Both the position numbers and the translations under genes were made by a program. From Phycisphaerales bacterium (GTDB lineage: Bacteria > Planctomycetota > Phycisphaerae > Phycisphaerales > UBA5793), in assembly GCA_044229655.1 (NCBI GenBank), contig JBGASM010000015.1:35950-99949 (forward strand): a stretch of 64,000 nucleotides of DNA, in the 5' to 3' direction. Positions 1 through 64,000 of the stretch are shown piece after piece. Numbering within the stretch: the first letter of the stretch is position 1; every line of letters begins with the position of its first letter. Below the pieces are notes generated by a model that searched no databases, had not been told where the DNA came from, and saw only the letters and a program-made list of their open reading frames with translations.

Positions 1-402
1 CCACTCATCAAGCCCGAAATCCTTCGGCGGATTGCTCAGCGTCCCCAGCATCATTTGCCGGTACGGCTCCAGCGACTCCTTCGTCACCTGACGCACCTCC
101 GCCATCCGCGCCACTAGCCGATCTGCATCCGCCGGCCCGATTCCCTTGCGCACCGCAAAGACCACCAGGTGCGAAGCGTCCGCCACCTGCCGCTGACTCC
201 ACGAGTGCGCCACGAGTTTCTCCCGCACCGCCCGGTCCGTCACCACCACGAATCTCCATGGCTGCAGCCCGAACGACGACGGCGCGAGCACCAGCGCCTG
301 CTCCAGCGCGCTCCATTGGTCCGCAGGAATCCTCCGGGACGCATCAAACTTCTTCACCGCATAGCGCCAGTTCAACTGTTGAATGAGCGCATCAGACGTC
401 AT
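1..402 (-). CDS. Nitroreductase-family protein (NfsB/NfnB-like), C-terminus cut by window edge
   Basis: Own minus-strand translation from ATG 402-400 gives MTSDALIQQLNWRYAVKKFDASRRIPADQWSALEQALVLAPSSFGLQPWRFVVVTDRAVREKL... The pattern K-F-D...PSS-x-x-QPW-x-F-V-V is the classic NAD(P)H nitroreductase N-terminal pattern. It is absent from the ORF track because it runs off the edge. Confidence 0.8.
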   Translation of the reverse strand, partial: MTSDALIQQLNWRYAVKKFDASRRIPADQWSALEQALVLAPSSFGLQPWRFVVVTDRAVREKLVAHSWSQRQVADASHLVVFAVRKGIGPADADRLVARMAEVRQVTKESLEPYRQMMLGTLSNPPKDFGLDEW

Positions 403-468
403 GGTCCCGGACATGAATTCCCTTTCTTGGTGGATTGAAAATGGTGGTGTTCCAATGACTGAACCTGC

Positions 469-1227
469 TCACTGCGCCGTGAAACCGCCGTCGACCAGAA
501 GATCATGTCCCGTCACAAATGATGCCTCGGCCGAGCAGAGAAACAGTACCGGACCGGCGATTTCCTCGGCCTTGCCCGTCCTGCCGACCGGGTGCATCGC
601 GGCCAGTTGTGCGTGCCGCTCCGTGCCTACGCCGCCCGCAAAACGATCAAACATCGGCGTCTCGATCGCCGCCGGCGACACCGAATTCACCCGAATGTTC
701 TGCCGCGCTGTCTCGAGTGCCGCTGCTCTCGTCAACCCGATGACGGCATGTTTCGATGCGACATAGATGGACACCCCCGGCATCCCCACGGATCCCGCCA
801 CTGACGATGTGTTCACAATCGCCCCCCCTCCGGTTCGCATCATCGCCGGAATCTCATACTTCATCGAGAGAAGCACCCCCATCACGTTGATGTCGAACAC
901 CCTTCGATACTCCTCCACGCTCGCTTCCGGGAGCGGACCAGCCGACTCGATCCCCGCATTGTTGAATGCGCAATCCAGCCGCCCGAAGGTCGACATCGTC
1001 TCCTCAACCAGCCTCTTGACGTCCGCCTCTCGCGCGACGTCGGTCTCCACGAACTCAGCTTTCCCGCCCGCGCTTCTGATGCTCTCAACCAGCGCTTGCC
1101 CCTCGTTCGCACGCCGACCCGCGGCCACCACCGCAGCCCCTTCCCGCGCGAACGCCAGCGCCGTCGCCTTACCGATCCCTGAAGTGGCTCCCGTAATGAT
1201 CGCGACCTTGCCGGTAAATCTTCCCAT
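469..1227 (-). CDS. SDR-family oxidoreductase (short-chain dehydrogenase/reductase)
   Basis: 252-aa track ORF. It has the cofactor motif TGATSGIGKA (TGxxxGxG), NNAG, and the catalytic YxxxK (YVASKHAV). Confidence 0.92.
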   Translation of the reverse strand: MGRFTGKVAIITGATSGIGKATALAFAREGAAVVAAGRRANEGQALVESIRSAGGKAEFVETDVAREADVKRLVEETMSTFGRLDCAFNNAGIESAGPLPEASVEEYRRVFDINVMGVLLSMKYEIPAMMRTGGGAIVNTSSVAGSVGMPGVSIYVASKHAVIGLTRAAALETARQNIRVNSVSPAAIETPMFDRFAGGVGTERHAQLAAMHPVGRTGKAEEIAGPVLFLCSAEASFVTGHDLLVDGGFTAQ

Positions 1228-1338
1228 GGTGGTTCTCCTGTGCTGGATGAACTCCCCTCGCGCAGACCCGGAGAGTATGGGTGCACTCTTGCCGGTGCAA
1301 CCGCCCTGCCCCCGCTGATCAAATCTTCACGCTGGTGA

Positions 1339-3477
<2,139 letters not shown>

Positions 3478-3497
3478 TCCTGAAGGCCCGCGTCCAC

Positions 3498-5069
3498 TCA
3501 CTCCTCAAACCTCTTGCTCTCAATCTCAAACTCGTACAGCCCCGCCACATGCCCCGCGCTCTTGCCCGCCAGGTCAAACCGCGCAATCAATCCGGAAGGG
3601 TCCTCCACCCCCAGCGATCCCAGCACCCGGAACTTGTTCTCCAGGATGCCATACAAGTCCGCCGTCCGGTTTCGCGCGTGCCCCGCCGGATACATCACGA
3701 ATCCCGAGTCATGCGCCTTCCCCTCGCTGTCCGTGAGCACCAGCGATGTCGGAATCCCATCCGGGTAGTTCTTGTCGTACTCCGGCCCGCCGTGCTCAAA
3801 AGACATCTTCGCAATCAAGCCCCGCGTCACCGGGTTGTGCAGAGCCACTCGGTCATAGTCATAAGGCGTCAAGATCAGCGTCTTCCACCACTCGTCGTTC
3901 GTGCTTCCCAGTTTCGTCGTCCCACGCTGCTTCGCGAGATTGAGCGCCTTGGCCAGCATCGTCGCGATGATGTACACCATCGAGTGATCCGCAGACTGCC
4001 TCGTCTTCGGGTCGCGCTTTGCCGGATCGCCGATGATCCCGAACGCCGGCTCATACGCCTTGATGAGAATCGACTTGATCTTTCCGCCTTCCGCCTGCGC
4101 CAGCAGGTCCGGATGCTTGCTCAGGATGTCAATCACCCCCTGGATCGCCCCTGCGGACTGGTGCTCGTAGAGCCCCAGTTTGAAGTGCATCCCCATCACC
4201 GCAAAATCGCTCCCCGAATGCGTGAGCACCAGTTCAAACGGGCTCCGATCCCCCGTCGTCTTCTGGAAGTGCCGGAACACCGCCTCCGGATTCCTGAAGA
4301 TGTCCCGGGGCCCCAGGAACCCGCGCATCGACCGCAGCACCGACAGGATCGCCGCCTCCGTGCTGATCGCCGCGCTCGCGCCTTTCGAATCCGAGAGCTG
4401 CTTGCCCGCCCGGATCGCCCGGAACGGAATGTAATGCGCCACCGTCATTCCCACCGCCGACTCGATCTGCTCCGCCGTCGCCCCCATCATCGCCCCGAAC
4501 ACCACCGCCGATGCAATCGCCCCATGCACCACGTGGTCGATCTTGTACGACTTCAAACTGAACACTTCCGCCAGCCGCCCGCGAATCTCATCCAGCAGCA
4601 GCATCCCCCGCAGCGCTGCATCCCCGTCCAGACCCTTCAACTGGCACGCCGCGATCACCACCGGGTAAAAGTCATTGTGCCCGAATTCCCCAGCCACATG
4701 CCCCAGTGTCGGGTTGTACCCGAAGTTCGTCCCGTTCGAGTCCCACTCCCGCACCGCCGCGCTGTTCGCGACGATCGCTTTCTCCACGTGCACCCGGTGC
4801 GTCGAGCCGAATACCGGCGCTCCGTTGATGTTCGGATACTCTGCGGCCTCCGCACGCAGAACGGTCGGTGCGGACGTGCGCAGCGCGATCGCCGACACCC
4901 CGCAGATCACCGAGTCCGTATGAAACAGCGACACCCGTTTCAGCGCCGCCCCATCGGGCCGGCCGACCCGCCCGCCCATGAAGTCAATCGCAAACTTCGC
5001 CAGGCCCAGAGCCTGGTTGGAATCCGCCGGCAGATGCACCTGGTTCGTCGTGTCAATCTTCATGGCCAT
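3498..5069 (-). CDS. MmgE/PrpD-family protein (2-methylcitrate dehydratase-like)
   Basis: 523-aa ORF with uniform native codon bias. I recognise an overall resemblance to the PrpD/MmgE family from memory. There is no motif-level proof without a search. Confidence 0.7.
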   Translation of the reverse strand: MAMKIDTTNQVHLPADSNQALGLAKFAIDFMGGRVGRPDGAALKRVSLFHTDSVICGVSAIALRTSAPTVLRAEAAEYPNINGAPVFGSTHRVHVEKAIVANSAAVREWDSNGTNFGYNPTLGHVAGEFGHNDFYPVVIAACQLKGLDGDAALRGMLLLDEIRGRLAEVFSLKSYKIDHVVHGAIASAVVFGAMMGATAEQIESAVGMTVAHYIPFRAIRAGKQLSDSKGASAAISTEAAILSVLRSMRGFLGPRDIFRNPEAVFRHFQKTTGDRSPFELVLTHSGSDFAVMGMHFKLGLYEHQSAGAIQGVIDILSKHPDLLAQAEGGKIKSILIKAYEPAFGIIGDPAKRDPKTRQSADHSMVYIIATMLAKALNLAKQRGTTKLGSTNDEWWKTLILTPYDYDRVALHNPVTRGLIAKMSFEHGGPEYDKNYPDGIPTSLVLTDSEGKAHDSGFVMYPAGHARNRTADLYGILENKFRVLGSLGVEDPSGLIARFDLAGKSAGHVAGLYEFEIESKRFEE

Positions 5070-5282
5070 CCTCGCTGTGTGTCAATGCCGCAAGCCGCCG
5101 CCCGAAACGACGCACGCCTTACAACGTCTGAGAAGTGAAACTCGCCCGCAAGCGCCCTCGGCCGGCTGTGGAATCTTCGCCGCCGCCTATACTCGCAGTC
5201 CGCAAGTGTAGCCCGACTCACCCCTGTTTTTCGCAGCCGCACACACTCGCGAACACCCCACATCAAGCTCTTGGAAACTCAC

Positions 5283-6467
5283 ATGCCCGCCGCCGAATCC
5301 CCCGTCATCGTCTCCATCAAACGCACTCCCATCGGCCGCTTTATGGGCGGCCTCTCAAGGATTCCCGCCCCTCAGCTCGGCGCCCTTGTCGTCCGCTCCA
5401 TCCTCGCCGATCTCCCCGCCGTCAGGTCTGAAATCGATGAGTGCATCTTCGGCGTGGTCCTCCAGGCCGGGCTGGGCCAGAATCCCGCCCGTCAGGCCGG
5501 CATCAAGGGTGGCCTGACCAACTCCCTCAACGCCTTTACCGTCAACAAAGTCTGCGGCTCTTCCCTCAAGGCCATCATGCTCTCCGCCCAGGCCATCAAG
5601 GCCGGCGACGGCCACGTCTACATCGCCGGCGGCATGGAGAACATGTCCCTCGCCCCCCACATGGCCTACCTCCGCGCGGGCGTCAAGTACGGCGACACCA
5701 ACTTCACCGACCACATGCGCGCCGACGGTCTGCACTGCCCCTTCTGCGACTGGGGCATGGGCAACGCCGCCGAGTACATCGCCAAAACCTACGGCATCTC
5801 CCGCGCCGATCAGGATCGCTTCTCCGCCCAGAGCCACCAGCGCGCCGCCGCCGCCTGGGCGAACGCCTGGCCCAAGCCCACCATCGTCCCCATCACCGCC
5901 GCCGAAGCGGGCCAGAAAACCGATGTCGCGCAGGATGAAGGCATTCGCGCCGACTCCACCGCCGACGGCCTCTCCAAACTCCGCCCCGCCTTCGACAAGG
6001 AAGGCACCGTCACCGCCGGCAACGCCAGCCAGATTTCCGACGGCGCCGCCGCCGTCGTCGTCATGTCTGAGAGCAAGGCCAAGTCCCTCGGCATCAGGCC
6101 TCTGGCCCGCATCCTCTCCTACCACACCCACGGCGTCGACCCCAAGGAACTCTTCATCGCCCCCGTGGAAGCGATCCGCAGGTGCGTCGCCAAAGCCGGC
6201 CTCCGACTCGACCAGATCGACCTCTTCGAGATCAACGAGGCCTTCGCCGCCCAGATGCTCGCCGACATCAAGGTGCTCGAGATTCCCGAGAGCAAGGTGA
6301 ACATCGCCGGCGGCGGCATCGCCGTCGGTCACCCCATCGGCGCTTCCGGCGCCCGTGTCACCGTCACCCTCATCAATCAACTCATCCGCACCGGCGGCAA
6401 GTATGGCGTCGCATCCCTCTGTCTCGGCGGCGGCAACGCGGTCGCCATGTGCGTCGAACGACTCTGA
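5283..6467 (+). CDS. Acetyl-CoA C-acetyltransferase (thiolase II)
   Basis: 394 aa from ATG 5283; the track ORF begins at an upstream TTG at 5271. Thiolase signatures present: VNKVCGSSLKA (active-site Cys), NEAFAAQ, GGGIAVGHPIGASGAR, LCLGGGNAVAM. Confidence 0.95.
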   Translation: MPAAESPVIVSIKRTPIGRFMGGLSRIPAPQLGALVVRSILADLPAVRSEIDECIFGVVLQAGLGQNPARQAGIKGGLTNSLNAFTVNKVCGSSLKAIMLSAQAIKAGDGHVYIAGGMENMSLAPHMAYLRAGVKYGDTNFTDHMRADGLHCPFCDWGMGNAAEYIAKTYGISRADQDRFSAQSHQRAAAAWANAWPKPTIVPITAAEAGQKTDVAQDEGIRADSTADGLSKLRPAFDKEGTVTAGNASQISDGAAAVVVMSESKAKSLGIRPLARILSYHTHGVDPKELFIAPVEAIRRCVAKAGLRLDQIDLFEINEAFAAQMLADIKVLEIPESKVNIAGGGIAVGHPIGASGARVTVTLINQLIRTGGKYGVASLCLGGGNAVAMCVERL

Positions 6468-6470
6468 TCC

Positions 6471-7364
6471 TCACGGCTTCTGCCCGTTCATCGCCGTCAG
6501 CGCCAAATACAGGGCCTGCGTCCCCTTGCGCGACCACCCCTGCGCCGCCACCGCCCGATACAACTGCTCCGCCAGCGCCAGCCCCGGCACGGTCAGGTCC
6601 ATCCGCCGCGCTTCCTCCAACGCGATCCCCATGTCCTTGAGGAAATGCTCCACGTAAAACCCGGGCTCGAAATCTCCCTTCACGATCCTCGGCGCCAGGT
6701 TGCTCACCGCCCATGACCCCGCCGCACCCGACGACACCGCCTCCAGCACCTTCATCGGGTCCAGCCCCGCTTTCTGCGCGTAGAGCAGCCCCTCGCATAC
6801 GCCGATCATGTTCGTGGCGATGAGCATCTGATTCACCATCTTCGTGTGCTGCCCGCTGCCCGCGCCTCCCTGGTGCGTGATCTTCTGCCCCAGGTGCGCC
6901 AGCACCGGCCTTACCTCCTCCAGCGCCCCCGCTTCCCCGCCCACCATGATCGAAAGCGTCCCGTTCCGCGCCCCCACATCCCCTCCCGACACCGGACCAT
7001 CCAGCGCTGCTTTCCCCATGGCCCGCGCCGTCTCCGCAATCCTCCGCGCCAGTTCAGGCGATGACGTCGTCATGTCCATCATCACCTTTGGAACCGACTT
7101 CGAGGCGAAGATCCCCCGCTGCCCCTCAAAGTACGTGCTCTCCACATCGCGTGGATACCCCACCATCGTGATGATGAAGTCCGCTCCCGCATCCGCCACC
7201 GCACACGGCGAATCCGCCCACGCCGCCCCCTTGTCCACAAGCCCCTGCGCTTTTGCTTTCGTGCGGTTGTGAACCGTGACCCGATACCCCGCCGCCAGCA
7301 GCCGCCCCGCCATCGATGACCCCATCACTCCCGTCCCGATGAATCCGATGTGCGTAATGCTCAT
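6471..7364 (-). CDS. NAD(P)-dependent beta-hydroxyacid dehydrogenase (3-hydroxyisobutyrate dehydrogenase family)
   Basis: 297 aa. N-terminal Rossmann motif [13 protein letters not shown]. Length and layout are typical of the MmsB/GarR family. Confidence 0.88.
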
Positions 7365-7394
7365 GCCCGATTGTTGCGCTTTGGCGGGCTGCGT

Positions 7395-8000
7395 TCACGC
7401 CTTGTGCAGCGCCGGCCCTAATTCACTCAGTTCTCCCAGTTCAAATCCGCACTCCGGACAGTGTGTCGCCTGCGCCTCCAGCCCCTTCAGGTCATACCCG
7501 CATTGAGTGCACACATTCATCCCTCCGTCCCGCATCCGCCGCCACCGACTCTTCCGACTGACAAATCGCATGTAAAGGTCAATGCCGATGACGCCTCCGA
7601 ACACCACGGGCAGAAACATTAACCCACAAACAAGTGCCAAATTCGGAGAACTCTGGAGCGTGTACTGAATCGCCCACATACACGCGCCATACAGACTCCA
7701 ATAGGCTGTCGGCAGCAGGTAAGTCAGCATCAGGCGGCCGCGAGATTCCGTTGCCAAGCCAATCGTGCCGGTTGGAGCGCTGGCAGTTCCTGTGTCACTC
7801 CGTTTCGGCAAACGCGTTTCTGAGTCTTGCTGTCTGGCGATTACCCACCGCAAACACGAGACGCATGACGCAATAACGGCGAAGTCGATCAGAGTACTGG
7901 AGCTCACCGTGAAGACAGAACAGAGCCCAAAGTACACCCCTAAACCAACGACACCCCCACCGATGAATGCAAGATCCGATTTGGAGAATCGCTTCGTCAA
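7395..8000 (-). CDS. Four-TM membrane protein with C-terminal zinc-ribbon (CxxCGY...CPECG)
   Basis: The C-terminal part of track ORF 7395..8141 has four hydrophobic segments followed by CTQCGYDLKGLEAQATHCPECG. The upstream 126 nt of the track ORF overlap the HAD gene, so a start at TTG 8000 is proposed; this start is uncertain. Codon usage is atypical for the region. Confidence 0.6.
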   Translation of the reverse strand: MTKRFSKSDLAFIGGGVVGLGVYFGLCSVFTVSSSTLIDFAVIASCVSCLRWVIARQQDSETRLPKRSDTGTASAPTGTIGLATESRGRLMLTYLLPTAYWSLYGACMWAIQYTLQSSPNLALVCGLMFLPVVFGGVIGIDLYMRFVSRKSRWRRMRDGGMNVCTQCGYDLKGLEAQATHCPECGFELGELSELGPALHKA

Positions 8001-8014
8001 TCGATGGCGTCCTC

Positions 8015-8719
8015 TCAAAACTCCGTCAGCCACCTCACGACCGCAGCCACATCCGTGAAATCCTGCACCACAAAGTCCGCTCCCGCGCTCGCCAGTTGCT
8101 CTGCCGACCCGTGCCCCGTCGTAACGCCCAGGCACTTGCATCCGTGCGCCTTCGCGCAGTTCACATCGTGGATCGTGTCCCCCACGATCGCGATCCTCTC
8201 AAACTCGATCTCCGTCCCATGCAGTTCCGCAAACCGCCTCTTCCCCACCGGCGGCAGCGCATCCCGGCTCGGCCCATCCTCCGCCCACACGCACACGTCA
8301 AAATCATCCGGATTCACCCCCACCGACGCCAGCTTCAGCCGCCCGTTGGCCGCCCAGTTTCCCGTCAGCAATCCCAGCGTCACTCCGCCCTCCCGCGCCC
8401 CCTCGTGTGGCTTGAGCGCAGCGATGAGCTCGTTCACCGCCGGCAGCCTCCGCACCCGGTGCTTCCCCGATTCGATCCGCGCCCTCAAATAATGATGCGC
8501 CCGCGTGCGGAACGCCTTCTCACGCTCCGGCGTGATCTCGATTCCGTTCCGCTCCATGAGCGACTGAAAAATCAGCGAATCCAGCCTCCCCGCGTACGAC
8601 ACCGAATCATTCGTGAACGTCGGCCCGAAGAGTTCCACTCCCGCATCCTGAAACGCCGCCATTCCCGAACCGTCCCCGTGATACAACGTCCCGTCGATGT
8701 CAAAAAGTATGAGTCGCAT
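8015..8719 (-). CDS. HAD-superfamily hydrolase (phosphatase-like)
   Basis: 234 aa from ATG 8719. It has HAD motif I DIDGT (MRLILFDIDGTLY) and motif IV GDTIHD. The longer track ORF (to 9511) is a Gly/Ala-rich extension antisense to the next gene. Confidence 0.88.
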   Translation of the reverse strand: MRLILFDIDGTLYHGDGSGMAAFQDAGVELFGPTFTNDSVSYAGRLDSLIFQSLMERNGIEITPEREKAFRTRAHHYLRARIESGKHRVRRLPAVNELIAALKPHEGAREGGVTLGLLTGNWAANGRLKLASVGVNPDDFDVCVWAEDGPSRDALPPVGKRRFAELHGTEIEFERIAIVGDTIHDVNCAKAHGCKCLGVTTGHGSAEQLASAGADFVVQDFTDVAAVVRWLTEF

Positions 8720-8761
8720 GGTGAGCCGCCATTTTAGGTCGCCTTCGTATCCTTGTGCCCC

Positions 8762-9478
8762 ATGCCCTCCCGCCGCACCACCGCTTCCTCCGCACCCATC
8801 GCTCAGTTCATCGTCGCTGAGTTTTCCGCCTTGGCCGACCCTGTGAAGGCAGTCCCCATGGCCGCCTACATGAAGACCGACATGCCGTTCTACGGCATTC
8901 CCAAGCCGCTCCGCGTTCCCGTGTACCGCGACATGGCGAAGCGCTTCCCTCCCGCAGACATCCGCACCTGGCGTGCCAATGTTCGCGCCCTTTGGGAACT
9001 CCCCCGCCGCGAAGACAAGTACGCCGCCATCCACTACGCCGTGCACTTTTCCGACCTCCTCTCCCCCCGCGACCTCCCATTTCTCAAGCGCATGATCGAA
9101 GAAGGTGCATGGTGGGATCTCGTCGATGACATCGCCCCCCGACTCGTCGGCCGCCTCTGGCTTTCTCATCGTGCGGAAGTTGAGCCCGTCATGGATGAGT
9201 GGATCGACGACTCGCACCTCTGGGTCCGACGCAGCGCCATCATCGGTCAACTCTCCCACAAAAAACACACCGATAAAGACCGCCTCTATCGCTATTGCCT
9301 GCGCCGCGCCCACGAAAAAGAGTTCTTCATCCGCAAAGCCATCGGCTGGTCCCTTCGCCAATACTCCTACTCCAACCCCGCCGGCGTCAAACGCTTCCTC
9401 AAAACCAATCAGTCCCGTCTCTCCGGCCTCTCGCACCGCGAAGGCGCTAAGGCCCTCGTCCGCACCGGGAAAATGTAG
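8762..9478 (+). CDS. DNA alkylation repair protein (AlkD-like HEAT-repeat)
   Basis: 238 aa from ATG 8762. The segment pattern AYMKTDMPFYGIPKP...WWDLVD...RRSAII...FIRKAIGWSLRQ resembles the AlkD/DNA alkylation repair family as I remember it. Confidence 0.75.
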   Translation: MPSRRTTASSAPIAQFIVAEFSALADPVKAVPMAAYMKTDMPFYGIPKPLRVPVYRDMAKRFPPADIRTWRANVRALWELPRREDKYAAIHYAVHFSDLLSPRDLPFLKRMIEEGAWWDLVDDIAPRLVGRLWLSHRAEVEPVMDEWIDDSHLWVRRSAIIGQLSHKKHTDKDRLYRYCLRRAHEKEFFIRKAIGWSLRQYSYSNPAGVKRFLKTNQSRLSGLSHREGAKALVRTGKM

Positions 9479-9496
9479 TCTCTCCCCTCTCCGCGC

Positions 9497-10699
9497 ATGC
9501 GCATCCTCCACATTTCAACCCGGCTCATCCTCGGCGGCTCGCAGGAAAACACCGTCCTCTCCTGCGAAGGACAGGCATCCCTCGGCCACGAACTCCACCT
9601 CGCGTTCGGCCCCATCTACGGCCCCGAAGGCTCCCTCCTCCAGCGCGTTGAAAACTTCCGCACTCCGGATGGCAAGCCCATCACCACCCACGTCCTCCCT
9701 GACATGGTGCGCGAACTTTCGCCCCTCAAAGACCTCCGCGCCTACCGCCAGTGTCGCGCCTTGATCGAGAAACTCCAGCCCGATGTCGTCCACACCCACT
9801 CCTCCAAGGCCGGCATCCTCGGCCGCCTCGCAGCCTGGAGCCTCGCCGGGAAACACGGCAGACCCGCGGTCATTCACACCATTCACGGTCTTCCTTTCCA
9901 TCCCTATCAGGGCAGGACCGCCAACGCCCTCTACATCCTCTCCGAACGCTTCGCCGCCCATCGCTGCCACCGCATCGTTTCTGTCTGCGATGCCATGACC
10001 CGTCAGGCCCTTGCCGCCGGCGTCGGCTCACCGCCCCTCTTCACCACCGTCTATAGCGGCATGGAGATCGACTCCTTCATCAACCCCGGCATCTCCCGTG
10101 CCGACATCCGCCTCTCGCTCGGCTTTTCCGATTCCGACTTCGTGATCGGCACTGTCGCCCGCCTCGCCGAACTCAAGGGCCACGACGATCTCATTGATGC
10201 GCTCTCCCACTCCCTGCGCGCCAACCCCCACTGGAAACTTCTCTGGGTCGGCGATGGCTGGTGGCGCGATCGTCTCACCGCGCGCCTCAAAGACGCCGGC
10301 ATTGAAAGTCAGGTGGTCCTCACCGGCCTCGTCCCGCCCGAACACGTGGGCCGCTGCATCGCCGCCATGGACCTGCTCGTCCACCCCAGTTACCGCGAAG
10401 GTCTCCCCCGCACCCTTCCCCAAGCCCTTCTGGGTGCCTGTCCCGTCATCGCCTACGACCTCGACGGTGCGCCCGAAGTCTGCCTGCACGAACAAACCGG
10501 CCTGCTCGTCCCCGCCGGCGACCTCGCGTCACTCCGGGCCGCTGTCGAGTGGATGGCTTCCCACACCGCCGAGCGCGCCCGCATGGGCCGCACTGGCCGC
10601 GACCTCTGCCGCGTCCGCTTCTCCGCCTCTGAAATGGTGCGCCAGCTCGAACTCGTCTACGCAGCCGCCCTTGCCTCCCTCCCCACGCCTAATTCCTGA
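9497..10699 (+). CDS. Glycosyltransferase family 4 (GT-B fold)
   Basis: 400 aa. N-terminal MRILHISTRLILGGSQ, and C-terminal E-x7-E-like region PSYREGLPRTLPQALLGACPVIAYDLDGAPEV. Confidence 0.9.
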   Translation: MRILHISTRLILGGSQENTVLSCEGQASLGHELHLAFGPIYGPEGSLLQRVENFRTPDGKPITTHVLPDMVRELSPLKDLRAYRQCRALIEKLQPDVVHTHSSKAGILGRLAAWSLAGKHGRPAVIHTIHGLPFHPYQGRTANALYILSERFAAHRCHRIVSVCDAMTRQALAAGVGSPPLFTTVYSGMEIDSFINPGISRADIRLSLGFSDSDFVIGTVARLAELKGHDDLIDALSHSLRANPHWKLLWVGDGWWRDRLTARLKDAGIESQVVLTGLVPPEHVGRCIAAMDLLVHPSYREGLPRTLPQALLGACPVIAYDLDGAPEVCLHEQTGLLVPAGDLASLRAAVEWMASHTAERARMGRTGRDLCRVRFSASEMVRQLELVYAAALASLPTPNS

Positions 10700-11678
10700 C
10701 CACCCGCACCAGGGCCTGCGATGTCCGTCCTGCCTGCGCCGCCTGAAGTGTCACGCGCTTTCCGCCCATCGCCGTGCTGATCGTCTTGGTGATCGACGCC
10801 TCGCCCGCGCCGTTCGCTGTGGTGGCCCCCAGCATCGCCGGCGCCGCCAGATCCAGCGTCACGCCCAGGTCCGCAATCTCCGTCGCCCCGAACCCTGTGA
10901 GCGTCCCGTAGAACCGCACTTCCGCGCCCGCATCCGCTCCCGTCACCGAAACCGTGCAGTCCTGCCCCGCTCGCGGCAACGTCATCGCCAGCGGCAGGTC
11001 CGACGGATTCCCCGCAAACGCATCCGCCCAGACCACGCCCATCTTGTCATAGCCCGTCTGATTCGGGTGGATGCCGTCCGCCAGGTCGCTTGCCCCCAGC
11101 GCTGCATGCATGTCCACGAATCGGCAATCAAACCCGAGGTCCGCCCAGTGCTGCACAACCCCGGGGGTAAGCGCAGCGTACTGATCCGTCACCCGCGCGC
11201 GCTGGGTGCTGTCCGTGCGCAGGATGATCGACGCTGTATACACCGTCACCTCCGGGTCCGTCGTGAAAATCGTCTGCAGCAGGTTCCCAAGGTCCCACGC
11301 CACATGCCCCGCCGACTCGTTGTTAGAGATGTCGTTCGTCCCGATGTGCAGAAAAATCACGTCCGGTTGGTAGGTCTGCATCCAGCCGACAATGTTGTTG
11401 TCAATGTTGTTGACCCGCCAACCGCCATGACCCTCGTGATTCGAATCCGGCAGTTCCGGCCAGTCGCCCGCAAACGTCGAAGACCCCACAAAATCCACCG
11501 TGTACCCCCGTTGTCCCAGCAGGTTGTAGAGCGCAGTGCGATACCCGCCCGCCGTGCCTTGAGTAATCGAATCCCCAAGCGGCATCACCTTGAGCACCGG
11601 CGTCCCCGCGTCTGCCTGCCCCGCCAGCACACACGCCAGTCCGCCCGCCAACACCGCGCTCATTCCCAAGCCCTGCAT
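10689..11678 (-). CDS. Secreted SGNH/GDSL hydrolase with about 100-aa C-terminal beta-module
   Basis: 329 aa. Signal peptide, then block I GDSITQG, block III GHGGW, and block V-like DGIHPN. The C-terminal tail is shared with genes 43199..44428 and 44480..46078. Confidence 0.88.
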   Translation of the reverse strand: MQGLGMSAVLAGGLACVLAGQADAGTPVLKVMPLGDSITQGTAGGYRTALYNLLGQRGYTVDFVGSSTFAGDWPELPDSNHEGHGGWRVNNIDNNIVGWMQTYQPDVIFLHIGTNDISNNESAGHVAWDLGNLLQTIFTTDPEVTVYTASIILRTDSTQRARVTDQYAALTPGVVQHWADLGFDCRFVDMHAALGASDLADGIHPNQTGYDKMGVVWADAFAGNPSDLPLAMTLPRAGQDCTVSVTGADAGAEVRFYGTLTGFGATEIADLGVTLDLAAPAMLGATTANGAGEASITKTISTAMGGKRVTLQAAQAGRTSQALVRVVRN

Positions 11679-11841
11679 GATCCTGCTCCCTGAAAAAGCC
11701 TCATTGCGACGACTTCCGGAGAGTATGCGGCCGCGCGCTCGCTTCTCTCACCCAGGCATCTATTTATGCTGAAGCCCTGGCCTCGACCTGCCGATGTTTG
11801 AACTCGGAGGACCGTATAACGTATTTCCTCTCTGAACACAC

Positions 11842-12675
11842 GTGAACCACGCGACCACTGCCTCTCTTCCGCCCGGTGATCTCGCCAGCCGACCTGTCGG
11901 CATGGAGTCCTTCTGGATTCCCTCAGGCCCTGAGTTCCTGGCCGCCTCCCTCGACCTTCCCGCCCTTCCGCCTCCCTGGCCCGTCGCTCTCTTGGTCCAC
12001 GGCTTTACCGCCAATCGCATCGGCCGGTCTTACTACTTCGTCGACTTGGGCCGTGCGCTCGCACGCCTTGGCGTCGCGTGCCTCCGCTTCGATCAGTCAG
12101 GCTGCGGCGAGTCCACCGGCGACCACACCGCTGTCAGCCTCCGCACCATTGAGCGCGACAGCCTCGCCGTGTACGACTTCCTTGCCCGCGACCCGCGCTT
12201 CGATACTTCGCGCCTCACACTCATCGGCGCGAGCATGGGCTCATTTGGCGCCCTCGCCGTCGACGCCCGGTTTGGGTCCCGTGGCCTGGCTCTGCTCGCC
12301 CCCGTCTTCGACCTGGGCGAACTCGTACGCGGCAAGACCGCCGGTCAGGATGTCGCCGCCGCCCTGCGCAACTTCGGCTTTGTCCCCTTCCGCGGCCTTC
12401 GCCTGGGCCCGACCTACTTCGAGAACATCGCCGCACTCAGCATGCCCGATCTCGTGCGCACCGGCCGCTCTCCCGCCCTCATCCTTCACACCCAGGAAGA
12501 TGAAACGGTTTCTCTCTCCCACGCGCAGCGCCTTTGCCAGGCTTTCCGCGCTGCCGGCCGGCATTGCGATATGCCCGACCTCCCCGGCTCCACCCACGAC
12601 TTTCACGAGGAACCCTGGCGCACCCAGTCCGCGACTGCGATCACCCGGTGGTTCTCGCGCTGTCTCGCCCTGTAG
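11842..12675 (+). CDS. Alpha/beta hydrolase
   Basis: 277 aa with GTG start. HGF oxyanion region (LLVHGFTANR), nucleophile elbow GASMGS, and C-terminal His (GSTHDF). Confidence 0.85.
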   Translation: MNHATTASLPPGDLASRPVGMESFWIPSGPEFLAASLDLPALPPPWPVALLVHGFTANRIGRSYYFVDLGRALARLGVACLRFDQSGCGESTGDHTAVSLRTIERDSLAVYDFLARDPRFDTSRLTLIGASMGSFGALAVDARFGSRGLALLAPVFDLGELVRGKTAGQDVAAALRNFGFVPFRGLRLGPTYFENIAALSMPDLVRTGRSPALILHTQEDETVSLSHAQRLCQAFRAAGRHCDMPDLPGSTHDFHEEPWRTQSATAITRWFSRCLAL

Positions 12676-12684
12676 ACCGGCGCC

Positions 12685-15030
12685 CTAGACCAGGCTCAGC
12701 AGTTTCCGGCCCACCCACTCCAGCGTGAGCAGCGCGCCCAGCACGATCAGCGTCAGCGGTGTGTCCCAGATCGACTCGGTGATGTCCGTCGGCGTTCGCA
12801 GAGTTCGGTTCGGCAGCAGTTCCGGCAAACGGTCAATCTGGCCCACAGGCACCACCGCCCCTCCCGTCGCCTCCGCCAGTTCCGCCAGCAGCGCATGATC
12901 CGCCGCCGCGAATCGCAGTTCATCATCCGGCCGCTCGACCGCAAATGGCGCAGACAGGTCTAATGCCGACAACAGCGGGTCGCGCACCTGCACCACGTAC
13001 TCGCCCGCCTCGTGCGGAATAAATGCCGCCGTGTAACGCCCCGGTGATTCGGCCGACGGCCTCAGTTCGATCTCCTGCACCACGCCGCGCTCCTCACCCG
13101 ATGCGCGGTCCCGACCGCTGATCTGCGCGACGATCCGCTGCGGCGCCGACTGCAGCATGATCGAATCCAGGATTCGCAGGTCCACCACCACCGGCTGCTC
13201 TGGCGCGCTGCGCCTCGGATCCACCGACAGCACCGCCGGCCGGCCCGAAACCGCCAGCCGATCCCGCCCCAGCATGCGGATCAGTTGCAGGTAGAACTGC
13301 TCCGGATACAACTCGCCCTGCCCGAAGCGCCAGCGCCAGATCTCGTCGGTCGCCACGAAAATTGACTGCCCCGCGCCGAAACGCATCCCTGCCACCAGCG
13401 GGTGCGCGCCCTCTCCACCCGCGCTCGGCAGCGTGTGCGCCAGCACCTCCGCTGTCGGCTTGAGGTCCGTCGTCTCAATCCTCAGCGCCCACCGCAGCGC
13501 CGTCCATCCCTGCCCCGGGTCCGACAGCAGCGGCCACGCATCTGCTCCGTCCTTGGTGATCTGCAGCACCCCCATTTGCTTCGCCAGCGCCGTCGGCGTC
13601 ATGACCGCCGCCTCTCCCAGCGGCGCAAAAGTAAGCGCGCCCGTCAGCGGGATCAGCGGCGCCAGCGCCGAGGTCGCAAACGACGCTGGATTGTCCCGTT
13701 CTCCTGCAATCCACATGAGCCCCGCCCCGCGCTGCGCCACGTGATTGGCGATGATCTCCAGTTGCCCCGGCCCGAAATACCCCGCCGCCACATCCCCCAG
13801 GATCACCACGTCGTACGGCTCCATCTCCTCCGCGGTCGCAGGCAGCCGCGTGATCGGCATGTTCCCCTCCTGCGCAAAGTCCCGGTCCGCAGACAGCAGA
13901 AACACACTCGAGTCGATAGACGCCTCACGCACCAGCAGATTCTTCAGGTACCGATACTCCCAGCGCGGATACCCGTCGATGTACAGGACCTTGAGCGGAC
14001 GCTCCACCAGGTCAACGGTCAACGCCGCGCTGTTGTTCGTCTCCACCAGGTCGGCCCCGCTTGGCTCAACTTCCACCGTCCAGTGCGCCGCTCCCGCCGC
14101 CGCCGGCGTCGCCACCAGCGTCACCAGCGCAGCGCTCTCGCTCGCAGCCCCAGCCTCAATGGCCGACCGCGCCAGTTCCTTCCCCGTGTCCGCGTCGCGC
14201 AGAACCACGTCACCTCCCGGCCACGCGCCCTCCGCCCCGCCGCTGCGCTCCAGCCGCACCACCACAGGAACCTTGTCATTCAGAAACGCCCGCGCCGGCG
14301 CATCCACCTGCGCCACTGCCAGATCCGCAATCGCCTGCTCCGAGCCCAGCGGAACCGCAAACACCTGGATCGCATCCGCACCCAGCCTCCGCAGCAGCGC
14401 TCGGTCCGGCGCCTCCGTCGTCCGCCCATCGGTGAAGATCACAACCCCGCTCACCGGCTTGCCTGACACCCGCGCCAGCGCTTGTTCAATCGCCGGCCCG
14501 ATCGCCGTCGCCGTCCCCGTCGCCTCGGGAATCGTCGGCATCCCCATGTCGTCTGTCGTCAGGTCAAAATCCCCCGCATCAAAACCCAACCACACCGTCT
14601 GATGCTGGGTGCGCACCTTTGCGAATGCCTCTGCCGCTCCCGCGATCGCATCCCGCATCTGCACATCGCGTGCTACGCGCCGGCCCGTCCCGGCTCCATC
14701 GCTCGCATCCGCCACCATCATCGACGCCGAGCGATCCAGCAGATACAGCACGTGGTCAGGCTCCACCGTCTCCTGCGGCACTACCAATTGCGGCCCGCAT
14801 GCCAGGAGCGCCAGCCCGAACAGAATCGCCGCCCGCGCCGTCGCCGCCGCGCCGCGGCCGATCCTGCTTCCCACGAGTCCTGAGTACGACCACAGCGCCA
14901 GCAGCGCGGTGAAGAAAAATATCGCCAAGATGATCCACGGCGCCGGCGCACGCTCCCAGCCCAGTCGGATCGTGTCCGCGCTCGCAGGAATCCGCTCCAG
15001 ATCCAGCAGCCATCGCCACATTTCGCTCAT
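12685..15030 (-). CDS. Membrane-anchored VWA-domain protein (last gene of Bat-like operon)
   Basis: 781 aa from ATG 15030, which overlaps the upstream stop as ATGA. N-terminal TM segment, and a MIDAS-like DRSASM followed by a VWA-like segment ending IFTDGRTTE. The track extension to 15237 is Gly/Ala/Arg-rich and overlaps the BatA gene. Confidence 0.85.
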   Translation of the reverse strand: MSEMWRWLLDLERIPASADTIRLGWERAPAPWIILAIFFFTALLALWSYSGLVGSRIGRGAAATARAAILFGLALLACGPQLVVPQETVEPDHVLYLLDRSASMMVADASDGAGTGRRVARDVQMRDAIAGAAEAFAKVRTQHQTVWLGFDAGDFDLTTDDMGMPTIPEATGTATAIGPAIEQALARVSGKPVSGVVIFTDGRTTEAPDRALLRRLGADAIQVFAVPLGSEQAIADLAVAQVDAPARAFLNDKVPVVVRLERSGGAEGAWPGGDVVLRDADTGKELARSAIEAGAASESAALVTLVATPAAAGAAHWTVEVEPSGADLVETNNSAALTVDLVERPLKVLYIDGYPRWEYRYLKNLLVREASIDSSVFLLSADRDFAQEGNMPITRLPATAEEMEPYDVVILGDVAAGYFGPGQLEIIANHVAQRGAGLMWIAGERDNPASFATSALAPLIPLTGALTFAPLGEAAVMTPTALAKQMGVLQITKDGADAWPLLSDPGQGWTALRWALRIETTDLKPTAEVLAHTLPSAGGEGAHPLVAGMRFGAGQSIFVATDEIWRWRFGQGELYPEQFYLQLIRMLGRDRLAVSGRPAVLSVDPRRSAPEQPVVVDLRILDSIMLQSAPQRIVAQISGRDRASGEERGVVQEIELRPSAESPGRYTAAFIPHEAGEYVVQVRDPLLSALDLSAPFAVERPDDELRFAAADHALLAELAEATGGAVVPVGQIDRLPELLPNRTLRTPTDITESIWDTPLTLIVLGALLTLEWVGRKLLSLV

Positions 15031-17345
15031 GGCGCTGCCTCCTGCGGCTCCCGCACAACGTCGCGCCCGCTCCGCCGTCCGCCCCGGTCCGCGGCCTCTG
15101 CCCTCGGCGTCAGGATCGTCAGCAAACCGTGATCCGTCGCCGCCGGATCCAGGTCCGACCGCTTCGCATGGCTGAACCACCTCGCCAGCGCCGTCTCCAG
15201 CAGCGCGCACCCCGCCGCCACCAGCAGCAGCAACCACCCCACATCATCCGCCGTGTCTGTGCTCGCCAGCACCATCGCCGGCTTGACCTCATCCTTGATC
15301 CACTCCCACGCGCCTGCCGCACGCAGCCACTGCTCCACCACCGCAGGCGATTGCACGTCCGTTCTTCCCGCTTGCGGATCGACATTGCTCGTCAGAAGCG
15401 CCGTTGTCTGCCCCACGCTGTCCACCGCCGCCAGCACGCCCGCTTTCTCCACCGCTCGCGCCGGCCGCATGAGATTCCCCTCCTGCCGCAGCGCAATCAC
15501 CACCCCGTCTGTGCCTTTGATCTGCGTCGTCCCTGTCGGCAGCGACAATGCGGGCCGCTCCCCCGGCCGCATTTCCACGCTTTGCCGCGCCAGCCCCGCG
15601 CCCTGCCGGACGACCTCCTGCGCCAGCGCCACCATCATCGGCTTGGCCGGCAGCGTCGTCCACTCCAGGTTCAGCGCGGTTGCAAGGTACACCACCGCCC
15701 CCGGCGCTCCCTCAGCCCCCGTCACCGCCAGCAATCCTGTCCCATCCTCCAGCGCCAGCGCTGTGCTGCCCCGCTCCGCGCCTCGCGCGATCGGCAATAC
15801 TTTCGCGATCCGCACCGGCCTCGTCAACTCGGGAATCTCCGCCCCGATCACGCGCAGTAAGTCCGACTCATCCTGCCTCGCCGCCAGCCCCATCCCTCCC
15901 CCCTCAGCGCCCCCGATCGACCTGACCTCCCGCTCCCATCGCCACGCCAGCCGCAGGATTTCGCTCGCCTTGTCCGCCCATAGCGCGACGCTCTCCTGCG
16001 CCGGCGGCATGATCCACAGCAGTCCCCCCCGCTCCAGGTGCCGTCGCAAACTCGCCCACCCCGCGTCCGAAACCAGGTCAGGCCGCACCAGCGCCAATAC
16101 ATCCATCCCACGCAGCACGCCGTCCTCGACCCCCGCCGGATCAATGTCCTCAACTGCGATCCCTCCGCTGGACTCCCCCGCTTCTCCGCCTGGATTCAGC
16201 GCCCGCCGTAGCCACGCGCCCCCGCTGTATGCATCCGCTGCGCCCGCGCCTCCGAATTCGCGCCGGTCGATGATCCCCACCCGAATCTCCGTTCGCGTTT
16301 CGATGAGCGCCCGCCGCGCATTGTCGCTCGCCAGCCCGTCCTCATCGATTCTCGCCGTCAGAATCACTCCGCGCGCCGTCGCCTCGCCGACATCCAGCGT
16401 CAGTGATGACCGCGCTTCTGTCTGCCCTGCCGCCCAGGCGATTGTCCCCGTGGCCGTACTGATCGCCCCCGGTTCCGCGCTGAGTCGCAACGTCGTCACC
16501 CCCGGCTTCGACACATCCCCTGTCCGCCGCAGCGTCACATTCACACGCCCCGACACATCGTCCGTCCCACCCTCGCCCCCCGACACCGTAACCGCGCGCA
16601 GCGGCGTCACACTCACGATCTGCACATTCGCCGCTTGCTCCTGAGCGGGACTTGTCGCCAGCAGCACCGGCGCCGGCCCGCCGTTTTCCAACACGACGGT
16701 GAGCGCCTGCTCGGTTGGAAGTGATCCAAGCCTGAAATCACTCAAGAGGTACACGATCGCCCCGCCAACTGCGCTCTCTGCCGCCCGCAGCCCCTCTGCC
16801 GTCCGCGCCAGTCCTTCCGCGACATTGGTCGGGGCATCGGACACGCCAACCCCGTCCAGCGCTCTCACCACCGCCGCGTGATCTATCGACGCCGTCGCCA
16901 CCGGCCCTTCCACCGGCTCCGCAAGCGCAATCAGCCCCACCCGGTCCGCCGGACTCAGCGCATCGATGATCTCGCGGGCCGCCGCCTTGTGCCGGTCCAG
17001 TGCGGTCTCAGGCCTCCCGCTCCCATCCTGCAGTCCCGACACCAGCCCGTTATCGATGAGAATGTAAACCCGCCGCGCGCCCGCAAAGTCCTGGAACGGA
17101 CCCGCAGTCATCAGCGGCCGCGCCGCCGCCAGCCCGAGCAATCCCACGATCAGGCATCGCAGTGCCAGCAGCAGCCACTGCTCCAGCCTCATCCTGCTCC
17201 GTGCTTTCTGATACGCCTCCAGCAGGAACCGCATCGCTCCCCACTTCACCGGCTTCCGGCGCTGCCGGAACAGGATGTGAATCAGGATCGGAATCCCGAT
17301 CATCGCCCCGCCCGCGATCGCCAGTGCCCCGTGCAGGAACGTCAT
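15027..17345 (-). CDS. BatA-domain membrane protein
   Basis: 772 aa. The N-terminus MTFLHGALAIAGGAMIGIPILIHILFRQRRKPVKWGAMRFL matches the N-terminal double-TM aerotolerance (BatA) signature. Its start overlaps the DUF58 stop (ATGA at 17342-17345). Confidence 0.85.
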   Translation of the reverse strand: MTFLHGALAIAGGAMIGIPILIHILFRQRRKPVKWGAMRFLLEAYQKARSRMRLEQWLLLALRCLIVGLLGLAAARPLMTAGPFQDFAGARRVYILIDNGLVSGLQDGSGRPETALDRHKAAAREIIDALSPADRVGLIALAEPVEGPVATASIDHAAVVRALDGVGVSDAPTNVAEGLARTAEGLRAAESAVGGAIVYLLSDFRLGSLPTEQALTVVLENGGPAPVLLATSPAQEQAANVQIVSVTPLRAVTVSGGEGGTDDVSGRVNVTLRRTGDVSKPGVTTLRLSAEPGAISTATGTIAWAAGQTEARSSLTLDVGEATARGVILTARIDEDGLASDNARRALIETRTEIRVGIIDRREFGGAGAADAYSGGAWLRRALNPGGEAGESSGGIAVEDIDPAGVEDGVLRGMDVLALVRPDLVSDAGWASLRRHLERGGLLWIMPPAQESVALWADKASEILRLAWRWEREVRSIGGAEGGGMGLAARQDESDLLRVIGAEIPELTRPVRIAKVLPIARGAERGSTALALEDGTGLLAVTGAEGAPGAVVYLATALNLEWTTLPAKPMMVALAQEVVRQGAGLARQSVEMRPGERPALSLPTGTTQIKGTDGVVIALRQEGNLMRPARAVEKAGVLAAVDSVGQTTALLTSNVDPQAGRTDVQSPAVVEQWLRAAGAWEWIKDEVKPAMVLASTDTADDVGWLLLLVAAGCALLETALARWFSHAKRSDLDPAATDHGLLTILTPRAEAADRGGRRSGRDVVREPQEAAP

Positions 17346-18295
17346 CCCAGCCTCCCCTTCGTCCGCCCGCTCGCATTCCGCCGCGCCAGAAAATACGACA
17401 GTGCGGGCCCCAGCGACTCGTGCGAGTCGAACCGCGCGTAATCAAATCCGAATCCGCGCGCCAGGTGCTGGATCTTCCGGCAGTGTCCCTCGATCGCCTC
17501 CAGATACGCCTTTCGCAGCGCACGTGGATCCAGCCGCAACATCCCCTCACTCTCAAACCCCTCAAACGGCGCCGGCGTCCGGAAATCAAACCGCAGTTCT
17601 TCCCGGTCCAGCACCTGCAGCACCAGCAGGTCATGCCCTCGGTGCCGCAACCGTGCAAATCCCGCGCGGATCGACTCGATGTCGTCAAACAGATCCGAGA
17701 TGAGCACCACCACCGCCCGGTTGTGCAGTCGCGTGAGCAGCCCGTCAATCCCCTTGCCGATCCGCGTCGGTTTATCCGACGGCCTCTGCGCCGCCAGCGT
17801 GGCCACGATCTGCCGCCAGTGCGTCATGGCGCTTGAACGCGTGACCGCGCCCGACACATTCTCAGAAAATATGGAAAGCCCGACTCTGTCCTGCTGATGC
17901 AACGCCAGGTACGACAGTGCCGCCGCCAACGTGATCGCGTAGTCGAACTTCGTCCAGACGCTTCGCCCCGTCTCCGTGTTCTTGGCTGCCAGCGACCCAT
18001 ACCCCATCGACCCCGACGCGTCCACCAGCAGCAGCACGTCGAGGTTCGTCTCTTGCTCGAATTGCTTGATGTGCAGTTTGTCCGACCGCCCGAACACCTT
18101 CCAGTCCAGGTGCCGCAGGTCATCCCCTTGCACATACTGGCGGTGCTGCGCAAATTCCACCGAAAAACCGAAATAGGGGGACTTGTGCAGACCTGAGCGG
18201 ATTCCCTCCACCACCATCCGCGCCCGCAGCTCAAACGCTCCCAGCCGCGCCAACGCCGCCGGATCAAGATATGCGTCTGCGTTGACCGTACTCAC
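17342..18295 (-). CDS. DUF58-domain protein
   Basis: 317 aa. It has the hallmark segment HRQYVQGDDLRHLDWKVFGRSDKLHIKQFE and lies directly downstream of MoxR. Confidence 0.9.
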   Translation of the reverse strand: MSTVNADAYLDPAALARLGAFELRARMVVEGIRSGLHKSPYFGFSVEFAQHRQYVQGDDLRHLDWKVFGRSDKLHIKQFEQETNLDVLLLVDASGSMGYGSLAAKNTETGRSVWTKFDYAITLAAALSYLALHQQDRVGLSIFSENVSGAVTRSSAMTHWRQIVATLAAQRPSDKPTRIGKGIDGLLTRLHNRAVVVLISDLFDDIESIRAGFARLRHRGHDLLVLQVLDREELRFDFRTPAPFEGFESEGMLRLDPRALRKAYLEAIEGHCRKIQHLARGFGFDYARFDSHESLGPALSYFLARRNASGRTKGRLG

Positions 18296-18349
18296 GTGCT
18301 CGACTCCTGCGCTCTCTCCCCGTGCCCTCCCCGCACCTCTCGCCCGCCC

Positions 18350-19444
<1,095 letters not shown>

Positions 19445-19580
19445 GGTGGAATGAACCTGTCGCTGGCTGCACTCGTATTTGTCTAAGCATCGGTTCCCGA
19501 TGCCATTTCCCGCTTTCCGCTGCTCTCGCGCGAGTATAGTCATCGGCCGGATTGACCTGCTGGCCGCATCGCACGATTCG

Positions 19581-20063
19581 ATGTTCTCTCCGCTGCTCCA
19601 ATCTCGCATCGCCCTCGCCTTGGCCGTGCTCTTGCTGTGCGCCAGCCCGGCTTGGTGCTGCTGTGCCGCACGGCATGCCCCCCCCGCGCCGGCCTCTGCA
19701 ACCTCCCCCGACACCGACGATCCCCACGCCTGTTGCCGACCCGATCCAGTACAATCCTCCCAGCCAACTCTCCCCGTCAGCCAGGATGATCACTCTTCTG
19801 AGTCAGACTGCCCATGCGGCGGGCATGACCGCGCACAGAACACAACACCCGCCCTGCACCCCGCTGCCGAAGTGCAGCCGCTCCACCTTGAGCGATCACT
19901 TCTTGCGTCCGCCCCGCCTTTGGCCCATGCTGCGGTATTGATGCACTCCGCCGATATCGCCACCCTCAAGTCGCGCCTCAGCCCTTGGGCTCAGCACGGG
20001 TCGGGAATGACCCCCTCATGGACAGGGACACTGCGCGCCCAGTCCGTCCTCTGGCTGATCTAG
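19581..20063 (+). CDS. Hypothetical small secreted Cys/His-rich protein (possible metal-binding)
   Basis: 160 aa from ATG 19581. Signal-like MFSPLLQSRIALALAVLLLCASPAWCCC, then the HACC and CPCGGH motifs. Codon bias is native. It sits at the head of the copper module. Coding status is not proven. Confidence 0.35.
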   Translation: MFSPLLQSRIALALAVLLLCASPAWCCCAARHAPPAPASATSPDTDDPHACCRPDPVQSSQPTLPVSQDDHSSESDCPCGGHDRAQNTTPALHPAAEVQPLHLERSLLASAPPLAHAAVLMHSADIATLKSRLSPWAQHGSGMTPSWTGTLRAQSVLWLI

Positions 20064-20209
20064 TCAGCCCCTCTTCACATCACTCACACTCCGCGTTGCG
20101 CTGCGCACCCGGTCTTGGCCCGTTGCGCCCCCAGCGCACCTCTTTCCCCCTTCCTTCGATTCCCTTCCTCTGTCTTTCTCATCTCATTCATCACAAGGAG
20201 TCTCGTCTC

Positions 20210-20956
20210 ATGTATCGTGCACCTCACCATCTCTGCCTCATCGCCTCCGCCCTCTGCCTTTGGGCCACGGGCGCCTCAGCCCTTGCCCAGCATGAATCCC
20301 ATCAGGATCACGGCAAACAGGCCGAAAAACACGACGAGCACGGCCAGGACCATGCCGACCACGCCGCTGCCTGGACCACCGATCCCTACCCCTTGGACAC
20401 CTGCGCCGTCACAGGCGAAAAACTCGGCGATAAGCCCGTCGTCAAAATCGAGTCCGGCCGCGAAATCAAGTTCTGCTGCAACGATTGCGTCAAGACTTTC
20501 GAGGGCGAACCCGCCAAGTACACTGAAGCGCTCGACAAGAAGATCGTTGCCCAGCAACTCCAGTATTACCCCCTCGAGACGTGCGTCAGCTCCGGCGAAA
20601 AACTCGGATCCATGGGCGAACCCGTGAACAAGGTCTACGGCAATCGCCTCGTCCGCTTCTGCTGCAATTCCTGCGCCAAGGAGTTCGCCAAGGACCCCGC
20701 CGCCGGTATTGCCAAACTCGATAAGGCCGTCATCGAGAGGCAGTCCGCCGCCTACACGCTCTCCGATTGCCCTGTCTCAGGCCATGCCGTCAGTCACGAC
20801 GGCAAGCCGATCGTCGCGGTCTTCGGCAACCGCATGGTCAAGTTCTGCTGCCAGGACTGTGTCGCCGAATTCAAGGCCGACCCCGTCAAGTACTTCGCCA
20901 AACTCGATGAGATGCTCAAAGCCGCACCCGCTGAGAAGAAACAAGGCGGCGGCTGA
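20210..20956 (+). CDS. Secreted protein with His-rich N-terminus and three tandem YHS/TRASH-like Cys domains
   Basis: 248 aa from ATG 20210, with AAGGAG 10 nt upstream. Signal peptide, then HESHQDHGKQAEKHDEHGQDHADH. Three repeats of about 62 aa follow, each with C-x(20-24)-F-C-C-x2-C...F-x3-P-x-K-Y. Confidence 0.85.
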   Translation: MYRAPHHLCLIASALCLWATGASALAQHESHQDHGKQAEKHDEHGQDHADHAAAWTTDPYPLDTCAVTGEKLGDKPVVKIESGREIKFCCNDCVKTFEGEPAKYTEALDKKIVAQQLQYYPLETCVSSGEKLGSMGEPVNKVYGNRLVRFCCNSCAKEFAKDPAAGIAKLDKAVIERQSAAYTLSDCPVSGHAVSHDGKPIVAVFGNRMVKFCCQDCVAEFKADPVKYFAKLDEMLKAAPAEKKQGGG

Positions 20957-21041
20957 TTTTCCTCGTGCAGATATTCCCTCTCCCGGCGTGAAGGCCTGAC
21001 CGCTTTCACGCCGCTTCCCCTCCCTTCCGGAGTTCGCGTCC

Positions 21042-22565
21042 ATGATCTGCCGCACCCGCCCGCTCTTGCTCCTCTTCGTTTTTGCCTCCCTGTTTGCCCT
21101 CTCCGCCTGCGGTCCATCCCCTCAGTCCATTGACTCCGCCCGCGCTGAGGTCTCGGCCGAGATCTCTTCCCGTCTTGGCGCTCCCCTGGCATGGGATCAG
21201 GGTCTTCCCGCAGACTCCGCGGTCGCCGACCGCGTCGCCGCCCTCGCCTCCGACGGCCTCTCCGATGACGATGCCGTCCGCATCGCGCTGCTCCGCAATC
21301 CCGACGCTCTCGCCCAGTACGAGCAGCTCAGCGTCTCCCAGTCCGATCTCGTCGCCGCAGGCCTTCTCTCCAATCCCATCCTCGACCTCAGCGTCCGCTT
21401 CCCCGATGGCGGAGGCGGCACCAACTTCGAGGCCGGCATAGTCCAGTCCTTCATGGACCTCTTCTCCCTTGCCTCACGACGCCGCATCGCCGCCGCCGAC
21501 TTCGATGCGGCCAAACTCGACGTCGAGTCCTCTCTCATCAACCTCGCTTCCTCCGTCCGCCGCGCCTGCATTCTCTATCGCGCTGCCGACGCCCAACGCT
21601 CTCTCGCCGCTGAACACGCCGAACTCGCCTCCGCATCCGCCGACCTCGCTCAGGCCCTTCATGCCGCAGGCAACCTCAGCGCCTTCGACCTGGGCCTCCA
21701 CACCGCCGAGGAAGCCCACGCCCTGGCCGAGGCCCGCGCTGCCAACCTCGCCCTCCACGAGGCCCGCACTTCTCTCGCTCGCCTCTTGGGCCGCCCCGAT
21801 CTACCTCCCGACTGGTCTCTCACTCCCGATTCCGCAGATGCTCTGCCCGACCGCGAACTTTCCCTCGAATCAGCCCATGCCTTCGCGCTTCAGCGCCACC
21901 CTGAACTCGCCGCCGCTCGCGCGCTCCTCGCCGCCGATCAGTCCCGCCTCGGTCTCGCTGAAAATCAGCCGCTTGACGACTTTGCCGTTGGCGTCGACAC
22001 CGAGCGCGACACCGACGGGACCTGGCTCACCGGCCCCAACATCGAGATCCCGCTTCCCATCTTCGGATCTCAGCAGGCCCGGCGCGCCCAACTTGCGGCC
22101 CTCTTTCGCCAGCGCACCCGTACTACCGACGCCCTCGCCGCCGACGTGCTCACCGAGGTCGACCTCGCTCATGCCCACCTCCTCGCCGCCCGCGCCTCCC
22201 TCCGCGCTGAAATCCTGCACATGTCATTGGCCTCTTCCGCGAATCTCGACATGCAACTCGCACGCGTCAATGCCATGGCCGCCGGCGCCTTCGACCTGAT
22301 CGAGGCAAAACACGCCGAAATCGAAGCCCGCCAGCGCCTCGCCGAAACCCGACGCGACTACCTCCTCGCGCGCGCCGATCTCGCCTCCGCACTCGGCGGT
22401 GCCTTCCCGCCTCCGACCGAGGGACGCTGGCTCTCCGACTCCGAACTCTTCGCCCAGGACCCCGCCGCAGCCGCCCTCGTGCAGCGCCTCAACCTCCTCC
22501 AGTCCGAGATCACCTCCACCTCCCCCGCGCCCGATGCGCCGCACGAACATCAACACCACCACTAA
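21042..22565 (+). CDS. TolC-family outer-membrane efflux protein (lipoprotein), His-rich C-terminus
   Basis: 507 aa. Lipobox LFALSAC, long Ala/Leu-rich helical repeats typical of outer membrane factor proteins, and C-terminal PHEHQHHH. Confidence 0.8.
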   Translation: MICRTRPLLLLFVFASLFALSACGPSPQSIDSARAEVSAEISSRLGAPLAWDQGLPADSAVADRVAALASDGLSDDDAVRIALLRNPDALAQYEQLSVSQSDLVAAGLLSNPILDLSVRFPDGGGGTNFEAGIVQSFMDLFSLASRRRIAAADFDAAKLDVESSLINLASSVRRACILYRAADAQRSLAAEHAELASASADLAQALHAAGNLSAFDLGLHTAEEAHALAEARAANLALHEARTSLARLLGRPDLPPDWSLTPDSADALPDRELSLESAHAFALQRHPELAAARALLAADQSRLGLAENQPLDDFAVGVDTERDTDGTWLTGPNIEIPLPIFGSQQARRAQLAALFRQRTRTTDALAADVLTEVDLAHAHLLAARASLRAEILHMSLASSANLDMQLARVNAMAAGAFDLIEAKHAEIEARQRLAETRRDYLLARADLASALGGAFPPPTEGRWLSDSELFAQDPAAAALVQRLNLLQSEITSTSPAPDAPHEHQHHH

Positions 22566-22579
22566 GACCCAATCACGCC

Positions 22580-23995
22580 ATGAACTCTCCCCTCCACCCA
22601 TCTTCGCTCTCCCGCCGCCGCCTCCTGCTTGCCTCCCCTGCGCTCGCCCTTCCCGCGCTCCTCGCTCGTCGCGCAAGCGCAGGTCTCTTCGTTCCCTCGC
22701 TCGCCTCCCCACAGGACCCTCCTCATACCTCTCACACTCCCGCTGCTCCTCCCGCGGCCTCCAACTACACACCCGTCATCACGCCCAACGGCTCCACGCT
22801 CCCCTACGAACTCGACAACGGCGTCAAGGTCTTTCGCTTGGTCGCCGAACCCATCCGCCAGGAGTTCCTCCCAGGCGTCGTCATTAACGGGTGGGGATAC
22901 AACGGCTCCACCCCCGGGCCCACCATCGAGGCCGTCGAAGGCGATCGCGTACGCATCCTCGTCACCAACAACCTCCCCGAACCCACCAGCGTCCACTGGC
23001 ACGGCCTCTTCCTTCCCAACGGCATGGACGGCGTCTCCGGCCTCACCCAGCGCTTCATCCTGCCCGGCGAAACCTTCAAATACGAATTTACCCTTCGCCA
23101 GCACGGCACCTACTTCTACCACCCCCACTACGACGAAATGGTCCAGTATGCCATGGGCATGATGGGCTTCTTCATCATCCATCCCAAGACGCCCGAAGAA
23201 AATCCCCCCGATCGCGACTTCTGCATCTTCCTCCACGAGTGGGCCCTCCATCCCGGCACCGCCACTCCCGACCCCATTGAGATGCTCGACTTCAACTACT
23301 TCACCTTCAATGGCAAGGCCTGGCCCGCCTCCGACTCCCTCGTCGCCAGTCTCGGCCAGCGCATCCGCATCCGCCTCGCCAACATCTCCATGGACTCTCA
23401 TCCCATACACCTCCATGGATTCTCGTGGCACGTCGTCCATACTGAGGGCGGCGTCATTCAGCCTTCCGCTCGCTGGATCGGCAATACCGTCGACGTTCCC
23501 CCCGGCGGCTCCCGCGCCATGGATTTCGTCGCCGACCTCGAAGGCGACTGGCCCATGCACTGCCACAAAATCCATCACGCCATGATCGGCATGGTCCACG
23601 GCCTGCCCATCATGACCGGCGCAGACACCGCCGCCGCTGATGAGCGCCTGCAGCGCCTGATCCCCGGCTACGTCTCCATGGGCCAGACCGGTATGGGTGG
23701 CATGTCCCACTCCGGCGGCATCTCGAACTACGCCGGCATGGGCGGCGGCGACGGCCCCTTCGGCCGTGTTGAAATGTCAGGCATGTTCACCCTCGTGAAG
23801 GTCCGCGCCGGCCTCACGTCTTTCGAGGACCCCGGCTGGTACCAGCACCCCGAAGGCACAGTCGCTTCTCCGGTCCCCGGGTCCGCGCCCGCTGCCGGCC
23901 CCTACACCTGCCCCATGCATCCGACCGTTATGTCCGACACCCCCGGCACCTGCCCGATCTGCCATATGAACCTCCGCCCCGTCTCCCAGCGCTGA
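22580..23995 (+). CDS. Multicopper oxidase with C-terminal heavy-metal-binding domain
   Basis: 471 aa. Tat-like signal SRRRLLLASPALALPALLARRASA. Copper-ligand motifs SVHWHGLF, HPIHLHG and HCHKIHHAMIGM. The C-terminal YTCPMHPTVMSDTPGTCPICHMNL resembles the CusB-type N-terminal metal-binding motif. Confidence 0.92.
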   Translation: MNSPLHPSSLSRRRLLLASPALALPALLARRASAGLFVPSLASPQDPPHTSHTPAAPPAASNYTPVITPNGSTLPYELDNGVKVFRLVAEPIRQEFLPGVVINGWGYNGSTPGPTIEAVEGDRVRILVTNNLPEPTSVHWHGLFLPNGMDGVSGLTQRFILPGETFKYEFTLRQHGTYFYHPHYDEMVQYAMGMMGFFIIHPKTPEENPPDRDFCIFLHEWALHPGTATPDPIEMLDFNYFTFNGKAWPASDSLVASLGQRIRIRLANISMDSHPIHLHGFSWHVVHTEGGVIQPSARWIGNTVDVPPGGSRAMDFVADLEGDWPMHCHKIHHAMIGMVHGLPIMTGADTAAADERLQRLIPGYVSMGQTGMGGMSHSGGISNYAGMGGGDGPFGRVEMSGMFTLVKVRAGLTSFEDPGWYQHPEGTVASPVPGSAPAAGPYTCPMHPTVMSDTPGTCPICHMNLRPVSQR

Positions 23996-24019
23996 CTCGC
24001 GCCCATTGCCCGCCTGCGT

Positions 24020-24826
24020 ATGCTCACTCCTATGAACCGCTTGCGGGTCGATGCCCTCTATTCCTCTTTCGTCGCCGCCCTGTTGATCGCTGGGGTCTTG
24101 GCCATCTCTCCAGGCTGCGCCAACGGCAAAGCCAAGGATGAAGGTCAGATTCCCGAGAAACCGCCCGAGCCCCCTGCTGTCCTCCAGTCCGCCGAACTCA
24201 AATATGAAGTTGACGGCAAACCCCGCCGCGGACTCATCAACTACTGGTCAAACTCCATCAACCGCCCCTACCTCTTGCTTTTCCCCGATGAGCGCGGCCT
24301 CGACCCCTGGTTCCGCAGGGAATCCGAAAAGTACGCGCGCATGGGGTACACCGTCGTCACCCCCGACTTCTCCAGCATCACCGATCGCTCCTGGGACAAG
24401 GACGTGGTCGCGCAGATTTCCGCCGCCACCGCTGCCGCGCTCACCCTCACCAGGTCTGGCCCCGCGCCCAAGACCGGAGTCATGGGCTTTGGCCCCGGCG
24501 GAACCTACGCCCTCACCGCTGCTCGCTATCTGAAGCTCGACGCCGCCGTCGTCTGCTATGGCGACCTCATCCCACGCGAGGAAGCCCTTCTCGATCTCGC
24601 TGAGCCCATTCTCGGCATTTACGGCGGCTCCGACGCCCTGATCCCCATGACCAGCATTGTCGCCTTTCAGGAAGCCATGCAGCGCACCGGCGGCCGCTTC
24701 ACCGGACAAGTCTGGCAAAACGAGGGACACGACTTCCTCCGCTCACCGCGCAACCCCGACTCAGTGCAGGAAGCCAATCTCGAAATCGTCGGTTGGCTCG
24801 ACCGCTACCTTCTGCCTCCGGGCTGA
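24020..24826 (+). CDS. Dienelactone-hydrolase-family lipoprotein (nucleophile position is Gly)
   Basis: 268 aa. Lipobox AISPGC and DLH-like layout with GGSDALIP and GHDF. The expected G-F-C/S-x-G-G elbow reads GFGPGG. Confidence 0.7.
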   Translation: MLTPMNRLRVDALYSSFVAALLIAGVLAISPGCANGKAKDEGQIPEKPPEPPAVLQSAELKYEVDGKPRRGLINYWSNSINRPYLLLFPDERGLDPWFRRESEKYARMGYTVVTPDFSSITDRSWDKDVVAQISAATAAALTLTRSGPAPKTGVMGFGPGGTYALTAARYLKLDAAVVCYGDLIPREEALLDLAEPILGIYGGSDALIPMTSIVAFQEAMQRTGGRFTGQVWQNEGHDFLRSPRNPDSVQEANLEIVGWLDRYLLPPG

Positions 24827-24855
24827 CCAGCCCCGCTCACCCCTCGAAGCGCGTA

Positions 24856-27800
24856 TCACGCCTCCCGATCCACCACCGGCTCCAGAAGGTGGCATACCCC
24901 GTTTTTGCAGTCCTTGTCGCGCTCCCACTGTCCAGCCAGGATCCCGCGGATCGCACTCGCCACGTTCTCCTTTACTCTCTTGAGATTCAAGTCTTCTAAC
25001 CTGGCGATCCCCTTCTGTCCGGTGGACACGAGCCAGTACTCCGCAGTCCCCACGAGGTCATACCCCGCCGCCTCCATCGCCATCGCGTACACACCCATCT
25101 GCAGATCCGTTTTCTTGACCTCCGTGTATTCCTTCTTCGACTTGCCCGTCTTGTAATCGATGATGTGATGTCCTCGGTCATCCATGTCCAGACGGTCAAA
25201 TCGCACCCGAATCCTGTGCGCCTGCCCATCCAGCGGAAACGCGAACTCAATCCCCTCTTCCACCTTCACCGGATTGATCTCCTCCCGATGCATCGCCTCG
25301 TAATACCTCCGCAACCCCGCCACCACCTGCGCCATCAGCATTTCCGTCATCTCCTCCGCACCCGCGATCTCCTGCATCGCCGCCTGCCCCTTCGCCAGAA
25401 GGTCTCCCAGCCCTGGCAGCCCGATCGCCCCGTCCAACTCTTCGTGCTTCATCTGCTGCCGATAGAACCGCTCCAGCGCGTTGTGAATGATCGACCCGTA
25501 TCGCGATCCCCGCTCATCCCGCTCCGGCAGGTTCAGGACATGCTTGATCCGGTAGCACGCCGGGCACCGCACATAATCCTCGATCATTGAAAACGTCAGA
25601 CGCAGCGGCCCCGCGACACCCCTCGCACGCCCCGCGGCATCCAGCGCTGCCAGCGCCTCCGCGCCATACGTCCTGACCGCATCCGCTGAGACGCTGGTGC
25701 TCCCCCCGGCCCCTTTGAAGATCAGGTTCAACGCGCTTTGCCCCTTCCGCGCAGCGCTCAGCGCCGCCTGCTTCCACGCGCCCTCCGCCATCAACCTCGC
25801 CGCCGCATCCACCTCCTCCGCCCGCTCCGCCATCGCCGCCCGGTGCATCGCTGCCTGCGCCTCAATGCGCAGCCGCAACCGCAGCCGCATCTCCACCCCC
25901 GCGCGCGCATCCGCCTCACCGCCCGCAATCGCCAGGTCGACCTCCCCTTTCTCCGCCTCCGCTCCGCCCGAATACGCAACGTACTTCTTCGGCACCTCCT
26001 CCTCGGCCATCCCCTCAATCTCCTCCCACAACTCCGAGGGACTCACCTTCCGCCCGCCGCCGTCCTTCACCTGCGCAAGCAGGCACAGCCGCTTCCTCGC
26101 TCTCGTCAGCGCGACAAACACCACCCGCCGCTCTTCGTCCGCAGCATTTGACCTCTCGCCCGGAAACAGACCGTCCACCAGTTCCGCCAGGTCCAGCCGG
26201 TCCTCATCATCCGCCCGACTGCGCTTCACCGGCTTCAACGTGTACCCGTGCTGGTTGAACCTCGGCAGGTACACATGATCAAACTCCAGACCCTTCGCTT
26301 GGTGCGCCGTGAGCAGCCGCACCGCATCCCGGCGCGTGAACTTCGTCTCCGCGTCCGCCACCCGGTCCTCCGCCGAATCTCCCGCCGCAATTCGCGCCGC
26401 TTCCAGATCGTCAAGTCGCGTCAGCAGGTCCGCAAGGCTCTTTCCCCCGTCCAGGTCACCCACGACCCTGCGCACATCTCCCACAAATCGCAGCATCTCC
26501 TCCGCCCGCGCCTCGCGCTCCGCACCCTCCGTCAAATCCAGTTCCAGCGCCATCGTCTCTTTCAGGCACCTCTCCACCACCACGTCCGCCGCCTCCGTCA
26601 GGCTGCACACCTTGAGCCGGTCATGCATCCTCAGGAATCTCACCAGTCCTTCCGGCTTCCGCTCCCGCGCCCTGAGCCAACTCAAAAACCCCGGCCCCCG
26701 CACGCGCTTCCCGCTGCGCTCCCCTTCGCCCTCCTCTTCTTCCTCCGGCTTCCATCCCGTCTTCTCTCGCCACTGCCCATGCAGCGCACTCAACTCCGCC
26801 AGCGGAATCCCGATCGGCCCCTGCGCCAGCACGCGCACCAAGTGCTGCGTCGCCCCTTCATTCGCAATGATCCGTAGCCACGACTTGAAATCCTTCAGCA
26901 GGTCTGACTCCTCGACACGAGTTCCCTGGGCTATTTCCGCCGCGATCCCGCGCGCCGTCAGCGCCCTCTGGATCGCCGGCAGATCGCCGTTCGTCCGCGC
27001 CAGCACCGCACATTCCTCCGCCGCTACCTCACCCCCCCCCATCGCCCGCGCAATCCGCGCTGCAATCTCCCGCGCATGCCCGTCCTTCCCCGCATACTCC
27101 ACCATCTCGATCACGTCCCGCACCGCACGCATCGGCCCTGCCGCCTCAATCCGCTTCGTCGGATCAAACCGGTCGCCGCACTTCTCGATGACCCCCTGCG
27201 CCGCCGCCAGCACCACCGGGCTCGACCGGTAGTTCTGCGTGAGCTTCACGACCTTCGCGCCCGGCCAGTGTTCCGCAAACGTTGCAAATGCCCCCTGGTA
27301 CGCGCCCCGGAACCCGTAGATCGATTGATCATCATCGCCCACCACCGCCACGTCCCCGTCCCTGGGCGCAATCAACTTGAGCAGCTCGATCTGCGCCCGG
27401 TTCACATCCTGAAATTCATCCACCAGCACATGCTTGATCTCGCTCCGCACCAGCGTCCGCACCCGCTCATCCGCCTGCAGCATCCGCATCGGCCGCGTCT
27501 GCAGGTCGTCATACGTCGCCCATCCGCGCTGCATGCACTCCTCGTCAAACGCCCCGTACAGCGCGGTGAGTTCCTCCAGCCGTGCGATGCGCACCCGAAG
27601 CGCCCGCCCCTCTTCGCTCCCCCCGTCCATCGCTTCCAGCCGCACCCGCTGCGCCCCCGCGCACGCCCGACACTCCTCGGGGCTTCTCCCCGCATTCGCC
27701 GCCCGCCCCACGAACGCCAGCGCCGCATCCACGATCGCAAACGGGTCATACGGCGTCTTGCGCAGCCCGATCCCCGTTCTCCCCACGATCTCCCGCATCA

Positions 27801-28188
27801 GCCTCCGCGCCCGCGCCCCGTCCACGATCTTCGGTTCCGTCCGCCACCCCACCAGATCTGCATACCGCCGCAGCAGCCTCAGCCCGAATGAGTGAAACGT
27901 CGACGCCTGCACCCGCTGCGCTGCCGATTCCTCGGACACCGCGCTTGCCGCCCGCTCCCGCAACTGCTCCGCTGCCCGGTTCGTGAAAGTCAACGCGAGA
28001 ATCGACTCCCCCTGCGCGTGGCGCTCCTCGATCAGGTGCGCAATCCGCTGCGACATCACTGCGGTCTTCCCCGTCCCCGGACCCGCAAGGATGATGAGCG
28101 GCCCTCCCGAGTGCTCCACCGCCTCCCGCTGCGCTTCGTTCAATTCCAAGCCCCGCGCCCCTTCGCTATTGCTCTCGCCATGCACCAT
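24856..28188 (-). CDS. UvrD/Rep-type helicase fused to C-terminal RecB-family PD-(D/E)XK nuclease
   Basis: 1110 aa from ATG 28188. Helicase motif I AGPGTGKT and motif II LVDEFQDV. C-terminal nuclease motif IIDYKTGKS, flanked by CPAC and C-x5-C cysteine pairs. Confidence 0.9.
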   Translation of the reverse strand: MVHGESNSEGARGLELNEAQREAVEHSGGPLIILAGPGTGKTAVMSQRIAHLIEERHAQGESILALTFTNRAAEQLRERAASAVSEESAAQRVQASTFHSFGLRLLRRYADLVGWRTEPKIVDGARARRLMREIVGRTGIGLRKTPYDPFAIVDAALAFVGRAANAGRSPEECRACAGAQRVRLEAMDGGSEEGRALRVRIARLEELTALYGAFDEECMQRGWATYDDLQTRPMRMLQADERVRTLVRSEIKHVLVDEFQDVNRAQIELLKLIAPRDGDVAVVGDDDQSIYGFRGAYQGAFATFAEHWPGAKVVKLTQNYRSSPVVLAAAQGVIEKCGDRFDPTKRIEAAGPMRAVRDVIEMVEYAGKDGHAREIAARIARAMGGGEVAAEECAVLARTNGDLPAIQRALTARGIAAEIAQGTRVEESDLLKDFKSWLRIIANEGATQHLVRVLAQGPIGIPLAELSALHGQWREKTGWKPEEEEEGEGERSGKRVRGPGFLSWLRARERKPEGLVRFLRMHDRLKVCSLTEAADVVVERCLKETMALELDLTEGAEREARAEEMLRFVGDVRRVVGDLDGGKSLADLLTRLDDLEAARIAAGDSAEDRVADAETKFTRRDAVRLLTAHQAKGLEFDHVYLPRFNQHGYTLKPVKRSRADDEDRLDLAELVDGLFPGERSNAADEERRVVFVALTRARKRLCLLAQVKDGGGRKVSPSELWEEIEGMAEEEVPKKYVAYSGGAEAEKGEVDLAIAGGEADARAGVEMRLRLRLRIEAQAAMHRAAMAERAEEVDAAARLMAEGAWKQAALSAARKGQSALNLIFKGAGGSTSVSADAVRTYGAEALAALDAAGRARGVAGPLRLTFSMIEDYVRCPACYRIKHVLNLPERDERGSRYGSIIHNALERFYRQQMKHEELDGAIGLPGLGDLLAKGQAAMQEIAGAEEMTEMLMAQVVAGLRRYYEAMHREEINPVKVEEGIEFAFPLDGQAHRIRVRFDRLDMDDRGHHIIDYKTGKSKKEYTEVKKTDLQMGVYAMAMEAAGYDLVGTAEYWLVSTGQKGIARLEDLNLKRVKENVASAIRGILAGQWERDKDCKNGVCHLLEPVVDREA

Positions 28189-28228
28189 GCGGCGCGATGG
28201 TACGGCCTTCCTCCTCTCACCGCCCCGC

Positions 28229-28273
28229 AAAAAAAAGGCGAGCCTCCGGCTGGTCGTCGGACCGGAGGCTCGC
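28229..28273 (-). terminator. Rho-independent terminator closing the sigma/anti-sigma/PDZ unit
   Basis: Perfect 12-bp inverted repeat GCGAGCCTCCGG (28238-28249) / CCGGAGGCTCGC (28262-28273) with a 12-nt loop. On the minus strand it is followed by a T8 run (A8 at 28229-28236 on +). It lies 34 nt after the PDZ gene stop. Confidence 0.8.
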
Positions 28274-28306
28274 GGAAACGAGAAGAAGACTGCGTCGTTC
28301 GTTCTC

Positions 28307-29359
28307 TTACCGGTCGTTGGACTCCTTCTCCTGTTCCTTCTGCAACTGCTCCAACATCGCCTTCGTCTCTTCGAGTTGCTTCTCAATCGATCGCATCATC
28401 TCCTCCCGCGTGCGGTCATCCATCGTCCCCCTCAGCCTCGGCACAAACAGGTCACCGCCCTGCCCCGGCCGCACAATCCTCACTTCACCTGGCGCCCCTG
28501 GCGCGGCCATTCCGAATGCGTCCGATTTGAACGCTTCCAGTGTCGCGTTCGCCGACATCGGCCGTCCCGCGCGCAGGTAGTGAATCTCAACTTTCGTCCC
28601 CGGCTCCGATTCAGCGATCAACTTCCGCAACGAAGCCTCGTTCACCTTCTGCCGCTCGCCGCCGTTCACGATCACCCCCACGATCAGGTCGTTGGGCTTC
28701 AGATCAATCGACGCCGCCGGCGATCCGTCCACGATCCCCGCCACCAGCACGCCCTCCTCAGGCCCAAGACCCAGGTAGGCACGCAGTTCTTCCGACGCCG
28801 GATTCAGCCGCACACCCAGCATCGACTTCGGCGGCGTCATGTCCTCCGGCGCCGCAAATGCCCACGCCTGGCCCTCTCGGGGAATCTCGATCCGCATATT
28901 GCCCAGACCTTCGAGTTCCTTCCACTCAGGCATCTCGTGCAGCCGTGCAAGACCTTCCATCTCCGGCAGTTCAATCATCATCTTGTGGCGCATCTCCTTC
29001 ATCTCGCGTCCGTCGTCGCTGAGATTGATGTACACATTGTCGATGCCCCGCTCTTTGAGAATTCGCTCCACATCCTCTTGCGTCTTCGCATCCGTCTTCT
29101 CCCCGTCAATCCACAACTCCACCGATTCTTCCCCATTCTCGCTCTTGCTGATGATCTTTACGGAAGAAGACTTCTCGCTCTTCTCCTTTGCCGCCAACTC
29201 CTGCTCGGCCTTTGGCGCCTCCTGTTTGTCCTGCGCCGTCGCGCATGACGCCAGGCTCAGCGCCGCCGCAGGCCCCAGCGCCAGCGCAGCCTTCAACCCC
29301 ATGTTCCATCCCATCCGTCCACGCGAAGAATGCCGTGTCATGACTCGTCCTTTCATCAC
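28307..29359 (-). CDS. Secreted PDZ-domain protein with C-terminal coiled coil (no protease domain)
   Basis: 350 aa; the start could be an internal Met. Lipobox-like LSLASC, then a DegP-type PDZ segment GVRLNPASEELRAYLGLGPEEGVLVAGIVDGSPAA...LIVGV, and a charged helical tail IEKQLEETKAMLEQLQKEQEKE. Confidence 0.8.
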   Translation of the reverse strand: MMKGRVMTRHSSRGRMGWNMGLKAALALGPAAALSLASCATAQDKQEAPKAEQELAAKEKSEKSSSVKIISKSENGEESVELWIDGEKTDAKTQEDVERILKERGIDNVYINLSDDGREMKEMRHKMMIELPEMEGLARLHEMPEWKELEGLGNMRIEIPREGQAWAFAAPEDMTPPKSMLGVRLNPASEELRAYLGLGPEEGVLVAGIVDGSPAASIDLKPNDLIVGVIVNGGERQKVNEASLRKLIAESEPGTKVEIHYLRAGRPMSANATLEAFKSDAFGMAAPGAPGEVRIVRPGQGGDLFVPRLRGTMDDRTREEMMRSIEKQLEETKAMLEQLQKEQEKESNDR

Positions 29360-29503
29360 TTCAGTCGTTGGTTGTTGATCTGCGGTCCTTGTCTGCGATC
29401 CGCCGCGCTGCGACTCAGCCCACGTGAGCCATACTGATGCGCGCCCTCCCCTGACTCCGTCAAATTTCCTCGCCCACTCCCCCTGCCGCGCTCTCCTTCC
29501 AAC

Positions 29504-30580
29504 CTACCGCCCCCCGTCACCGTCCCCGTCATCCGACTGATCGTCAGCGCTGCCTTGCTCCGCCAGTTGTTCCAGCAGCCGCTCAAGCCGGTCCAGTCGA
29601 TCACTGATCTGGTCCAACCGCTCCTGCAGAGCCTGCTCCGACTTCTCAAAAGCTCCGTCGCCTCCGGTCACCGGCGCAGGTGACAGAACATGGAAAAGCG
29701 AATTCGGATTGGTGCCCGCGCTGGCCACGATCAGGTCCTCGCGCATATTCGCAGGCAGATTGTCCAGCATGTGCGCCAGATCCGCATTCTCCGTCACCAC
29801 CGCCGCGCCTGGCGCCATCCGCATGCTCGCCCGGCTGAACCTCACCGGGTCATATCGCTCCACCTTGATACTCAAGTCAATCTTCTCACCGCCGCGCAGC
29901 ACTTTCAGGTTGAGCGTGTCGCCCGGATTGCTCCCCGCCAACACTCCCTCAAACGCTGTGTCCGTCAGCGGCGACACCTCGTTGCACGACAGCAGGATGT
30001 CCCACAGTTGCACCCCCGCGCCGTCCGCCGGCAGGCCCGGCAGCACCGCCGTCACCAGGATCGACTTCCCCGTCTCAAGTTTCAGTTGGCTCGCCAGCGC
30101 ATCCTTCACCGGCTCAAACCGCACTCCGACCATGATCTTCGGGTCCGCCCGCACCGTGGTCGACGGCCAGGTGCCCTGCGGCTGCAATGGCGCTGCCTGC
30201 CGCGCCGTTCCGCCCGAGCCGCCCGTCGCAGGCGGCGCAGTCTGGTACCGAGTCTGCGGACTGCTGCTTTGCCCGCTCGACCGCTCCTGGACTCCTGGCT
30301 CGACCGCGATCATCACCCGTCGCTTGGGCGTCGGCGCGTTGTCCGCGCCGCCTTCTGAAACCGTCGGCTCACACCGATTGGTCACCACCAGCACGGTGCC
30401 GTCCGCGCGTTCCTGCAACTCCACACGCCGCCCCTCCGTCCGAACCATCTGCATCGCCGGCTTCCCCCCTCCGTCTCCCCCATCGTCGACGCCGCCATAC
30501 GCAACCTGCAGCCCTCCCAGCGTCATCGCCACCGCCGCCGCACACATCGTCATTGATTTCATAGTCTGTTTCATGGTCAT
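29504..30580 (-). CDS. Secreted PDZ-domain protein with C-terminal coiled coil (paralogous architecture)
   Basis: 358 aa from ATG 30580, with GGAGG 5 nt upstream; the track ORF starts at 30592. Signal peptide, PDZ segment GVRFEPVKDALASQLKLETGKSILVTAVLPGLPADGAG, and tail LQERLDQISDRLDRLERLLEQLAEQ. Confidence 0.8.
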   Translation of the reverse strand: MTMKQTMKSMTMCAAAVAMTLGGLQVAYGGVDDGGDGGGKPAMQMVRTEGRRVELQERADGTVLVVTNRCEPTVSEGGADNAPTPKRRVMIAVEPGVQERSSGQSSSPQTRYQTAPPATGGSGGTARQAAPLQPQGTWPSTTVRADPKIMVGVRFEPVKDALASQLKLETGKSILVTAVLPGLPADGAGVQLWDILLSCNEVSPLTDTAFEGVLAGSNPGDTLNLKVLRGGEKIDLSIKVERYDPVRFSRASMRMAPGAAVVTENADLAHMLDNLPANMREDLIVASAGTNPNSLFHVLSPAPVTGGDGAFEKSEQALQERLDQISDRLDRLERLLEQLAEQGSADDQSDDGDGDGGR

Positions 30581-30638
30581 GACCCTCCACATGGTTCAAG
30601 GCACGCTGCCCGCGCCTCACACTTGGGTTGACAGTTTC

Positions 30639-31367
30639 TCAATACGTCGCCTGGATCGCCTTCGGTTCGTTCTCCGGCAGCAGCAGCGGACGCCCCGCTT
30701 CATCCTGCCCGAGCCGATAAAAACGATCCACGGTTGTCCGCTCCAACGTAGGACGCACATACACCAGTTCATACCCCCCGCTCGCCGCCGGCTTCATGTC
30801 CACGATAAACGGCTGCAACTTGTCGCGCAGCCCCGCATACTCCGCCGGAATGGCTTGCTCATCGCCGAAGATGCTCCCCTGCCCCGCCCCTTCGTTGCCC
30901 GCCAGCTGCGTGCGATCCCTCTCGCTGCCGCCGATCACTCCCGCCTGCCAGGATGTCAGACCCCAGCCCAGCAGCAGTGTCGCCGCAATCGCCCAGCCGC
31001 CGTAATGCTGCGCCCACCGCGTGATCCCGCCCCCGCCGCGCTTGGGCTCATCGTTTCCCGCCGTTGCGGCGTTTGATCCTTCCGCCGCCGCCGCCGTTGC
31101 CACGCTCGCGAAATCAATCTCCACATTCGTCGCGCGCTGCGCCGCCATGAAGAACGAATTCGACAGCCGCGCCGCCGCTCCGAAATCCTCCGCCAGTCTC
31201 CGCCAAGCCTCGTACCGCTCGCCGGCAAACGCCCGAAACTCCGTCCAGTCCCGCTCCGTCGCCGCGCCGTCCACCAGCACCGCCGTCAGACGGTCCAGAC
31301 GCTCGCTCGGCGTGATCGGCTCAGGCGTAATTGATGAATGAGGTTGCATCTCCATGGTCACCACCAT
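30639..31367 (-). CDS. Putative anti-sigma factor (single-pass membrane protein)
   Basis: 242 aa immediately downstream of the ECF sigma gene. Cytoplasmic N-domain, one TM segment (WAIAATLLLGWGLTSW), and an extracytoplasmic C-domain. The assignment rests on position and topology only. Confidence 0.6.
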   Translation of the reverse strand: MVVTMEMQPHSSITPEPITPSERLDRLTAVLVDGAATERDWTEFRAFAGERYEAWRRLAEDFGAAARLSNSFFMAAQRATNVEIDFASVATAAAAEGSNAATAGNDEPKRGGGGITRWAQHYGGWAIAATLLLGWGLTSWQAGVIGGSERDRTQLAGNEGAGQGSIFGDEQAIPAEYAGLRDKLQPFIVDMKPAASGGYELVYVRPTLERTTVDRFYRLGQDEAGRPLLLPENEPKAIQATY

Positions 31368-31421
31368 GTTCCTGTAAAATTACACTGCACATCCGCCGAT
31401 GACCCCAACTGATCACTCGGC

Positions 31422-32156
31422 CTACTCAGAATTCGTGACCGCCCCTCGTGAGGACAGGTGTGCTGCCGACCCCACGACGGGCTCCGTTTTCACCGAACGG
31501 GATTGAACGGATATCTGCTCGCCGCTGGCGCCGCCTCCGACGCCCGCGCATGCTCGTTGCTCTTGTATCGCCGTCCACTCTTCCCGCAGCATGCGCCGCG
31601 CTCGGCTCAGCCGCGTCTCCACTGTTGTCAACGGCAATTCCAGAATCGCCGCAATCTGCTCGCATCCCATCCCGTGCACGCACCGCATGATGAGCGGCTC
31701 CCGGAACTCCGGCGGCAGCGTCAGCGCATGCGCCAGCAGCCCGTGCGCCTCATCCATCGTCGTCGCCGTGTCCCCGTCCGGCCGCGCGCCGTCGTCATCC
31801 GCCAGGTTCTCGCCGAATGAGTCCGAATACGTCACCCTCGGCATCGACCGCCCCGACTCGTCCGTCGCACTCCCGCGCCGCGCACACTCTCTCGCTGCGT
31901 TGATCGCCATCCGCCGGATCCACGGCCGAAACGCGCCCGGGTCCCGCAGCGTGTGAATCTTCGAAGCGAATTTGACCGCGACATCCTGCATCAGATCTTC
32001 CAGGTCCGTCCACCTCGGCTTATACGCCAGCAGCACCGCCGCCAGCCACTGACGATGCGCGCGCCACAGCCCGCTCTGCGCGACCCGATCTCCTTCGATC
32101 GCCTTTCGCACAAGGTCCTCGTCCGTCCCCATGTCCGAGCGGGGCATCATTGACAT
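31422..32156 (-). CDS. ECF-type RNA polymerase sigma-70 factor
   Basis: 244 aa. Sigma-2 region LMQDVAVKFASKIHTLRDPGAFRPWIRRMAINAARECARR. Sigma-4 HTH region EPLIMRCVHGMGCEQIAAILELPLTTVETRLSRARRML. It also has a long acidic linker and a C-terminal extension of about 50 aa. Confidence 0.88.
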   Translation of the reverse strand: MSMMPRSDMGTDEDLVRKAIEGDRVAQSGLWRAHRQWLAAVLLAYKPRWTDLEDLMQDVAVKFASKIHTLRDPGAFRPWIRRMAINAARECARRGSATDESGRSMPRVTYSDSFGENLADDDGARPDGDTATTMDEAHGLLAHALTLPPEFREPLIMRCVHGMGCEQIAAILELPLTTVETRLSRARRMLREEWTAIQEQRACAGVGGGASGEQISVQSRSVKTEPVVGSAAHLSSRGAVTNSE

Positions 32157-32343
32157 TCCTTACTGATGCACCCCCCATCCGGTTCCGTCACCTTTCCATC
32201 CTTCCCACTCCCATTTCCCGCGCACTTTCCGCGCTCCCTGCCCATCCATTCGGCCTCTGTTCGGAATTGCCCCCGGCCCCTCCATCCCTCCCCCCCGCCT
32301 CTCCCCCCCCAGCCAAAACTCGCCCCGCGTACCATCCCCCTTC

Positions 32344-33327
32344 ATGCCCTCGCCAGACCCCGATCACTACAGGATGAGTTTCGGTGCCCACCTCGACGAA
32401 CTTCGCCGCCGCGTCCTCCGCGCCCTCATCGCTCCCGTCCTCGTTGCCATCCCCGCATTCATCTTCGGCGACCGCATCCTCATCTGGCTCCTCAAGCCCC
32501 TCATCCAGGCTCTTGAAAGCGCCGACATCCACCCGTCCCTGCAGGTCCTCTCGCCCGCCGAAGTCTTCATGACCTATTTCAAGACCGCGCTCGTCGCCGC
32601 GGTCATCGTCGCCGGCCCCGCCATCGTCTATCAACTCTGGAAGTTCATCGAGCCCGGCCTCTACTCGCGCGAGAAACGCTTCGTCTATCTCCTCGTCCCC
32701 GGCAGCGCATTCCTCGCCGTTGCAGGCTCCCTCTTCGTCTACTACGCAGCCCTCCCCGCCGCTCTCCACTTCTTCATCGGCTTTGGCCTCAAGGTCGGCG
32801 ACTCCGACATCCTCGGGAACTGGAACAAGGCCAAGGACACGCCGCTCGTCGAGCCCGCCCCCGGCGAGATTCTCCCGCAGTTCCCCATGCTCGATGATGA
32901 CCCGCCCAATTGGGAGCCCGGCCAGGCCTACTTCAATCAGCGCTTCAACGAACTTCGCTTCCGCAAAAACGAATCCGAAATCCTCACCGTCCCCCTCCAG
33001 CGCCACTCCCTCATCTCGCAGGAGTTCCAGCTCCGCACCTACCTCGGCTTCGTCGCCCTCCTCATGGGCGCCTTCGCATTGGCCTTCCAGATGCCCCTCG
33101 TCCTCCTCCTCCTGGGCTGGATCGGCGTCGTCTCCCCCGCCTTCCTCCGCAAAAACCGCAAGTACGCCATCTTCGGCATCACCATCGTCGGCGCCGTCCT
33201 CACGCCCCCCGACGCTGTTTCCCTCGCCCTTCTCGCTCTGCCCCTCGCCTTCCTCTACGAACTCTCCATCTGGCTCCTCATCCTCCTCCCCGCGCGCCGG
33301 GTCGCCGGCTCATCCGACGAACATTGA
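32344..33327 (+). CDS. tatC: Twin-arginine translocase subunit TatC (with about 70-aa loop insertion)
   Basis: 327 aa. N-terminal MSFGAHLDELRRRVLRALI and C-terminal LTPPDAVSLALLALPLAFLYELSIWL are typical TatC signatures. There is an extra hydrophilic insert between TM4 and TM5. Confidence 0.92.
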   Translation: MPSPDPDHYRMSFGAHLDELRRRVLRALIAPVLVAIPAFIFGDRILIWLLKPLIQALESADIHPSLQVLSPAEVFMTYFKTALVAAVIVAGPAIVYQLWKFIEPGLYSREKRFVYLLVPGSAFLAVAGSLFVYYAALPAALHFFIGFGLKVGDSDILGNWNKAKDTPLVEPAPGEILPQFPMLDDDPPNWEPGQAYFNQRFNELRFRKNESEILTVPLQRHSLISQEFQLRTYLGFVALLMGAFALAFQMPLVLLLLGWIGVVSPAFLRKNRKYAIFGITIVGAVLTPPDAVSLALLALPLAFLYELSIWLLILLPARRVAGSSDEH

Positions 33328-33530
33328 CCTCCCCGCGTCCGCTCGTGCGCTCTGGTCGGTTTATCCGGAGTCCGAAAAGTTATCCCTGCCCTCCTTTTCA
33401 TCCTCACCCCAACACCCCTCCCCCCGCGGCCGATACATCCCTCACGATGTCGGTCGGGAAAGTGGACCGGGTGATGGCTCCCCATCCTCGGCATCTTCTC
33501 GCCCGGCACGGACGGAGGGGTTACGTCAGG

Positions 33531-34076
33531 ATGACGCTGATAACTGGGGGACATCCCGCTGCGCGCGCCCAGGGCGCCGCTCGCCTCGACGCATCTGACC
33601 TCGCGATGATGCGCCGCGCCATCGAACTCGCCCAACGCGCCGCCGCCGAGGGCGAAGTTCCCGTCGGCGCCGTCGTCTATCGGGGCGCAGAAATCCTCGG
33701 CGAAGGTTACAACCTCCGCGAGGGCCGCTGCGATCCCACCGCCCACGCCGAGATCATCGCCATGCGCCGCGCCGCCGACAAAATCGGCGAGTGGCGCCTC
33801 TCAGGCTGCTCTCTCGCCGTCACCCTCGAGCCCTGCCCCATGTGCGCCGGCGCCATCGTCAACGCACGCATCGACCGCGTCCTTTTCGGCCCCACCGATC
33901 CCAAGGCCGGCGCCGTCGAAACCCTCTTCCGCCTCTGCTCCGATGAACGCCTCAACCACCGCGTCGAGATCATCGGCAACGTCCTCGCTCCCCAGTGCCG
34001 CACGCTCCTCCGCGACTTCTTCAAGGAACGACGCAAGGCCAACCGGGCCGCACGCCAGGTCCCGACCGCCGAGTAA
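33531..34076 (+). CDS. tadA: tRNA adenosine(34) deaminase
   Basis: 181 aa from ATG 33531, with GGAGG 13 nt upstream; an alternative start is at 33606. Deaminase zinc motifs TAHAEIIAM and EPCPMCAGA. The upstream part of track ORF 32910.. overlaps tatC and is not coding. Confidence 0.93.
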   Translation: MTLITGGHPAARAQGAARLDASDLAMMRRAIELAQRAAAEGEVPVGAVVYRGAEILGEGYNLREGRCDPTAHAEIIAMRRAADKIGEWRLSGCSLAVTLEPCPMCAGAIVNARIDRVLFGPTDPKAGAVETLFRLCSDERLNHRVEIIGNVLAPQCRTLLRDFFKERRKANRAARQVPTAE

Positions 34077-34166
34077 CCGCCCTCCTTCCCCCCGGCGCCA
34101 TCGCCCTCATCATCTCCTCACCATTCCGCCCATTGCCGCTGCGTCGGGTTTCCTCTAGACTTGACC

Positions 34167-34856
34167 ATGCCGCGTTCGACCCATCATCAGGTGTCGGAAG
34201 CGGGCCCGGCGTCGGCCCTTGCGCTGTCTCCATCACTCGAAACCGCTCTCGACGCCAAGGTCCTCGTCCTCAACCGACTCTACCTCGCCGTCCGCGTCAT
34301 CTCCGTTCGCCGCGCCTTCTGCCTCTTGGCTAAGGAACTCGCCGAGGTCATCTCCGTCGAGGACGGCCAGTACGTCAACTACGACTTCGACTCCTGGACC
34401 GAACTCTCCCTCCTCCGCCGCGAGTTCGAACCCGATCAGCATGAGTGGGTCCGCACCGTGCGCATGCACCTTGCCGTCCCGCGCATCATCCGACTCTTCG
34501 GCTACGACCGCCTCCCTCAGCAGGGCGTAAAACTCAACCGCCGCAACATCTTCGCGCGCGATCGCAACCGCTGTCAGTACTGCGGCCATCATTTCGCCAC
34601 CAGCGAACTCTCCCTCGATCACGTCAAGCCCCGCACTCAGGGCGGCGGCGACACCTGGGACAACCTCGTCTGCGCCTGCACCCGCTGCAACGCCCGCAAA
34701 GGCGGCCGCACCCCCGAACAGGCCGGCCTCAAACTCATCAGCAGGCCCGTCGCTCCCAAACGCAATCCCCTCATCACCCTCCGCCTCGGCCAGGACCGTT
34801 ACGCCTGCTGGCAGACCTTCCTCGACAACGCCTACTGGTCCGTCGAGTTGAAGTGA
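34167..34856 (+). CDS. HNH endonuclease
   Basis: 229 aa from ATG 34167; the track begins at TTG 34161. HNH core RNRCQYCGHHFATSELSLDHVKPRTQGGGDTWDNLVCACTRCNARKG. Confidence 0.9.
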   Translation: MPRSTHHQVSEAGPASALALSPSLETALDAKVLVLNRLYLAVRVISVRRAFCLLAKELAEVISVEDGQYVNYDFDSWTELSLLRREFEPDQHEWVRTVRMHLAVPRIIRLFGYDRLPQQGVKLNRRNIFARDRNRCQYCGHHFATSELSLDHVKPRTQGGGDTWDNLVCACTRCNARKGGRTPEQAGLKLISRPVAPKRNPLITLRLGQDRYACWQTFLDNAYWSVELK

Positions 34857-34973
34857 CGCGGAAAGAGAAGAAAGACGGAGTGTGGCGGAACGAATTCGCT
34901 TGGGCGATATACACAAGCAATATAGTGCGTGAAATCGCGAGTCAGCCCACGGTGTAGTTGAGGAGAGAAAGAC

Positions 34974-36629
34974 ATGCAATCGTCCAGATACCAGTTGGCT
35001 CTTTTATTCGCAAATGTCTCTACGGCAGTCTTGTGCCCGACTCTCGCCGTCCGCATGGCATCTGCCGGCGACTTCAACGGCGATGGGTATGACGATGCCG
35101 CTCTCGGCGTCTCCGGCGATTCCCTCTTGGCGCCCCAGTCTGGTGCTGTCCAGATCATCTATGGATCGCGAATTGGGCTTAGCGTCGTTCGCTGTGATGA
35201 GATCTCCACAACCACCATTCGTCAAGGCGCTAATGGCGCGCCGGACCAGTCTGAGCAAGGCGACTGGTACGGACAGACTTTGGCGTGTGGCGATTTTGAT
35301 GGCGATGGCTTTGATGATCTCGCTGTGGGTGATTTCGCGGAGGATCTTGATAGTGTCGTTCATGCCGGTGCGGTACATGTGTTTTACGGATCGCCACTCG
35401 GACTGCGGTCCGACCGCTCACAGAATTGGCATTACGGGCCTAACAGTCTTGGAGGCGTACCTCTTCCTGGCGATCAACTCGGATGGGCCCTTGCGGCTGG
35501 CGATTTTAATGGTGATGAGATCGATGATCTCGCCATGTCCGTACCGTACAAAGATGTGGGTTCTGCCACAAATGCAGGACTCATCCACGTACTCTTTGGT
35601 TCGCAAACATTTGGTCTGACATCCGCTGGCATGCAGGATGTCACTCAAGACTCCCCCGGTGTGCCGGATCTCTGCGAAGGTGACGATTGTTTTGGACTAT
35701 CGCTCACGGCAGCCGATTTTGATGCTGATGGGTTTACCGATCTGGTCGTTGGAGTCCCTTGCGAGGACATAGGCCAGAATCGGAACTGTGGCGCAATTAA
35801 TGTGGTGTTTGGAAGCTCGTCCGGCCTTGCAGCACGAGGACAATTCTTCACACAGGATTCAACGCAGATACTTGACAAGGCCGAGCAGGACGACCTCTTT
35901 GGTCAGTTCCTGTGCGCGTCCAATCAGTACGAGACCTCAATCAACGGTGATGCTTTTGCCGACCTGATCATCGGCATCCCATTTGAGGAAACCGTGGATG
36001 GCGTCGGCAACTCCGGGGCGGTGGCCGTCCTCTTCGGTGCTGCGACCGGTCTTGCTGTGGCCGGAAATCAATTCTGGACGCAGGACAATCCCGACGCAGT
36101 CGACTCCGTCGAGAAGGACGATTATTTTGGATGGGCAGTGTCAATCGGTGATTACGACGCCGACGGATTCTCTGATGTCGCTATTGGGGTTCCCCAGGAA
36201 AGTTTCCCTTCGTCGAAGGATGATGTACATTATTCAGGTCGCTCCCAGAATTACTTCGGCAACTCAAATCAATGCGGTGCTGTCGCCGTGGTCATGGGTA
36301 GTCCCACCGGACTTTCTTCTCGCAATCTACTTCTCTATCAGGGTTCCCCTGGGATGGGCGGCCAACCAGGCCCTTATGAGTGGTTCGGATACTCCCTTTC
36401 CACATCACGACGCTCTTTCAATGACGATGAATACAGCGACCTCCTCATTGGCGCCATTCATGACAACTCCCCGCCTGCGTATCGCGCTGCTGGCGGCATG
36501 CATGTGCTGTATGGCACAACGCTCGGACTTGATCCGACTCGGAGCCGATTCTTCGATAGGAGCGGCGCCGGCATGGATGGGGTGGTCGGCACAGGAGATC
36601 TCTTCGGGTCCCCGGTCCTCGGCGATTAA
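34974..36629 (+). CDS. Secreted FG-GAP (integrin-alpha/VCBS-type) repeat protein, atypical codon usage
   Basis: 551 aa, with GAGGAG upstream and a signal peptide. At least 7 repeats of the GDFNGDGYDD / GDFDGDGFDDLAVG / ADFDADGFTDLVVG type. Asp, Phe, Gly and Ala are mostly encoded GAT/TTT/GGT/GCT, unlike the neighbouring genes. Confidence 0.9.
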   Translation: MQSSRYQLALLFANVSTAVLCPTLAVRMASAGDFNGDGYDDAALGVSGDSLLAPQSGAVQIIYGSRIGLSVVRCDEISTTTIRQGANGAPDQSEQGDWYGQTLACGDFDGDGFDDLAVGDFAEDLDSVVHAGAVHVFYGSPLGLRSDRSQNWHYGPNSLGGVPLPGDQLGWALAAGDFNGDEIDDLAMSVPYKDVGSATNAGLIHVLFGSQTFGLTSAGMQDVTQDSPGVPDLCEGDDCFGLSLTAADFDADGFTDLVVGVPCEDIGQNRNCGAINVVFGSSSGLAARGQFFTQDSTQILDKAEQDDLFGQFLCASNQYETSINGDAFADLIIGIPFEETVDGVGNSGAVAVLFGAATGLAVAGNQFWTQDNPDAVDSVEKDDYFGWAVSIGDYDADGFSDVAIGVPQESFPSSKDDVHYSGRSQNYFGNSNQCGAVAVVMGSPTGLSSRNLLLYQGSPGMGGQPGPYEWFGYSLSTSRRSFNDDEYSDLLIGAIHDNSPPAYRAAGGMHVLYGTTLGLDPTRSRFFDRSGAGMDGVVGTGDLFGSPVLGD

Positions 36630-36688
36630 TTCACTGCTGGCCATATTCTCCTCCCCGTTGACGCGGTCGCGCTCACTCATTCACTTAA

Positions 36689-36925
36689 ACAGCCCTCCGC
36701 TCCCCCCGCGCCCTCGGCTCCCAGGTCATCCCCCCCTCCTACGCCTGCGCCGGCACGTCCCTGGGCCTGGCCAACAACCACCTCCAGATCGCCTACACCG
36801 GCCCCGCAGGCACCTTCGGCGCAACCTCCCTCAAGTCCCGCGTTCCCGCCTCAATATGTAATACCTACCTCCAGCTCCTCGACATCACCTCCTGCCAAAC
36901 CTCCAACGTCGTGCAGATTCAATAA
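36689..36925 (+). pseudogene. Start-less remnant of the shared C-terminal beta-module (native C3 codon bias)
   Basis: Own translation of the frame ending at TAA 36923-36925 gives ...SYACAGTSLGLANNHLQIAYTGPAGTFGATSLKSRVPASICNTYLQLLDITSCQTSNVVQIQ*. It aligns with the tail of the NHL protein (GCPGTAVGIAAARVIGSARADEAGDASITINVPETLRGTPLYVQAVDRTACSASGALPVTFK*). There is an in-frame stop at 36686 and no start codon. Confidence 0.6.
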
Positions 36926-37187
36926 ACTCTCCGCTCTCTCCTCCCACCCAACCTCCGCCCATCGCCTGCCGTCCGATGGCGCTTCCTCATCGCGCCCCAC
37001 CGCGCTGCGCGCCGCTCCGCTTCCCCTCGAAGTTCATCGCCGCGCTGCCTCCTCCCGCCTCCTCTTCCCCGCCGGACGACCGCGCGCAGAACTGTGGCGC
37101 AGCCAAAAGCAAATCCAAAATCCCGGATTTCCCGGCGCGCGCACCAGCCTGATACACCCCTTGTTATCGCGGACCCACAAGCGCGCG

Positions 37188-37241
37188 AAAACCTGCCAAA
37201 ACTCGCGAAAACTCAGCAAAACTCAGGCAAACCCGTCTAAA
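37188..37241. repeat. Six helically phased A-tracts (unit AAAAC[CT]Y, 10-11 bp period)
   Basis: A3-4 runs start at 37188, 37198, 37208, 37218, 37229 and 37239, in sequence GAAAACCTGCCAAAACTCGCGAAAACTCAGCAAAACTCAGGCAAACCCGTCTAAACCC. The surrounding 0.56 kb has no credible ORF. Confidence 0.85.
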
Positions 37242-37486
37242 CCCTGCTGCCGGAAACCCCCCTCCCCCCGATCTCCCCCCCGTTTCACTCCCATTCCCGC
37301 AAGAGTGCTGACAAAACTTCTTTTCCTTGCTCTCAGCGCTCTCCTCCGTGCGCACCAACGCGCTCTTGTGGTCCTCCCCCATGCGCACACTCCCACCCCC
37401 TCATAACGACTTACATCACCGCGTTCGCCCCCCCTCCCTCCCCCTCTCCCTCCCCCTTCTCCCGTCCCTCCCTACCCTCGCATCCT

Positions 37487-38701
37487 GTGACCACCCTCGA
37501 ACAGAGAATCTGCGCTCACCTCGCCGCCCGCCACGATGCCATGGTCGCCGACCTCGCAGCCCACGTCGCCATCCCCACCGGCACCGGCCACGCCCCCGGC
37601 ATTAAAGCCTACCGCAACCTCCTCATCGACAGGCTGATGCGCCTCGGCGCCCGCGTCGACCGCCACCCCGGCCAGCCCCGCCCCGACTGGCTTGACCCGA
37701 CTCCGCGCGCTCCCGCCGCGGACATCCCCGACACCGTCACCTGCGCCTGCCGCGGCGGCGCGGGCAAGCGCATTCTCCTCGCCGGGCACGTCGACACCGT
37801 GCACGATCCCTTCGGCCCTTTTCAAACTCTGCAGATCTCCGCCGACGGCGCGCGCGCCGTCGGCCCCGGCTGCGCCGACATGAAGGGCGGCAATTTAATT
37901 GCGCTGCACGCGCTGGAGGCGCTGGCGGCGGAAAACGTGAAAATCGACTGGACGTTTCTTCTCAACGCGGATGAGGAGACGGGGTCTTATCACTCCGCCG
38001 AAGCGCTGCGGGCGCAGGCGAAACAGCACGACATCGGCCTGGCCATGGAGCCGGCCCTGCCGGGGAAAGCAAACTTGGAGAGCGCGCTGGCGGTGGCGCG
38101 CATGGGCAGCGGCCACTTCCGATTCGATGTGCGCGGAAAATCGGCGCACGTGGGCCGCGACTTCAAGAGCGGCGTGTCGGCGGTGGCGGAACTGGCGCGG
38201 ATCATCACGCGCGTGAGCAGCGCGAGCGATCCGGATCACGGCCTCATTGTCAACGTGGGGCCGCTCAAGGGCGGCAGCGCGGTGAACATCGTGCCTGACT
38301 CGGCGGCGTGCTGGGGCAACGTACGCTTCGAGACTCCGGCCGATGCGCAGCGCGCCGTTGCGACGCTGGAGGAACTGGCCACATCCGGGCCGGACGCACT
38401 TCCTGCCGTTTCCCTGCGCCGGGTGTGGTCGCGGCCGGCCAAGCCGCTCACGCCCGCGGTGCAGGGGATTGTCGATGTCATCCAACGGACGGGGGCTGAT
38501 CTGGGGCAGCGCATAACACCGACCTCGACCGGGGGAGTGTGCGATGGAAACATCCTTCAAGATGCCGGATTGCCTACGATTGACACGCTGGGCGTCCGCG
38601 GCGGCGGGACGCACACACCGCAGGAATGGATTGATCTGCCAAGTCTGGTCGAGCGTGCACAGTTGCTCGCCATTGTCATTCTGAGACTTGCGCATTCCTG
38701 A
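37487..38701 (+). CDS. M20-family metallopeptidase / deacylase (carboxypeptidase G2 / DapE-ArgE-like)
   Basis: 404 aa with GTG start. Motifs GHVDTVH, GPGCADMKGG and NADEETGS. The ORF is continuous across the composition switch at about 37,890. Confidence 0.9.
   Translation: MTTLEQRICAHLAARHDAMVADLAAHVAIPTGTGHAPGIKAYRNLLIDRLMRLGARVDRHPGQPRPDWLDPTPRAPAADIPDTVTCACRGGAGKRILLAGHVDTVHDPFGPFQTLQISADGARAVGPGCADMKGGNLIALHALEALAAENVKIDWTFLLNADEETGSYHSAEALRAQAKQHDIGLAMEPALPGKANLESALAVARMGSGHFRFDVRGKSAHVGRDFKSGVSAVAELARIITRVSSASDPDHGLIVNVGPLKGGSAVNIVPDSAACWGNVRFETPADAQRAVATLEELATSGPDALPAVSLRRVWSRPAKPLTPAVQGIVDVIQRTGADLGQRITPTSTGGVCDGNILQDAGLPTIDTLGVRGGGTHTPQEWIDLPSLVERAQLLAIVILRLAHS
37890..37902. repeat. 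13-nt AT-rich palindrome GCAATT-T-AATTGC at the strand-composition junction
   Basis: Read directly from the sequence. It is formed by the codons GGC AAT TTA ATT GCG (G-N-L-I-A) of the M20 gene. AAT, TTA and ATT are A/T-ending codons that are rare elsewhere in this window. Confidence 0.9.
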
Positions 38702-38825
38702 CGACCCGTTCAGAAACCTAATAAAGACGTCGCCGACATTCCGCAATGTTTGGCCTCCTTACCAACCGATCCCCTTACATCACCGCCAGTTGATTCTCCA
38801 GCCGCAAACTGAATGTGAGTCTGCC

Positions 38826-40343
38826 ATGACCCCCACCGCGACTTCCGCCGCCCCCGCTTCATCCACCGTTTCTTCTTCCTCCTCCTGCGCCACCAATTCC
38901 TGTTCCTGCGGTGTGACGGGAACGATTGCGCACAGCATGCATACGAACCCGGTCATTGACCAAGCCATCGAGAAGATCGTGGGCGAGATGGACAAGCAGA
39001 AGGCGCGAATCACGGGCGTGCGCCCCGCGCTGGACGCAGCGCATGAGGCGCGGCTGGTGGACATGCTCAAGCAGGCATGCACGGTGCGCGGGCGGGACCG
39101 GCTGTATTACGACTACATCGGCTCGGGGATCGGCAACGGGCCATATGTTGAAATGGCGGACGGGTCGGTCAAACTCGATCTGATCTGCGGCATCGGCGTG
39201 CATTTCTTCGGGCATTCGGATTCCCAGGCTGCGGCGACGGGTCTGCGGGCCGCGCTGGCGGACACGGTGATGGCGGGCAACCTGCAGGCCAATCACAACG
39301 TCACGGAGTTTGCGCAGGTGCTGCTGAACCAGGCGGCCAGGAGCAGCAGACTCGCGCATGCGTATCTCATCAACGGCGGGTGCATGGCCAATGAGAACGC
39401 CATCAAGATCTGCTACCAGAAGAACGCGCCGGCGAACCGCGTGATCGCTTTCGAGCATTGCTTCATGGGGCGGAGCGTGACAATGTGCCAGATCGGCGAC
39501 AACGCAGCCAACCGCGTGGGCATTCCGCTGTCGACGCTGGTGGATTACATGCCGTTCTACGACCCGGAGATGGGGACGAAGTCGATTGATTACTGCGTCA
39601 AGCGCCTCGAGGAGTACGTCGCCCGGTATCCGAAGCAGCATGCATGCTTCATCTTCGAACTCATCCAGGGTGAGGGCGGCTTCAACAGCGCGCCGCGCGA
39701 GTACTTCACAGCGCTCATGGACATCTGCAAAGCCAACGGCATCGCAGTGTGGGATGACGAAGTGCAGACGTTCGGCCGGACCGGGGAGTTTTTCGCCTTT
39801 GAGAAGTTCAACCTCGGTCAGTATGTGGATGTATGCACGATCGGGAAGATGAGCCAGGTGTGCGCCGCGTTGTACACCAAGGATTACAACCCCAAGGCGG
39901 GGCTGCTGTCGGCGACGTTCATCGCATCGGCGCAGGAAATCGAAGTGGGCACGCTGTATCTCAAGCGGCTGCTGGGAAGCGGCCTGTACGGCGCGAACGG
40001 GTTGATTGAGAAGCACCACCGCCGGTTTGTCGAGGGGGTCAACGCGCTGAAGGCGAAGCACCCCACCTGGTTCCCGCCGGTGTCCTATCACGGACACACG
40101 TTCACCAACACGCCGATCGCGGGAGGCGTGGGGGGAATGATGCGCTTCACGCCTTTCGGCGGGGACAAGCAAAAGGTCACCGACCTGCTGCAGGTGATGT
40201 TCAAGGAAGGCATCATCGGCTTCTACGCGGGCCACGGCCCGTATCACGTGCGCTTCCTGCCGCCGCTGGGCGTAATGGACCTGGCCACGTGGGACGTCGC
40301 GTTTGACCTGCTGGAACGTTCCATGGCCAAGATCGCGAACTGA
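38826..40343 (+). CDS. Class-III PLP-dependent aminotransferase (ArgD/AstC-like)
   Basis: 505 aa from ATG 38826; an alternative start at ATG 38937 would remove a Ser/Cys-rich leader. It has DEVQTFGRTG and a candidate Schiff-base lysine region (TIGKMSQ). Confidence 0.85.
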   Translation: MTPTATSAAPASSTVSSSSSCATNSCSCGVTGTIAHSMHTNPVIDQAIEKIVGEMDKQKARITGVRPALDAAHEARLVDMLKQACTVRGRDRLYYDYIGSGIGNGPYVEMADGSVKLDLICGIGVHFFGHSDSQAAATGLRAALADTVMAGNLQANHNVTEFAQVLLNQAARSSRLAHAYLINGGCMANENAIKICYQKNAPANRVIAFEHCFMGRSVTMCQIGDNAANRVGIPLSTLVDYMPFYDPEMGTKSIDYCVKRLEEYVARYPKQHACFIFELIQGEGGFNSAPREYFTALMDICKANGIAVWDDEVQTFGRTGEFFAFEKFNLGQYVDVCTIGKMSQVCAALYTKDYNPKAGLLSATFIASAQEIEVGTLYLKRLLGSGLYGANGLIEKHHRRFVEGVNALKAKHPTWFPPVSYHGHTFTNTPIAGGVGGMMRFTPFGGDKQKVTDLLQVMFKEGIIGFYAGHGPYHVRFLPPLGVMDLATWDVAFDLLERSMAKIAN

Positions 40344-40410
40344 CGATCGCCTGCGAATCACAGTCGTTCCGACTTCTATTCCTCACTGACACACAGATCC
40401 CGGGTGCTCC

Positions 40411-41535
40411 ATGTTTGTGATCCGTCAGACGCGCATCGATGACCTGCCCATCCTCCTCAAACTGGCGCGGATGGTGCACTTCATCAACCTGCCGGCGGAC
40501 AAGGACATCATCACAGGCAAGATCGAACGCTCGGAACAGTCCTTCGGCGGGAAGATCGGGAACCCCACGCAGGGCCTGTACATGTTCGCCATTGAGGATG
40601 ACGAGACGGGCAATCTGCTGGGAACGTCGCAGATCATCGCGAAGATGGGCACGCCTGAATCGCCTAACACATATTTCGAGGTGGGCACGCGTGAGTTTTA
40701 CGCGGATGACCTGCGACAGGGGTGTCGGCACACGACGCTCAAACTGGGCGCGGAACGGGACGGGGGAAGCGAAGTGGGCGGGCTCATCCTGCAGCCTTCA
40801 TTCCGCGGGCATCCGTCGCGACTGGGCAAATCCCTGTCGCTCATCCGGTTTCATTACATCGGCCTGCATCGGGAGCGATTCGCGGATGAACTGATTGCGG
40901 AAATGATGGCCCCGCTGACGCATGAGGGAACCAACGCGCTGTGGGAGTACCTGGGTCGTCGGTTCATCAACCTGACCTATGACGAAGCGGATCGGCTCTC
41001 GACCAAGTCCAAGGCGTTCATCCTGGACCTGATGCCGAGGGAGGAAATCTACGTTTCCCTGCTGCCGCCCGAAGCGCGGATCATCATCGGGCAGGTAGGC
41101 AAGGACACTGAACCTGCGAAAGCGATGCTTGAGAAGATGGGTTTTGAGTACCGCAATCACATCGATCCGTTTGACGGCGGGCCGCACCTGCACGCGCGGA
41201 CGGGAGATGTCACGGTGATCCGGGACACCCGCCGGGTCACGCTGAAGGGTGCGTGCGGCAAGGGGCAGGCGGGCGGAGAGGCGCTGGTTTCATTTGAGAG
41301 CGAAAGCGGATTCCGCGCGCTGCGGACGGAGCTTGCGCTTTCGGGCGGAAGCGGGGACATCCTGCTTCCCAAGCCGGTGATGGCGGCGCTGCAAGCCGAG
41401 CCGGGCGCGACGGTGGGTCTGACGCTGCTGGCGCACCCGAACCGAGGGACGAAGCGGGGCGGCAGCGCGAAGGGCAAGGGGAATGCAGGGTCCAAGCGGA
41501 CCAAGGGGCGGAAGGCAGTCGGGCAGGGCGCGTAA
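40411..41535 (+). CDS. Arginine N-succinyltransferase (AstA)-family acyltransferase with basic C-terminal tail
   Basis: 374 aa. It is colinear with E. coli AstA as I remember it (MxVIRP..., ...GQVH/GKDTxPAxAxLEKxGFxYRNxIDxFDGGPxL). It has an extra Lys/Gly-rich tail KRGGSAKGKGNAGSKRTKGRK. Confidence 0.85.
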   Translation: MFVIRQTRIDDLPILLKLARMVHFINLPADKDIITGKIERSEQSFGGKIGNPTQGLYMFAIEDDETGNLLGTSQIIAKMGTPESPNTYFEVGTREFYADDLRQGCRHTTLKLGAERDGGSEVGGLILQPSFRGHPSRLGKSLSLIRFHYIGLHRERFADELIAEMMAPLTHEGTNALWEYLGRRFINLTYDEADRLSTKSKAFILDLMPREEIYVSLLPPEARIIIGQVGKDTEPAKAMLEKMGFEYRNHIDPFDGGPHLHARTGDVTVIRDTRRVTLKGACGKGQAGGEALVSFESESGFRALRTELALSGGSGDILLPKPVMAALQAEPGATVGLTLLAHPNRGTKRGGSAKGKGNAGSKRTKGRKAVGQGA

Positions 41536-41596
41536 GCCGGGAGCGGGGGAATTCCGCGCTGATGCGGAAGGGGCGATCACCATATCATCGCCCCCA

Positions 41597-42898
41597 ATGC
41601 CCGCACTCTTCATCACCAACGGTCGACTCATCGACCCAGCGTCCGGCCTGGATGAGACTGGCGATCTCGTCATCAATGACGGCAGGGTGGTTCAGGTCGG
41701 AGGGAAAGCCAAGCCTGCCAAGGGAGCGACGGTCATCGATGCGCGGGAGCGGATCGTGACGCCCGGGCTTATTGACCCGCATGTGCATCTGCGCGAGCCG
41801 GGCAAGGAAGAGGCGGAGACAATCGCATCGGGCGCGGCGGCGGCGGTCAGCGGGGGATTCACGACGGTGTGCTGCATGCCCAACACCACGCCCGCGCTGG
41901 ATCATCCCGCGATGATCGACTCGGTGTATCGCAGGGCGGACCTGGCAGGGCAAGCGCGGGTGTTTCCGGTGGCGGCGGTGACGAAAGGGAGGAAGGGGAC
42001 GGAACTGGCGGAGATCGGGCTGATGGCGGCGGCGGGTGCGGTGGGGTTTTCAGATGATGGGGACTGCGTGGAATCGCCGGCGGTGCAGCGGCGCGCGTTC
42101 CAGTTCATCAAGCAGGCGGGATCGGTCATGATGCAGCATTGTCAGGACCGGTCGCTCACGCAGGGCGGGGTCATGAATGCGGGACCGACGGCGATGCGGA
42201 TGGGGCTGACGGGTTGGCCGGCGGTGGCGGAGGAGATGGTGATTGAGCGGGATGTGCGGCTGAATCGCGACATCGGATGCCGATACCACGTGCAGCACAT
42301 GAGTTGTGCAGGGTCGGTGGAGATTGTGAGGCGGGCGCGGGCGGAGGGACAGCCTGTGACGGCGGAGGCGTCGCCGCACCACCTGCTGCTGACGGATGAG
42401 GCGTGCCTGGGGTACAACACGAACGCGAAGATGAATCCGCCGCTGCGCGCGATGCGGGATGTCGAGGCGCTGCTGGAAGGCGTTGCGGATGGAACGATCA
42501 CGGTGTTGGCGACGGATCATGCGCCGCACACGCGGGAAGCGAAGGACCTGGAGTTTGATGCAGCACCGTTCGGGATTGTGGGAATCGAAACGGCGCTGGC
42601 GCTGTATGTGAAGGCGCTGGTGGAGCCGAAGATCATCGACTGGCCGAGGCTGATTGCGCTGCTGACGGTCGAGCCGGCGAAACTGTGCGGGCTGGACCGG
42701 GAACCGTGGGGCCTGGGAAGGCTGGCGGTGGGGGGGCGTGCGGATGTGACAGTGATTGATCCGGATGCGGAGTGGACGATTCGCGCGGCGGAGTTCAAGA
42801 GCAAGTCGCGCAACACGCCGTTTGAGGGGTGGACAGTGCGTGGGAGGGCGGAGGCGGTCATTGTGAACGGGGTTGTCAAGATGGGTGGTCCGCACTGA
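41597..42898 (+). CDS. pyrC: Dihydroorotase (class I, allantoinase-like)
   Basis: 433 aa from ATG 41597. Metal-ligand motif GLIDPHVHLREPG, and a later ATDHAPH segment. Confidence 0.9.
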   Translation: MPALFITNGRLIDPASGLDETGDLVINDGRVVQVGGKAKPAKGATVIDARERIVTPGLIDPHVHLREPGKEEAETIASGAAAAVSGGFTTVCCMPNTTPALDHPAMIDSVYRRADLAGQARVFPVAAVTKGRKGTELAEIGLMAAAGAVGFSDDGDCVESPAVQRRAFQFIKQAGSVMMQHCQDRSLTQGGVMNAGPTAMRMGLTGWPAVAEEMVIERDVRLNRDIGCRYHVQHMSCAGSVEIVRRARAEGQPVTAEASPHHLLLTDEACLGYNTNAKMNPPLRAMRDVEALLEGVADGTITVLATDHAPHTREAKDLEFDAAPFGIVGIETALALYVKALVEPKIIDWPRLIALLTVEPAKLCGLDREPWGLGRLAVGGRADVTVIDPDAEWTIRAAEFKSKSRNTPFEGWTVRGRAEAVIVNGVVKMGGPH

Positions 42899-43198
42899 GT
42901 GCGGTGCTATGGGGATTGGGTGAGGCGAGGTCCGTTTGCAGGTCACGGCGGGAGCGGTCTCGGTGCGTGTGAAACGAGAAAGTGCGGAGAGTTGGGAAAA
43001 TCGCGCGGTTTTCTGACCATGCCGGCAGGCGCGGGCATCATCGCCTAGGTCCGGCTGAGCGCGATCCTGCCAGGGAGTTGCGCCAGCGCGAGCCAGCGAG
43101 GCTCAGTTAAGAAGGACTGAGGCCCGATCGCGCTCCCCAGACGCTGGACGAGGTCGATTGAACTGACATCCAAGTCTTCTGAAAGGACCGAGGTACTC

Positions 43199-44428
43199 AT
43201 GTTCCGCGCGCATTTTTCACGTGGCCGGGCGGGGATGGCGTTGGTCTGCGGGTTGTGGCCGGTGGGCGGCGTGCGGGCGGGGGAGGTGCTGATCTCGAAC
43301 TGGCTGCAGGGGGATGTGCTGCGCTACGAGGCAGAGACGGGAGAATTCATCGGCGCGCTGGCGCCGGCGCCGGGAGCGGGGGGAATGGCGGTGGATGAGC
43401 GCGGGATTCTGTATGTCGCGTGCGAGACGGCCAACGAGATCAGGCGATTTAGTCTGGCGACGGGGCAGCCGCTGCGACCGTTCGTGCAGGATGATCCGGC
43501 GACCGAGGGAGATGAAACAGGCGGGCTGAGGGGGCCGACGGGGCTGACTTTCGGGCCCGACGGGGACCTCTATGTGTGTTCATTCGACAACGACTCGATT
43601 CTGAGATATGACGGGCGGACGGGCGCATTCGTGGATGTGTTTGTGGGCGACAGCGAGGGAGGCCTGAACGGGCCTGACATCGGGATTGAGTTTGGAGCGG
43701 AAGGGGATCTGTATGTGGCGAGCCACTGGACGGACAGCGTGAATCGATATGACGGTGTGAGCGGCGCGGCGAAGGGCCAGTTCGTCGCGGAAGGTGCGAG
43801 CGGGCTGACCTGGCCGCGCGACATCATGTCTCTTGGTGAGACGCTGCTGGTGTCTTCGACGCCTTCGGAACTGCTGTATCGGTACGATGCGCAGACGGGC
43901 GCGCCGGTGGGATATGCGGACTTTTTCTACGTGGTGGGGCCCGGGGGAATGGGCGCGGGGCCGGCGGGGCTGGTGTACCTCGCATCGGCGGCGGGGGTGG
44001 TGGTCAAGATCGATCCGCGCGACACGATCGGGCTGCGCGGTTTTCTGGTGGGGTTTACCGGATATGTGCCGCAGGGCGGGCAGGACATTCTGTTCGTGCC
44101 AGACCTGCCGTGCCTCGGGGTGGCTGCTCCAAGTCCGGGACTGGCAGGTGAGGCGAACACGATCACAGCGCACCGAGCCAAGCCGGGCGGCAGCGTCACG
44201 TTTCTGGCGGGCACGAGCGCCGGGCTGAGTCAATTGCCTGGCTGTCCGGGCACGGCAGTGGGCATCGCGGCGGCGCGCGTGATCGGATCGGCGCGCGCGG
44301 ATGAGGCGGGAGACGCATCCATCACGATCAACGTGCCGGAGACGCTGCGCGGAACTCCGCTGTACGTGCAGGCCGTGGATCGAACGGCATGCTCGGCGTC
44401 GGGCGCGCTGCCCGTGACATTCAAGTGA
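43199..44428 (+). CDS. Secreted NHL-repeat beta-propeller protein with shared C-terminal beta-module
   Basis: 409 aa. Repeated segments GMAVDERGILYVAC, GLTFGPDGDLYVCS and GIEFGAEGDLYVAS. The tail ends ...LYVQAVDRTACSASGALPVTFK. Confidence 0.8.
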   Translation: MFRAHFSRGRAGMALVCGLWPVGGVRAGEVLISNWLQGDVLRYEAETGEFIGALAPAPGAGGMAVDERGILYVACETANEIRRFSLATGQPLRPFVQDDPATEGDETGGLRGPTGLTFGPDGDLYVCSFDNDSILRYDGRTGAFVDVFVGDSEGGLNGPDIGIEFGAEGDLYVASHWTDSVNRYDGVSGAAKGQFVAEGASGLTWPRDIMSLGETLLVSSTPSELLYRYDAQTGAPVGYADFFYVVGPGGMGAGPAGLVYLASAAGVVVKIDPRDTIGLRGFLVGFTGYVPQGGQDILFVPDLPCLGVAAPSPGLAGEANTITAHRAKPGGSVTFLAGTSAGLSQLPGCPGTAVGIAAARVIGSARADEAGDASITINVPETLRGTPLYVQAVDRTACSASGALPVTFK

Positions 44429-44479
44429 GCGATGCGGAAACCAGGATCAGTATTGCGATCAACTTCGAGGAGCCGGATC

Positions 44480-46078
44480 ATGAAGCGTCTGTTTATCTCG
44501 GGTCAAGCCGTGTTGTTTTGCGCCGCCGGGATCATGTCGGCGGCTGCGCGAGCGCAGGATTCGTGCGATCCGTCGGGGCGGGTGCGCGGAGAAGCGAATG
44601 ATCTGGCGTTTTCCCGAGCGGCGCGGGCGGGGGATGTCGACGGGGACGGGCACGACGACTTCATCGTGGGATCCTGGTCGACAAATTATCCGTTCGGGTC
44701 GCCGGTCGGAGCGGCGTATCTCTATTCAGGTCGCACGAATGAGCGGCTGTACTCGTGGTACGGACCGGGAGATTCAAGCCTGTTCGGGCTTGCGGTGGCA
44801 GGGAACGGCGATGTGAATGGGGACGGAGTGCCGGACATCGCCGTGGGGGCGACGCAGGCGATCAGCGACGGGATGATGACCGGTCAGGCGTTCATTTATT
44901 CAGGGGCTGACGGCAGCCTGCTGCAGCGGATCGAGGGGACCAATGAGTTCAGCGAACTGGGTGCGAGTGTGGCGATCGACGGCGATTACGATGGAGATGG
45001 TTTTGATGATGTTCTGATCGGCGCGCCGCGGCAAAGCAGGCCGCTGGGTCCGGCGGTGGGGCAGGCGTGGGTTTATTCGGGGAGGACGGGAGCGGTGCTG
45101 GGCACGTGGTATGGCGTCGCAGTGGGCCAGGAGTTCGGGTCGTCCGTGGCGTGGGCGGGCGATGTGGACGGGGACGGGCGGGCGGAAGCGGCAGTCGGGG
45201 CAGCGAGCGGATTTGTCATGGGGTTGGGGAATGCGGGCACGGTGCAGGTATTCCGCGGCGGAACGGGGCGGGAGATTCTGCACCTCACGGCATCGTCGTA
45301 TGGGGAAGCGTTCGGGACGACAGTGGCGCGGCTGGCGGATATTGACGGGGACAGCGTGAGCGAGATTGTCGTGGGCGCGCCGCTGGACAGTTCCTACGAC
45401 ACGAACTCAGGATCGGCATCCGTTTTCTCGGGACGCACCGGCGCGCGGCTGTTTCGTTTTGCGGGACGGGCGCCGGGGGAGATCTTCGGCATCGCGGTGG
45501 ATGATGCCGGAGATGCGGACCATGACGGTGTGCATGACATCCTGATCGGCGCGGAGGGGTCATTCCCGACGGTTCCCGGGTTCATTCACCTGTATTCAGG
45601 TGCAACCGGGTTGGAATTGTGTTCCGATCAGCAGGAGACGACGGCGGATTTCTTTGGTAACGACGTCGCGGGCGTGGGAGACTTGAACGCTGACGGCCTG
45701 GATGACTATGTGGCCACATCGTTGGGAGGGGAAGTCGTTTACCAGTACTCCGGGTTCTGCGCGGGGTTTGCGGTGAGTGCCGGGACGCTGACCTGGGGAG
45801 AGACAGCACGAATTTCGATCCGATGCGGACCGCGCGAGCAGCGCGTGTACGTGGCGTACAGCCTGGCGGGCGAGGGATCGACGCCGGTTCCGCCACTCAA
45901 CATCGTGCTGGATCTGGCTCGACCGGCGTTGGCGGGGTCAACGGTGACGGATCGGGCAGGCGACGGGCTGCTGGAAGCGGTGCTGCCGGAGGGATGGGGA
46001 ACCCGGCTGGTGTGGCTGCAGGCGGCGGCGCAGGGTGCGAAGTCGAGCGTTACTGTGGCCCAGATCAATCCGCATTAG
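44480..46078 (+). CDS. Secreted FG-GAP repeat protein with shared C-terminal beta-module
   Basis: 532 aa from ATG 44480, with GAGGAG upstream. Signal peptide MKRLFISGQAVLFCAAGIMSAAARAQ. Repeats GDVDGDGHDDFIVG, GDVNGDGVPDIAVG, GDYDGDGFDDVLIG and others. The tail ends ...LVWLQAAAQGAKSSVTVAQINPH. Confidence 0.9.
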   Translation: MKRLFISGQAVLFCAAGIMSAAARAQDSCDPSGRVRGEANDLAFSRAARAGDVDGDGHDDFIVGSWSTNYPFGSPVGAAYLYSGRTNERLYSWYGPGDSSLFGLAVAGNGDVNGDGVPDIAVGATQAISDGMMTGQAFIYSGADGSLLQRIEGTNEFSELGASVAIDGDYDGDGFDDVLIGAPRQSRPLGPAVGQAWVYSGRTGAVLGTWYGVAVGQEFGSSVAWAGDVDGDGRAEAAVGAASGFVMGLGNAGTVQVFRGGTGREILHLTASSYGEAFGTTVARLADIDGDSVSEIVVGAPLDSSYDTNSGSASVFSGRTGARLFRFAGRAPGEIFGIAVDDAGDADHDGVHDILIGAEGSFPTVPGFIHLYSGATGLELCSDQQETTADFFGNDVAGVGDLNADGLDDYVATSLGGEVVYQYSGFCAGFAVSAGTLTWGETARISIRCGPREQRVYVAYSLAGEGSTPVPPLNIVLDLARPALAGSTVTDRAGDGLLEAVLPEGWGTRLVWLQAAAQGAKSSVTVAQINPH

Positions 46079-46445
46079 CGCGGCGTCAAAGCACCCGTAA
46101 ATATATATTTAGAATGGGCTTATGTGCAAGTGCGAGGGCACTGTGCGCGGGGGGATTGGCACTTGGCCTGCAGATGAGAATCTAGGCAAGGCGAAGGCTA
46201 TACTTGCCTTTCGCCTGCAACCGGCGGGCGAGCCAGACCCGAAGTGGGATTGGGCTGGTGTTTGAACACGAAGAAACGTCGTCCGTGCCGGCACAAGTCG
46301 TTCGGTGGGCTCGTTTCGAAACCAGAAGCGCCCTGTATGCGGGCGGAGACCTCGGTGAGGCGTTGTCGGCGCGTGTTGCGTTGGACAAGCGTCGCCGGCG
46401 GCCGGTTTTTCCGCACGCGGTGTCGCTGATGCTCCGGAAAGGGGC

Positions 46446-47333
46446 ATGAATCACATGGCAGAAACACAGCAGTCGTCGTTGGTGAAGGAACTGGTCGAAG
46501 CGGGCATTCACTTCGGGCAGCGGTCGAGCAACTGGAACCCGAAGATGGGGCCGTACATTTACGGCAAGCGGAACCAGATCCACATCATCGACATTCGCGA
46601 GACGATCAAGGGCCTGCTGCTGGCGAAGAAGTACATCACGAAGATCGTGGCCAACGGGCAGGACGTGTGTTTTGTGGGCACGAAGCGGCAGGCGCGGGAT
46701 GTGCTCCAGAAGCGCGTGGGCGACGTGAAGATGCACTGGGTCATTGAGCGGTGGCTGGGCGGAACGCTGACGAACTTCCGGACGATTCGTTCGCGGCTGC
46801 GTCGGCTCGAGGAGCTGGAGCGGCTGGAAGAGACCGGGGAACTGGCGAACTACTCGAAGAAGATGGAATCGCAGATCCGGCGCGAGCGGAAGAAGATCAC
46901 GCGCAACCTCGAAGGCGTGCGCAACATGGCGAAGCTGCCCGGGGCGCTGGTGATCGTGGACGTGAAGCGTGAGATCAACGCGATCATGGAGGCGAAGAAG
47001 CTGGGCATTCCGACGATCTGCCTGATTGACACGGACGGCGATCCGGACTTGGCGGACATTCCGATTCCGGGCAATGACGATTCGATGCGGTCGATCGACC
47101 TGATCATCCGCGAGTTGTGCGCGGCGGTGGTGGAGGGACGGAACCAGCGCATGACTGCGGTGGCCGAGGAGAAAGCCGGCGCGAGCGCGGACGACAAGTC
47201 CGGGGCTGCGACGGCCGGAGGACCGCGGCGGAGCCGGCGTGCGCAGTTCAAGGCGGATGACGCCGGGGCTGCAGGCGGCGGCGAAGAGGGGGCCAAGGGA
47301 GCCGAAGCGGTGGCCGCAGGCAAAGAGGGCTGA
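46446..47333 (+). CDS. rpsB: 30S ribosomal protein S2
   Basis: 295 aa. LVEAGIHFGQRSSNWNPKM and the remaining S2 core are present. It has an Ala/Gly/Glu-rich C-terminal extension of about 50 aa. Confidence 0.97.
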   Translation: MNHMAETQQSSLVKELVEAGIHFGQRSSNWNPKMGPYIYGKRNQIHIIDIRETIKGLLLAKKYITKIVANGQDVCFVGTKRQARDVLQKRVGDVKMHWVIERWLGGTLTNFRTIRSRLRRLEELERLEETGELANYSKKMESQIRRERKKITRNLEGVRNMAKLPGALVIVDVKREINAIMEAKKLGIPTICLIDTDGDPDLADIPIPGNDDSMRSIDLIIRELCAAVVEGRNQRMTAVAEEKAGASADDKSGAATAGGPRRSRRAQFKADDAGAAGGGEEGAKGAEAVAAGKEG

Positions 47334-47470
47334 GCGATTCGGGAGGTTGCAGCGCGCGGCGAGATGACGACGTTGCGAACCGGGCGCAGGGCGGCCGGGC
47401 TCGTTTGAGCAGCACGGAAACCAGAGCGGGTTGAATTCTTCAGGAACGGGAACCAGAAAAGGACGAGAGC

Positions 47471-48289
47471 ATGTCCGCACCGACGATTAATGCGAAAGAC
47501 GTAATGGCCCTGCGTGAGAAGACCGGGCTGGGAATGATGGATTGCAAGCAGGCGCTGGCGGATTCGGGCGGGAACTTCGATAAAGCGATCGAGGCCCTGC
47601 GTGCGAAACTCAAGGGCAAGATGGACCTGCGGGCGGACCGGCCGGCGAGCGACGGTCTGATTGCGATCAAGGTGAGCGCGGACGGGACTTCGGCGGTGAT
47701 GGTGGAGGTGTCGACGGAGACGGACTTCACTGCGCGCAACGACAAGACTCGGGAGACGGCGGAGAAGATCGCGGCGATGGCGGCGGCAGGGGCTGCCGGC
47801 GATGTGGCTGCGACGAAGGAAATCACGGACCTCATCGACAACCTGCGCATCACGACGGGCGAGAACGTGAAGTTCCGGCGCGGCGTAAAGCTGGCGGGTG
47901 GATTCGTCGGGTCGTACCTGCATCACGACACGAAAAAGGGCGTGCTGCTGCTGTGCTCGGGCAAGTTGGACGAGGAGACGGCCAAGGGCATCTGCCAGCA
48001 CATCACCGCGCACGTGCCGCCGCCGGTGGGCATCACGGAGGCGGATATCCCGGCTGCGGAAGTGGAGAAAGTGCGGGAGAACGCGGTCAAAGAGGCCATG
48101 GAATCGGGCAAGCCTCGTGAAATCGCCCAAAAAATGGTGGAAGGCAAGGTTCGCAAGTACCTGCAGGAAATAACACTGCTGAATCAGAAGTATGTGAAGG
48201 ACCTGGAAGGCAAGAAATCTGTAAAGGACATCTTGCCTTCAGGGGTGACTGTGCAAAGATTCGTCCGATATTTAGTGGGGATGGATTGA
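47471..48289 (+). CDS. tsf: Translation elongation factor Ts
   Basis: 272 aa. N-terminal UBA-like VMALREKTGLGMMDCKQALADSGGNFDKAIEALR. It lies directly downstream of rpsB, the conserved gene order. Confidence 0.97.
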   Translation: MSAPTINAKDVMALREKTGLGMMDCKQALADSGGNFDKAIEALRAKLKGKMDLRADRPASDGLIAIKVSADGTSAVMVEVSTETDFTARNDKTRETAEKIAAMAAAGAAGDVAATKEITDLIDNLRITTGENVKFRRGVKLAGGFVGSYLHHDTKKGVLLLCSGKLDEETAKGICQHITAHVPPPVGITEADIPAAEVEKVRENAVKEAMESGKPREIAQKMVEGKVRKYLQEITLLNQKYVKDLEGKKSVKDILPSGVTVQRFVRYLVGMD

Positions 48290-48332
48290 GTCTGCTGGGA
48301 CTCCCCATGTGAAAATCTGAATTGACCAATGG

Positions 48333-48365
48333 CCGCCGATCGGAGAAAAACCGGTCGGCGGTTTT
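48333..48365 (+). terminator. Rho-independent terminator after tsf
   Basis: 11-bp stem CCGCCGATCGG (48333-48343) / CCGGTCGGCGG (48351-48361) with one G-U pair. The loop is AGAAAAA, followed by TTTT (48362-48365). Confidence 0.8.
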
Positions 48366-48428
48366 CCCTCCTCTCCCCTCCCCGACAGGCTCGGCAATTT
48401 GCTGGGCCTGTCGATTTTTTTGGACAGT

Positions 48429-49259
48429 TCAGACTCGGCGTCCCTCGCCGAAGCAGATGGAATACCAAAGGGCCGCATCGGGCCGGTTCGCCCATTGTCG
48501 AAGGGCCGCGCAGGCATCGTCAACTCGCGCGGGTGCGAGGAGGTTGAGGGCCGCCATGTGGGCCTTGGCCCCGTGCAGTATGCGAGCCATGTTCTCGGCC
48601 AGCACTGGGAACGCGGGATCGCCGGCGCAGGCGCCGAAGAAGATCCAGTCGTTGCGAACCGGCTGGGCACCTGCATTTGCAATGAGTTCAACCAAGCGGC
48701 GGCCTATGAAGGGATCGCACCCTATGCAGGTGTAGGTTTGGAGGTACGCGCTCCATACGTCCATCACTCCAGCAGGCTCGGGCCAAAGACGGAGGACGGC
48801 GTGGTCGTCATCGGCGAGGATGAGGCGACCGCCCGGGCGGAGGGCCTGCACCATCTGGTTCACGACGGCTTGCGGGTCAGGTACGTGCTCAAGCAGAAAG
48901 CGGGTGTGCGCAAGGTCAAAGGAACCCCGCTCTTCGGGCGTCAGCGGCAGATTCAGAGCATCGCCGGCGCGGAACTCGACGTTCTCGGCGTCGCTGGCCT
49001 GGAGGGTAAGTTCCTGGGCGCGCGAACGCTGAGCGGCATCGCGCTCGATCCCGAGGACGTGGGAGCGTGACGCGGAGGCCATGAGGCAGGAGAACTGCCC
49101 CAGGCCCGAGCCGACGTCGAGAATGCGGAGGGGGCCGGTGAGGCTGAGGGCGCGGAGGCAGCGCTGATTGATGACATCGTTGAGCGCGGAGAGACGGGCC
49201 TGCTCATCGGGCTGCGAACCGTGGATGTAGGTCCCCGGCGGAGGCGAAGTGGTGCACAT
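48429..49259 (-). CDS. Class I SAM-dependent methyltransferase
   Basis: 276 aa. Motif I LRILDVGSGLGQF and post-I/II acidic residues. Codon bias fits a minus-strand gene in this half (NNC). Confidence 0.85.
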   Translation of the reverse strand: MCTTSPPPGTYIHGSQPDEQARLSALNDVINQRCLRALSLTGPLRILDVGSGLGQFSCLMASASRSHVLGIERDAAQRSRAQELTLQASDAENVEFRAGDALNLPLTPEERGSFDLAHTRFLLEHVPDPQAVVNQMVQALRPGGRLILADDDHAVLRLWPEPAGVMDVWSAYLQTYTCIGCDPFIGRRLVELIANAGAQPVRNDWIFFGACAGDPAFPVLAENMARILHGAKAHMAALNLLAPARVDDACAALRQWANRPDAALWYSICFGEGRRV

Positions 49260-49265
49260 GGGAGT

Positions 49266-50390
49266 TCAGCCATCGGCGGGCTTGCGCTGGATCAGGACGG
49301 CGGCGATGATGACCAGACCCTTGACGAGGCCCTGGAGTTCGGAGGGGACGCCGAACTGATTGAGCATGTTGCTGATGATGCCGAGGATGAGGACGCCGAG
49401 GAGGGTGCCGACAATGGAGCCTGAGCCGCCGGACATGCGGGTGCCGCCGATGACGACGGCGGCAATGGCGTCGAGTTCGAGCATGGCGCCGGTGGCGCCG
49501 GAGGAGACGGAGTTCTGGCGACTGGCCAGGAGGATGGCGGCGACGGCGGACACGAAGCCGACGAAGGCATAGGTGAGCCACTTCACGCGATCGACGTTGA
49601 TGGCGGAGTAGAGCGCGGCCTTTTCGTTGCAGCCGACGGCGATGACGTAGCGGCCGTAGCGGGTGTGGAAAAGGAGGACGTGGGTGAGGGCGGCAAGCAG
49701 GAAGAATACGAGGATGGGGCTGGGAATGGGGAGCCAGTCGTCGCCGGAGCCTTTGATGCCGACGAGGGGGACCGACCACGAGGCGAGGCTGGAGAAGGAA
49801 GGGGCCCCTTGGACGGAAATCTGACCGCTGTTGGCAAGGGTCAGGATGAGGGAGCGGAAGGCGACCATGGAGCCGAGGGTGACGATGAAGGGCGCGATGC
49901 GGCCCTTGGTGATGAGCAGTCCATTAATGAGTCCCAGCAGCGGGCCAAGGAGCAATCCCCCACCCAGGCCGTATGCGAGGGCGGACATCTCTGAACTCCC
50001 AGAGGCAACCGCCTTGTTGATGATGAGAATCGTGCTGCCGCCGATGAGGGCGACCATGCTGCCCACGGAGAGGTCGATGCCGCCGGCGATGATGACGAGG
50101 GTCATGCCGAGGGCGACGATGCCGACGGTGGCGTTCTGACGGAGGATGTTGCGGAGGTTTTCGGGCTTGAGGAAGGTGTTGGTTTCGTTGACGGATTCGA
50201 AGAGGGGGTGGTCAAACATGCCGGTCCAGGCGCTGTTGAGGGTGTTCTGGACGCGGGGATCGGCGGAGAGCGCGTTGAAGATGAAGAGCGCGAGGAAGGC
50301 GACGAGGGGGCCGAAGCGCGTCAGGAAGGTGCGCAGCTGCGCGACGCGCGATGGGGCAGGAGCATCGGAAGAAGAGAGTGAGACGGGCAT
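49266..50390 (-). CDS. Sugar ABC-transporter permease (RbsC/XylH-like), no partner ATPase or binding protein nearby
   Basis: 374 aa from ATG 50390. Multi-TM protein with TVGIVALGMTLVIIAGGIDLSVGS and GGTRMSGGSGSIVGTLLG, typical of the ribose/xylose-type permease family. Confidence 0.82.
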   Translation of the reverse strand: MPVSLSSSDAPAPSRVAQLRTFLTRFGPLVAFLALFIFNALSADPRVQNTLNSAWTGMFDHPLFESVNETNTFLKPENLRNILRQNATVGIVALGMTLVIIAGGIDLSVGSMVALIGGSTILIINKAVASGSSEMSALAYGLGGGLLLGPLLGLINGLLITKGRIAPFIVTLGSMVAFRSLILTLANSGQISVQGAPSFSSLASWSVPLVGIKGSGDDWLPIPSPILVFFLLAALTHVLLFHTRYGRYVIAVGCNEKAALYSAINVDRVKWLTYAFVGFVSAVAAILLASRQNSVSSGATGAMLELDAIAAVVIGGTRMSGGSGSIVGTLLGVLILGIISNMLNQFGVPSELQGLVKGLVIIAAVLIQRKPADG

Positions 50391-50523
50391 GAAGGCGAAG
50401 CGTAGGCAGAGGCAGCGCGGGGGCGGACAGTGGCGAGGCAGGGGGAATGCGCTGGCGGGACTGGAAGCGCGGCGGTGGGCGTGATTCCTACGATGTCGCT
50501 CCATCAATTCGTGCGAGTCATGT

Positions 50524-52374
50524 GTGATCCTGCGATTTGTCGTCAAGCCCGAGTTTGTGTCCGCCGGCCCGGGCCGGTGCTATCGCATTGCGTTGCGGCA
50601 CCCGGCGGTGCGACGGTTGCTTGAGGGGAAGGATGGGGGGCGGGAGGAGCAGTCGTGGTGGCGTCGGTGGTTCGGCGGGCGGGAGGTGCGTGCAATCCGG
50701 CTGCGTGCGCGGATCTGGCGCGAGGGGCAAGTGATCGGGCGCGACGTCGGAAGTGTGCAGGAGGTGGAGCGGAGCGCGGGCGGAGCGTGCTGCTGCAGCG
50801 AGGAGGCGGTGTATTTTGCGCTGCCGGAGAACGAGGATCCGCGGACGGTAGAACGAGCGACGGTCATTGAGGTCCGGCGAGATGAGTCGGGGCCTGAGGG
50901 GGGGACGCGGGGCGGTGCCGGGCCGGTGTGCATCCTGGGTCCGCAGCGCTGCGGGAGCACCGCGCTCTTGTGGGCGCTGCATCACGCCACGCCGTTCAAG
51001 GCGCCCATCACGCTGACGGACACGCCGGCGACGCTGCTGGAGGGGTATTACCTGAGGGAGATTCTGCAAGGGCCTGCGCTGGAGCGTGCGTTGACGCCCT
51101 TTGGAGGGCTGGCGCCGCGGAGCATCTCGACGCAGCCGGGGGGACTGCGGCTGGGGGGGTACCCCACGGGCATGTTTGCGTCGGGAGGATTGGAGTCGCT
51201 GGTGCTGGAGGATCTGGCGGAGCACTTGGAGCGTGCGTATGCGACGAGCGCGGATGCGCCGGGGCGGTGGGTGGACAAGTCTCCGGGCTGGGAGTCGGTG
51301 ATCTCCGCGCCGCTTTTCTCAGCGCTTTTTCCGCGAGGGCGGGTGATCTTTCTTTCGCGGCGGCCTGCTGCCTGCATCGAGTCGATGTTGCGGCTGGAGG
51401 GCAGGAGCATGCCGGAAGCTCCGGATCAGAAGTCGGTGGAGTTTCTGACGATGACGACGGCGGCGTGGCTGGTGACGCACTGGGTGTGGAGGCGGGTCTG
51501 TGCACCAAATCTGCGGGAAGGCGTGTGGACGCACCTGCACTTTGAGGACCTCCGTCGCGATCCGAAGCGGATCACGGATGACTTGAGTCATTTTCTGGAC
51601 CTGTCCGGGCTTTCGCGCGCGGGGATGCGCCGGGCGCTGGCGGGGGCGCCGGTGAAGTCGACTCCGGAGAACAGAGTGCCATCCTGGTGGCGGACGCTGG
51701 TGCGATGGCTCGCGCGAAACGAGTACGAGAAGGCGGGGAGAGGGCTGGGTGAGGATGCGCAACCGGAGTACGAGGTATCGGATGCGGTGCGCATGACCGC
51801 GCTGCGCGGCGTGCGGCATTTCGGGGTGCAGCAATTGTGCGCGCTGGGGATAGAGCGAGCGCACGCGCTTCGGGCGATGAAGTCGATGCTGCCGCCGATG
51901 CCGGAGGGAGCACCGGCGGATGAGTTCAGCGGCGTCGAAGCGATGGCGGACGAGCCGGATGAGCCGGCGGCGACGAGGCCTGCGCCGCTGCTGGGGTGCA
52001 TGCTGCTGTCGCCGGCGACGGGGTGGGGCGAGGGGATGGAACCAGAAGCCAGAGCGGGCGACGGGCTGCGGACGCCCAGGCATCAGGCATTTCAGATCCA
52101 CGAGGGCGCGATCATTTCGAGACGAGAGGCGGCGGGCGAATTCCTGTTCCTGATCGACGGCAAGCGTTACCAATGGAAGGCGAGGATCCGGTCGATGCGG
52201 CGCGGGCGAGTGATCGCGGACTTCACATCCAACCAATCGACGGGCACGCTGGATGTGGTGGTGCGCAAAGGGAGATTCACGGGCTACGCTGACCTGTCCA
52301 ACCGGCTTGACCTCGTGGAGGGTGAGATTGCAGGGCGGCAGGTGCGGTTTACTCGATTTATCATGTCGTCCTGA
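50524..52374 (+). CDS. Sulfotransferase-domain protein with unassigned N- and C-terminal regions
   Basis: 616-aa ORF with a GTG start that is uncertain. A central P-loop-like PAPS 5'-phosphosulfate motif ILGPQRCGSTALL and a downstream RVIFLSRRPAACIES suggest a sulfotransferase fold. About 130 aa N-terminal and 200 aa C-terminal are unassigned. Confidence 0.55.
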   Translation: MILRFVVKPEFVSAGPGRCYRIALRHPAVRRLLEGKDGGREEQSWWRRWFGGREVRAIRLRARIWREGQVIGRDVGSVQEVERSAGGACCCSEEAVYFALPENEDPRTVERATVIEVRRDESGPEGGTRGGAGPVCILGPQRCGSTALLWALHHATPFKAPITLTDTPATLLEGYYLREILQGPALERALTPFGGLAPRSISTQPGGLRLGGYPTGMFASGGLESLVLEDLAEHLERAYATSADAPGRWVDKSPGWESVISAPLFSALFPRGRVIFLSRRPAACIESMLRLEGRSMPEAPDQKSVEFLTMTTAAWLVTHWVWRRVCAPNLREGVWTHLHFEDLRRDPKRITDDLSHFLDLSGLSRAGMRRALAGAPVKSTPENRVPSWWRTLVRWLARNEYEKAGRGLGEDAQPEYEVSDAVRMTALRGVRHFGVQQLCALGIERAHALRAMKSMLPPMPEGAPADEFSGVEAMADEPDEPAATRPAPLLGCMLLSPATGWGEGMEPEARAGDGLRTPRHQAFQIHEGAIISRREAAGEFLFLIDGKRYQWKARIRSMRRGRVIADFTSNQSTGTLDVVVRKGRFTGYADLSNRLDLVEGEIAGRQVRFTRFIMSS

Positions 52375-52406
52375 ATTGTTCCGTCCCAAGCCAGCACTTT
52401 TCACCC

Positions 52407-53312
52407 ATGACGCCTGCACAGGAGCCAGCCTCGATGACGCCGGAGCGCGGGATCGCCACAACCCGGGCGACATTTGCCGCGCGGTGGCCGATGTCGGACA
52501 TCGGTGAATTCGTGCGCATCTGCACTCGGCACCGGCGGCTCATCTGGGAACTGACCAAGCGCGACGTGCTGGACCGATTTGCGGGCTCGACGCTGGGGGT
52601 GCTGTGGTCGGTCCTGAATCCGCTGGCGCTGATGGGGATCTATGTGGCGGTGTTCACGTATGTGTTTCCGCATAGGGCGCCGGCGGGCGGGGGGACGGGG
52701 CCCGCGTTTGACTACACGGTGTTCATGATCAGCGCGTATTTGCCGTGGATGGTTTTCGCGCAGGTGCTGCACGCATCGGGGCGATACATCACGGGGCGGG
52801 CGAACCTGGTCACGCAGGTGGTGTTTCCGCTGGAGGCGCTGCCGATCAAGAGCGTGCTGGGGGCGCTGGTTCCGCAGCTGGTGGGCACGGTTTTTCTGCT
52901 GGGCTATACGCTGGTGCGATTCCAGACGCTGCCGGTGACATGGCTGCTGTGGCCTGTCCTGCTCGTGTGCGAGATCGGGTTTCTGCTGGGGATCGCGTTT
53001 TTCCTGGCGGCCCTGGGGGTGTACCTGAGGGACACGGCTGAGATTGCGGGGGTGTTGGGGTCGATGCTGTTTTACCTGACGCCGATTTTGTTCACGGCGG
53101 AGACCATTGCCCGATTTCCGGGGGGGCTGAAGTGGTTGCTGACGGCGAATCCGCTGACGTACTACGTCACGCCGTTCCGGGACATCATGTATACGGGCGC
53201 GATCACGCAGCCGGCGGCGTGGGGGCTGCTCCCGGTGATTTCGGCGGCGGTTCTGCTGGGCGGATACGGGGTGTTTAGGCGGCTCAAGCCCTATTTCGGG
53301 AGCGCGTTGTAG
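52407..53312 (+). CDS. ABC-2-type polysaccharide/O-antigen export permease (Wzm/TagG/KpsM-like)
   Basis: 301 aa. N-terminal LIWELTKRDVLDRFAGSTLGVLWSVLNPL and six predicted TM segments. No Wzt-like ATPase follows. Confidence 0.8.
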   Translation: MTPAQEPASMTPERGIATTRATFAARWPMSDIGEFVRICTRHRRLIWELTKRDVLDRFAGSTLGVLWSVLNPLALMGIYVAVFTYVFPHRAPAGGGTGPAFDYTVFMISAYLPWMVFAQVLHASGRYITGRANLVTQVVFPLEALPIKSVLGALVPQLVGTVFLLGYTLVRFQTLPVTWLLWPVLLVCEIGFLLGIAFFLAALGVYLRDTAEIAGVLGSMLFYLTPILFTAETIARFPGGLKWLLTANPLTYYVTPFRDIMYTGAITQPAAWGLLPVISAAVLLGGYGVFRRLKPYFGSAL

Positions 53313-53472
53313 GCGGGCTGAGCCCCGGGCCAACGTGGTCTTTTGGGGGGCCTTTCCTATACTGGCCTGCCGCACAGGGAACACGACCGGAGAGCCGGAG
53401 GCTTCGTGTTCTTGTGGGTTTGGAGGGGGAACGCGAGCACTTGAGCGCGCAGAAGGCACATTGTGGCCAGTC

Positions 53473-53913
53473 ATGTCCAGCGTTTCGACACCCACAACCT
53501 CGAAAGCCCGCGCGGTCGATTACGTGTACTTCGCGGCGGTGGGCGCGTATCTGACGGCGGCGATGCTGGCGCTGCTGGTGACGGGCAGGCTGGACCCGGG
53601 GGTTACGTTCCGGAAAGTCGTAGCGGCCGCATTTCGCAAGCGGACATCGGGGACTCTGGCAGGGATCAAAGCGGAGCGAGGGAGTTGTTACGTTGCGGCG
53701 ATGCCCATCGGGCCGATTTCGGACGCTGAGGGCAGGTCGCGAATCAGACTGTTCGAGGACGGGAAGGAACTCGGGCCGGGGCACGCGAATCACGAAGAGA
53801 TCCGTGGGAGCGGGGGCGGGCGATTCTCGCATTGGCGCACCAACCTTTATTTTTCGGCGTCGGACAACTCTGATCCGCGCACGAACGGCAGAACCTACAC
53901 ATTTTCGGAGTGA
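53473..53913 (+). CDS. Hypothetical membrane-anchored protein
   Basis: 146 aa from ATG 53473. One TM segment (YVYFAAVGAYLTAAMLALLV), then a soluble domain ending GGRFSHWRTNLYFSASDNSDPRTNGRTYTFSE. I recognise no family. Confidence 0.5.
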   Translation: MSSVSTPTTSKARAVDYVYFAAVGAYLTAAMLALLVTGRLDPGVTFRKVVAAAFRKRTSGTLAGIKAERGSCYVAAMPIGPISDAEGRSRIRLFEDGKELGPGHANHEEIRGSGGGRFSHWRTNLYFSASDNSDPRTNGRTYTFSE

Positions 53914-53919
53914 CCGCGG

Positions 53920-54933
53920 GTGACGACCTCGCTGACGAATCACTCGGTGACGAGCGACGCCGCGACGACCGGGCCGGTGGAGCCCAAGGTTCGTGGGTCC
54001 GCAACCGCGGGGGCGCGGGAGGTCCCGGGAGGCCGCCCGGATTATTCGATATTCCGCGACCCGGAGACGGGAGCGGGGCTTGTGTTGCACGGGGAGGAGC
54101 TGGTTGCCCAGAACGGGAAGCGCTGGCCCATCGTGCGGGGCGTGCCGCGTTTCGTGGAGAGCGACCAGTACGTGGGGTCGTTTTCGTTCGAGTGGAACAC
54201 GCACAAGACGACGCAACTTGATTCCAAATCGGGATCGACCTCGTCGGAGGAGATGTTCAAGGTCAAGACGGGGCTGACGCGCGAACAGGTCGAGGGGAAA
54301 CTGGTCCTGGATGCGGGAGTGGGGGCGGGGCGGTTCACCGACGTCGTATCGCGCTGGGGCGCGAACGTGGTGAGCATCGATCTTTCGTACGCGGTGGAAG
54401 CGGCGCACGAGAACTTCAAGCATCTGCCCAACGTGATGGTGGCGCAGGCGGACATCGGGCGCCTGCCTTTTGCGCCGGGGACTTTTGATTACATCTTCTC
54501 GATCGGCGTGCTGCATCACACACCGGACACACGCGCGTATTTCCGGAAACTAGTGCCGCTGCTCAAGCCCGGTGGGGAGATCTGCATCTGGGTGTATCCG
54601 GCGCAAGGCGACTACATCAAGCGGGCAGCGTGGATTCCCCTCACGCGGCGAATCCCCGCCCGCTGGTTTTACGGCTGGTGCAGGGTGTTTGTGCCCTGGG
54701 CGCTTGCGCACCTGGACAACCCGCTGGTGCAGTTCATCGGCAAGGCGTTTCCCTTCAGCAACCAGGGGCTGGGGGTGGAGAATGACGTGCTGGACACCTT
54801 TGACGGGTATTCGCCGTGGTTCCACGGGATTCACAACCCGCCCGAGGTGATCGAGTGGTTCGAAGAAGCGGGCCTGACGGACATCCGCACGCTTCCGTGG
54901 GACACGGCGGTGCGGGGTCGGCGCCCGGCGTAA
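53920..54933 (+). CDS. Class I SAM-dependent methyltransferase with N-terminal Trm112-like segment
   Basis: 337 aa with GTG start. RWPIVRGVPRFVE (Trm112-like strand), then motif I LVLDAGVGAGRF and later FDYIFSIGVLHH. Confidence 0.85.
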   Translation: MTTSLTNHSVTSDAATTGPVEPKVRGSATAGAREVPGGRPDYSIFRDPETGAGLVLHGEELVAQNGKRWPIVRGVPRFVESDQYVGSFSFEWNTHKTTQLDSKSGSTSSEEMFKVKTGLTREQVEGKLVLDAGVGAGRFTDVVSRWGANVVSIDLSYAVEAAHENFKHLPNVMVAQADIGRLPFAPGTFDYIFSIGVLHHTPDTRAYFRKLVPLLKPGGEICIWVYPAQGDYIKRAAWIPLTRRIPARWFYGWCRVFVPWALAHLDNPLVQFIGKAFPFSNQGLGVENDVLDTFDGYSPWFHGIHNPPEVIEWFEEAGLTDIRTLPWDTAVRGRRPA

Positions 54934-54958
54934 GCGAAGCGGGCGGGCAGGGACATCC

Positions 54959-56836
54959 ATGTGCGGAATTGCAGGCTATTTCGATCTGGCGGGAAGCAAG
55001 GGGCATGCTGGGCTGCGCGCACTGGGCGAGGCGATGAACAGCAGCATCGCGCACCGCGGGCCGGATGATGCGGGCGTGTGGGTGGATGGGCGGGGGCGAT
55101 GCATGCTGGCGCAGCGGCGGCTGGCGATTGTCGACCTTTCGGAAGCGGGCCATCAGCCCATGGTGGGGCCTGAAGGCCGCAGCGCGATCACCTACAACGG
55201 CGAGGTGTACAACTTTCCAGATCTGCGGCGAGACCTGGAGGCGCGCGGCGCTGCGTTTCGCAGCCATACCGACACGGAAGTGGTGCTGCACCTGGCGCGA
55301 AACGATCCGGTCGGGTGCCTGCCATCGCTGCGGGGCATGTTTGCTTTCGGGTATTACGACGCGGAGCAGGATTCGCTGTTCCTGGCGCGCGATCCACTGG
55401 GCAAGAAGCCCCTGTACTACGCGCACAGAGCGGACCGCTTCGCATTTGCATCCGAACTGACCGCGCTTGCGGACCTTGAGGATCTGGACCGATCAATTGA
55501 TGCGGACGGTCTGGGCGATTACCTGCTGCTGCAGTATGTTCATGCGCCGGGCACGATTTATCGCGGGGTGCGCAAGTTGCCGCCCGGATGCTGGCTGCGC
55601 ATCGACGGGCGAGGGTCGGTCACGACGGGCAGGTACTTCTCGTGGACTGCGGGGCATGCGGAGGGGCCGCCGCTGCCGGACACCTATGAAGATCGGCTGC
55701 GGCTGCTGGATGATCTGCTGAACAAGGCGGTGGCGCGCCGGCTGCTTTCTGACGTCCCGCTGGGAGCGTTCCTGTCGGGGGGCGTGGACTCCGCGCTGGT
55801 GACCGCGACGATGCGGCGACTGGGGATCACCCCCAAGACGTACTCGGTCGGGTTTGCCGACTCGCCGGACTCAGAGCATGTCGCAGCGCGGGAGATTGCT
55901 GAGCACCTGGGATGTGATCATCATGAGATCATCATCAAGCCGGACGCGATTGAGCTGGCGCCGCTGATTGCGCGGAGCCTGGATGAGCCCAACGGGGATT
56001 CATCGTGCCTGCCGACGTATCTGCTTTCAGAGTTCACGCGGCGGCATGTGACGGTTGCGCTCTCGGGAGATGGCGGCGATGAGATGTTCGGGGGATACGG
56101 GCGGTACTTCGACACGATCCGCGAGAGCATGAGTCCGCCGATGAACTGGTCAGCCTCGTCGGTGTATCTCGGGCCGCGCTGGACGATCTTCCAACCCGGT
56201 CAGATCACAGAGCTGCTGGGACGGATGCCCGAGCGAACGGGGGAACTGCTGAGGCAATGGAAGGCGCAACTCGAGGATGCGCGCACGCCGGTGATGCATC
56301 GGATGCGGACGCTGGATGCCAATACCTATATGCCGGGCGCGGTGCTGGCGAAGGTGGACCGGATGTCGATGCAGTTCGCGCTTGAGGTGCGCTGCCCGCT
56401 GCTGGATGTGGACCTCGCGAACTTTGCGGCAGGCATCGGCGAATCCGACTGCCTGGTTCCGGGCACTTCGACCATCAGCGGCAAGCGGATGCTCAAGGAT
56501 CTGCTGGCGCGCGATGTGCCGCGCGCCTGGGTGGACCGCAGGAAGGTGGGGTTCGGGCTGCCGGCGGCGTTCTGGAACGGGCCAGCGCTGCGGGAATTCG
56601 CCTACGACCTGCTGGCCGCACCGTCCACGCGCCTCACGAGCCATCTCAACGAGGCTCCGCTGCGGCGGTGGCTGGATTCGCAGCAGGATCCGCGTCACTT
56701 CTCGATTTACCGCTTGTGGCCGATGCTGATCCTGGAGTTGTGGCTGCGACATCAGGCAGAAGAGTCGAGATCGCCGCGTGTGACCATTTCAAGAAGGGCG
56801 ACGATTTCGGGGCCGCACGAGATGATGGGCGGCTGA
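54959..56836 (+). CDS. asnB: Asparagine synthase (glutamine-hydrolysing)
   Basis: 625 aa. N-terminal nucleophile MCGIAGYF (Ntn amidotransferase) and PP-loop FLSGGVDSALV. Confidence 0.93.
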   Translation: MCGIAGYFDLAGSKGHAGLRALGEAMNSSIAHRGPDDAGVWVDGRGRCMLAQRRLAIVDLSEAGHQPMVGPEGRSAITYNGEVYNFPDLRRDLEARGAAFRSHTDTEVVLHLARNDPVGCLPSLRGMFAFGYYDAEQDSLFLARDPLGKKPLYYAHRADRFAFASELTALADLEDLDRSIDADGLGDYLLLQYVHAPGTIYRGVRKLPPGCWLRIDGRGSVTTGRYFSWTAGHAEGPPLPDTYEDRLRLLDDLLNKAVARRLLSDVPLGAFLSGGVDSALVTATMRRLGITPKTYSVGFADSPDSEHVAAREIAEHLGCDHHEIIIKPDAIELAPLIARSLDEPNGDSSCLPTYLLSEFTRRHVTVALSGDGGDEMFGGYGRYFDTIRESMSPPMNWSASSVYLGPRWTIFQPGQITELLGRMPERTGELLRQWKAQLEDARTPVMHRMRTLDANTYMPGAVLAKVDRMSMQFALEVRCPLLDVDLANFAAGIGESDCLVPGTSTISGKRMLKDLLARDVPRAWVDRRKVGFGLPAAFWNGPALREFAYDLLAAPSTRLTSHLNEAPLRRWLDSQQDPRHFSIYRLWPMLILELWLRHQAEESRSPRVTISRRATISGPHEMMGG

Positions 56837-57001
56837 ATTCTTGGCAAATTGGCCAAATATTCTGCCAGCCGGGTTCGCGGGCCGGACATCTGTGGGCGGC
56901 GGCACGCAGCAGAGCCTGAGGCGCAGGATGCGCGGGGCGGTGCGAGAGCCGACCACACAAGAGTCCTTACGAATTTGAACCCCTGTTTGAAGGAGACTGC
57001 A

Positions 57002-58141
57002 ATGATGATGCGTTCCCGTTCTATCACTCTGCCCCTTCCCGTGTACGCGGCTGGCCTTGTCCTGATGTCGACGGCCGCCGCGAACGCGGAAACGAGGCGC
57101 GTTCCGCAGCAGTACGCGACGATCCAAGCCGCCATCAATGCGTCGAGCGACGGGGATACCGTGCTGGTCGGGCGGGGCGTGTGGTCGGGCGAGGGCAATC
57201 ATGACATCGACACGCTGGGCAAGGCCATCACGGTGCGCAGCGCGGGCGGTGCGGCGACGTGCGTCATCGACGCATCGGATTCCGTCAACTGGTACCACTC
57301 CGGATTTGTCTTCACGAACAACGAGTCGCCTGAGACAGTCATCGACGGCTTTACCATCATGAACGGGCACTCGTTCAACGGCGGCGGTATCTATGTGGAA
57401 AGCGGCAGCCCCACGATCCAGAACTGCATCCTCACGGCCAACACCTGCGACTGCTGGGGCGCAGCCGTCTACTTCAACTCACAGACCTCGCCCACGCTGC
57501 GCAATTGTCTCATCACCGGCAATACATCGGCGGCAGAAGGCGGCGGCATCTTCACGATCGACAGCGGCGGGCGCGTGGAGAACTGCATCGTCACCGACAA
57601 CATTGCGAACACCGGCGGCGGGCTGTGCGTCTTCGGCGGGGATGTGGAGTTCGTCTCGTGTCAGATCACGGGCAACACGGCGACCTGGTCGGGCGGGGGC
57701 GGGTATTTCTATGAGGGCAACCTGATCAACTGCACCATCGCCGACAACCACGCGGCATTTGACTCTGCGGGCATCTACACGTGGAGCAACGTGACCACCA
57801 TCGCCAACTCGATCATCTGGGGCAATACGGGCGCTGCCCAACTCACCGGCACACCTGTCCTTTCCTACAGCATCGTGCAGGGCGGATTTGCCGGTTCGCA
57901 CATCCGTTCGGTCGATCCGCGATTCGTGGATGCGGCCGCGGGTGACTACCGCCTGAGAGCCCTTTCGCCGGCGATCGACGCGGGCTCCAACCCGGCGGTG
58001 CCTGAGGGTTTCGCGTTGGACGCGGACGGCATGCCGCGCTTTGTCAATGACGCCAAGACCCGCGACACAGGCGTGGGCCCCTTCCCGATCATCGACCTCG
58101 GGGCCTTCGAGTTCCGCAGCACGCTGGCGAACTCGAAGTAA
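57002..58141 (+). CDS. Secreted right-handed parallel beta-helix repeat protein
   Basis: 379 aa from ATG 57002, with GAAGGAG upstream. Signal peptide. Six or more coils of the type IQNCILTANT..GAAVYF / LRNCLITGNTSAAEGGGIFT / VENCIVTDNIANTGGGLCVF / CQITGNTATWSGGGGYF. Confidence 0.85.
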   Translation: MMMRSRSITLPLPVYAAGLVLMSTAAANAETRRVPQQYATIQAAINASSDGDTVLVGRGVWSGEGNHDIDTLGKAITVRSAGGAATCVIDASDSVNWYHSGFVFTNNESPETVIDGFTIMNGHSFNGGGIYVESGSPTIQNCILTANTCDCWGAAVYFNSQTSPTLRNCLITGNTSAAEGGGIFTIDSGGRVENCIVTDNIANTGGGLCVFGGDVEFVSCQITGNTATWSGGGGYFYEGNLINCTIADNHAAFDSAGIYTWSNVTTIANSIIWGNTGAAQLTGTPVLSYSIVQGGFAGSHIRSVDPRFVDAAAGDYRLRALSPAIDAGSNPAVPEGFALDADGMPRFVNDAKTRDTGVGPFPIIDLGAFEFRSTLANSK

Positions 58142-58169
58142 TCTCCGTCAAGTTCACCTGATCACGCGC

Positions 58170-58215
58170 AACCGCGATCATCACAACCAAGTGGTGGTCG
58201 CGGTTTTCGCATTTT
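58170..58215 (+). terminator. Candidate intrinsic terminator after the beta-helix gene
   Basis: 10-bp stem AACCGCGATC (58170-58179) / GGTCGCGGTT (58196-58205) with one G-U pair. The loop is 16 nt, followed by TTCGCATTTT. Confidence 0.5.
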
Positions 58216-58263
58216 AAGTCGCAGGCTCGATTGGGAATCGCGGTCGACCGCCGATTGCGCGCA

Positions 58264-59571
58264 CTATTCGTGAGCGGTGGCGTATTGCAGAGCGAGGACC
58301 GCGTAGGCGGTGACGAGCACGGGATCGCCCTCCATCCAGCGGTCGGCGGAGTTCACGAAACTGCCATCCTCCTTCTGAAGGGCTGACAACTTGGCGATGA
58401 GATCGTTGGCCCAGTTGCGCTGTGCGCCTTCGGTGAGGTCTTTGCCTGCCTCATCGGGCACCAGGGTGGTGAGGGTGGGCGCGCCCCAGGCGGAGAGGGC
58501 CCGGCTCATGGTGTGGAGGTAGTAGTAGTACCCCTGCATTCCCACGGCGGGGTTTTCGTCCAAGGTGTAGTTGGCCCGGATCCAGCGATACGCGGCCTGC
58601 ACGCGCGGGTCATCGTGGGCCAGGTCAGCGTAAAGGTAACTCTTGAAGCCGGCGTAGGTCATGGAGCCGTAACAGGCGAGGCGGGAGATCGTGCTGCCGT
58701 CGTCAAGGGTTTCGTCGATCATGGGCTGAGCGGCGTAACTCTGGCCCTGCCCCGCGCTGGCGGCGTTGGGGCCGATGGAGTAGATGAAGCCGCCCTGCCG
58801 GGAACCGTCGGCATAGGGCATGTCGTTGACGCTGTCGAGCATCTGGGTGCGCTGGAGGAAGACCAGGGCTTTCTGAAAGACCGGGTCGTCACCCTTGAGT
58901 CCACTTTCGTGCATGCCTTCGAGGAGCATGGCGAGATTGGAATTGTCGGGTCGCTGATGACCGCCATATCCCGCTCCGCCGAAGAAGGGATGGGCTTTGT
59001 CGATGACCACGCCCGCGGGATCGGTCTGGCCGTCCCATTGGATGGTGCGGAGGAACTTCTGGGCGTCGGCGACGGCCTGCTTGATTTCAGGGTCGTCGAG
59101 TCGGGCGAGGGCGGAGATGGCGATGGCGGTGTTGTAGTTGGGCAGTGTGTCCTGGTCGTAGATGCCGCCGTCCTTCTGGCGATAGGTCATGATCCACTGC
59201 ACAGCGCGGGTGACGGCGGGGTCATGGGGCCCCACGGTGGGGTCGAGGATGAGACCCTTGACGACCAGAGCGCTGATGGCAGGCAGTTGGGGTTTGCCAT
59301 CGGTCTGGAGCGCCCAGGCGCCGGTGGCGGGGTCCTGCTTGCTCTTGAGAAAGGTGACGGCCTTGTCCAATGTCGCGCGCGCGAGGTCCTGGTGCTGGGC
59401 ATCGGGCTGAGCCTGTGCGAGTGCGGGAGAAGTGAGGCAGGCGAGCGTGAGCAGAAAGCCGGAGGAGAGGGCAGCAGCGCGAGTGAGGGGGGTGCTGAAC
59501 ACGGGGAAAGCTCCAGAGTCTGTGTGTGGCGGTGTGTGGATGAACGTGGGAAAGAACCGGTGAGGAGACAT
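58264..59571 (-). CDS. Secreted prenyltransferase/squalene-oxidase-repeat (alpha/alpha-toroid) protein
   Basis: 435 aa. Signal peptide. Repeated QxxDGG/W-type segments (KQDPATGAW, RQKDGGIY, QKEDGSF) typical of terpenoid-cyclase/prenyltransferase repeats. Its start overlaps the upstream stop (TAATG). Confidence 0.65.
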   Translation of the reverse strand: MSPHRFFPTFIHTPPHTDSGAFPVFSTPLTRAAALSSGFLLTLACLTSPALAQAQPDAQHQDLARATLDKAVTFLKSKQDPATGAWALQTDGKPQLPAISALVVKGLILDPTVGPHDPAVTRAVQWIMTYRQKDGGIYDQDTLPNYNTAIAISALARLDDPEIKQAVADAQKFLRTIQWDGQTDPAGVVIDKAHPFFGGAGYGGHQRPDNSNLAMLLEGMHESGLKGDDPVFQKALVFLQRTQMLDSVNDMPYADGSRQGGFIYSIGPNAASAGQGQSYAAQPMIDETLDDGSTISRLACYGSMTYAGFKSYLYADLAHDDPRVQAAYRWIRANYTLDENPAVGMQGYYYYLHTMSRALSAWGAPTLTTLVPDEAGKDLTEGAQRNWANDLIAKLSALQKEDGSFVNSADRWMEGDPVLVTAYAVLALQYATAHE

Positions 59572-60281
59572 TAGTCGCGCGTTGGTGGGGATGCGCCGGA
59601 ACGGGCGCGGAGCCGCTGGAGTTCCGCAAGGAGTTCCTTCTCGCGCCGCTGGGCCTGCTCGGGCGTCAGGATGAGGTTTCCCTCCTCATCGCGCTTCCGT
59701 GCCCAGGGATCGTCGGGAGCCTCATCAGTCACGGGCGGCGCGGCGTTTTCGGGCGGATGGCGGACGACCTGGGCGCAGGCGGGGATGGTGAGCGCGCACA
59801 GACCTGCGGCGGCCAACGCAAGCGCGGTGGCGAGGATGATGAAGCCGAGGCCAGCGTTGCCTTGCACAAGGCGGAGTATGGCGAACGCGTAGGCGGCGAG
59901 CATGGCGAGTGTGGAGGCGGCGCTGCCAATCGCTGGCAGCCGGCCACGGTCGGCCTGGAGTCCGACGCCAAATCCCACGAGGCAGAGTCCGCCGACGGCG
60001 GAGGCAGCCAGGAGGACAGCGTGACCGACTGTGGCGGACGAGGGCGAGAGGGAGGAGGGATCGTGCGGGCGGGCCTGGATGGCTTCAGCGGGGGAGCGAT
60101 TCTGCCAAACCTCGCCTTCCACAAATGCGACGCCGCAGCAGAGGCAGCAGGTGACAAAGAGGACGATTGCGCCGACGGCCTGGGTGAGCAGGCCAACCCC
60201 TTGGGCGAAGGCACGCGGCGCAGGGGCTTCGGGAGCGGAGATGGCGTGGGGATGGGCGGAGGAGGGAGGAGGTTGCGTCAT
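59571..60281 (-). CDS. Four-TM membrane protein with C-terminal charged helix
   Basis: 236 aa from ATG 60281, which overlaps the upstream stop as ATGA. Four hydrophobic segments, and the tail PEQAQRREKELLAELQRLRA. No family recognised. Confidence 0.6.
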   Translation of the reverse strand: MTQPPPSSAHPHAISAPEAPAPRAFAQGVGLLTQAVGAIVLFVTCCLCCGVAFVEGEVWQNRSPAEAIQARPHDPSSLSPSSATVGHAVLLAASAVGGLCLVGFGVGLQADRGRLPAIGSAASTLAMLAAYAFAILRLVQGNAGLGFIILATALALAAAGLCALTIPACAQVVRHPPENAAPPVTDEAPDDPWARKRDEEGNLILTPEQAQRREKELLAELQRLRARSGASPPTRD

Positions 60282-60793
60282 GGGCGCTCCCTGCCGATGC
60301 GTTTCGACGTGGGCTCGGCGGGGTGCAGGCGCACTTCCCACAAACGCCTGGCCACGAAGATGTGTCCGCAGGCGATGGTGCCAAAGAGCAGGATGCCCAG
60401 GGACATCATCTTGGGGTCGTTGGTGCGCCCGGCGGCACCGGCGATCAAGATCGCGAGCGACGCAAAGAACAGGGATTGGATGACGGCGAGGATGAGCGCG
60501 GTCCATAGCGCGATGATGCCGGACCGGGAGCCGATCACACTCATCACGAGCCCGCAGATGCAGGCGGTGATTCCGGCGGCGAGAGAAGCCTGCAGCCACC
60601 AAAGCGCGGCGCCCGCGGTCAGGCTGATCGCCTCGCCACCCGGCCCCGGGGTCTGCTCGACCGCACGATGGCGCAGGAGAAGGACGACGAGACAGGCTGC
60701 CGCCTGGACTGATCCGACAGCCTGCAGAAGCCGCGCCGCAGAGGCCCAGCGGGCAGGGAGGTCGAGGGCGGGTTGGGGGAGATCGCTGGTCAT
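60278..60793 (-). CDS. Four-TM membrane protein (paralogous architecture to 59571..60281)
   Basis: 171 aa from ATG 60793. The track start at 60850 would overlap the divergent nadA start. Its N-terminal ARLLQAVGSVQAAACLVVLL resembles VGLLTQAVGAIVLFVTCCLC of the next gene. Confidence 0.55.
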   Translation of the reverse strand: MTSDLPQPALDLPARWASAARLLQAVGSVQAAACLVVLLLRHRAVEQTPGPGGEAISLTAGAALWWLQASLAAGITACICGLVMSVIGSRSGIIALWTALILAVIQSLFFASLAILIAGAAGRTNDPKMMSLGILLFGTIACGHIFVARRLWEVRLHPAEPTSKRIGRERP

Positions 60794-60848
60794 GGGGGGC
60801 TGAAAGGATAGAAACCCGGCCGGTGAAACATCTCCACTATGATTGGTC

Positions 60849-62108
60849 ATGCTGTGGCAGCCTCCACTTCCTCCGCGCTACCAGACGCTTTCAGACCGGG
60901 AACTTGCAGCAGCCATCACGGCGCGGCGCAAGCAGTTGGGTGAACGCCTGGTGATCCTGGGCCACCACTACCAGCAGGATGACGTCATCGCGCATGCGGA
61001 CTTCACCGGCGACTCGTTCAAACTTTCGCAACTGGCGGCCCAGAAGGTGAAAGAGGTAGGGGCGAAGTACGTCGTGTTCTGCGGCGTGCACTTCATGGCG
61101 GAGTCGGCGGACATCCTCACGCCTGAAGATGTGGCGGTCATTCTGCCGGACCTGTCGGCGGGGTGCTCGATGGCGGACATGGCCGATTACGACCAGACGA
61201 CGCAGGCGTGGGAGGAAATCCGGACGGCACTGGGCGAAACCGCGGGCCCCCGGACGCGCATCATTCCGATCACCTACATGAACTCGTCGGCCGCGATCAA
61301 GGCGTTCGTGGGGCAGCATGGCGGGGCGGTGTGCACATCCTCAAATGCGCCGCGCGTGTTTGACTGGGCCTTTGCGGGCGGCGATGAGCCGCTGCGTGCG
61401 GGGGAGGAAGTCAAGCTGCTTTTTCTGCCCGATCAGCATCTGGGGCGCAACACGAGTCATCAGCGCGGCCTGGTGACGGAGGTGGATGCGCGGCGGAGCG
61501 GGCAGGTGCCGCAGACGGCCCTGTGGGACCCGCACCAGGAGTCGGGCGGGCTCACGGCGCAGCAGATCCGCGATGCGAAGGTGCTGCTGTGGAAGGGGCA
61601 TTGTTCAGTGCACATGCTGTACCGGCCCGAGCACGTCGAGGCGATCCGCCAGCGTGAGCCGGAGATCACGGTGCTGGTGCATCCGGAAGTATGTCAAGAG
61701 GTCGTTGACCTTGCGGACCTGGCGGGCTCCACGGAATTCATCATCGACACGGTGCGCAAAGCCAAGGCAGGCACGAAGTGGGCGCTGGCGACGGAGACGC
61801 ATCTGGTGCACCGGGTGGCGGTCGAAGCGGCGAAGCGCGGAGTGCATGTGGAGATGCTGTCGGGATGCCAGTGCCTGTGCACGACGATGTTCCGGATTGA
61901 TGCGCCGCATCTTCTCTGGGCGCTGGACAACCTGGCGGAGGGGCGCGTGGTGAACGAGATCAAGGTACATCCGGATGCGCGGAAGTGGGCGCTGGCGGCC
62001 CTGGACCGCATGCTGAGCCTGACGGGTTCAGGGGGCCTGTCCAAGCCTGAGGGCGTCAAGCGCACAGCTGCGCCCGCGAAGGCGGCGGCGCCCGCGTACG
62101 TGGATTGA
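60849..62108 (+). CDS. nadA: Quinolinate synthase
   Basis: 419 aa from ATG 60849; the track starts at TTG 60843. It has VILGHHYQQDDV, GDSFKLS, VFCGVHFMAESADIL and CSVHMLY, all NadA-like segments. Confidence 0.9.
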   Translation: MLWQPPLPPRYQTLSDRELAAAITARRKQLGERLVILGHHYQQDDVIAHADFTGDSFKLSQLAAQKVKEVGAKYVVFCGVHFMAESADILTPEDVAVILPDLSAGCSMADMADYDQTTQAWEEIRTALGETAGPRTRIIPITYMNSSAAIKAFVGQHGGAVCTSSNAPRVFDWAFAGGDEPLRAGEEVKLLFLPDQHLGRNTSHQRGLVTEVDARRSGQVPQTALWDPHQESGGLTAQQIRDAKVLLWKGHCSVHMLYRPEHVEAIRQREPEITVLVHPEVCQEVVDLADLAGSTEFIIDTVRKAKAGTKWALATETHLVHRVAVEAAKRGVHVEMLSGCQCLCTTMFRIDAPHLLWALDNLAEGRVVNEIKVHPDARKWALAALDRMLSLTGSGGLSKPEGVKRTAAPAKAAAPAYVD

Positions 62109-62159
62109 ATGTGACTGCGTCAGAACTCTTTCCCTCATTCACCCGGAACACTAACCACC

Positions 62160-63401
62160 ATGAGCGTTTCCTTTCAGACGGCGACACTTTCCAACGGTCT
62201 GCGGCTGGTTGCAGAGACTGATCCGGAAGCGCACACGAGCGCGTGCGGTTTCTTTGTGCGGACAGGCGCGCGCGACGAGGAATCGGCCCTCATGGGGGTG
62301 AGCCACTTTCTCGAGCACATGATGTTCAAGGGCACGGAGTCGCTGTCGGCCGACGACGTGAACCGCCGGTTTGATCAGATGGGGGCGAACTACAACGCGT
62401 TCACCACGCATGAACTCACGGCGTTCCACGCGCATGTGCTCCCCGAGTACTTCGGGCAGGGGCTCGAATTGCTGGCCCACATCCTGCGGCCCGCGCTGCG
62501 GCAGGAGGATTTCGATTCGGAAAAGAACGTCATCCTTGAAGAAATCGCGATGTACGAGGATGTTCCCTTCTGGCGTCTGTACGACCGGGTGATGGAGCGG
62601 TACTACATGACGCATCCGTTGGCGCACCAGGTTCTGGGAACCAAGGCGTCGGTGGGGAGTTTGACGCGCGACCAGATGCGCACCTATTTCGAAAGCAGGT
62701 ATTCTGCGGACAACACGATTCTGTCAATTACGGGGAATGTCGACTTCGCCAGGGCGGTGGACGAGGCCTCGCGACTGTGCGGCGGTTGGCAGACCACGCG
62801 GCCAGTACGGCAGCACCGCCCCCGGCCGGAGGTCGCCGACGACTTCATGCTCGACGACGAAAAGGCCAATCAGCACTACTTCCTGTCGGTCGCGCCGGCG
62901 CCCTCGAGCCAGGACCGGATGCGCTATGCGGCGGAGATGCTGGCGCATCTCGTGGGTGATTCGGAAGGATCGCTGCTGTACTGGGCGCTTATCGACACGG
63001 GGCTGGCCGAATCCGCGCAGGTCGGGTACGACGCGCGCGACGGACTGGGCGAGTATTACGCGTTTGCAGCGTGCACAACGGAGAACGCGGGCAGAGTTGA
63101 ATCCATCCTCCGCGACATCCTGCATACCGGCCTGCAGCGCGTCACGCCTGACGACCTGGCGCGCGTGCGCAGCAAGATCGCAACGGCGGTCACCTTGGCC
63201 GGTGAACGCCCGGCGGGGCGAATGCGCCGGCTGGGGAGGCACTTCTGCTACCACGCCGATTACCTAACGCTCGAGGATGAGTTAGCGCGGATCGAAGCAG
63301 TGCGGATGGAAGATCTGCATGCGCTTGTGTCGCTTTATCCGCTGAGTCCGCGCGTCATTGGGCGATTGAGGCCTGTCGCGCCAGCGCGAACAGTCCGGTA
63401 G
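62160..63401 (+). CDS. M16-family (pitrilysin/insulinase) zinc peptidase
   Basis: 413 aa. Inverted zinc motif HxxEH in GVSHFLEHMMFKGT, and a downstream E in NAFTTHELTAF. Confidence 0.9.
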   Translation: MSVSFQTATLSNGLRLVAETDPEAHTSACGFFVRTGARDEESALMGVSHFLEHMMFKGTESLSADDVNRRFDQMGANYNAFTTHELTAFHAHVLPEYFGQGLELLAHILRPALRQEDFDSEKNVILEEIAMYEDVPFWRLYDRVMERYYMTHPLAHQVLGTKASVGSLTRDQMRTYFESRYSADNTILSITGNVDFARAVDEASRLCGGWQTTRPVRQHRPRPEVADDFMLDDEKANQHYFLSVAPAPSSQDRMRYAAEMLAHLVGDSEGSLLYWALIDTGLAESAQVGYDARDGLGEYYAFAACTTENAGRVESILRDILHTGLQRVTPDDLARVRSKIATAVTLAGERPAGRMRRLGRHFCYHADYLTLEDELARIEAVRMEDLHALVSLYPLSPRVIGRLRPVAPARTVR

Positions 63402-63706
63402 GCGTGTAGGACGCTGAGTCCCTCCTCCGCCGGTCGTGTTCTCGCGTCCCGCCGCCTCCTGGCATCTCAACCCGCACAACCCCCCACCGAGCCCATTGTC
63501 CCCTGATGCGGGGAGCAGGCTGGCTTCACTCGATTGACATTCTGCGAGTCCGAAGCGGGACTGCATCTGGCGGGTTCATCCGGCAAAACCGACTGCCGAT
63601 GGATGTCTCCGACCGATGGCGCTTGCCCCGTGAAAGAAGTCGGTGCGACTTTGCGCGGGGAGCACAGAGGTCCAAGGCGGACTGCATCACATAGAAAGTC
63701 GAGATC

Positions 63707-64000
63707 ATGACCATCCGGACCCGTTTGCTCCTGCTTTGTGCATTTTCCATCGGCGCAGCGCTGGTGAGCGCATCGCTTGGCGTGTGGGGCGTGAATGATG
63801 TCTATTCGGCCGCCGAGACCATTAAGACTCGCTCGAGCGCCCTGCGCAACCACCTTGAGGCGGACATGATGCACGATGCGTTGCGTGCAGATGTGCTGGC
63901 GGCCCTGCTGGCGGAGTCGGCGCAGGAGCGCAGCGCGGTCAGCGCGGACTTGGCTGAGCACTCTGAGCACTTTGAGAGCGCCATCGACGCCAACAGTTCG
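63707..64000 (+). CDS. Membrane sensor protein N-terminus (four-helix-bundle MCP/histidine-kinase type), truncated by window edge
   Basis: Own translation from ATG 63707 gives MTIRTRLLLLCAFSIGAALVSASLGVWGVNDVYSAAETIKTRSSALRNHLEADMMHDALRADVLAALLAES... This is a TM segment plus a helical sensor, as in chemoreceptor N-termini. It is absent from the track because it runs off the edge. Confidence 0.5.
   Translation, partial: MTIRTRLLLLCAFSIGAALVSASLGVWGVNDVYSAAETIKTRSSALRNHLEADMMHDALRADVLAALLAESAQERSAVSADLAEHSEHFESAIDANSS

What the first reader, a model, noticed from the sequence alone, without database searches (positions are those of the whole stretch)
36926..37486. 0.56-kb ORF-free tract with phased A-tracts, a small palindrome and a polypyrimidine run, 400 nt from the skew switch
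860 nt separate the FG-GAP stop (36629) from the M20 start (37487). After subtracting the domain remnant (36689-36925), 560 nt remain with no credible ORF; the track ORFs here are Pro/Arg/Ser-rich. This is unusually long for this tightly packed window. The tract contains six A3-4 tracts with 10-11 bp phasing (37188-37241, unit AAAAC[CT]Y). It also contains an upstream A-tract group overlapping the palindrome AAATCC-C-GGATTT (37118-37130). Directly before the GTG start there is a run of about 60 nt that is almost pure pyrimidine (about 37428-37486). Established: helically phased A-tracts bend DNA and are enriched at origins and upstream of strong promoters. Long mirror-like polypyrimidine runs can form triplex (H-) DNA. 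Inference: this is a candidate origin-associated or architectural regulatory region. An iteron-like protein-binding array or an unrecognised small RNA are alternatives.
Basis: partly seen in the sequence, partly recalled or inferred. Interest (0 to 1): 0.6.

Follow-up and report, generated by a model that had tools for sequence, protein, structure and literature searches.

The report
Repeat element marking strand-bias switches
The gene-free tract is one copy of a bent, about 340-450-base DNA repeat that sits, always in the same orientation, just before dozens of sharp flips in DNA strand composition in this bacterium and a related genus, which is the pattern expected if the chromosome starts copying at many sites rather than one.

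Summary
The tract has no credible ORF. It holds four AAAAC tracts spaced exactly 10 bp apart, plus three AAAC tracts, the palindrome at 37118-37130 and a 92% pyrimidine run.

The tract is not unique. Window 36976-37429 is one of 18 copies of a non-coding repeat family in this 3.65-Mb Phycisphaerales genome.

The genome's GC skew is a sawtooth, with sharp upward jumps and gradual declines. Third codon positions of genes on both strands follow it.

Every repeat copy lies just 5' (in its own orientation) of an upward jump, or at a contig end. The flip falls about 0.1-0.8 kb past the copy's 3' end by change-point fitting; here codon third positions place it at about 37.9 kb, roughly 480 bp past that end and inside the M20 gene.

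The phased A-tract array is the module shared by all sub-families. It is the most curved site predicted in the window.

A homologous repeat in another genus shows the same link: G006 has at least 32 copies, and 18 of 18 tested show it.

Best reading (about 0.5): an origin-like cis element in a chromosome with many initiation sites.

The polypyrimidine run is not a family feature.

It did not note the repeat or the sawtooth.

The parts
36976..37429 (+). One copy of the dispersed repeat family (nhmmer extent). The well-aligned core is 37084-37421.
   Evidence: blastn between copies gives 70-96% identity over about 330 bp. Iterated nhmmer finds 18 full or near-full copies plus one fragment. The alignment is A1. 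The sequence-only model R1 scores this copy 250 bits.
37094..37145 (+). 5' module, TGGCGCAGCCAAAAGCAAATCCAAAATCCCGGATTTCCCGGCGCGCGCAC. It includes the palindrome at 37118-37130 and a GCGCGCAC site.
   Evidence: Most columns are invariant among the 11 main-sub-family copies. 48 of 48 bases are identical to the sister strain, where M20 third positions are only 83.5% identical.
37188..37257 (+). Helically phased A-tract array: 4 x AAAAC at exactly 10 bp, then AAAC at +11, +10 and +15. It is an intrinsically curved, iteron-like array.
   Evidence: It is the only segment shared by blastn between the two sub-families. It is also present in the genus-g2 homologues. It has the highest predicted curvature in the window. 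63 of 66 bases are conserved in the sister strain.
37246..37296 (+). C-run insert (CCCCCCTCCCCCCGATCTCCCCCCC...), present only in the C2, C24, C45 and C7a copies.
   Evidence: Alignment A1, columns 179-208.
37297..37421 (+). 3' module. It holds the GCAAG...CTTGC inverted repeat, GTGCGCAC (37348-37355), ATGCGCAC (37381-37388) and the end motif AACGACTTAC (37405-37414).
   Evidence: Alignment A1. GTGCGCAC occurs 109 times in the genome, and 25 of those lie inside the elements, which make up about 0.2% of the DNA. 107 of 124 bases are identical to the sister strain, which is close to the neutral level.
37424..37486 (+). Polypyrimidine run (92% C+T). It is locus-specific low-complexity DNA and not part of the repeat.
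   Evidence: Only 11 such runs exist genome-wide, and 2 of them adjoin an element. Against the sister strain, 30 of 39 aligned bases match and there is a 26-nt indel.
37850..37930 (.). The GC-skew up-switch (C-rich to G-rich on the + strand), inside the intact M20 peptidase gene 37487-38701. It lies about 480 bp 3' of the element's end.
Evidence: Fine skew profile and third-codon-position counts.
36692..36925 (+). Remnant of the 3' end of an FG-GAP_2 gene that is intact in the sister strain (L038 4857-6527).
   Evidence: 92.7% identity.
34858..36691 (+). Replaced cassette: a low-GC, skew-neutral FG-GAP gene. The sister strain carries a different 3.6-kb segment here. This is an example of the DNA turnover seen next to the elements.
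   Evidence: Native-type gene coverage and GC content both dip within about 4 kb of the elements genome-wide.

Best explanation
The tract is a copy of a conserved, oriented, non-coding DNA element. Its parts are a 5' module, a curved 10-bp-phased A-tract array, and a 3' module rich in GTGCGCAC-type sites.

I propose that the element acts in cis as the fixed site where a bidirectional, strand-asymmetric DNA synthesis process starts. The most likely process is chromosome replication. On this reading, proteins assemble on the bent array and its flanking sites, and the two leading strands diverge a few hundred bases to about 1-2 kb downstream of the element's 3' end. In this window that point is about 37.9 kb.

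Several dozen such sites per chromosome, firing with different efficiencies, together with forks that meet at variable places in between, would produce the observed sawtooth: sharp upward jumps and gradual declines in GC skew.

Shown: the family, its anatomy, its orientation rule, its link to up-switches in two genera, and the fact that the skew does not depend on gene strand.

Inferred: that the skew reports fork direction, and that the element causes initiation rather than merely marking it.
For: 1. The skew is mutational and strand-wide. Third-position GC skew on the + strand is -0.4 to -0.67 for genes of both strands left of the switch, and +0.2 to +0.6 right of it.

2. The skew is a genome-wide sawtooth. 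Sharp up-jumps outnumber sharp down-jumps 16:1 at a threshold of 0.3 and 28:4 at 0.25. There are 33 cumulative-skew minima with a median spacing of 75 kb.

3. The genome holds 18 copies. 14 lie 0.06-2.0 kb from one of the 33 minima, always with the minimum on the element's 3' side. 3 copies are cut by contig starts, and 1 lies 2.3 kb from a contig start with its switch 573 bp 3'. By my own arithmetic, the chance that one random site lies that close to a minimum is about 4%, and the orientation agreement (15 of 15) has a chance of about 3e-5.

4. In the change-point fits the flip lies -120 to +830 bp from the 3' end in all internal copies but this one, five of them at 224-259 bp; this copy's fit gave +1492, pulled by a counter-skew patch at 38.7-38.9 kb, and codon third positions put its flip about 480 bp 3'. 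The sequence at the flip itself is unrelated between copies.

5. Element-bearing switches dominate their neighbours. The zero-crossing lies at fraction 0.21-0.35 of the interval in 6 of the 7 intervals where only the right-hand switch has an element (0.69 in the seventh, C33). It lies at 0.54 and 0.87 when only the left-hand one has, and at 0.50 when both have. This is as expected for stronger or earlier origins.

6. The flanking genes are unrelated between copies and lie on either strand, so the element is not a leader or promoter of one gene family.

7. The locus is conserved in a sister strain.

8. Independent replication in genus g2. A homologous 420-440-bp repeat with the same anatomy is present. 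G006 has at least 32 copies and G001 at least 30. Of 18 G006 copies tested, 18 have higher skew on the right than on the left, and 17 change sign from negative to positive. In the two copies examined at 1-kb resolution, the flip lies 1-2 kb on the element's 3' side. AT skew flips the opposite way, which is the classical G>C, T>A leading-strand signature.

9. The same logic (upward skew jumps at initiation sites, and a linear decline that reflects fork polarity) is established for human skew N-domains (PMC3320577).
Against: There is no direct replication evidence.

Multi-origin chromosomes have not been described in bacteria, as far as I know and in the library searches.

No DnaA-box cluster exists in the element or anywhere in the assembly. 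dnaA and its paralogue are not next to any copy.

19 of the 33 up-switches lack the element, and some of those are equally sharp. One lies in a 137-bp convergent gap. So the element is not necessary for a switch.

Gene orientation follows the skew only weakly, with 54% of genes on the G-rich strand. Highly expressed loci split 6 co-oriented to 3 head-on.

In G000 the AT skew has almost no domain component.

Two G006 copies do not fit: L123 shows no sign change, and for C5:1060899 the switch lies 8 kb on the 5' side.

The assembly is a 46-contig MAG.
Confidence: 0.5

Rival explanations
1. The element nucleates a strand-asymmetric process that is not replication. Candidates are a site-specific nick or break followed by long-range strand-displacement or repair synthesis, recombination-dependent synthesis, or very long divergent R-loop-forming transcription. 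Such a process would expose opposite strands on the two sides and decay with distance.
For: The sawtooth and the oriented element require only a fixed, bidirectional, distance-decaying source of strand asymmetry. No classical origin signals are present. Gene co-orientation with the skew is weak. DNA turnover and strain divergence are concentrated next to the element, as might be expected at a recombination or break hot spot.
Against: By my own reasoning, simple 5'-3' resection from a break predicts the opposite skew polarity, because the 3'-tailed strand would lose C. Transcription of annotated genes leaves only a small coding-strand effect, and that effect has the opposite sign (C3>G3). Asymmetry reaches 30-50 kb symmetrically on both sides and is balanced around zero, as for forks. 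In G006 the G-rich side is also T-rich, as on leading strands.
Confidence: 0.2
2. The element is a passenger. It is a mobile or gene-converted repeat that inserts into, or survives only at, sites that already are switch points (initiation sites or domain boundaries), in an orientation dictated by the local fork direction. It does not cause the switch.
For: 19 of 33 up-switches have no copy, and some of those are just as sharp. Copies are 70-96% alike and fall into sub-families, as in a proliferating repeat. The flanks are insertion hot spots. The 3' module evolves near neutrally between strains.
Against: No transposase of the strand-specific Y1 or TnpB type is present. I saw no terminal inverted repeats at the aligned ends. 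Element-bearing switches dominate element-less neighbours. The 5' module and the array are conserved within the family, between strains and across genera. The tight spacing to the flip, always on the 3' side, holds in two genera.
Confidence: 0.15
3. The skew polarity is inverted in this clade, so that the leading strand is C-rich. On this reading the elements are polar fork barriers or termination sites, and the broad transitions are diffuse initiation zones.
For: The elements are oriented, as Ter sites are. The sharp transitions are point-like while the opposite transitions are broad.
Against: To my knowledge, G>C on the leading strand holds in all bacteria studied. Genes, the rRNA operon on C34, rpsB-tsf and dnaA lie on the G-rich strand more often than not. 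In G006 the G-rich side is T-rich, which is the usual leading-strand signature. A single polar element cannot stop forks arriving from both sides.
Confidence: 0.05
4. The tract is an ordinary feature: the promoter or 5' UTR of the M20-aminotransferase-AstA operon, a small-RNA gene, a decayed gene, or an assembly artefact.
For: The tract lies directly upstream of the M20 start codon. The region 36692-36925 is indeed a gene remnant.
Against: The same element lies next to unrelated genes on either strand. No sigma-70-type promoter-like site was found. There is no Rfam match. The predicted structure is sparse and essentially without covariation. Indels between copies are not multiples of three. 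An independent metagenome assembly has the same locus. Orthologous operons in other genera lack any such upstream tract-linked skew.
Confidence: 0.05

Closest known systems
Skew N-domains and 'master' initiation zones of mammalian genomes (PMC3320577; PMC2764438)
   Same: Sharp upward skew jumps at fixed sites, and a gradual decline through zero to the next jump. In mammals the skew is independent of gene strand after correction, and it is interpreted as a gradient of fork polarity between initiation sites. The window genome shows the same shape.
   Different: Here the organism is a bacterium. The domains are about 50-100 kb rather than about 1 Mb, and the amplitude is 5-10 times larger (GC3 skew about 0.5). 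About half of the jumps carry a defined, oriented sequence element, which mammalian zones lack.
Bacterial oriC (DnaA boxes, DUE, GC-skew minimum)
   Same: It sits at a cumulative GC-skew minimum with the usual polarity. It is non-coding, contains relatively AT-rich segments and bent DNA, and the flip lies within a few hundred bases to 1-2 kb.
   Different: There are many copies per genome. There is no DnaA-box cluster. It is not next to dnaA or dnaN. There is no sequence similarity to any plasmid or phage record.
Archaeal multi-origin chromosomes (Sulfolobus, Haloferax; ORB elements next to orc1/cdc6)
   Same: Several origins per prokaryotic chromosome, each defined by repeated protein-binding elements.
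   Different: Archaea have 3-4 origins, each beside its initiator gene. Here there are dozens, no adjacent initiator gene, and no Orc1/Cdc6 winged-helix domain in the genome.
Iteron arrays and phased A-tract bends of plasmid and phage origins (lambda ori, pSC101, R6K) and 10-11-bp centromere repeats (R1 parC)
   Same: Short direct repeats on one face of the helix and strong intrinsic curvature. The array is flanked by palindromic sites.
   Different: The repeat unit is 10 bp (A4C plus 5 variable bases) rather than 17-22 bp. There is no adjacent rep or par gene. The element is chromosomal and dispersed. Protein binding has not been tested.

Membership tests
Bacterial oriC (DnaA-dependent chromosomal origin) | Cluster of DnaA boxes (TTATCCACA-like 9-mers) | tested here: not met
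   With at most 1 mismatch there are 274 sites genome-wide, 2 of them perfect. The one loose cluster (3 one-mismatch sites, C42) is not at a skew switch, none lies in the element, and there is no enrichment at skew minima (9 observed against 12 expected). The clade's true DnaA box is unknown.
Bacterial oriC (DnaA-dependent chromosomal origin) | Lies at the GC-skew up-switch (cumulative skew minimum) | tested here: met
Bacterial oriC (DnaA-dependent chromosomal origin) | One per chromosome, usually linked to dnaA or dnaN | tested here: not met
   18 copies are present. dnaA is at C15:30.7 kb and its paralogue at C23:14.7 kb, and neither contig holds a copy.
Bacterial oriC (DnaA-dependent chromosomal origin) | Supports autonomous replication, or is the site of bidirectional fork divergence | not testable with these tools
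   This needs a bench assay or read-depth data.
Skew N-domain borders (replication initiation sites inferred from sawtooth skew) | Sharp upward jumps, gradual declines, and skew independent of gene strand | tested here: met
   The same holds in G006.
Iteron-type plasmid or phage origin | Array of direct repeats with an adjacent rep initiator gene | tested here: not met
   A direct-repeat array is present. However, no protein gene is conserved next to the copies, and there is no plasmid or phage similarity.
Archaeal-type origin (ORB plus Orc1/Cdc6) | Orc1/Cdc6 initiator encoded in the genome or beside the origin | tested here: not met
   PF09079 was not found in G000.
Intrinsically bent A-tract DNA | At least 4 A-tracts in phase with the helical repeat, with high predicted curvature | tested here: met
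   The tracts have exact 10-bp spacing.
Structured non-coding RNA | Match to a known family, or a conserved structure with covariation | tested here: not met
   There is no Rfam hit at E<=10 on either strand. RNAalifold gives 29 pairs in 342 columns, a covariation term of -0.42 and only 2 compensatory pairs. Only the + strand of the alignment was folded.
MITE or IS200/IS605-derived repeat (PATE) | Terminal inverted repeats or end hairpins, plus a cognate transposase in the genome | tested here: not met
   No Y1 transposase and no TnpB were found. The aligned ends show no inverted-repeat relation. Target-site duplications were not examined systematically.
H-DNA or triplex-forming mirror polypyrimidine tract | A long homopyrimidine run as a conserved part of the element | tested here: not met
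   A run is present here (37424-37486), but only 2 of 18 copies adjoin one. It is variable between strains.

The most novel reading that the evidence does not exclude
Members of an uncultured Phycisphaerales family replicate their chromosome from several dozen origins, roughly one per 75-140 kb. Many of these origins are specified by a dispersed, oriented, intrinsically bent DNA element, of which the tract at 36976-37429 is one copy. Forks meet at variable positions between origins, as in eukaryotes. This would be the first natural multi-origin bacterial chromosome and the first sequence-defined family of such origins.
Probability: 0.4. Interest if true: 0.97.

Novelty: categorically new. Interest (0 to 1): 0.88.

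Why it matters
Textbook bacteria copy each chromosome from a single origin. Multiple origins are regarded as a trait of archaea and eukaryotes.

This genome and a sister genus carry a sequence-defined element at dozens of origin-type strand-composition switches, and they show the sawtooth skew that in mammals marks replication initiation zones. If these are origins, bacteria have independently evolved multi-origin replication with stochastic termination. The element would then give a direct handle (cloning, pull-downs, ChIP of the two DnaA paralogues) on how it is specified.

If they are not origins, then some other unknown element-nucleated process imposes one of the strongest strand asymmetries seen in a bacterium (third-position GC skew about 0.5). 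That would matter for mutation models and for skew-based origin prediction and assembly checking in Planctomycetota.

Tried and rejected
- Rfam scan of 35.5-39 kb on both strands: only noise.
- RNAalifold on 11 copies: no covariation support.
- Sigma-70 promoter scan: nothing.
- tRNA scan: nothing.
- DnaA-box scan: no cluster in the element or at a skew switch, only one loose cluster elsewhere.
- Orc1/Cdc6, Y1 transposase and TnpB: absent.
- Two DnaA paralogues looked like a lead, but they occur throughout the order.
- Conserved neighbouring proteins: none.
- blastn of the element against 40 relatives, plasmids and phages: nothing. A profile was needed to reach genus g2.
- Exact-pattern scans of genome contigs and metagenome contigs: chance hits only.
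- Polypurine/polypyrimidine runs as a family feature: rejected.
- GCGCAC-cluster scan: not specific.
- Other repeats shared by the 19 element-less minima: none.
- The palindrome copy near dnaA (C15:29469) lies inside a coding region and is probably chance.
- Linear versus step fit of the declines: equally good, R2 0.76 against 0.74, so the declines are broad rather than strictly linear.
- Orientation of highly expressed genes: uninformative.
- G013, from another family: no clear sawtooth.
- G003: weak multi-switch skew, no element in 400 kb.
- A period 9-11 tandem-repeat listing added nothing.
Full report
**Observation**

- AAAAC occurs at 37188, 37198, 37208 and 37218, exactly 10 bp apart. 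AAAC follows at 37229, 37239 and 37254.
- The palindrome AAATCC-C-GGATTT is at 37118-37130.
- The run 37424-37486 is 92% pyrimidine.
- No ORF longer than 81 aa lies between 36926 and 37486.
- Rfam gives nothing at E<=10, ARAGORN finds no tRNA, and there is no sigma-70-type promoter match.
- The flanking genes are an FG-GAP protein (34974-36629) and an M20 peptidase (37487-38701), followed by a class-III aminotransferase and an AstA homologue.
- Third codon positions of M20 give G3:C3 = 22:99 up to 37906, and G3 >= C3 from 37907 on.

**The genome context changes the question**

The window is G000:C2:35950-99949, in a 3.65-Mb, 46-contig assembly that is 96.7% complete. Its relatives are uncultured Phycisphaerales MAGs.

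In 5-kb bins the GC skew of every large contig is a sawtooth. It jumps abruptly from about -0.3 to +0.3 and then falls gradually back to -0.3.
- With 4-kb arms, sharp up-jumps outnumber sharp down-jumps 16:1 at a threshold of 0.3 and 28:4 at 0.25.
- There are 33 cumulative-skew minima. The median distance between neighbouring minima is 75 kb.
- Many contigs begin with strongly positive skew or end with strongly negative skew, so further jumps probably lie in assembly gaps.

The skew is not caused by gene orientation.
- Third-position skew on the + strand is -0.4 to -0.67 for genes of both strands left of the window's switch, and +0.2 to +0.6 right of it.
- Genome-wide, genes of both strands track the local skew. 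There is only a small coding-strand offset, and only 54% of genes lie on the G-rich strand.

**The tract is one copy of a dispersed repeat**

Arrays of at least 3 AAAAC at 10-bp spacing occur 12 times in the genome. Every one lies 0.5-2 kb from a skew minimum or at a contig end.

The DNA around these arrays is homologous over about 330 bp at 70-96% identity. Iterated nhmmer finds 18 full or near-full copies plus one 100-bp fragment. The window's copy is 36976-37429, with its core at 37084-37421.
- 14 copies lie 0.06-2.0 kb from one of the 33 minima.
- 3 copies are cut by contig starts (C12, C17, C44).
- 1 copy lies 2.3 kb from a contig start (C28).
- In every evaluable case the switch is on the element's 3' side and the AAAAC strand is the C-rich strand.
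- Change-point fits place the flip -120 to +830 bp from the conserved 3' end motif (AAGGACTTAC) in every internal copy except this one. Five copies are at 224-259 bp. This copy's fit gave +1492, pulled by a counter-skew patch at 38.7-38.9 kb. Codon third positions put its flip about 480 bp past the end.
- The sequence at the flip itself is unrelated between copies.
- The neighbouring genes are unrelated and lie on either strand.

By my own arithmetic, a random site lies that close to a minimum about 4% of the time. The orientation agreement (15 of 15) has a chance of about 3e-5.

**Anatomy (alignment A1)**

- The A-tract array follows it.
- A variable stretch follows. In four copies, this one included, it contains a C-run insert.
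- The 3' module has a GCAAG...CTTGC inverted repeat, two GTGCGCAC-type palindromes and the end motif.
- GTGCGCAC occurs 109 times in the genome. 25 of those lie inside the elements, which make up about 0.2% of the DNA.

A second sub-family (C28, C33, C34, C36) has a different 5' half that includes the palindrome TGTTCCACGTGGAACA. It shares only the A-tract array with the main sub-family.

That palindrome (TGTTYCACGTGRAACA) has 7 full copies in the genome. 3 are in sub-family-2 elements, 3 are at up-switches that lack the element (C7:13372; C26:28722 and 29686), and 1 is inside a coding region.

A wedge-model calculation (parameters from memory) makes the array the most curved site of the whole 64-kb window. 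It gives 77 degrees, against 52 for the 99.9th percentile, which equals a synthetic (A6CGGC)x10 control. 14 of 17 copies exceed the window's 99.9th percentile under one of the two sign conventions.

RNAalifold finds a sparse structure with essentially no covariation. Indels between copies are not multiples of three. A structured RNA or a small protein is therefore not supported.

The polypyrimidine run lies outside the repeat. Only 2 of the 11 such runs in the genome adjoin an element.

**Behaviour of the switches**

- Where only one of two neighbouring switches carries the element, the zero-crossing of the decline usually lies nearer the element-less one. The fractions are 0.21-0.35 in 6 of the 7 intervals where only the right-hand switch has an element (0.69 in the seventh, C33), 0.54 and 0.87 when only the left-hand one has, and 0.50 when both have. 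Element-bearing switches therefore control more territory.
- The declines are broad, with plateaus followed by 20-40-kb transitions. Linear and step models fit equally well.
- Within about 4 kb of the elements the skew is attenuated. Native-type gene coverage and GC content also dip there. In the window this corresponds to a low-GC, skew-neutral FG-GAP cassette (34858-36691) that is replaced by other DNA in the sister strain.
- 19 up-switches lack the element and share no other repeat. Some are equally sharp, and one lies in a 137-bp convergent gap.

**Conservation**

An independent metagenome contig is about 97% identical overall (JGI 3300013121, Ga0172278_1481; L038). It has the element at the same locus with the array intact.

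Divergence between the two strains is uneven.

| Region | Identity to sister strain |
|---|---|
| Aminotransferase, AstA and pyrC, third positions | 98-99% |
| M20, third positions | 83.5% |
| Element 5' module | 48/48 |
| A-tract array | 63/66 |
| Element 3' module | 107/124 |
| Polypyrimidine run | 30/39, plus a 26-nt indel |

blastn does not find the element in 40 relatives, in plasmids or in phages. Exact-pattern scans of public contigs gave only chance hits.

A sequence-only covariance model of A1 (R1) does find weak matches in another genus (g2) of the same family.
- These matches are a homologous 420-440-bp dispersed repeat. It has the same parts: GCGCGCAC/GTGCGC sites, a phased A-tract array such as CCGAAAACGCAGAAAAACGCGCGAAAACTCC, a C-run, and in G010 an ..GACTTACC end.
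- By blastn G006 has at least 32 copies and G001 at least 30.
- I centred 18 G006 copies in 20-kb loci. In 18 of 18 the skew is higher on the right than on the left, and in 17 of 18 it changes sign from negative to positive.
- In two copies examined at 1-kb resolution, the flip lies 1-2 kb on the element's 3' side.
- In most loci the AT skew flips the opposite way, so the G-rich side is T-rich. This is the classical leading-strand signature.
- Five further copies in G008, G009 and G010 show the same polarity at lower amplitude.
- Two G006 copies do not fit: L123 and C5:1060899, whose switch lies 8 kb on the 5' side.

Skew around the orthologous M20-aminotransferase-AstA operon is about zero in G004, G008 and G010. 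This particular switch is therefore not ancient, and the high amplitude is specific to the window's genus.

**Interpretation**

An upward GC-skew jump is the signature of diverging leading strands. A sharp jump followed by a gradual decline is how fixed initiation sites with variable termination appear in mammalian skew N-domains (PMC3320577).

The simplest reading is that these Phycisphaerales chromosomes have many initiation sites and that the element is a cis-acting origin-like module. On that reading the bent array and its flanking sites assemble the initiation complex, and synthesis diverges a short distance downstream. I put this at about 0.5.

Arguments against:
- There is no DnaA-box cluster in the element, and only one loose cluster elsewhere.
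- There is no linkage to dnaA or its paralogue. The two paralogues occur throughout the order and so explain nothing specific.
- Gene co-orientation with the skew is weak.
- Many switches lack the element.
- I found no report of a multi-origin bacterium or of sawtooth skew in Planctomycetota.

Rivals:
- An element-nucleated process that is not replication (0.2).
- A passenger repeat that targets existing switch sites (0.15).
- Polar fork barriers under an inverted skew polarity (0.05).
- An ordinary promoter, UTR, sRNA or artefact (0.05).

**Verdict**

The tract belongs to a previously undescribed, conserved, oriented repeat family that marks origin-type strand-composition switches in two genera. 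Whatever the mechanism, I know of no described bacterial counterpart. The decisive test is a read-depth (marker-frequency) profile.

Noticed in passing
G000 C7:13372; C26:28722 and 29686; C33:131224; C34:64368; C36:162789; C15:29469: The 16-bp palindrome TGTTYCACGTGRAACA has 7 full copies in the genome. 6 of them lie at skew up-switches: 3 inside sub-family-2 elements and 3 at switches that lack the element. The seventh lies in a coding region. Each half resembles a DnaA-box core (TGTTCCAC against TTATCCAC).
   Followed up: partly
window 37487-38701 compared with 38937-42895 (L038): Divergence from the sister strain is very uneven. M20 third positions are 83.5% identical, while the three genes downstream are 98-99% identical. 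This suggests either an imported recombination tract or locally raised mutation next to the element and switch.
   Followed up: partly
window 34858-36691 (L038 2730-6293): A low-GC, skew-neutral FG-GAP cassette here replaces a different 3.6-kb segment of the sister strain. Genome-wide, the 4 kb around the elements is depleted in native-type genes and has lower GC, which points to insertion hot spots.
   Followed up: partly
G000 C15:30693 and C23:14688; 40 relatives: Two full-length DnaA paralogues, each with the AAA+ domain and the C-terminal DNA-binding domain, occur in nearly every genome of the order. On some complete chromosomes they lie about half a chromosome apart (G021, G025).
   Followed up: partly
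G000, whole genome: Only 2 perfect TTATCCACA boxes are present in 3.65 Mb. The only cluster of near-matches (3 sites, C42) lies away from the skew switches, and none is near dnaA.
   Followed up: yes
G000 C1:103040-103549 (contig end): An array of about 21-bp repeats (..TTGTGCGCCT..) is followed by long C-runs, and then, at the very end of the contig, by G-runs. This may be another kind of switch region cut by the assembly.
   Followed up: no
G000 C11:42278-42341: The C11 copy of the element carries a 64-nt polypurine run on the element strand. This is the opposite polarity to the window's polypyrimidine run.
   Followed up: no
window 38702-38915: A counter-skew C/T-rich patch lies right of the switch. 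It shifts the formal cumulative-skew minimum to about 38.9 kb, and it was noted earlier as e1-3203690.
   Followed up: no
G000, all called genes: Independently of the domain skew, coding strands have C3>G3 (about 0.065) and T3>A3 (about 0.17). The domain-level AT skew is almost nil in G000 but clear in G006.
   Followed up: partly
G000 C38, about 150 bp 3' of the element at 102919-102522: The sequence downstream of this copy looks like a tRNA gene (GGAGTGGCGGAACTGGCAGACGC...GGTTCGACTCCCAC). It was not checked with ARAGORN.
   Followed up: no

Follow-up and report, generated by a model that had tools for sequence, protein, structure and literature searches.

A single sharp reversal of strand composition, of origin polarity, inside an intact M20 peptidase gene of an uncultured planctomycete

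Why should one uninterrupted gene be written in two codon dialects? The question is raised by an M20 peptidase gene in the stretch of DNA analysed here (64,000 nucleotides, hereafter the window), which derives from an uncultured member of the Phycisphaerae, a planctomycete with a genome of 64% G+C. To our knowledge, replication origins are essentially uncharacterised in this phylum (Planctomycetota). It had been predicted from the window that the + strand changes from C-rich to G-rich inside this gene, whatever the orientation of the genes to either side, and that a switch in fork polarity lies there.

Over the whole 64-kb window, G versus C had a lone change-point, at 37868 (2-log-likelihood interval 37829-37915), where G/(G+C) rose from 0.371 to 0.580. 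In 2-kb windows, the GC skew ran from -0.18 to -0.35 on the left, except in a weaker stretch at 34-37 kb (about -0.08 to -0.10) that holds a strain-variable island, and from +0.04 to +0.29 on the right. Read 5' to 3', the + strand thus passes from C-rich to G-rich, the polarity expected of an origin and the one originally predicted. Similar local reversals were sought elsewhere; the window contained this single change-point and no comparable gene among those tested. The domains and the island are as follows.

1..37870, no strand: domain in which the + strand is C-rich in any gene orientation; replication component of the GC3 skew ~0.53
37902..64000, no strand: domain in which the + strand is G-rich in any gene orientation; replication component of the GC3 skew ~0.36
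34858..36691, no strand: island that varies between strains, 1.2 kb to the left of where M20 starts, of lower G+C and weak skew

As predicted, corrected gene calls showed the skew to track the DNA strand and not gene orientation, on either side and in genes of either orientation. On the left, the sense GC3 skew was -0.51 to -0.67 in + strand genes and +0.38 to +0.55 in - strand genes, the exception being an FG-GAP gene of the variable island (-0.29). On the right, it was +0.04 to +0.47 in + strand genes (one outlier, -0.24) and -0.23 to -0.64 in - strand genes, and the G-rich domain was weaker and more heterogeneous than the C-rich one. The asymmetry was nearly pure G versus C, with a replication component of 0.36-0.53 in GC3 skew and of ~0.05 in AT3 skew, and is exceptionally strong in this Phycisphaerae. 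Third-position bias that follows the DNA strand in either gene orientation defines replication-strand-specific codon usage, reportedly described for Borrelia burgdorferi and Treponema by McInerney in 1998 and by Lafay and colleagues in 1999. As in those spirochaetes, codon positions 1 and 2 were likewise affected; unlike them, the present genome is a G+C-rich planctomycete, its bias is nearly restricted to G and C, and both dialects occur in one ORF. With respect to gene orientation, 17 of the 22 right-hand genes lay on the + strand, including rpsB and tsf, a predicted count that matched public gene calls; on the left, only about 15 of 27 genes lay on the - strand.

The switch falls in the following features.

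37487..38701, + strand: intact M20/M25/M40 peptidase ORF of 404 codons, no stop (PF01546 at 1.3e-22, PF07687)
37871..37901, no strand: C3-to-G3 step, given as its 2-log-likelihood support interval; codons 129-139 (C-A-D-M-K-G-G-N-L-I-A), overlapping the conserved DMKGG motif of M20 peptidases

The C-to-G reversal within this one uninterrupted ORF proved real: codons 1-135 were of the C3 type and codons 139-404 of the G3 type, and the hand counts made at the time (G15/C26 and G20/C13) were exact. The change-point of G3 against C3 was placed before codon 132 (LLR 28.0), with G3/(G3+C3) passing from 18/115 (0.16) to 120/211 (0.57); the G3 bias of the right-hand part was only moderate (57%). A step was the best model of the transition, and a logistic curve stayed within 2 log-likelihood units only for a scale of <=20 nt. 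The flip 'within about 15 nt' of the original prediction therefore stands as the best fit but not as a bound, the 10-90% transition width being proven only to be < ~90 nt. Among 27 genes tested, M20 alone had a strong intragenic flip; the runner-up, with an LLR of 14.5, lay near the 5' end of a different gene. The switch site is itself coding, and non-coding DNA is at its nearest 400 nt away. A general 5'-end composition effect was considered and rejected: some G-strand genes were C-richer over their first ~45 codons, but none came near M20, in which the G3 share was 0.08-0.23 over the first 135 codons.

The downstream neighbours of M20, which is the first gene of an M20-aminotransferase-AstA operon, are conserved.

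38937..41535, + strand: class-III aminotransferase and arginine N-succinyltransferase (AstA), the conserved genes that follow M20 in the operon

This order recurred in about 18 of 26 Phycisphaerae loci, and also in the relative whose M20 protein is 67% identical, and the gene order across the flip is therefore ancestral. No break of conserved gene order was found at the flip, M20-aminotransferase-AstA being intact across the junction. Upstream of M20, gene order was conserved in no relative examined, so the left side is uninformative in this respect. Against 118 homologues, the ratio of N-terminal to C-terminal identity of M20 was 0.83 (family value 0.78 +/- 0.03), and the N-terminal third is as orthologous as the remainder. 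A search of 5.8e9 proteins, in a database that included both source assemblies discussed below, returned no M20 homologue between 67% and 100% identity, and scans of genome contigs and metagenome contigs with M20 returned nothing closer than 57%. The 67% relative, found in the protein search, had weak skew, no flip and different flanks.

A codon mosaic like that of M20 was sought in relatives. A step at the same codon was found in a sister strain, but composition was uniform in about 40 orthologues, and orthologues of the C3 type throughout were common in the class. One distant, strongly skewed relative (L012) had an equally sharp C-to-G flip exactly at the operon break, which indicates that flips in this group can coincide with gene-order breaks. 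This locus, with weaker cases in L024 and L011, had prompted the idea of a class-wide link between M20 and origin-type flips, which was not relied upon, given the uniform orthologues and the lack of any shared gene order beyond M20 itself. No k-mers of note were shared with the L012 flip region.

The sister strain is represented by an independently assembled JGI contig of 207 kb, of which 10-kb flanks were read in addition to the 64-kb window; the window strain is represented by an NCBI contig of 103.7 kb, and the assemblies compared all end at about 64.3-64.5 kb. The JGI strain shared the layout, with a C-rich left, a G-rich right and an intact M20. Its M20 step was of smaller amplitude (0.33 to 0.56) and its support interval was wide, the G3 share being a uniform 0.33 over codons 1-136. 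A 'sharply fixed' switch, as originally worded, was thus shown for the window allele only. In both strains, the DNA directly upstream was strongly C-rich and codon 139 onward was G-rich, which places the boundary within the first ~140 codons in either allele. Between the two strains, divergence was concentrated across the flip.

37370..38085, no strand: hyperdivergent tract of 715 nt across the flip, 23% divergent between strains

The flanks of this tract were ~96% identical on the left and ~100% on the right, where the edge was abrupt. At 4-fold sites, the strains differed at 27/68 positions in codons 1-135 (40%), 7/32 in codons 136-200 and 0/133 in codons 201-404. Given such flanks, the tract would represent either a recombination import or a hypervariable locus. 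An intact M20 gene was absent from four other assemblies of the species, suggesting that several M20 alleles co-exist.

A sharp, orientation-independent flip, unique in the window and carried by two assemblies within an ancestral operon, most likely marks where two replication forks diverge. Specifically, we consider that there is about an even chance that it is a replichore boundary of origin polarity, shaped in situ by mutation pressure, a reading drawn from the polarity and the gene orientation. Leading strands are, as an established rule, G-rich and carry most genes, and given this rule, diverging forks fit both the C-to-G polarity and the orientation of the genes. The + strand to the left of ~37.88 kb would long have been copied as the lagging-strand type and that to the right as the leading-strand type, and bidirectional replication would start at the boundary. 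Strand-asymmetric mutation pressure would then have pushed silent sites, and to some extent first and second codon positions, to opposite equilibria left and right of it. With such a boundary 400 nt inside M20, the gene would have acquired C-ending codons in its first ~135 positions and G-ending codons thereafter, within one functional ORF. The extreme sharpness in the window strain may be partly owed to the recombination tract that covers the site.

A GC-skew switch at oriC is the basis of skew-based origin prediction, as practised with Oriloc, Ori-Finder and DoriC, and such a switch at bacterial oriC is said to have been described by Lobry in 1996. The present locus resembles these cases in its C-rich to G-rich + strand and its single switch in tens of kilobases, and its genes tend to diverge from the switch, if only slightly on the left. 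It differs in that the switch can be narrowed to < ~90 nt and is placed within an intact gene, and in that no DnaA-box cluster, AT-rich unwinding element or dnaA/dnaN was found within 26-38 kb. The origin reading of the original prediction was borne out in polarity, with a gene orientation that is compatible with it, but in none of the oriC hallmarks sought. The absence of dnaA, dnaN and a DnaA-box cluster from the window had been noted originally; the other usual origin-flanking genes were absent as well. No DnaA box (TTATCCACA-like) with <=1 mismatch occurred at 16-49 kb, and 36.5-38.5 kb held one match with 2 mismatches, under the window average, although this consensus may not suit Planctomycetes. 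The locally most AT-rich 40-nt stretches were only 55% A+T, and no repeated 9-mers above shuffles, repeat array or iterons were found in 36.9-37.5 kb. A literature search for planctomycete oriC, DnaA boxes and Phycisphaerae skew gave nothing specific. The weaker right-hand replication component (~0.36 versus ~0.53 on the left) also counts against an origin.

The original prediction centred the switch on a palindrome, and two perfect palindromes lie close to the step.

37890..37902, no strand: AT-rich perfect palindrome GCAATTTAATTGC, formed by the rare codons AAT-TTA-ATT and specific to the window strain
37841..37864, no strand: perfect palindrome GCCGACGGCGCGCGCGCCGTCGGC of 24 nt, longer than any other in the window, with 12-nt arms (next longest 8), ~30 nt left of the step

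The first arises from rare codons as described: TTA accounts for 0.5% of Leu codons in the window, and AATTTAATT at 37892 is the sole run of >=9 A/T bases in coding sequence of the whole window. The same codons read AAC CTG ATC in the sister strain (L041), which lacks this 9-nt run, and AAC CTC ATC in the 67% relative (L067). With GCAATTTAATTGC missing from both, a palindrome-centred switch could not be upheld as a conserved feature. Judged by these codons, the AT-rich palindrome is not part of a conserved mechanism; under the origin reading, it would not be required and would have arisen in this strain as a by-product or by coincidence. In the sister strain, the counterpart of GCCGACGGCGCGCGCGCCGTCGGC is imperfect, with 3 mismatches. 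A hairpin or cruciform role was rejected: folding of the junction DNA was unexceptional (z = -1.0), and the sister strain has neither perfect palindrome.

An alternative, unlikely but to be taken seriously, is that the flip is an old recombination junction, left by a large inversion within one replichore, or by some equivalent rearrangement, with one breakpoint inside M20. A crossover at DMKGG between oppositely oriented M20 copies in opposite strand contexts would have produced an in-frame hybrid, and at least 26 kb on the right would be out of equilibrium and slowly decaying. In keeping with this, the step interval contains GAC ATG AAG GGC GG, which is kept at the nucleotide level across M20 orthologues and is their longest conserved stretch; the motif would most likely be the place of any crossover between diverged copies. 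The missing origin hallmarks and the L012 flip of equal polarity at an operon break also agree with a junction, as does a right-hand skew of about two thirds of the left and more heterogeneous, which a partly decayed inverted segment would also give. Gene orientation suits both readings equally, since the bias of the genes in a segment moves with that segment when it is inverted. As in recent chromosomal inversions, the reversal is abrupt and affects genes of both orientations; by contrast with them, the junction gene is intact, orthologous throughout and followed by its ancestral operon partners. Moreover, a junction requires an in-frame crossover at a homologous codon between copies with little third-position identity, and the event would necessarily be old, the step being common to both deeply diverged alleles. 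No IS element, repeat or second flip was found over the 38 kb on the left or the 26 kb on the right, and no paralogue in the window. Nor did the protein database contain a reciprocal hybrid, a paralogue above 67% or any homologue at 68-99% identity. A crossover between paralogues had originally been called implausible, and the conserved operon, the orthologous N-terminal third and the lack of a 67-100% protein support that judgement.

A modification of the replichore-boundary reading, which we think rather doubtful, is that allelic replacement imported a 5' M20 segment already equilibrated in a donor lineage, giving rise to the point-like step and the palindrome; the true boundary would then lie in about 37.4-37.9 kb and might be broader. 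The hyperdivergent tract with its near-identical flanks is consistent with such an import, as are the uniform G3 share of the sister allele over codons 1-136, the lack of an intact M20 in the other assemblies, the frequency of C3-type orthologues in the class, and a third-position asymmetry in the 5' part (window C against JGI G at 20 sites, the opposite at 5). However, the boundary must fall inside the first ~140 codons in either allele, and the 5' part of the window allele matches neighbouring + strand genes (G3 share 0.16 versus 0.17-0.25), as in-situ equilibration predicts. No donor lineage was found in the databases searched.

We regard as improbable a stricter form of the origin reading, in which bidirectional replication in this Phycisphaerae lineage begins at a nucleotide-precise site inside a transcribed gene, without DnaA-box or unwinding-element architecture. 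One possibility is priming by a transcript or an R-loop just at the point where the M20 mRNA becomes G-rich. The two leading strands would then start no more than a few tens of nucleotides apart, and initiation would make the surrounding 0.7 kb a mutation or recombination hot spot.

A replication terminus is very improbable. Hendrickson and Lawrence reportedly observed in 2007 that skew shifts sharply at dif, in the terminus. Such shifts at dif are well documented, in a survey that was unable to predict dif in Planctomycetes (Kono et al. 2011; PMC3025954). The flip resembles them in being nearly step-like, in adjoining a variable island and a zone of recombination, and in having a palindrome at it, but, with G-rich leading strands, a terminus should have the reverse polarity, and replication would meet most genes, rpsB and tsf among them, head-on. 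Neither G-to-C polarity, converging genes nor a 28-bp XerC/D-like site was found, the palindrome is missing from the sister strain, and the site lies within a coding gene. An assembly or binning chimera, in which assembly or binning would have fused two genomes or strands within a conserved gene, is scarcely credible: the contig is metagenome-assembled and several short-read assemblies break nearby (e.g. a Logan contig ending at 36909), but two strains, assembled separately, both carry the flip with an equal layout and an intact M20, their ~23% difference around the junction precludes a single shared artefact, and any repeat at the junction is too short to have misdirected the assembly. The flip thus appears not to be an artefact of assembly.

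If forks diverge here, base composition maps leading-strand starts in an uncultured planctomycete at <100 nt resolution, which normally takes biochemical mapping. Initiation, or at least the leading/lagging switch, would then sit in a coding gene, away from any recognisable DnaA-box or unwinding-element architecture. If the flip is instead an old recombination junction, a lone hybrid gene, joined in frame, is enough to imitate an origin where genomes are strongly skewed, which would call for care when origins are placed by skew in metagenome-assembled genomes. M20 also provides a clean natural case of one protein in two replication-strand codon dialects, which helps to separate mutational from selective causes of codon usage.

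Upstream of M20, non-coding DNA intervenes before the variable island.

36862..37486, no strand: tract upstream of M20 that lacks ORFs and is extremely rich in C; skew -0.31 to -0.73 per 100 nt

This tract had no Rfam hit, and scans for tRNA genes, promoters and terminators were empty. It contains 10-bp-phased AAAAC tracts at about 37186-37245 and the palindrome AAATCCCGGATTT at 37118-37130, and up to 37370 it was 95-98% conserved between the two strains. The variable island measures 1.8 kb in the window strain, whereas its JGI counterpart is made up of 3.6 kb with different genes.

A likelihood change-point analysis of the whole 64-kb window placed a single G-versus-C switch at 37868, with a 2-log-likelihood (LL) interval of 37829–37915. 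G/(G+C) was 0.371 to the left of the switch versus 0.580 to its right. In 2-kb windows, skew ranged from −0.18 to −0.35 on the left, except over a strain-variable island at 34–37 kb where it was weaker (about −0.08 to −0.10), and from +0.04 to +0.29 on the right. Gene calls were corrected against the public annotation, and GC3 skew was then calculated for each gene. On the left, the sense skew of + strand genes (ligA, thiolase, tatC and others) was −0.51 to −0.67 and that of − strand genes (MoxR, an AddA-like helicase and others) was +0.38 to +0.55; the FG-GAP gene of the island was weaker, at −0.29. On the right, + strand genes had values of +0.04 to +0.47, besides a Pel9A-like outlier at −0.24, and − strand genes had values of −0.23 to −0.64. 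On both sides, the asymmetry clearly tracks the DNA strand regardless of gene orientation, as had been claimed. The outlier (57002–58141, + strand), whose skew opposes that of its neighbours in the G-rich domain, was probably acquired recently or inverted locally on a small scale.

In both magnitude and character, this asymmetry is unusual. GC3 skew had a replication-linked component of ~0.53 left of the switch and ~0.36 right of it, the corresponding AT3 component was only ~0.05, and codon positions 1 and 2 were shifted too. Such near-pure G-versus-C asymmetry does not fit the classical, G+T-rich signature of cytosine deamination. Strong skew also occurs in several other Phycisphaerae loci (L012, L006 and L013); the closest other M20 homologue (P0002, 67% identity) comes without it.

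The switch maps to the following features:
37487–38701, + strand, unbroken ORF encoding an M20 peptidase (PF01546 at 1.3e-22, plus an M20 dimerisation domain)
37871–37901, 2-LL interval of the step within this ORF (best cut before codon 132; log-likelihood ratio 28)
37370–38085, 715-nt tract spanning the flip, hyperdivergent between two strains (~6960–7675 in L041, the sister-strain locus)

Within the M20 gene, G3/(G3+C3) rose from 18/115 (0.16) before the step to 120/211 (0.57) after it. Together, the window-wide and intragenic change-points confirm that the flip is genuine, a C-rich to G-rich reversal inside an uninterrupted ORF as originally predicted; the hand counts behind that prediction were reproduced on recount. 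A step was the best-fitting transition model, and a logistic fell more than 2 LL short once its scale exceeded 20 nt, which bounds the 10–90% transition width to about 90 nt. The proposed width of 15 nt is thus the best fit but not a proven limit. Among 27 genes tested, M20 alone had a strong internal flip; it sits 400 nt inside the coding sequence, and strong C-richness persists right up to it. In some genes with a G-rich sense strand, the first ~45 codons tend to be C-richer (41597–41730, 28260–28395 and others), with a G3 share of 0.38 versus ~0.78 later in the amidohydrolase and 0.48 versus ~0.8 in AddA. These gene starts reflect either a 5′-end compositional effect or mis-set start codons.

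The best reading of the flip is an in-situ replichore boundary of origin polarity, imprinting two codon dialects on one gene; we give it roughly an even chance. In the genome and metagenome collections, M20 relatives came exclusively from metagenome-assembled genomes of Phycisphaerae or Planctomycetota and reached at most 57% identity; the protein database yielded P0002. In ~18/26 related loci and in P0002, M20 is followed in the same order by the class-III aminotransferase and AstA, indicating that the gene order spanning the flip is ancestral. Against 118 homologues, the ratio of identity over the N-terminal 131 residues to identity over the C-terminal part was 0.83 (family, 0.78 ± 0.03); identities to P0002 were 0.61 and 0.74, respectively. 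The N-terminal similarity is as expected from the C-terminal part, so a distant paralogue is not the source of the 5′ part of M20. The protein database, which includes both source assemblies, contained no M20 homologue between 67% and 100% identity, and no reciprocal hybrid of the kind expected from paralogue-mediated inversion was seen.

These data support the original case against paralogue recombination. They also count against an old recombination junction formed in frame at the DMKGG motif, which we consider unlikely, even though the step interval holds GAC ATG AAG GGC GG, the longest nucleotide-level conserved stretch among orthologues, and the right-hand skew is just two thirds of the left-hand. 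Such a junction would also accord with L012 (= L053), from a distant, strongly skewed Phycisphaerae, in which an equally sharp C-to-G flip (4917–4980; −0.35 to ~+0.2) lies ~200 nt past the M20 stop codon, exactly where the usual aminotransferase–AstA partners are missing. No origin-type genes were found near the L012 flip. In ~40 M20 orthologues from other lineages, many of them C3-type throughout, the N- and C-terminal parts had equal G3 shares; the mosaic that the original prediction proposed to seek in relatives was absent there and is specific to this species. One other orthologue, in L016, has an intragenic mosaic of opposite sense (9926–11215; G3 share 0.50 N-terminal, 0.28 C-terminal, p = 2e-4).

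Searching for exact matches to the AstA protein led to a 207-kb JGI contig, Ga0172278_1481 (sample 3300013121), which represents a different strain, with 97–100% identity over most of the overlap and other island content at 34.9–36.7 kb. Its layout matches, with an intact M20 between C-rich sequence on the left and G-rich sequence on the right. The 715-nt tract is 23% divergent between the strains, with flanks ~96% identical on the left and ~100% on the right; the 4.6 kb after it is ~99.7% identical. Differences at 4-fold sites numbered 27/68 in codons 1–135, 7/32 in codons 136–200 and 0/133 in codons 201–404. As the one hyperdivergent tract in the ~17-kb alignment, it would cover the flip by chance in roughly 4% of cases. 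In the sister allele, the G3 share was uniform at 0.33 before codon 137 and 0.55–0.63 after, giving a step in the same place (best codon 138) with lower contrast and a wide interval. The step position therefore pre-dates the deep allelic split, but the razor sharpness and the palindrome, both part of the predicted point-like flip, belong to the window allele alone. The idea that allelic replacement sharpened a broader boundary is somewhat more doubtful still than a recombination junction. Four other assemblies of the species are without an intact M20, suggesting a multi-allelic, hypervariable locus. The window's M20 sits on a separate NCBI contig (103.7 kb), and ~23% divergence at the junction makes a single mis-join shared by both assemblies impossible; a chimeric join, an initial concern, is effectively excluded.

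The coordinates of the predicted palindrome and the rarity of its three codons both checked out. AATTTAATT is the sole run of ≥9 A/T bases in the coding DNA of the window and lies inside the step interval; a 24-nt perfect palindrome, the longest in the window, lies 30 nt to its left. Co-localisation of both with the step is unlikely by chance. Neither is conserved: at the AATTTAATT position, the sister strain has AAC CTG ATC and P0002 has AAC CTC ATC, and the 24-mer has three mismatches in the sister strain. The predicted hairpin energy was unremarkable.

The C-to-G polarity is right for an origin; a replication terminus is effectively excluded. Genes tend to point away from the flip, with 17/22 right-hand genes on the + strand, including rpsB and tsf (the count originally given), and ~15/27 left-hand genes on the − strand, an arrangement that an inverted segment would also produce. 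All origin hallmarks tested are missing. As predicted, there was no DnaA-box cluster (none with ≤1 mismatch at 16–49 kb; a single 2-mismatch hit in 36.5–38.5 kb) and no dnaA, dnaN or similar gene in the window. No AT-rich unwinding region or known RNA was found, nor any repeated motif above shuffles in the 625-nt non-coding tract. Diverging forks at this site would require the two leading strands to begin no more than a few tens of nt from 37.88–37.90 kb.

Upstream of M20, the non-coding DNA contains:
37118–37130, perfect palindrome AAATCCCGGATTT in a conserved tract
37175–37187 and 37359–37371, inverted repeat CCACAAGCGCGCG / CGCGCTCTTGTGG, ending exactly at the end of strain conservation
37186–37245, six AAAAC/AAACC tracts phased at 10–11 bp

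The strain-variable island just left of the flip (34858–36691 versus L041 2730–6293) spans 1.8 kb here and encodes one FG-GAP protein; its JGI counterpart spans 3.6 kb and carries three different genes. The island has lower G+C (0.57–0.59) and weak skew, and is preceded by an HNH endonuclease gene. To the right, 38085–42750 (the M20 3′ part, aminotransferase, AstA and amidohydrolase) has the weakest skew on that side. The two strains show ~14 differences in these 4.6 kb but differ by 3–5% over much of the remainder, suggesting a recent transfer or sweep. Every other assembly of the species (from JGI and two Logan runs) stops 300–475 nt past the window end, and the break (63707–64000 and beyond) interrupts a gene for a methyl-accepting chemotaxis protein that has a 4HB sensor domain.
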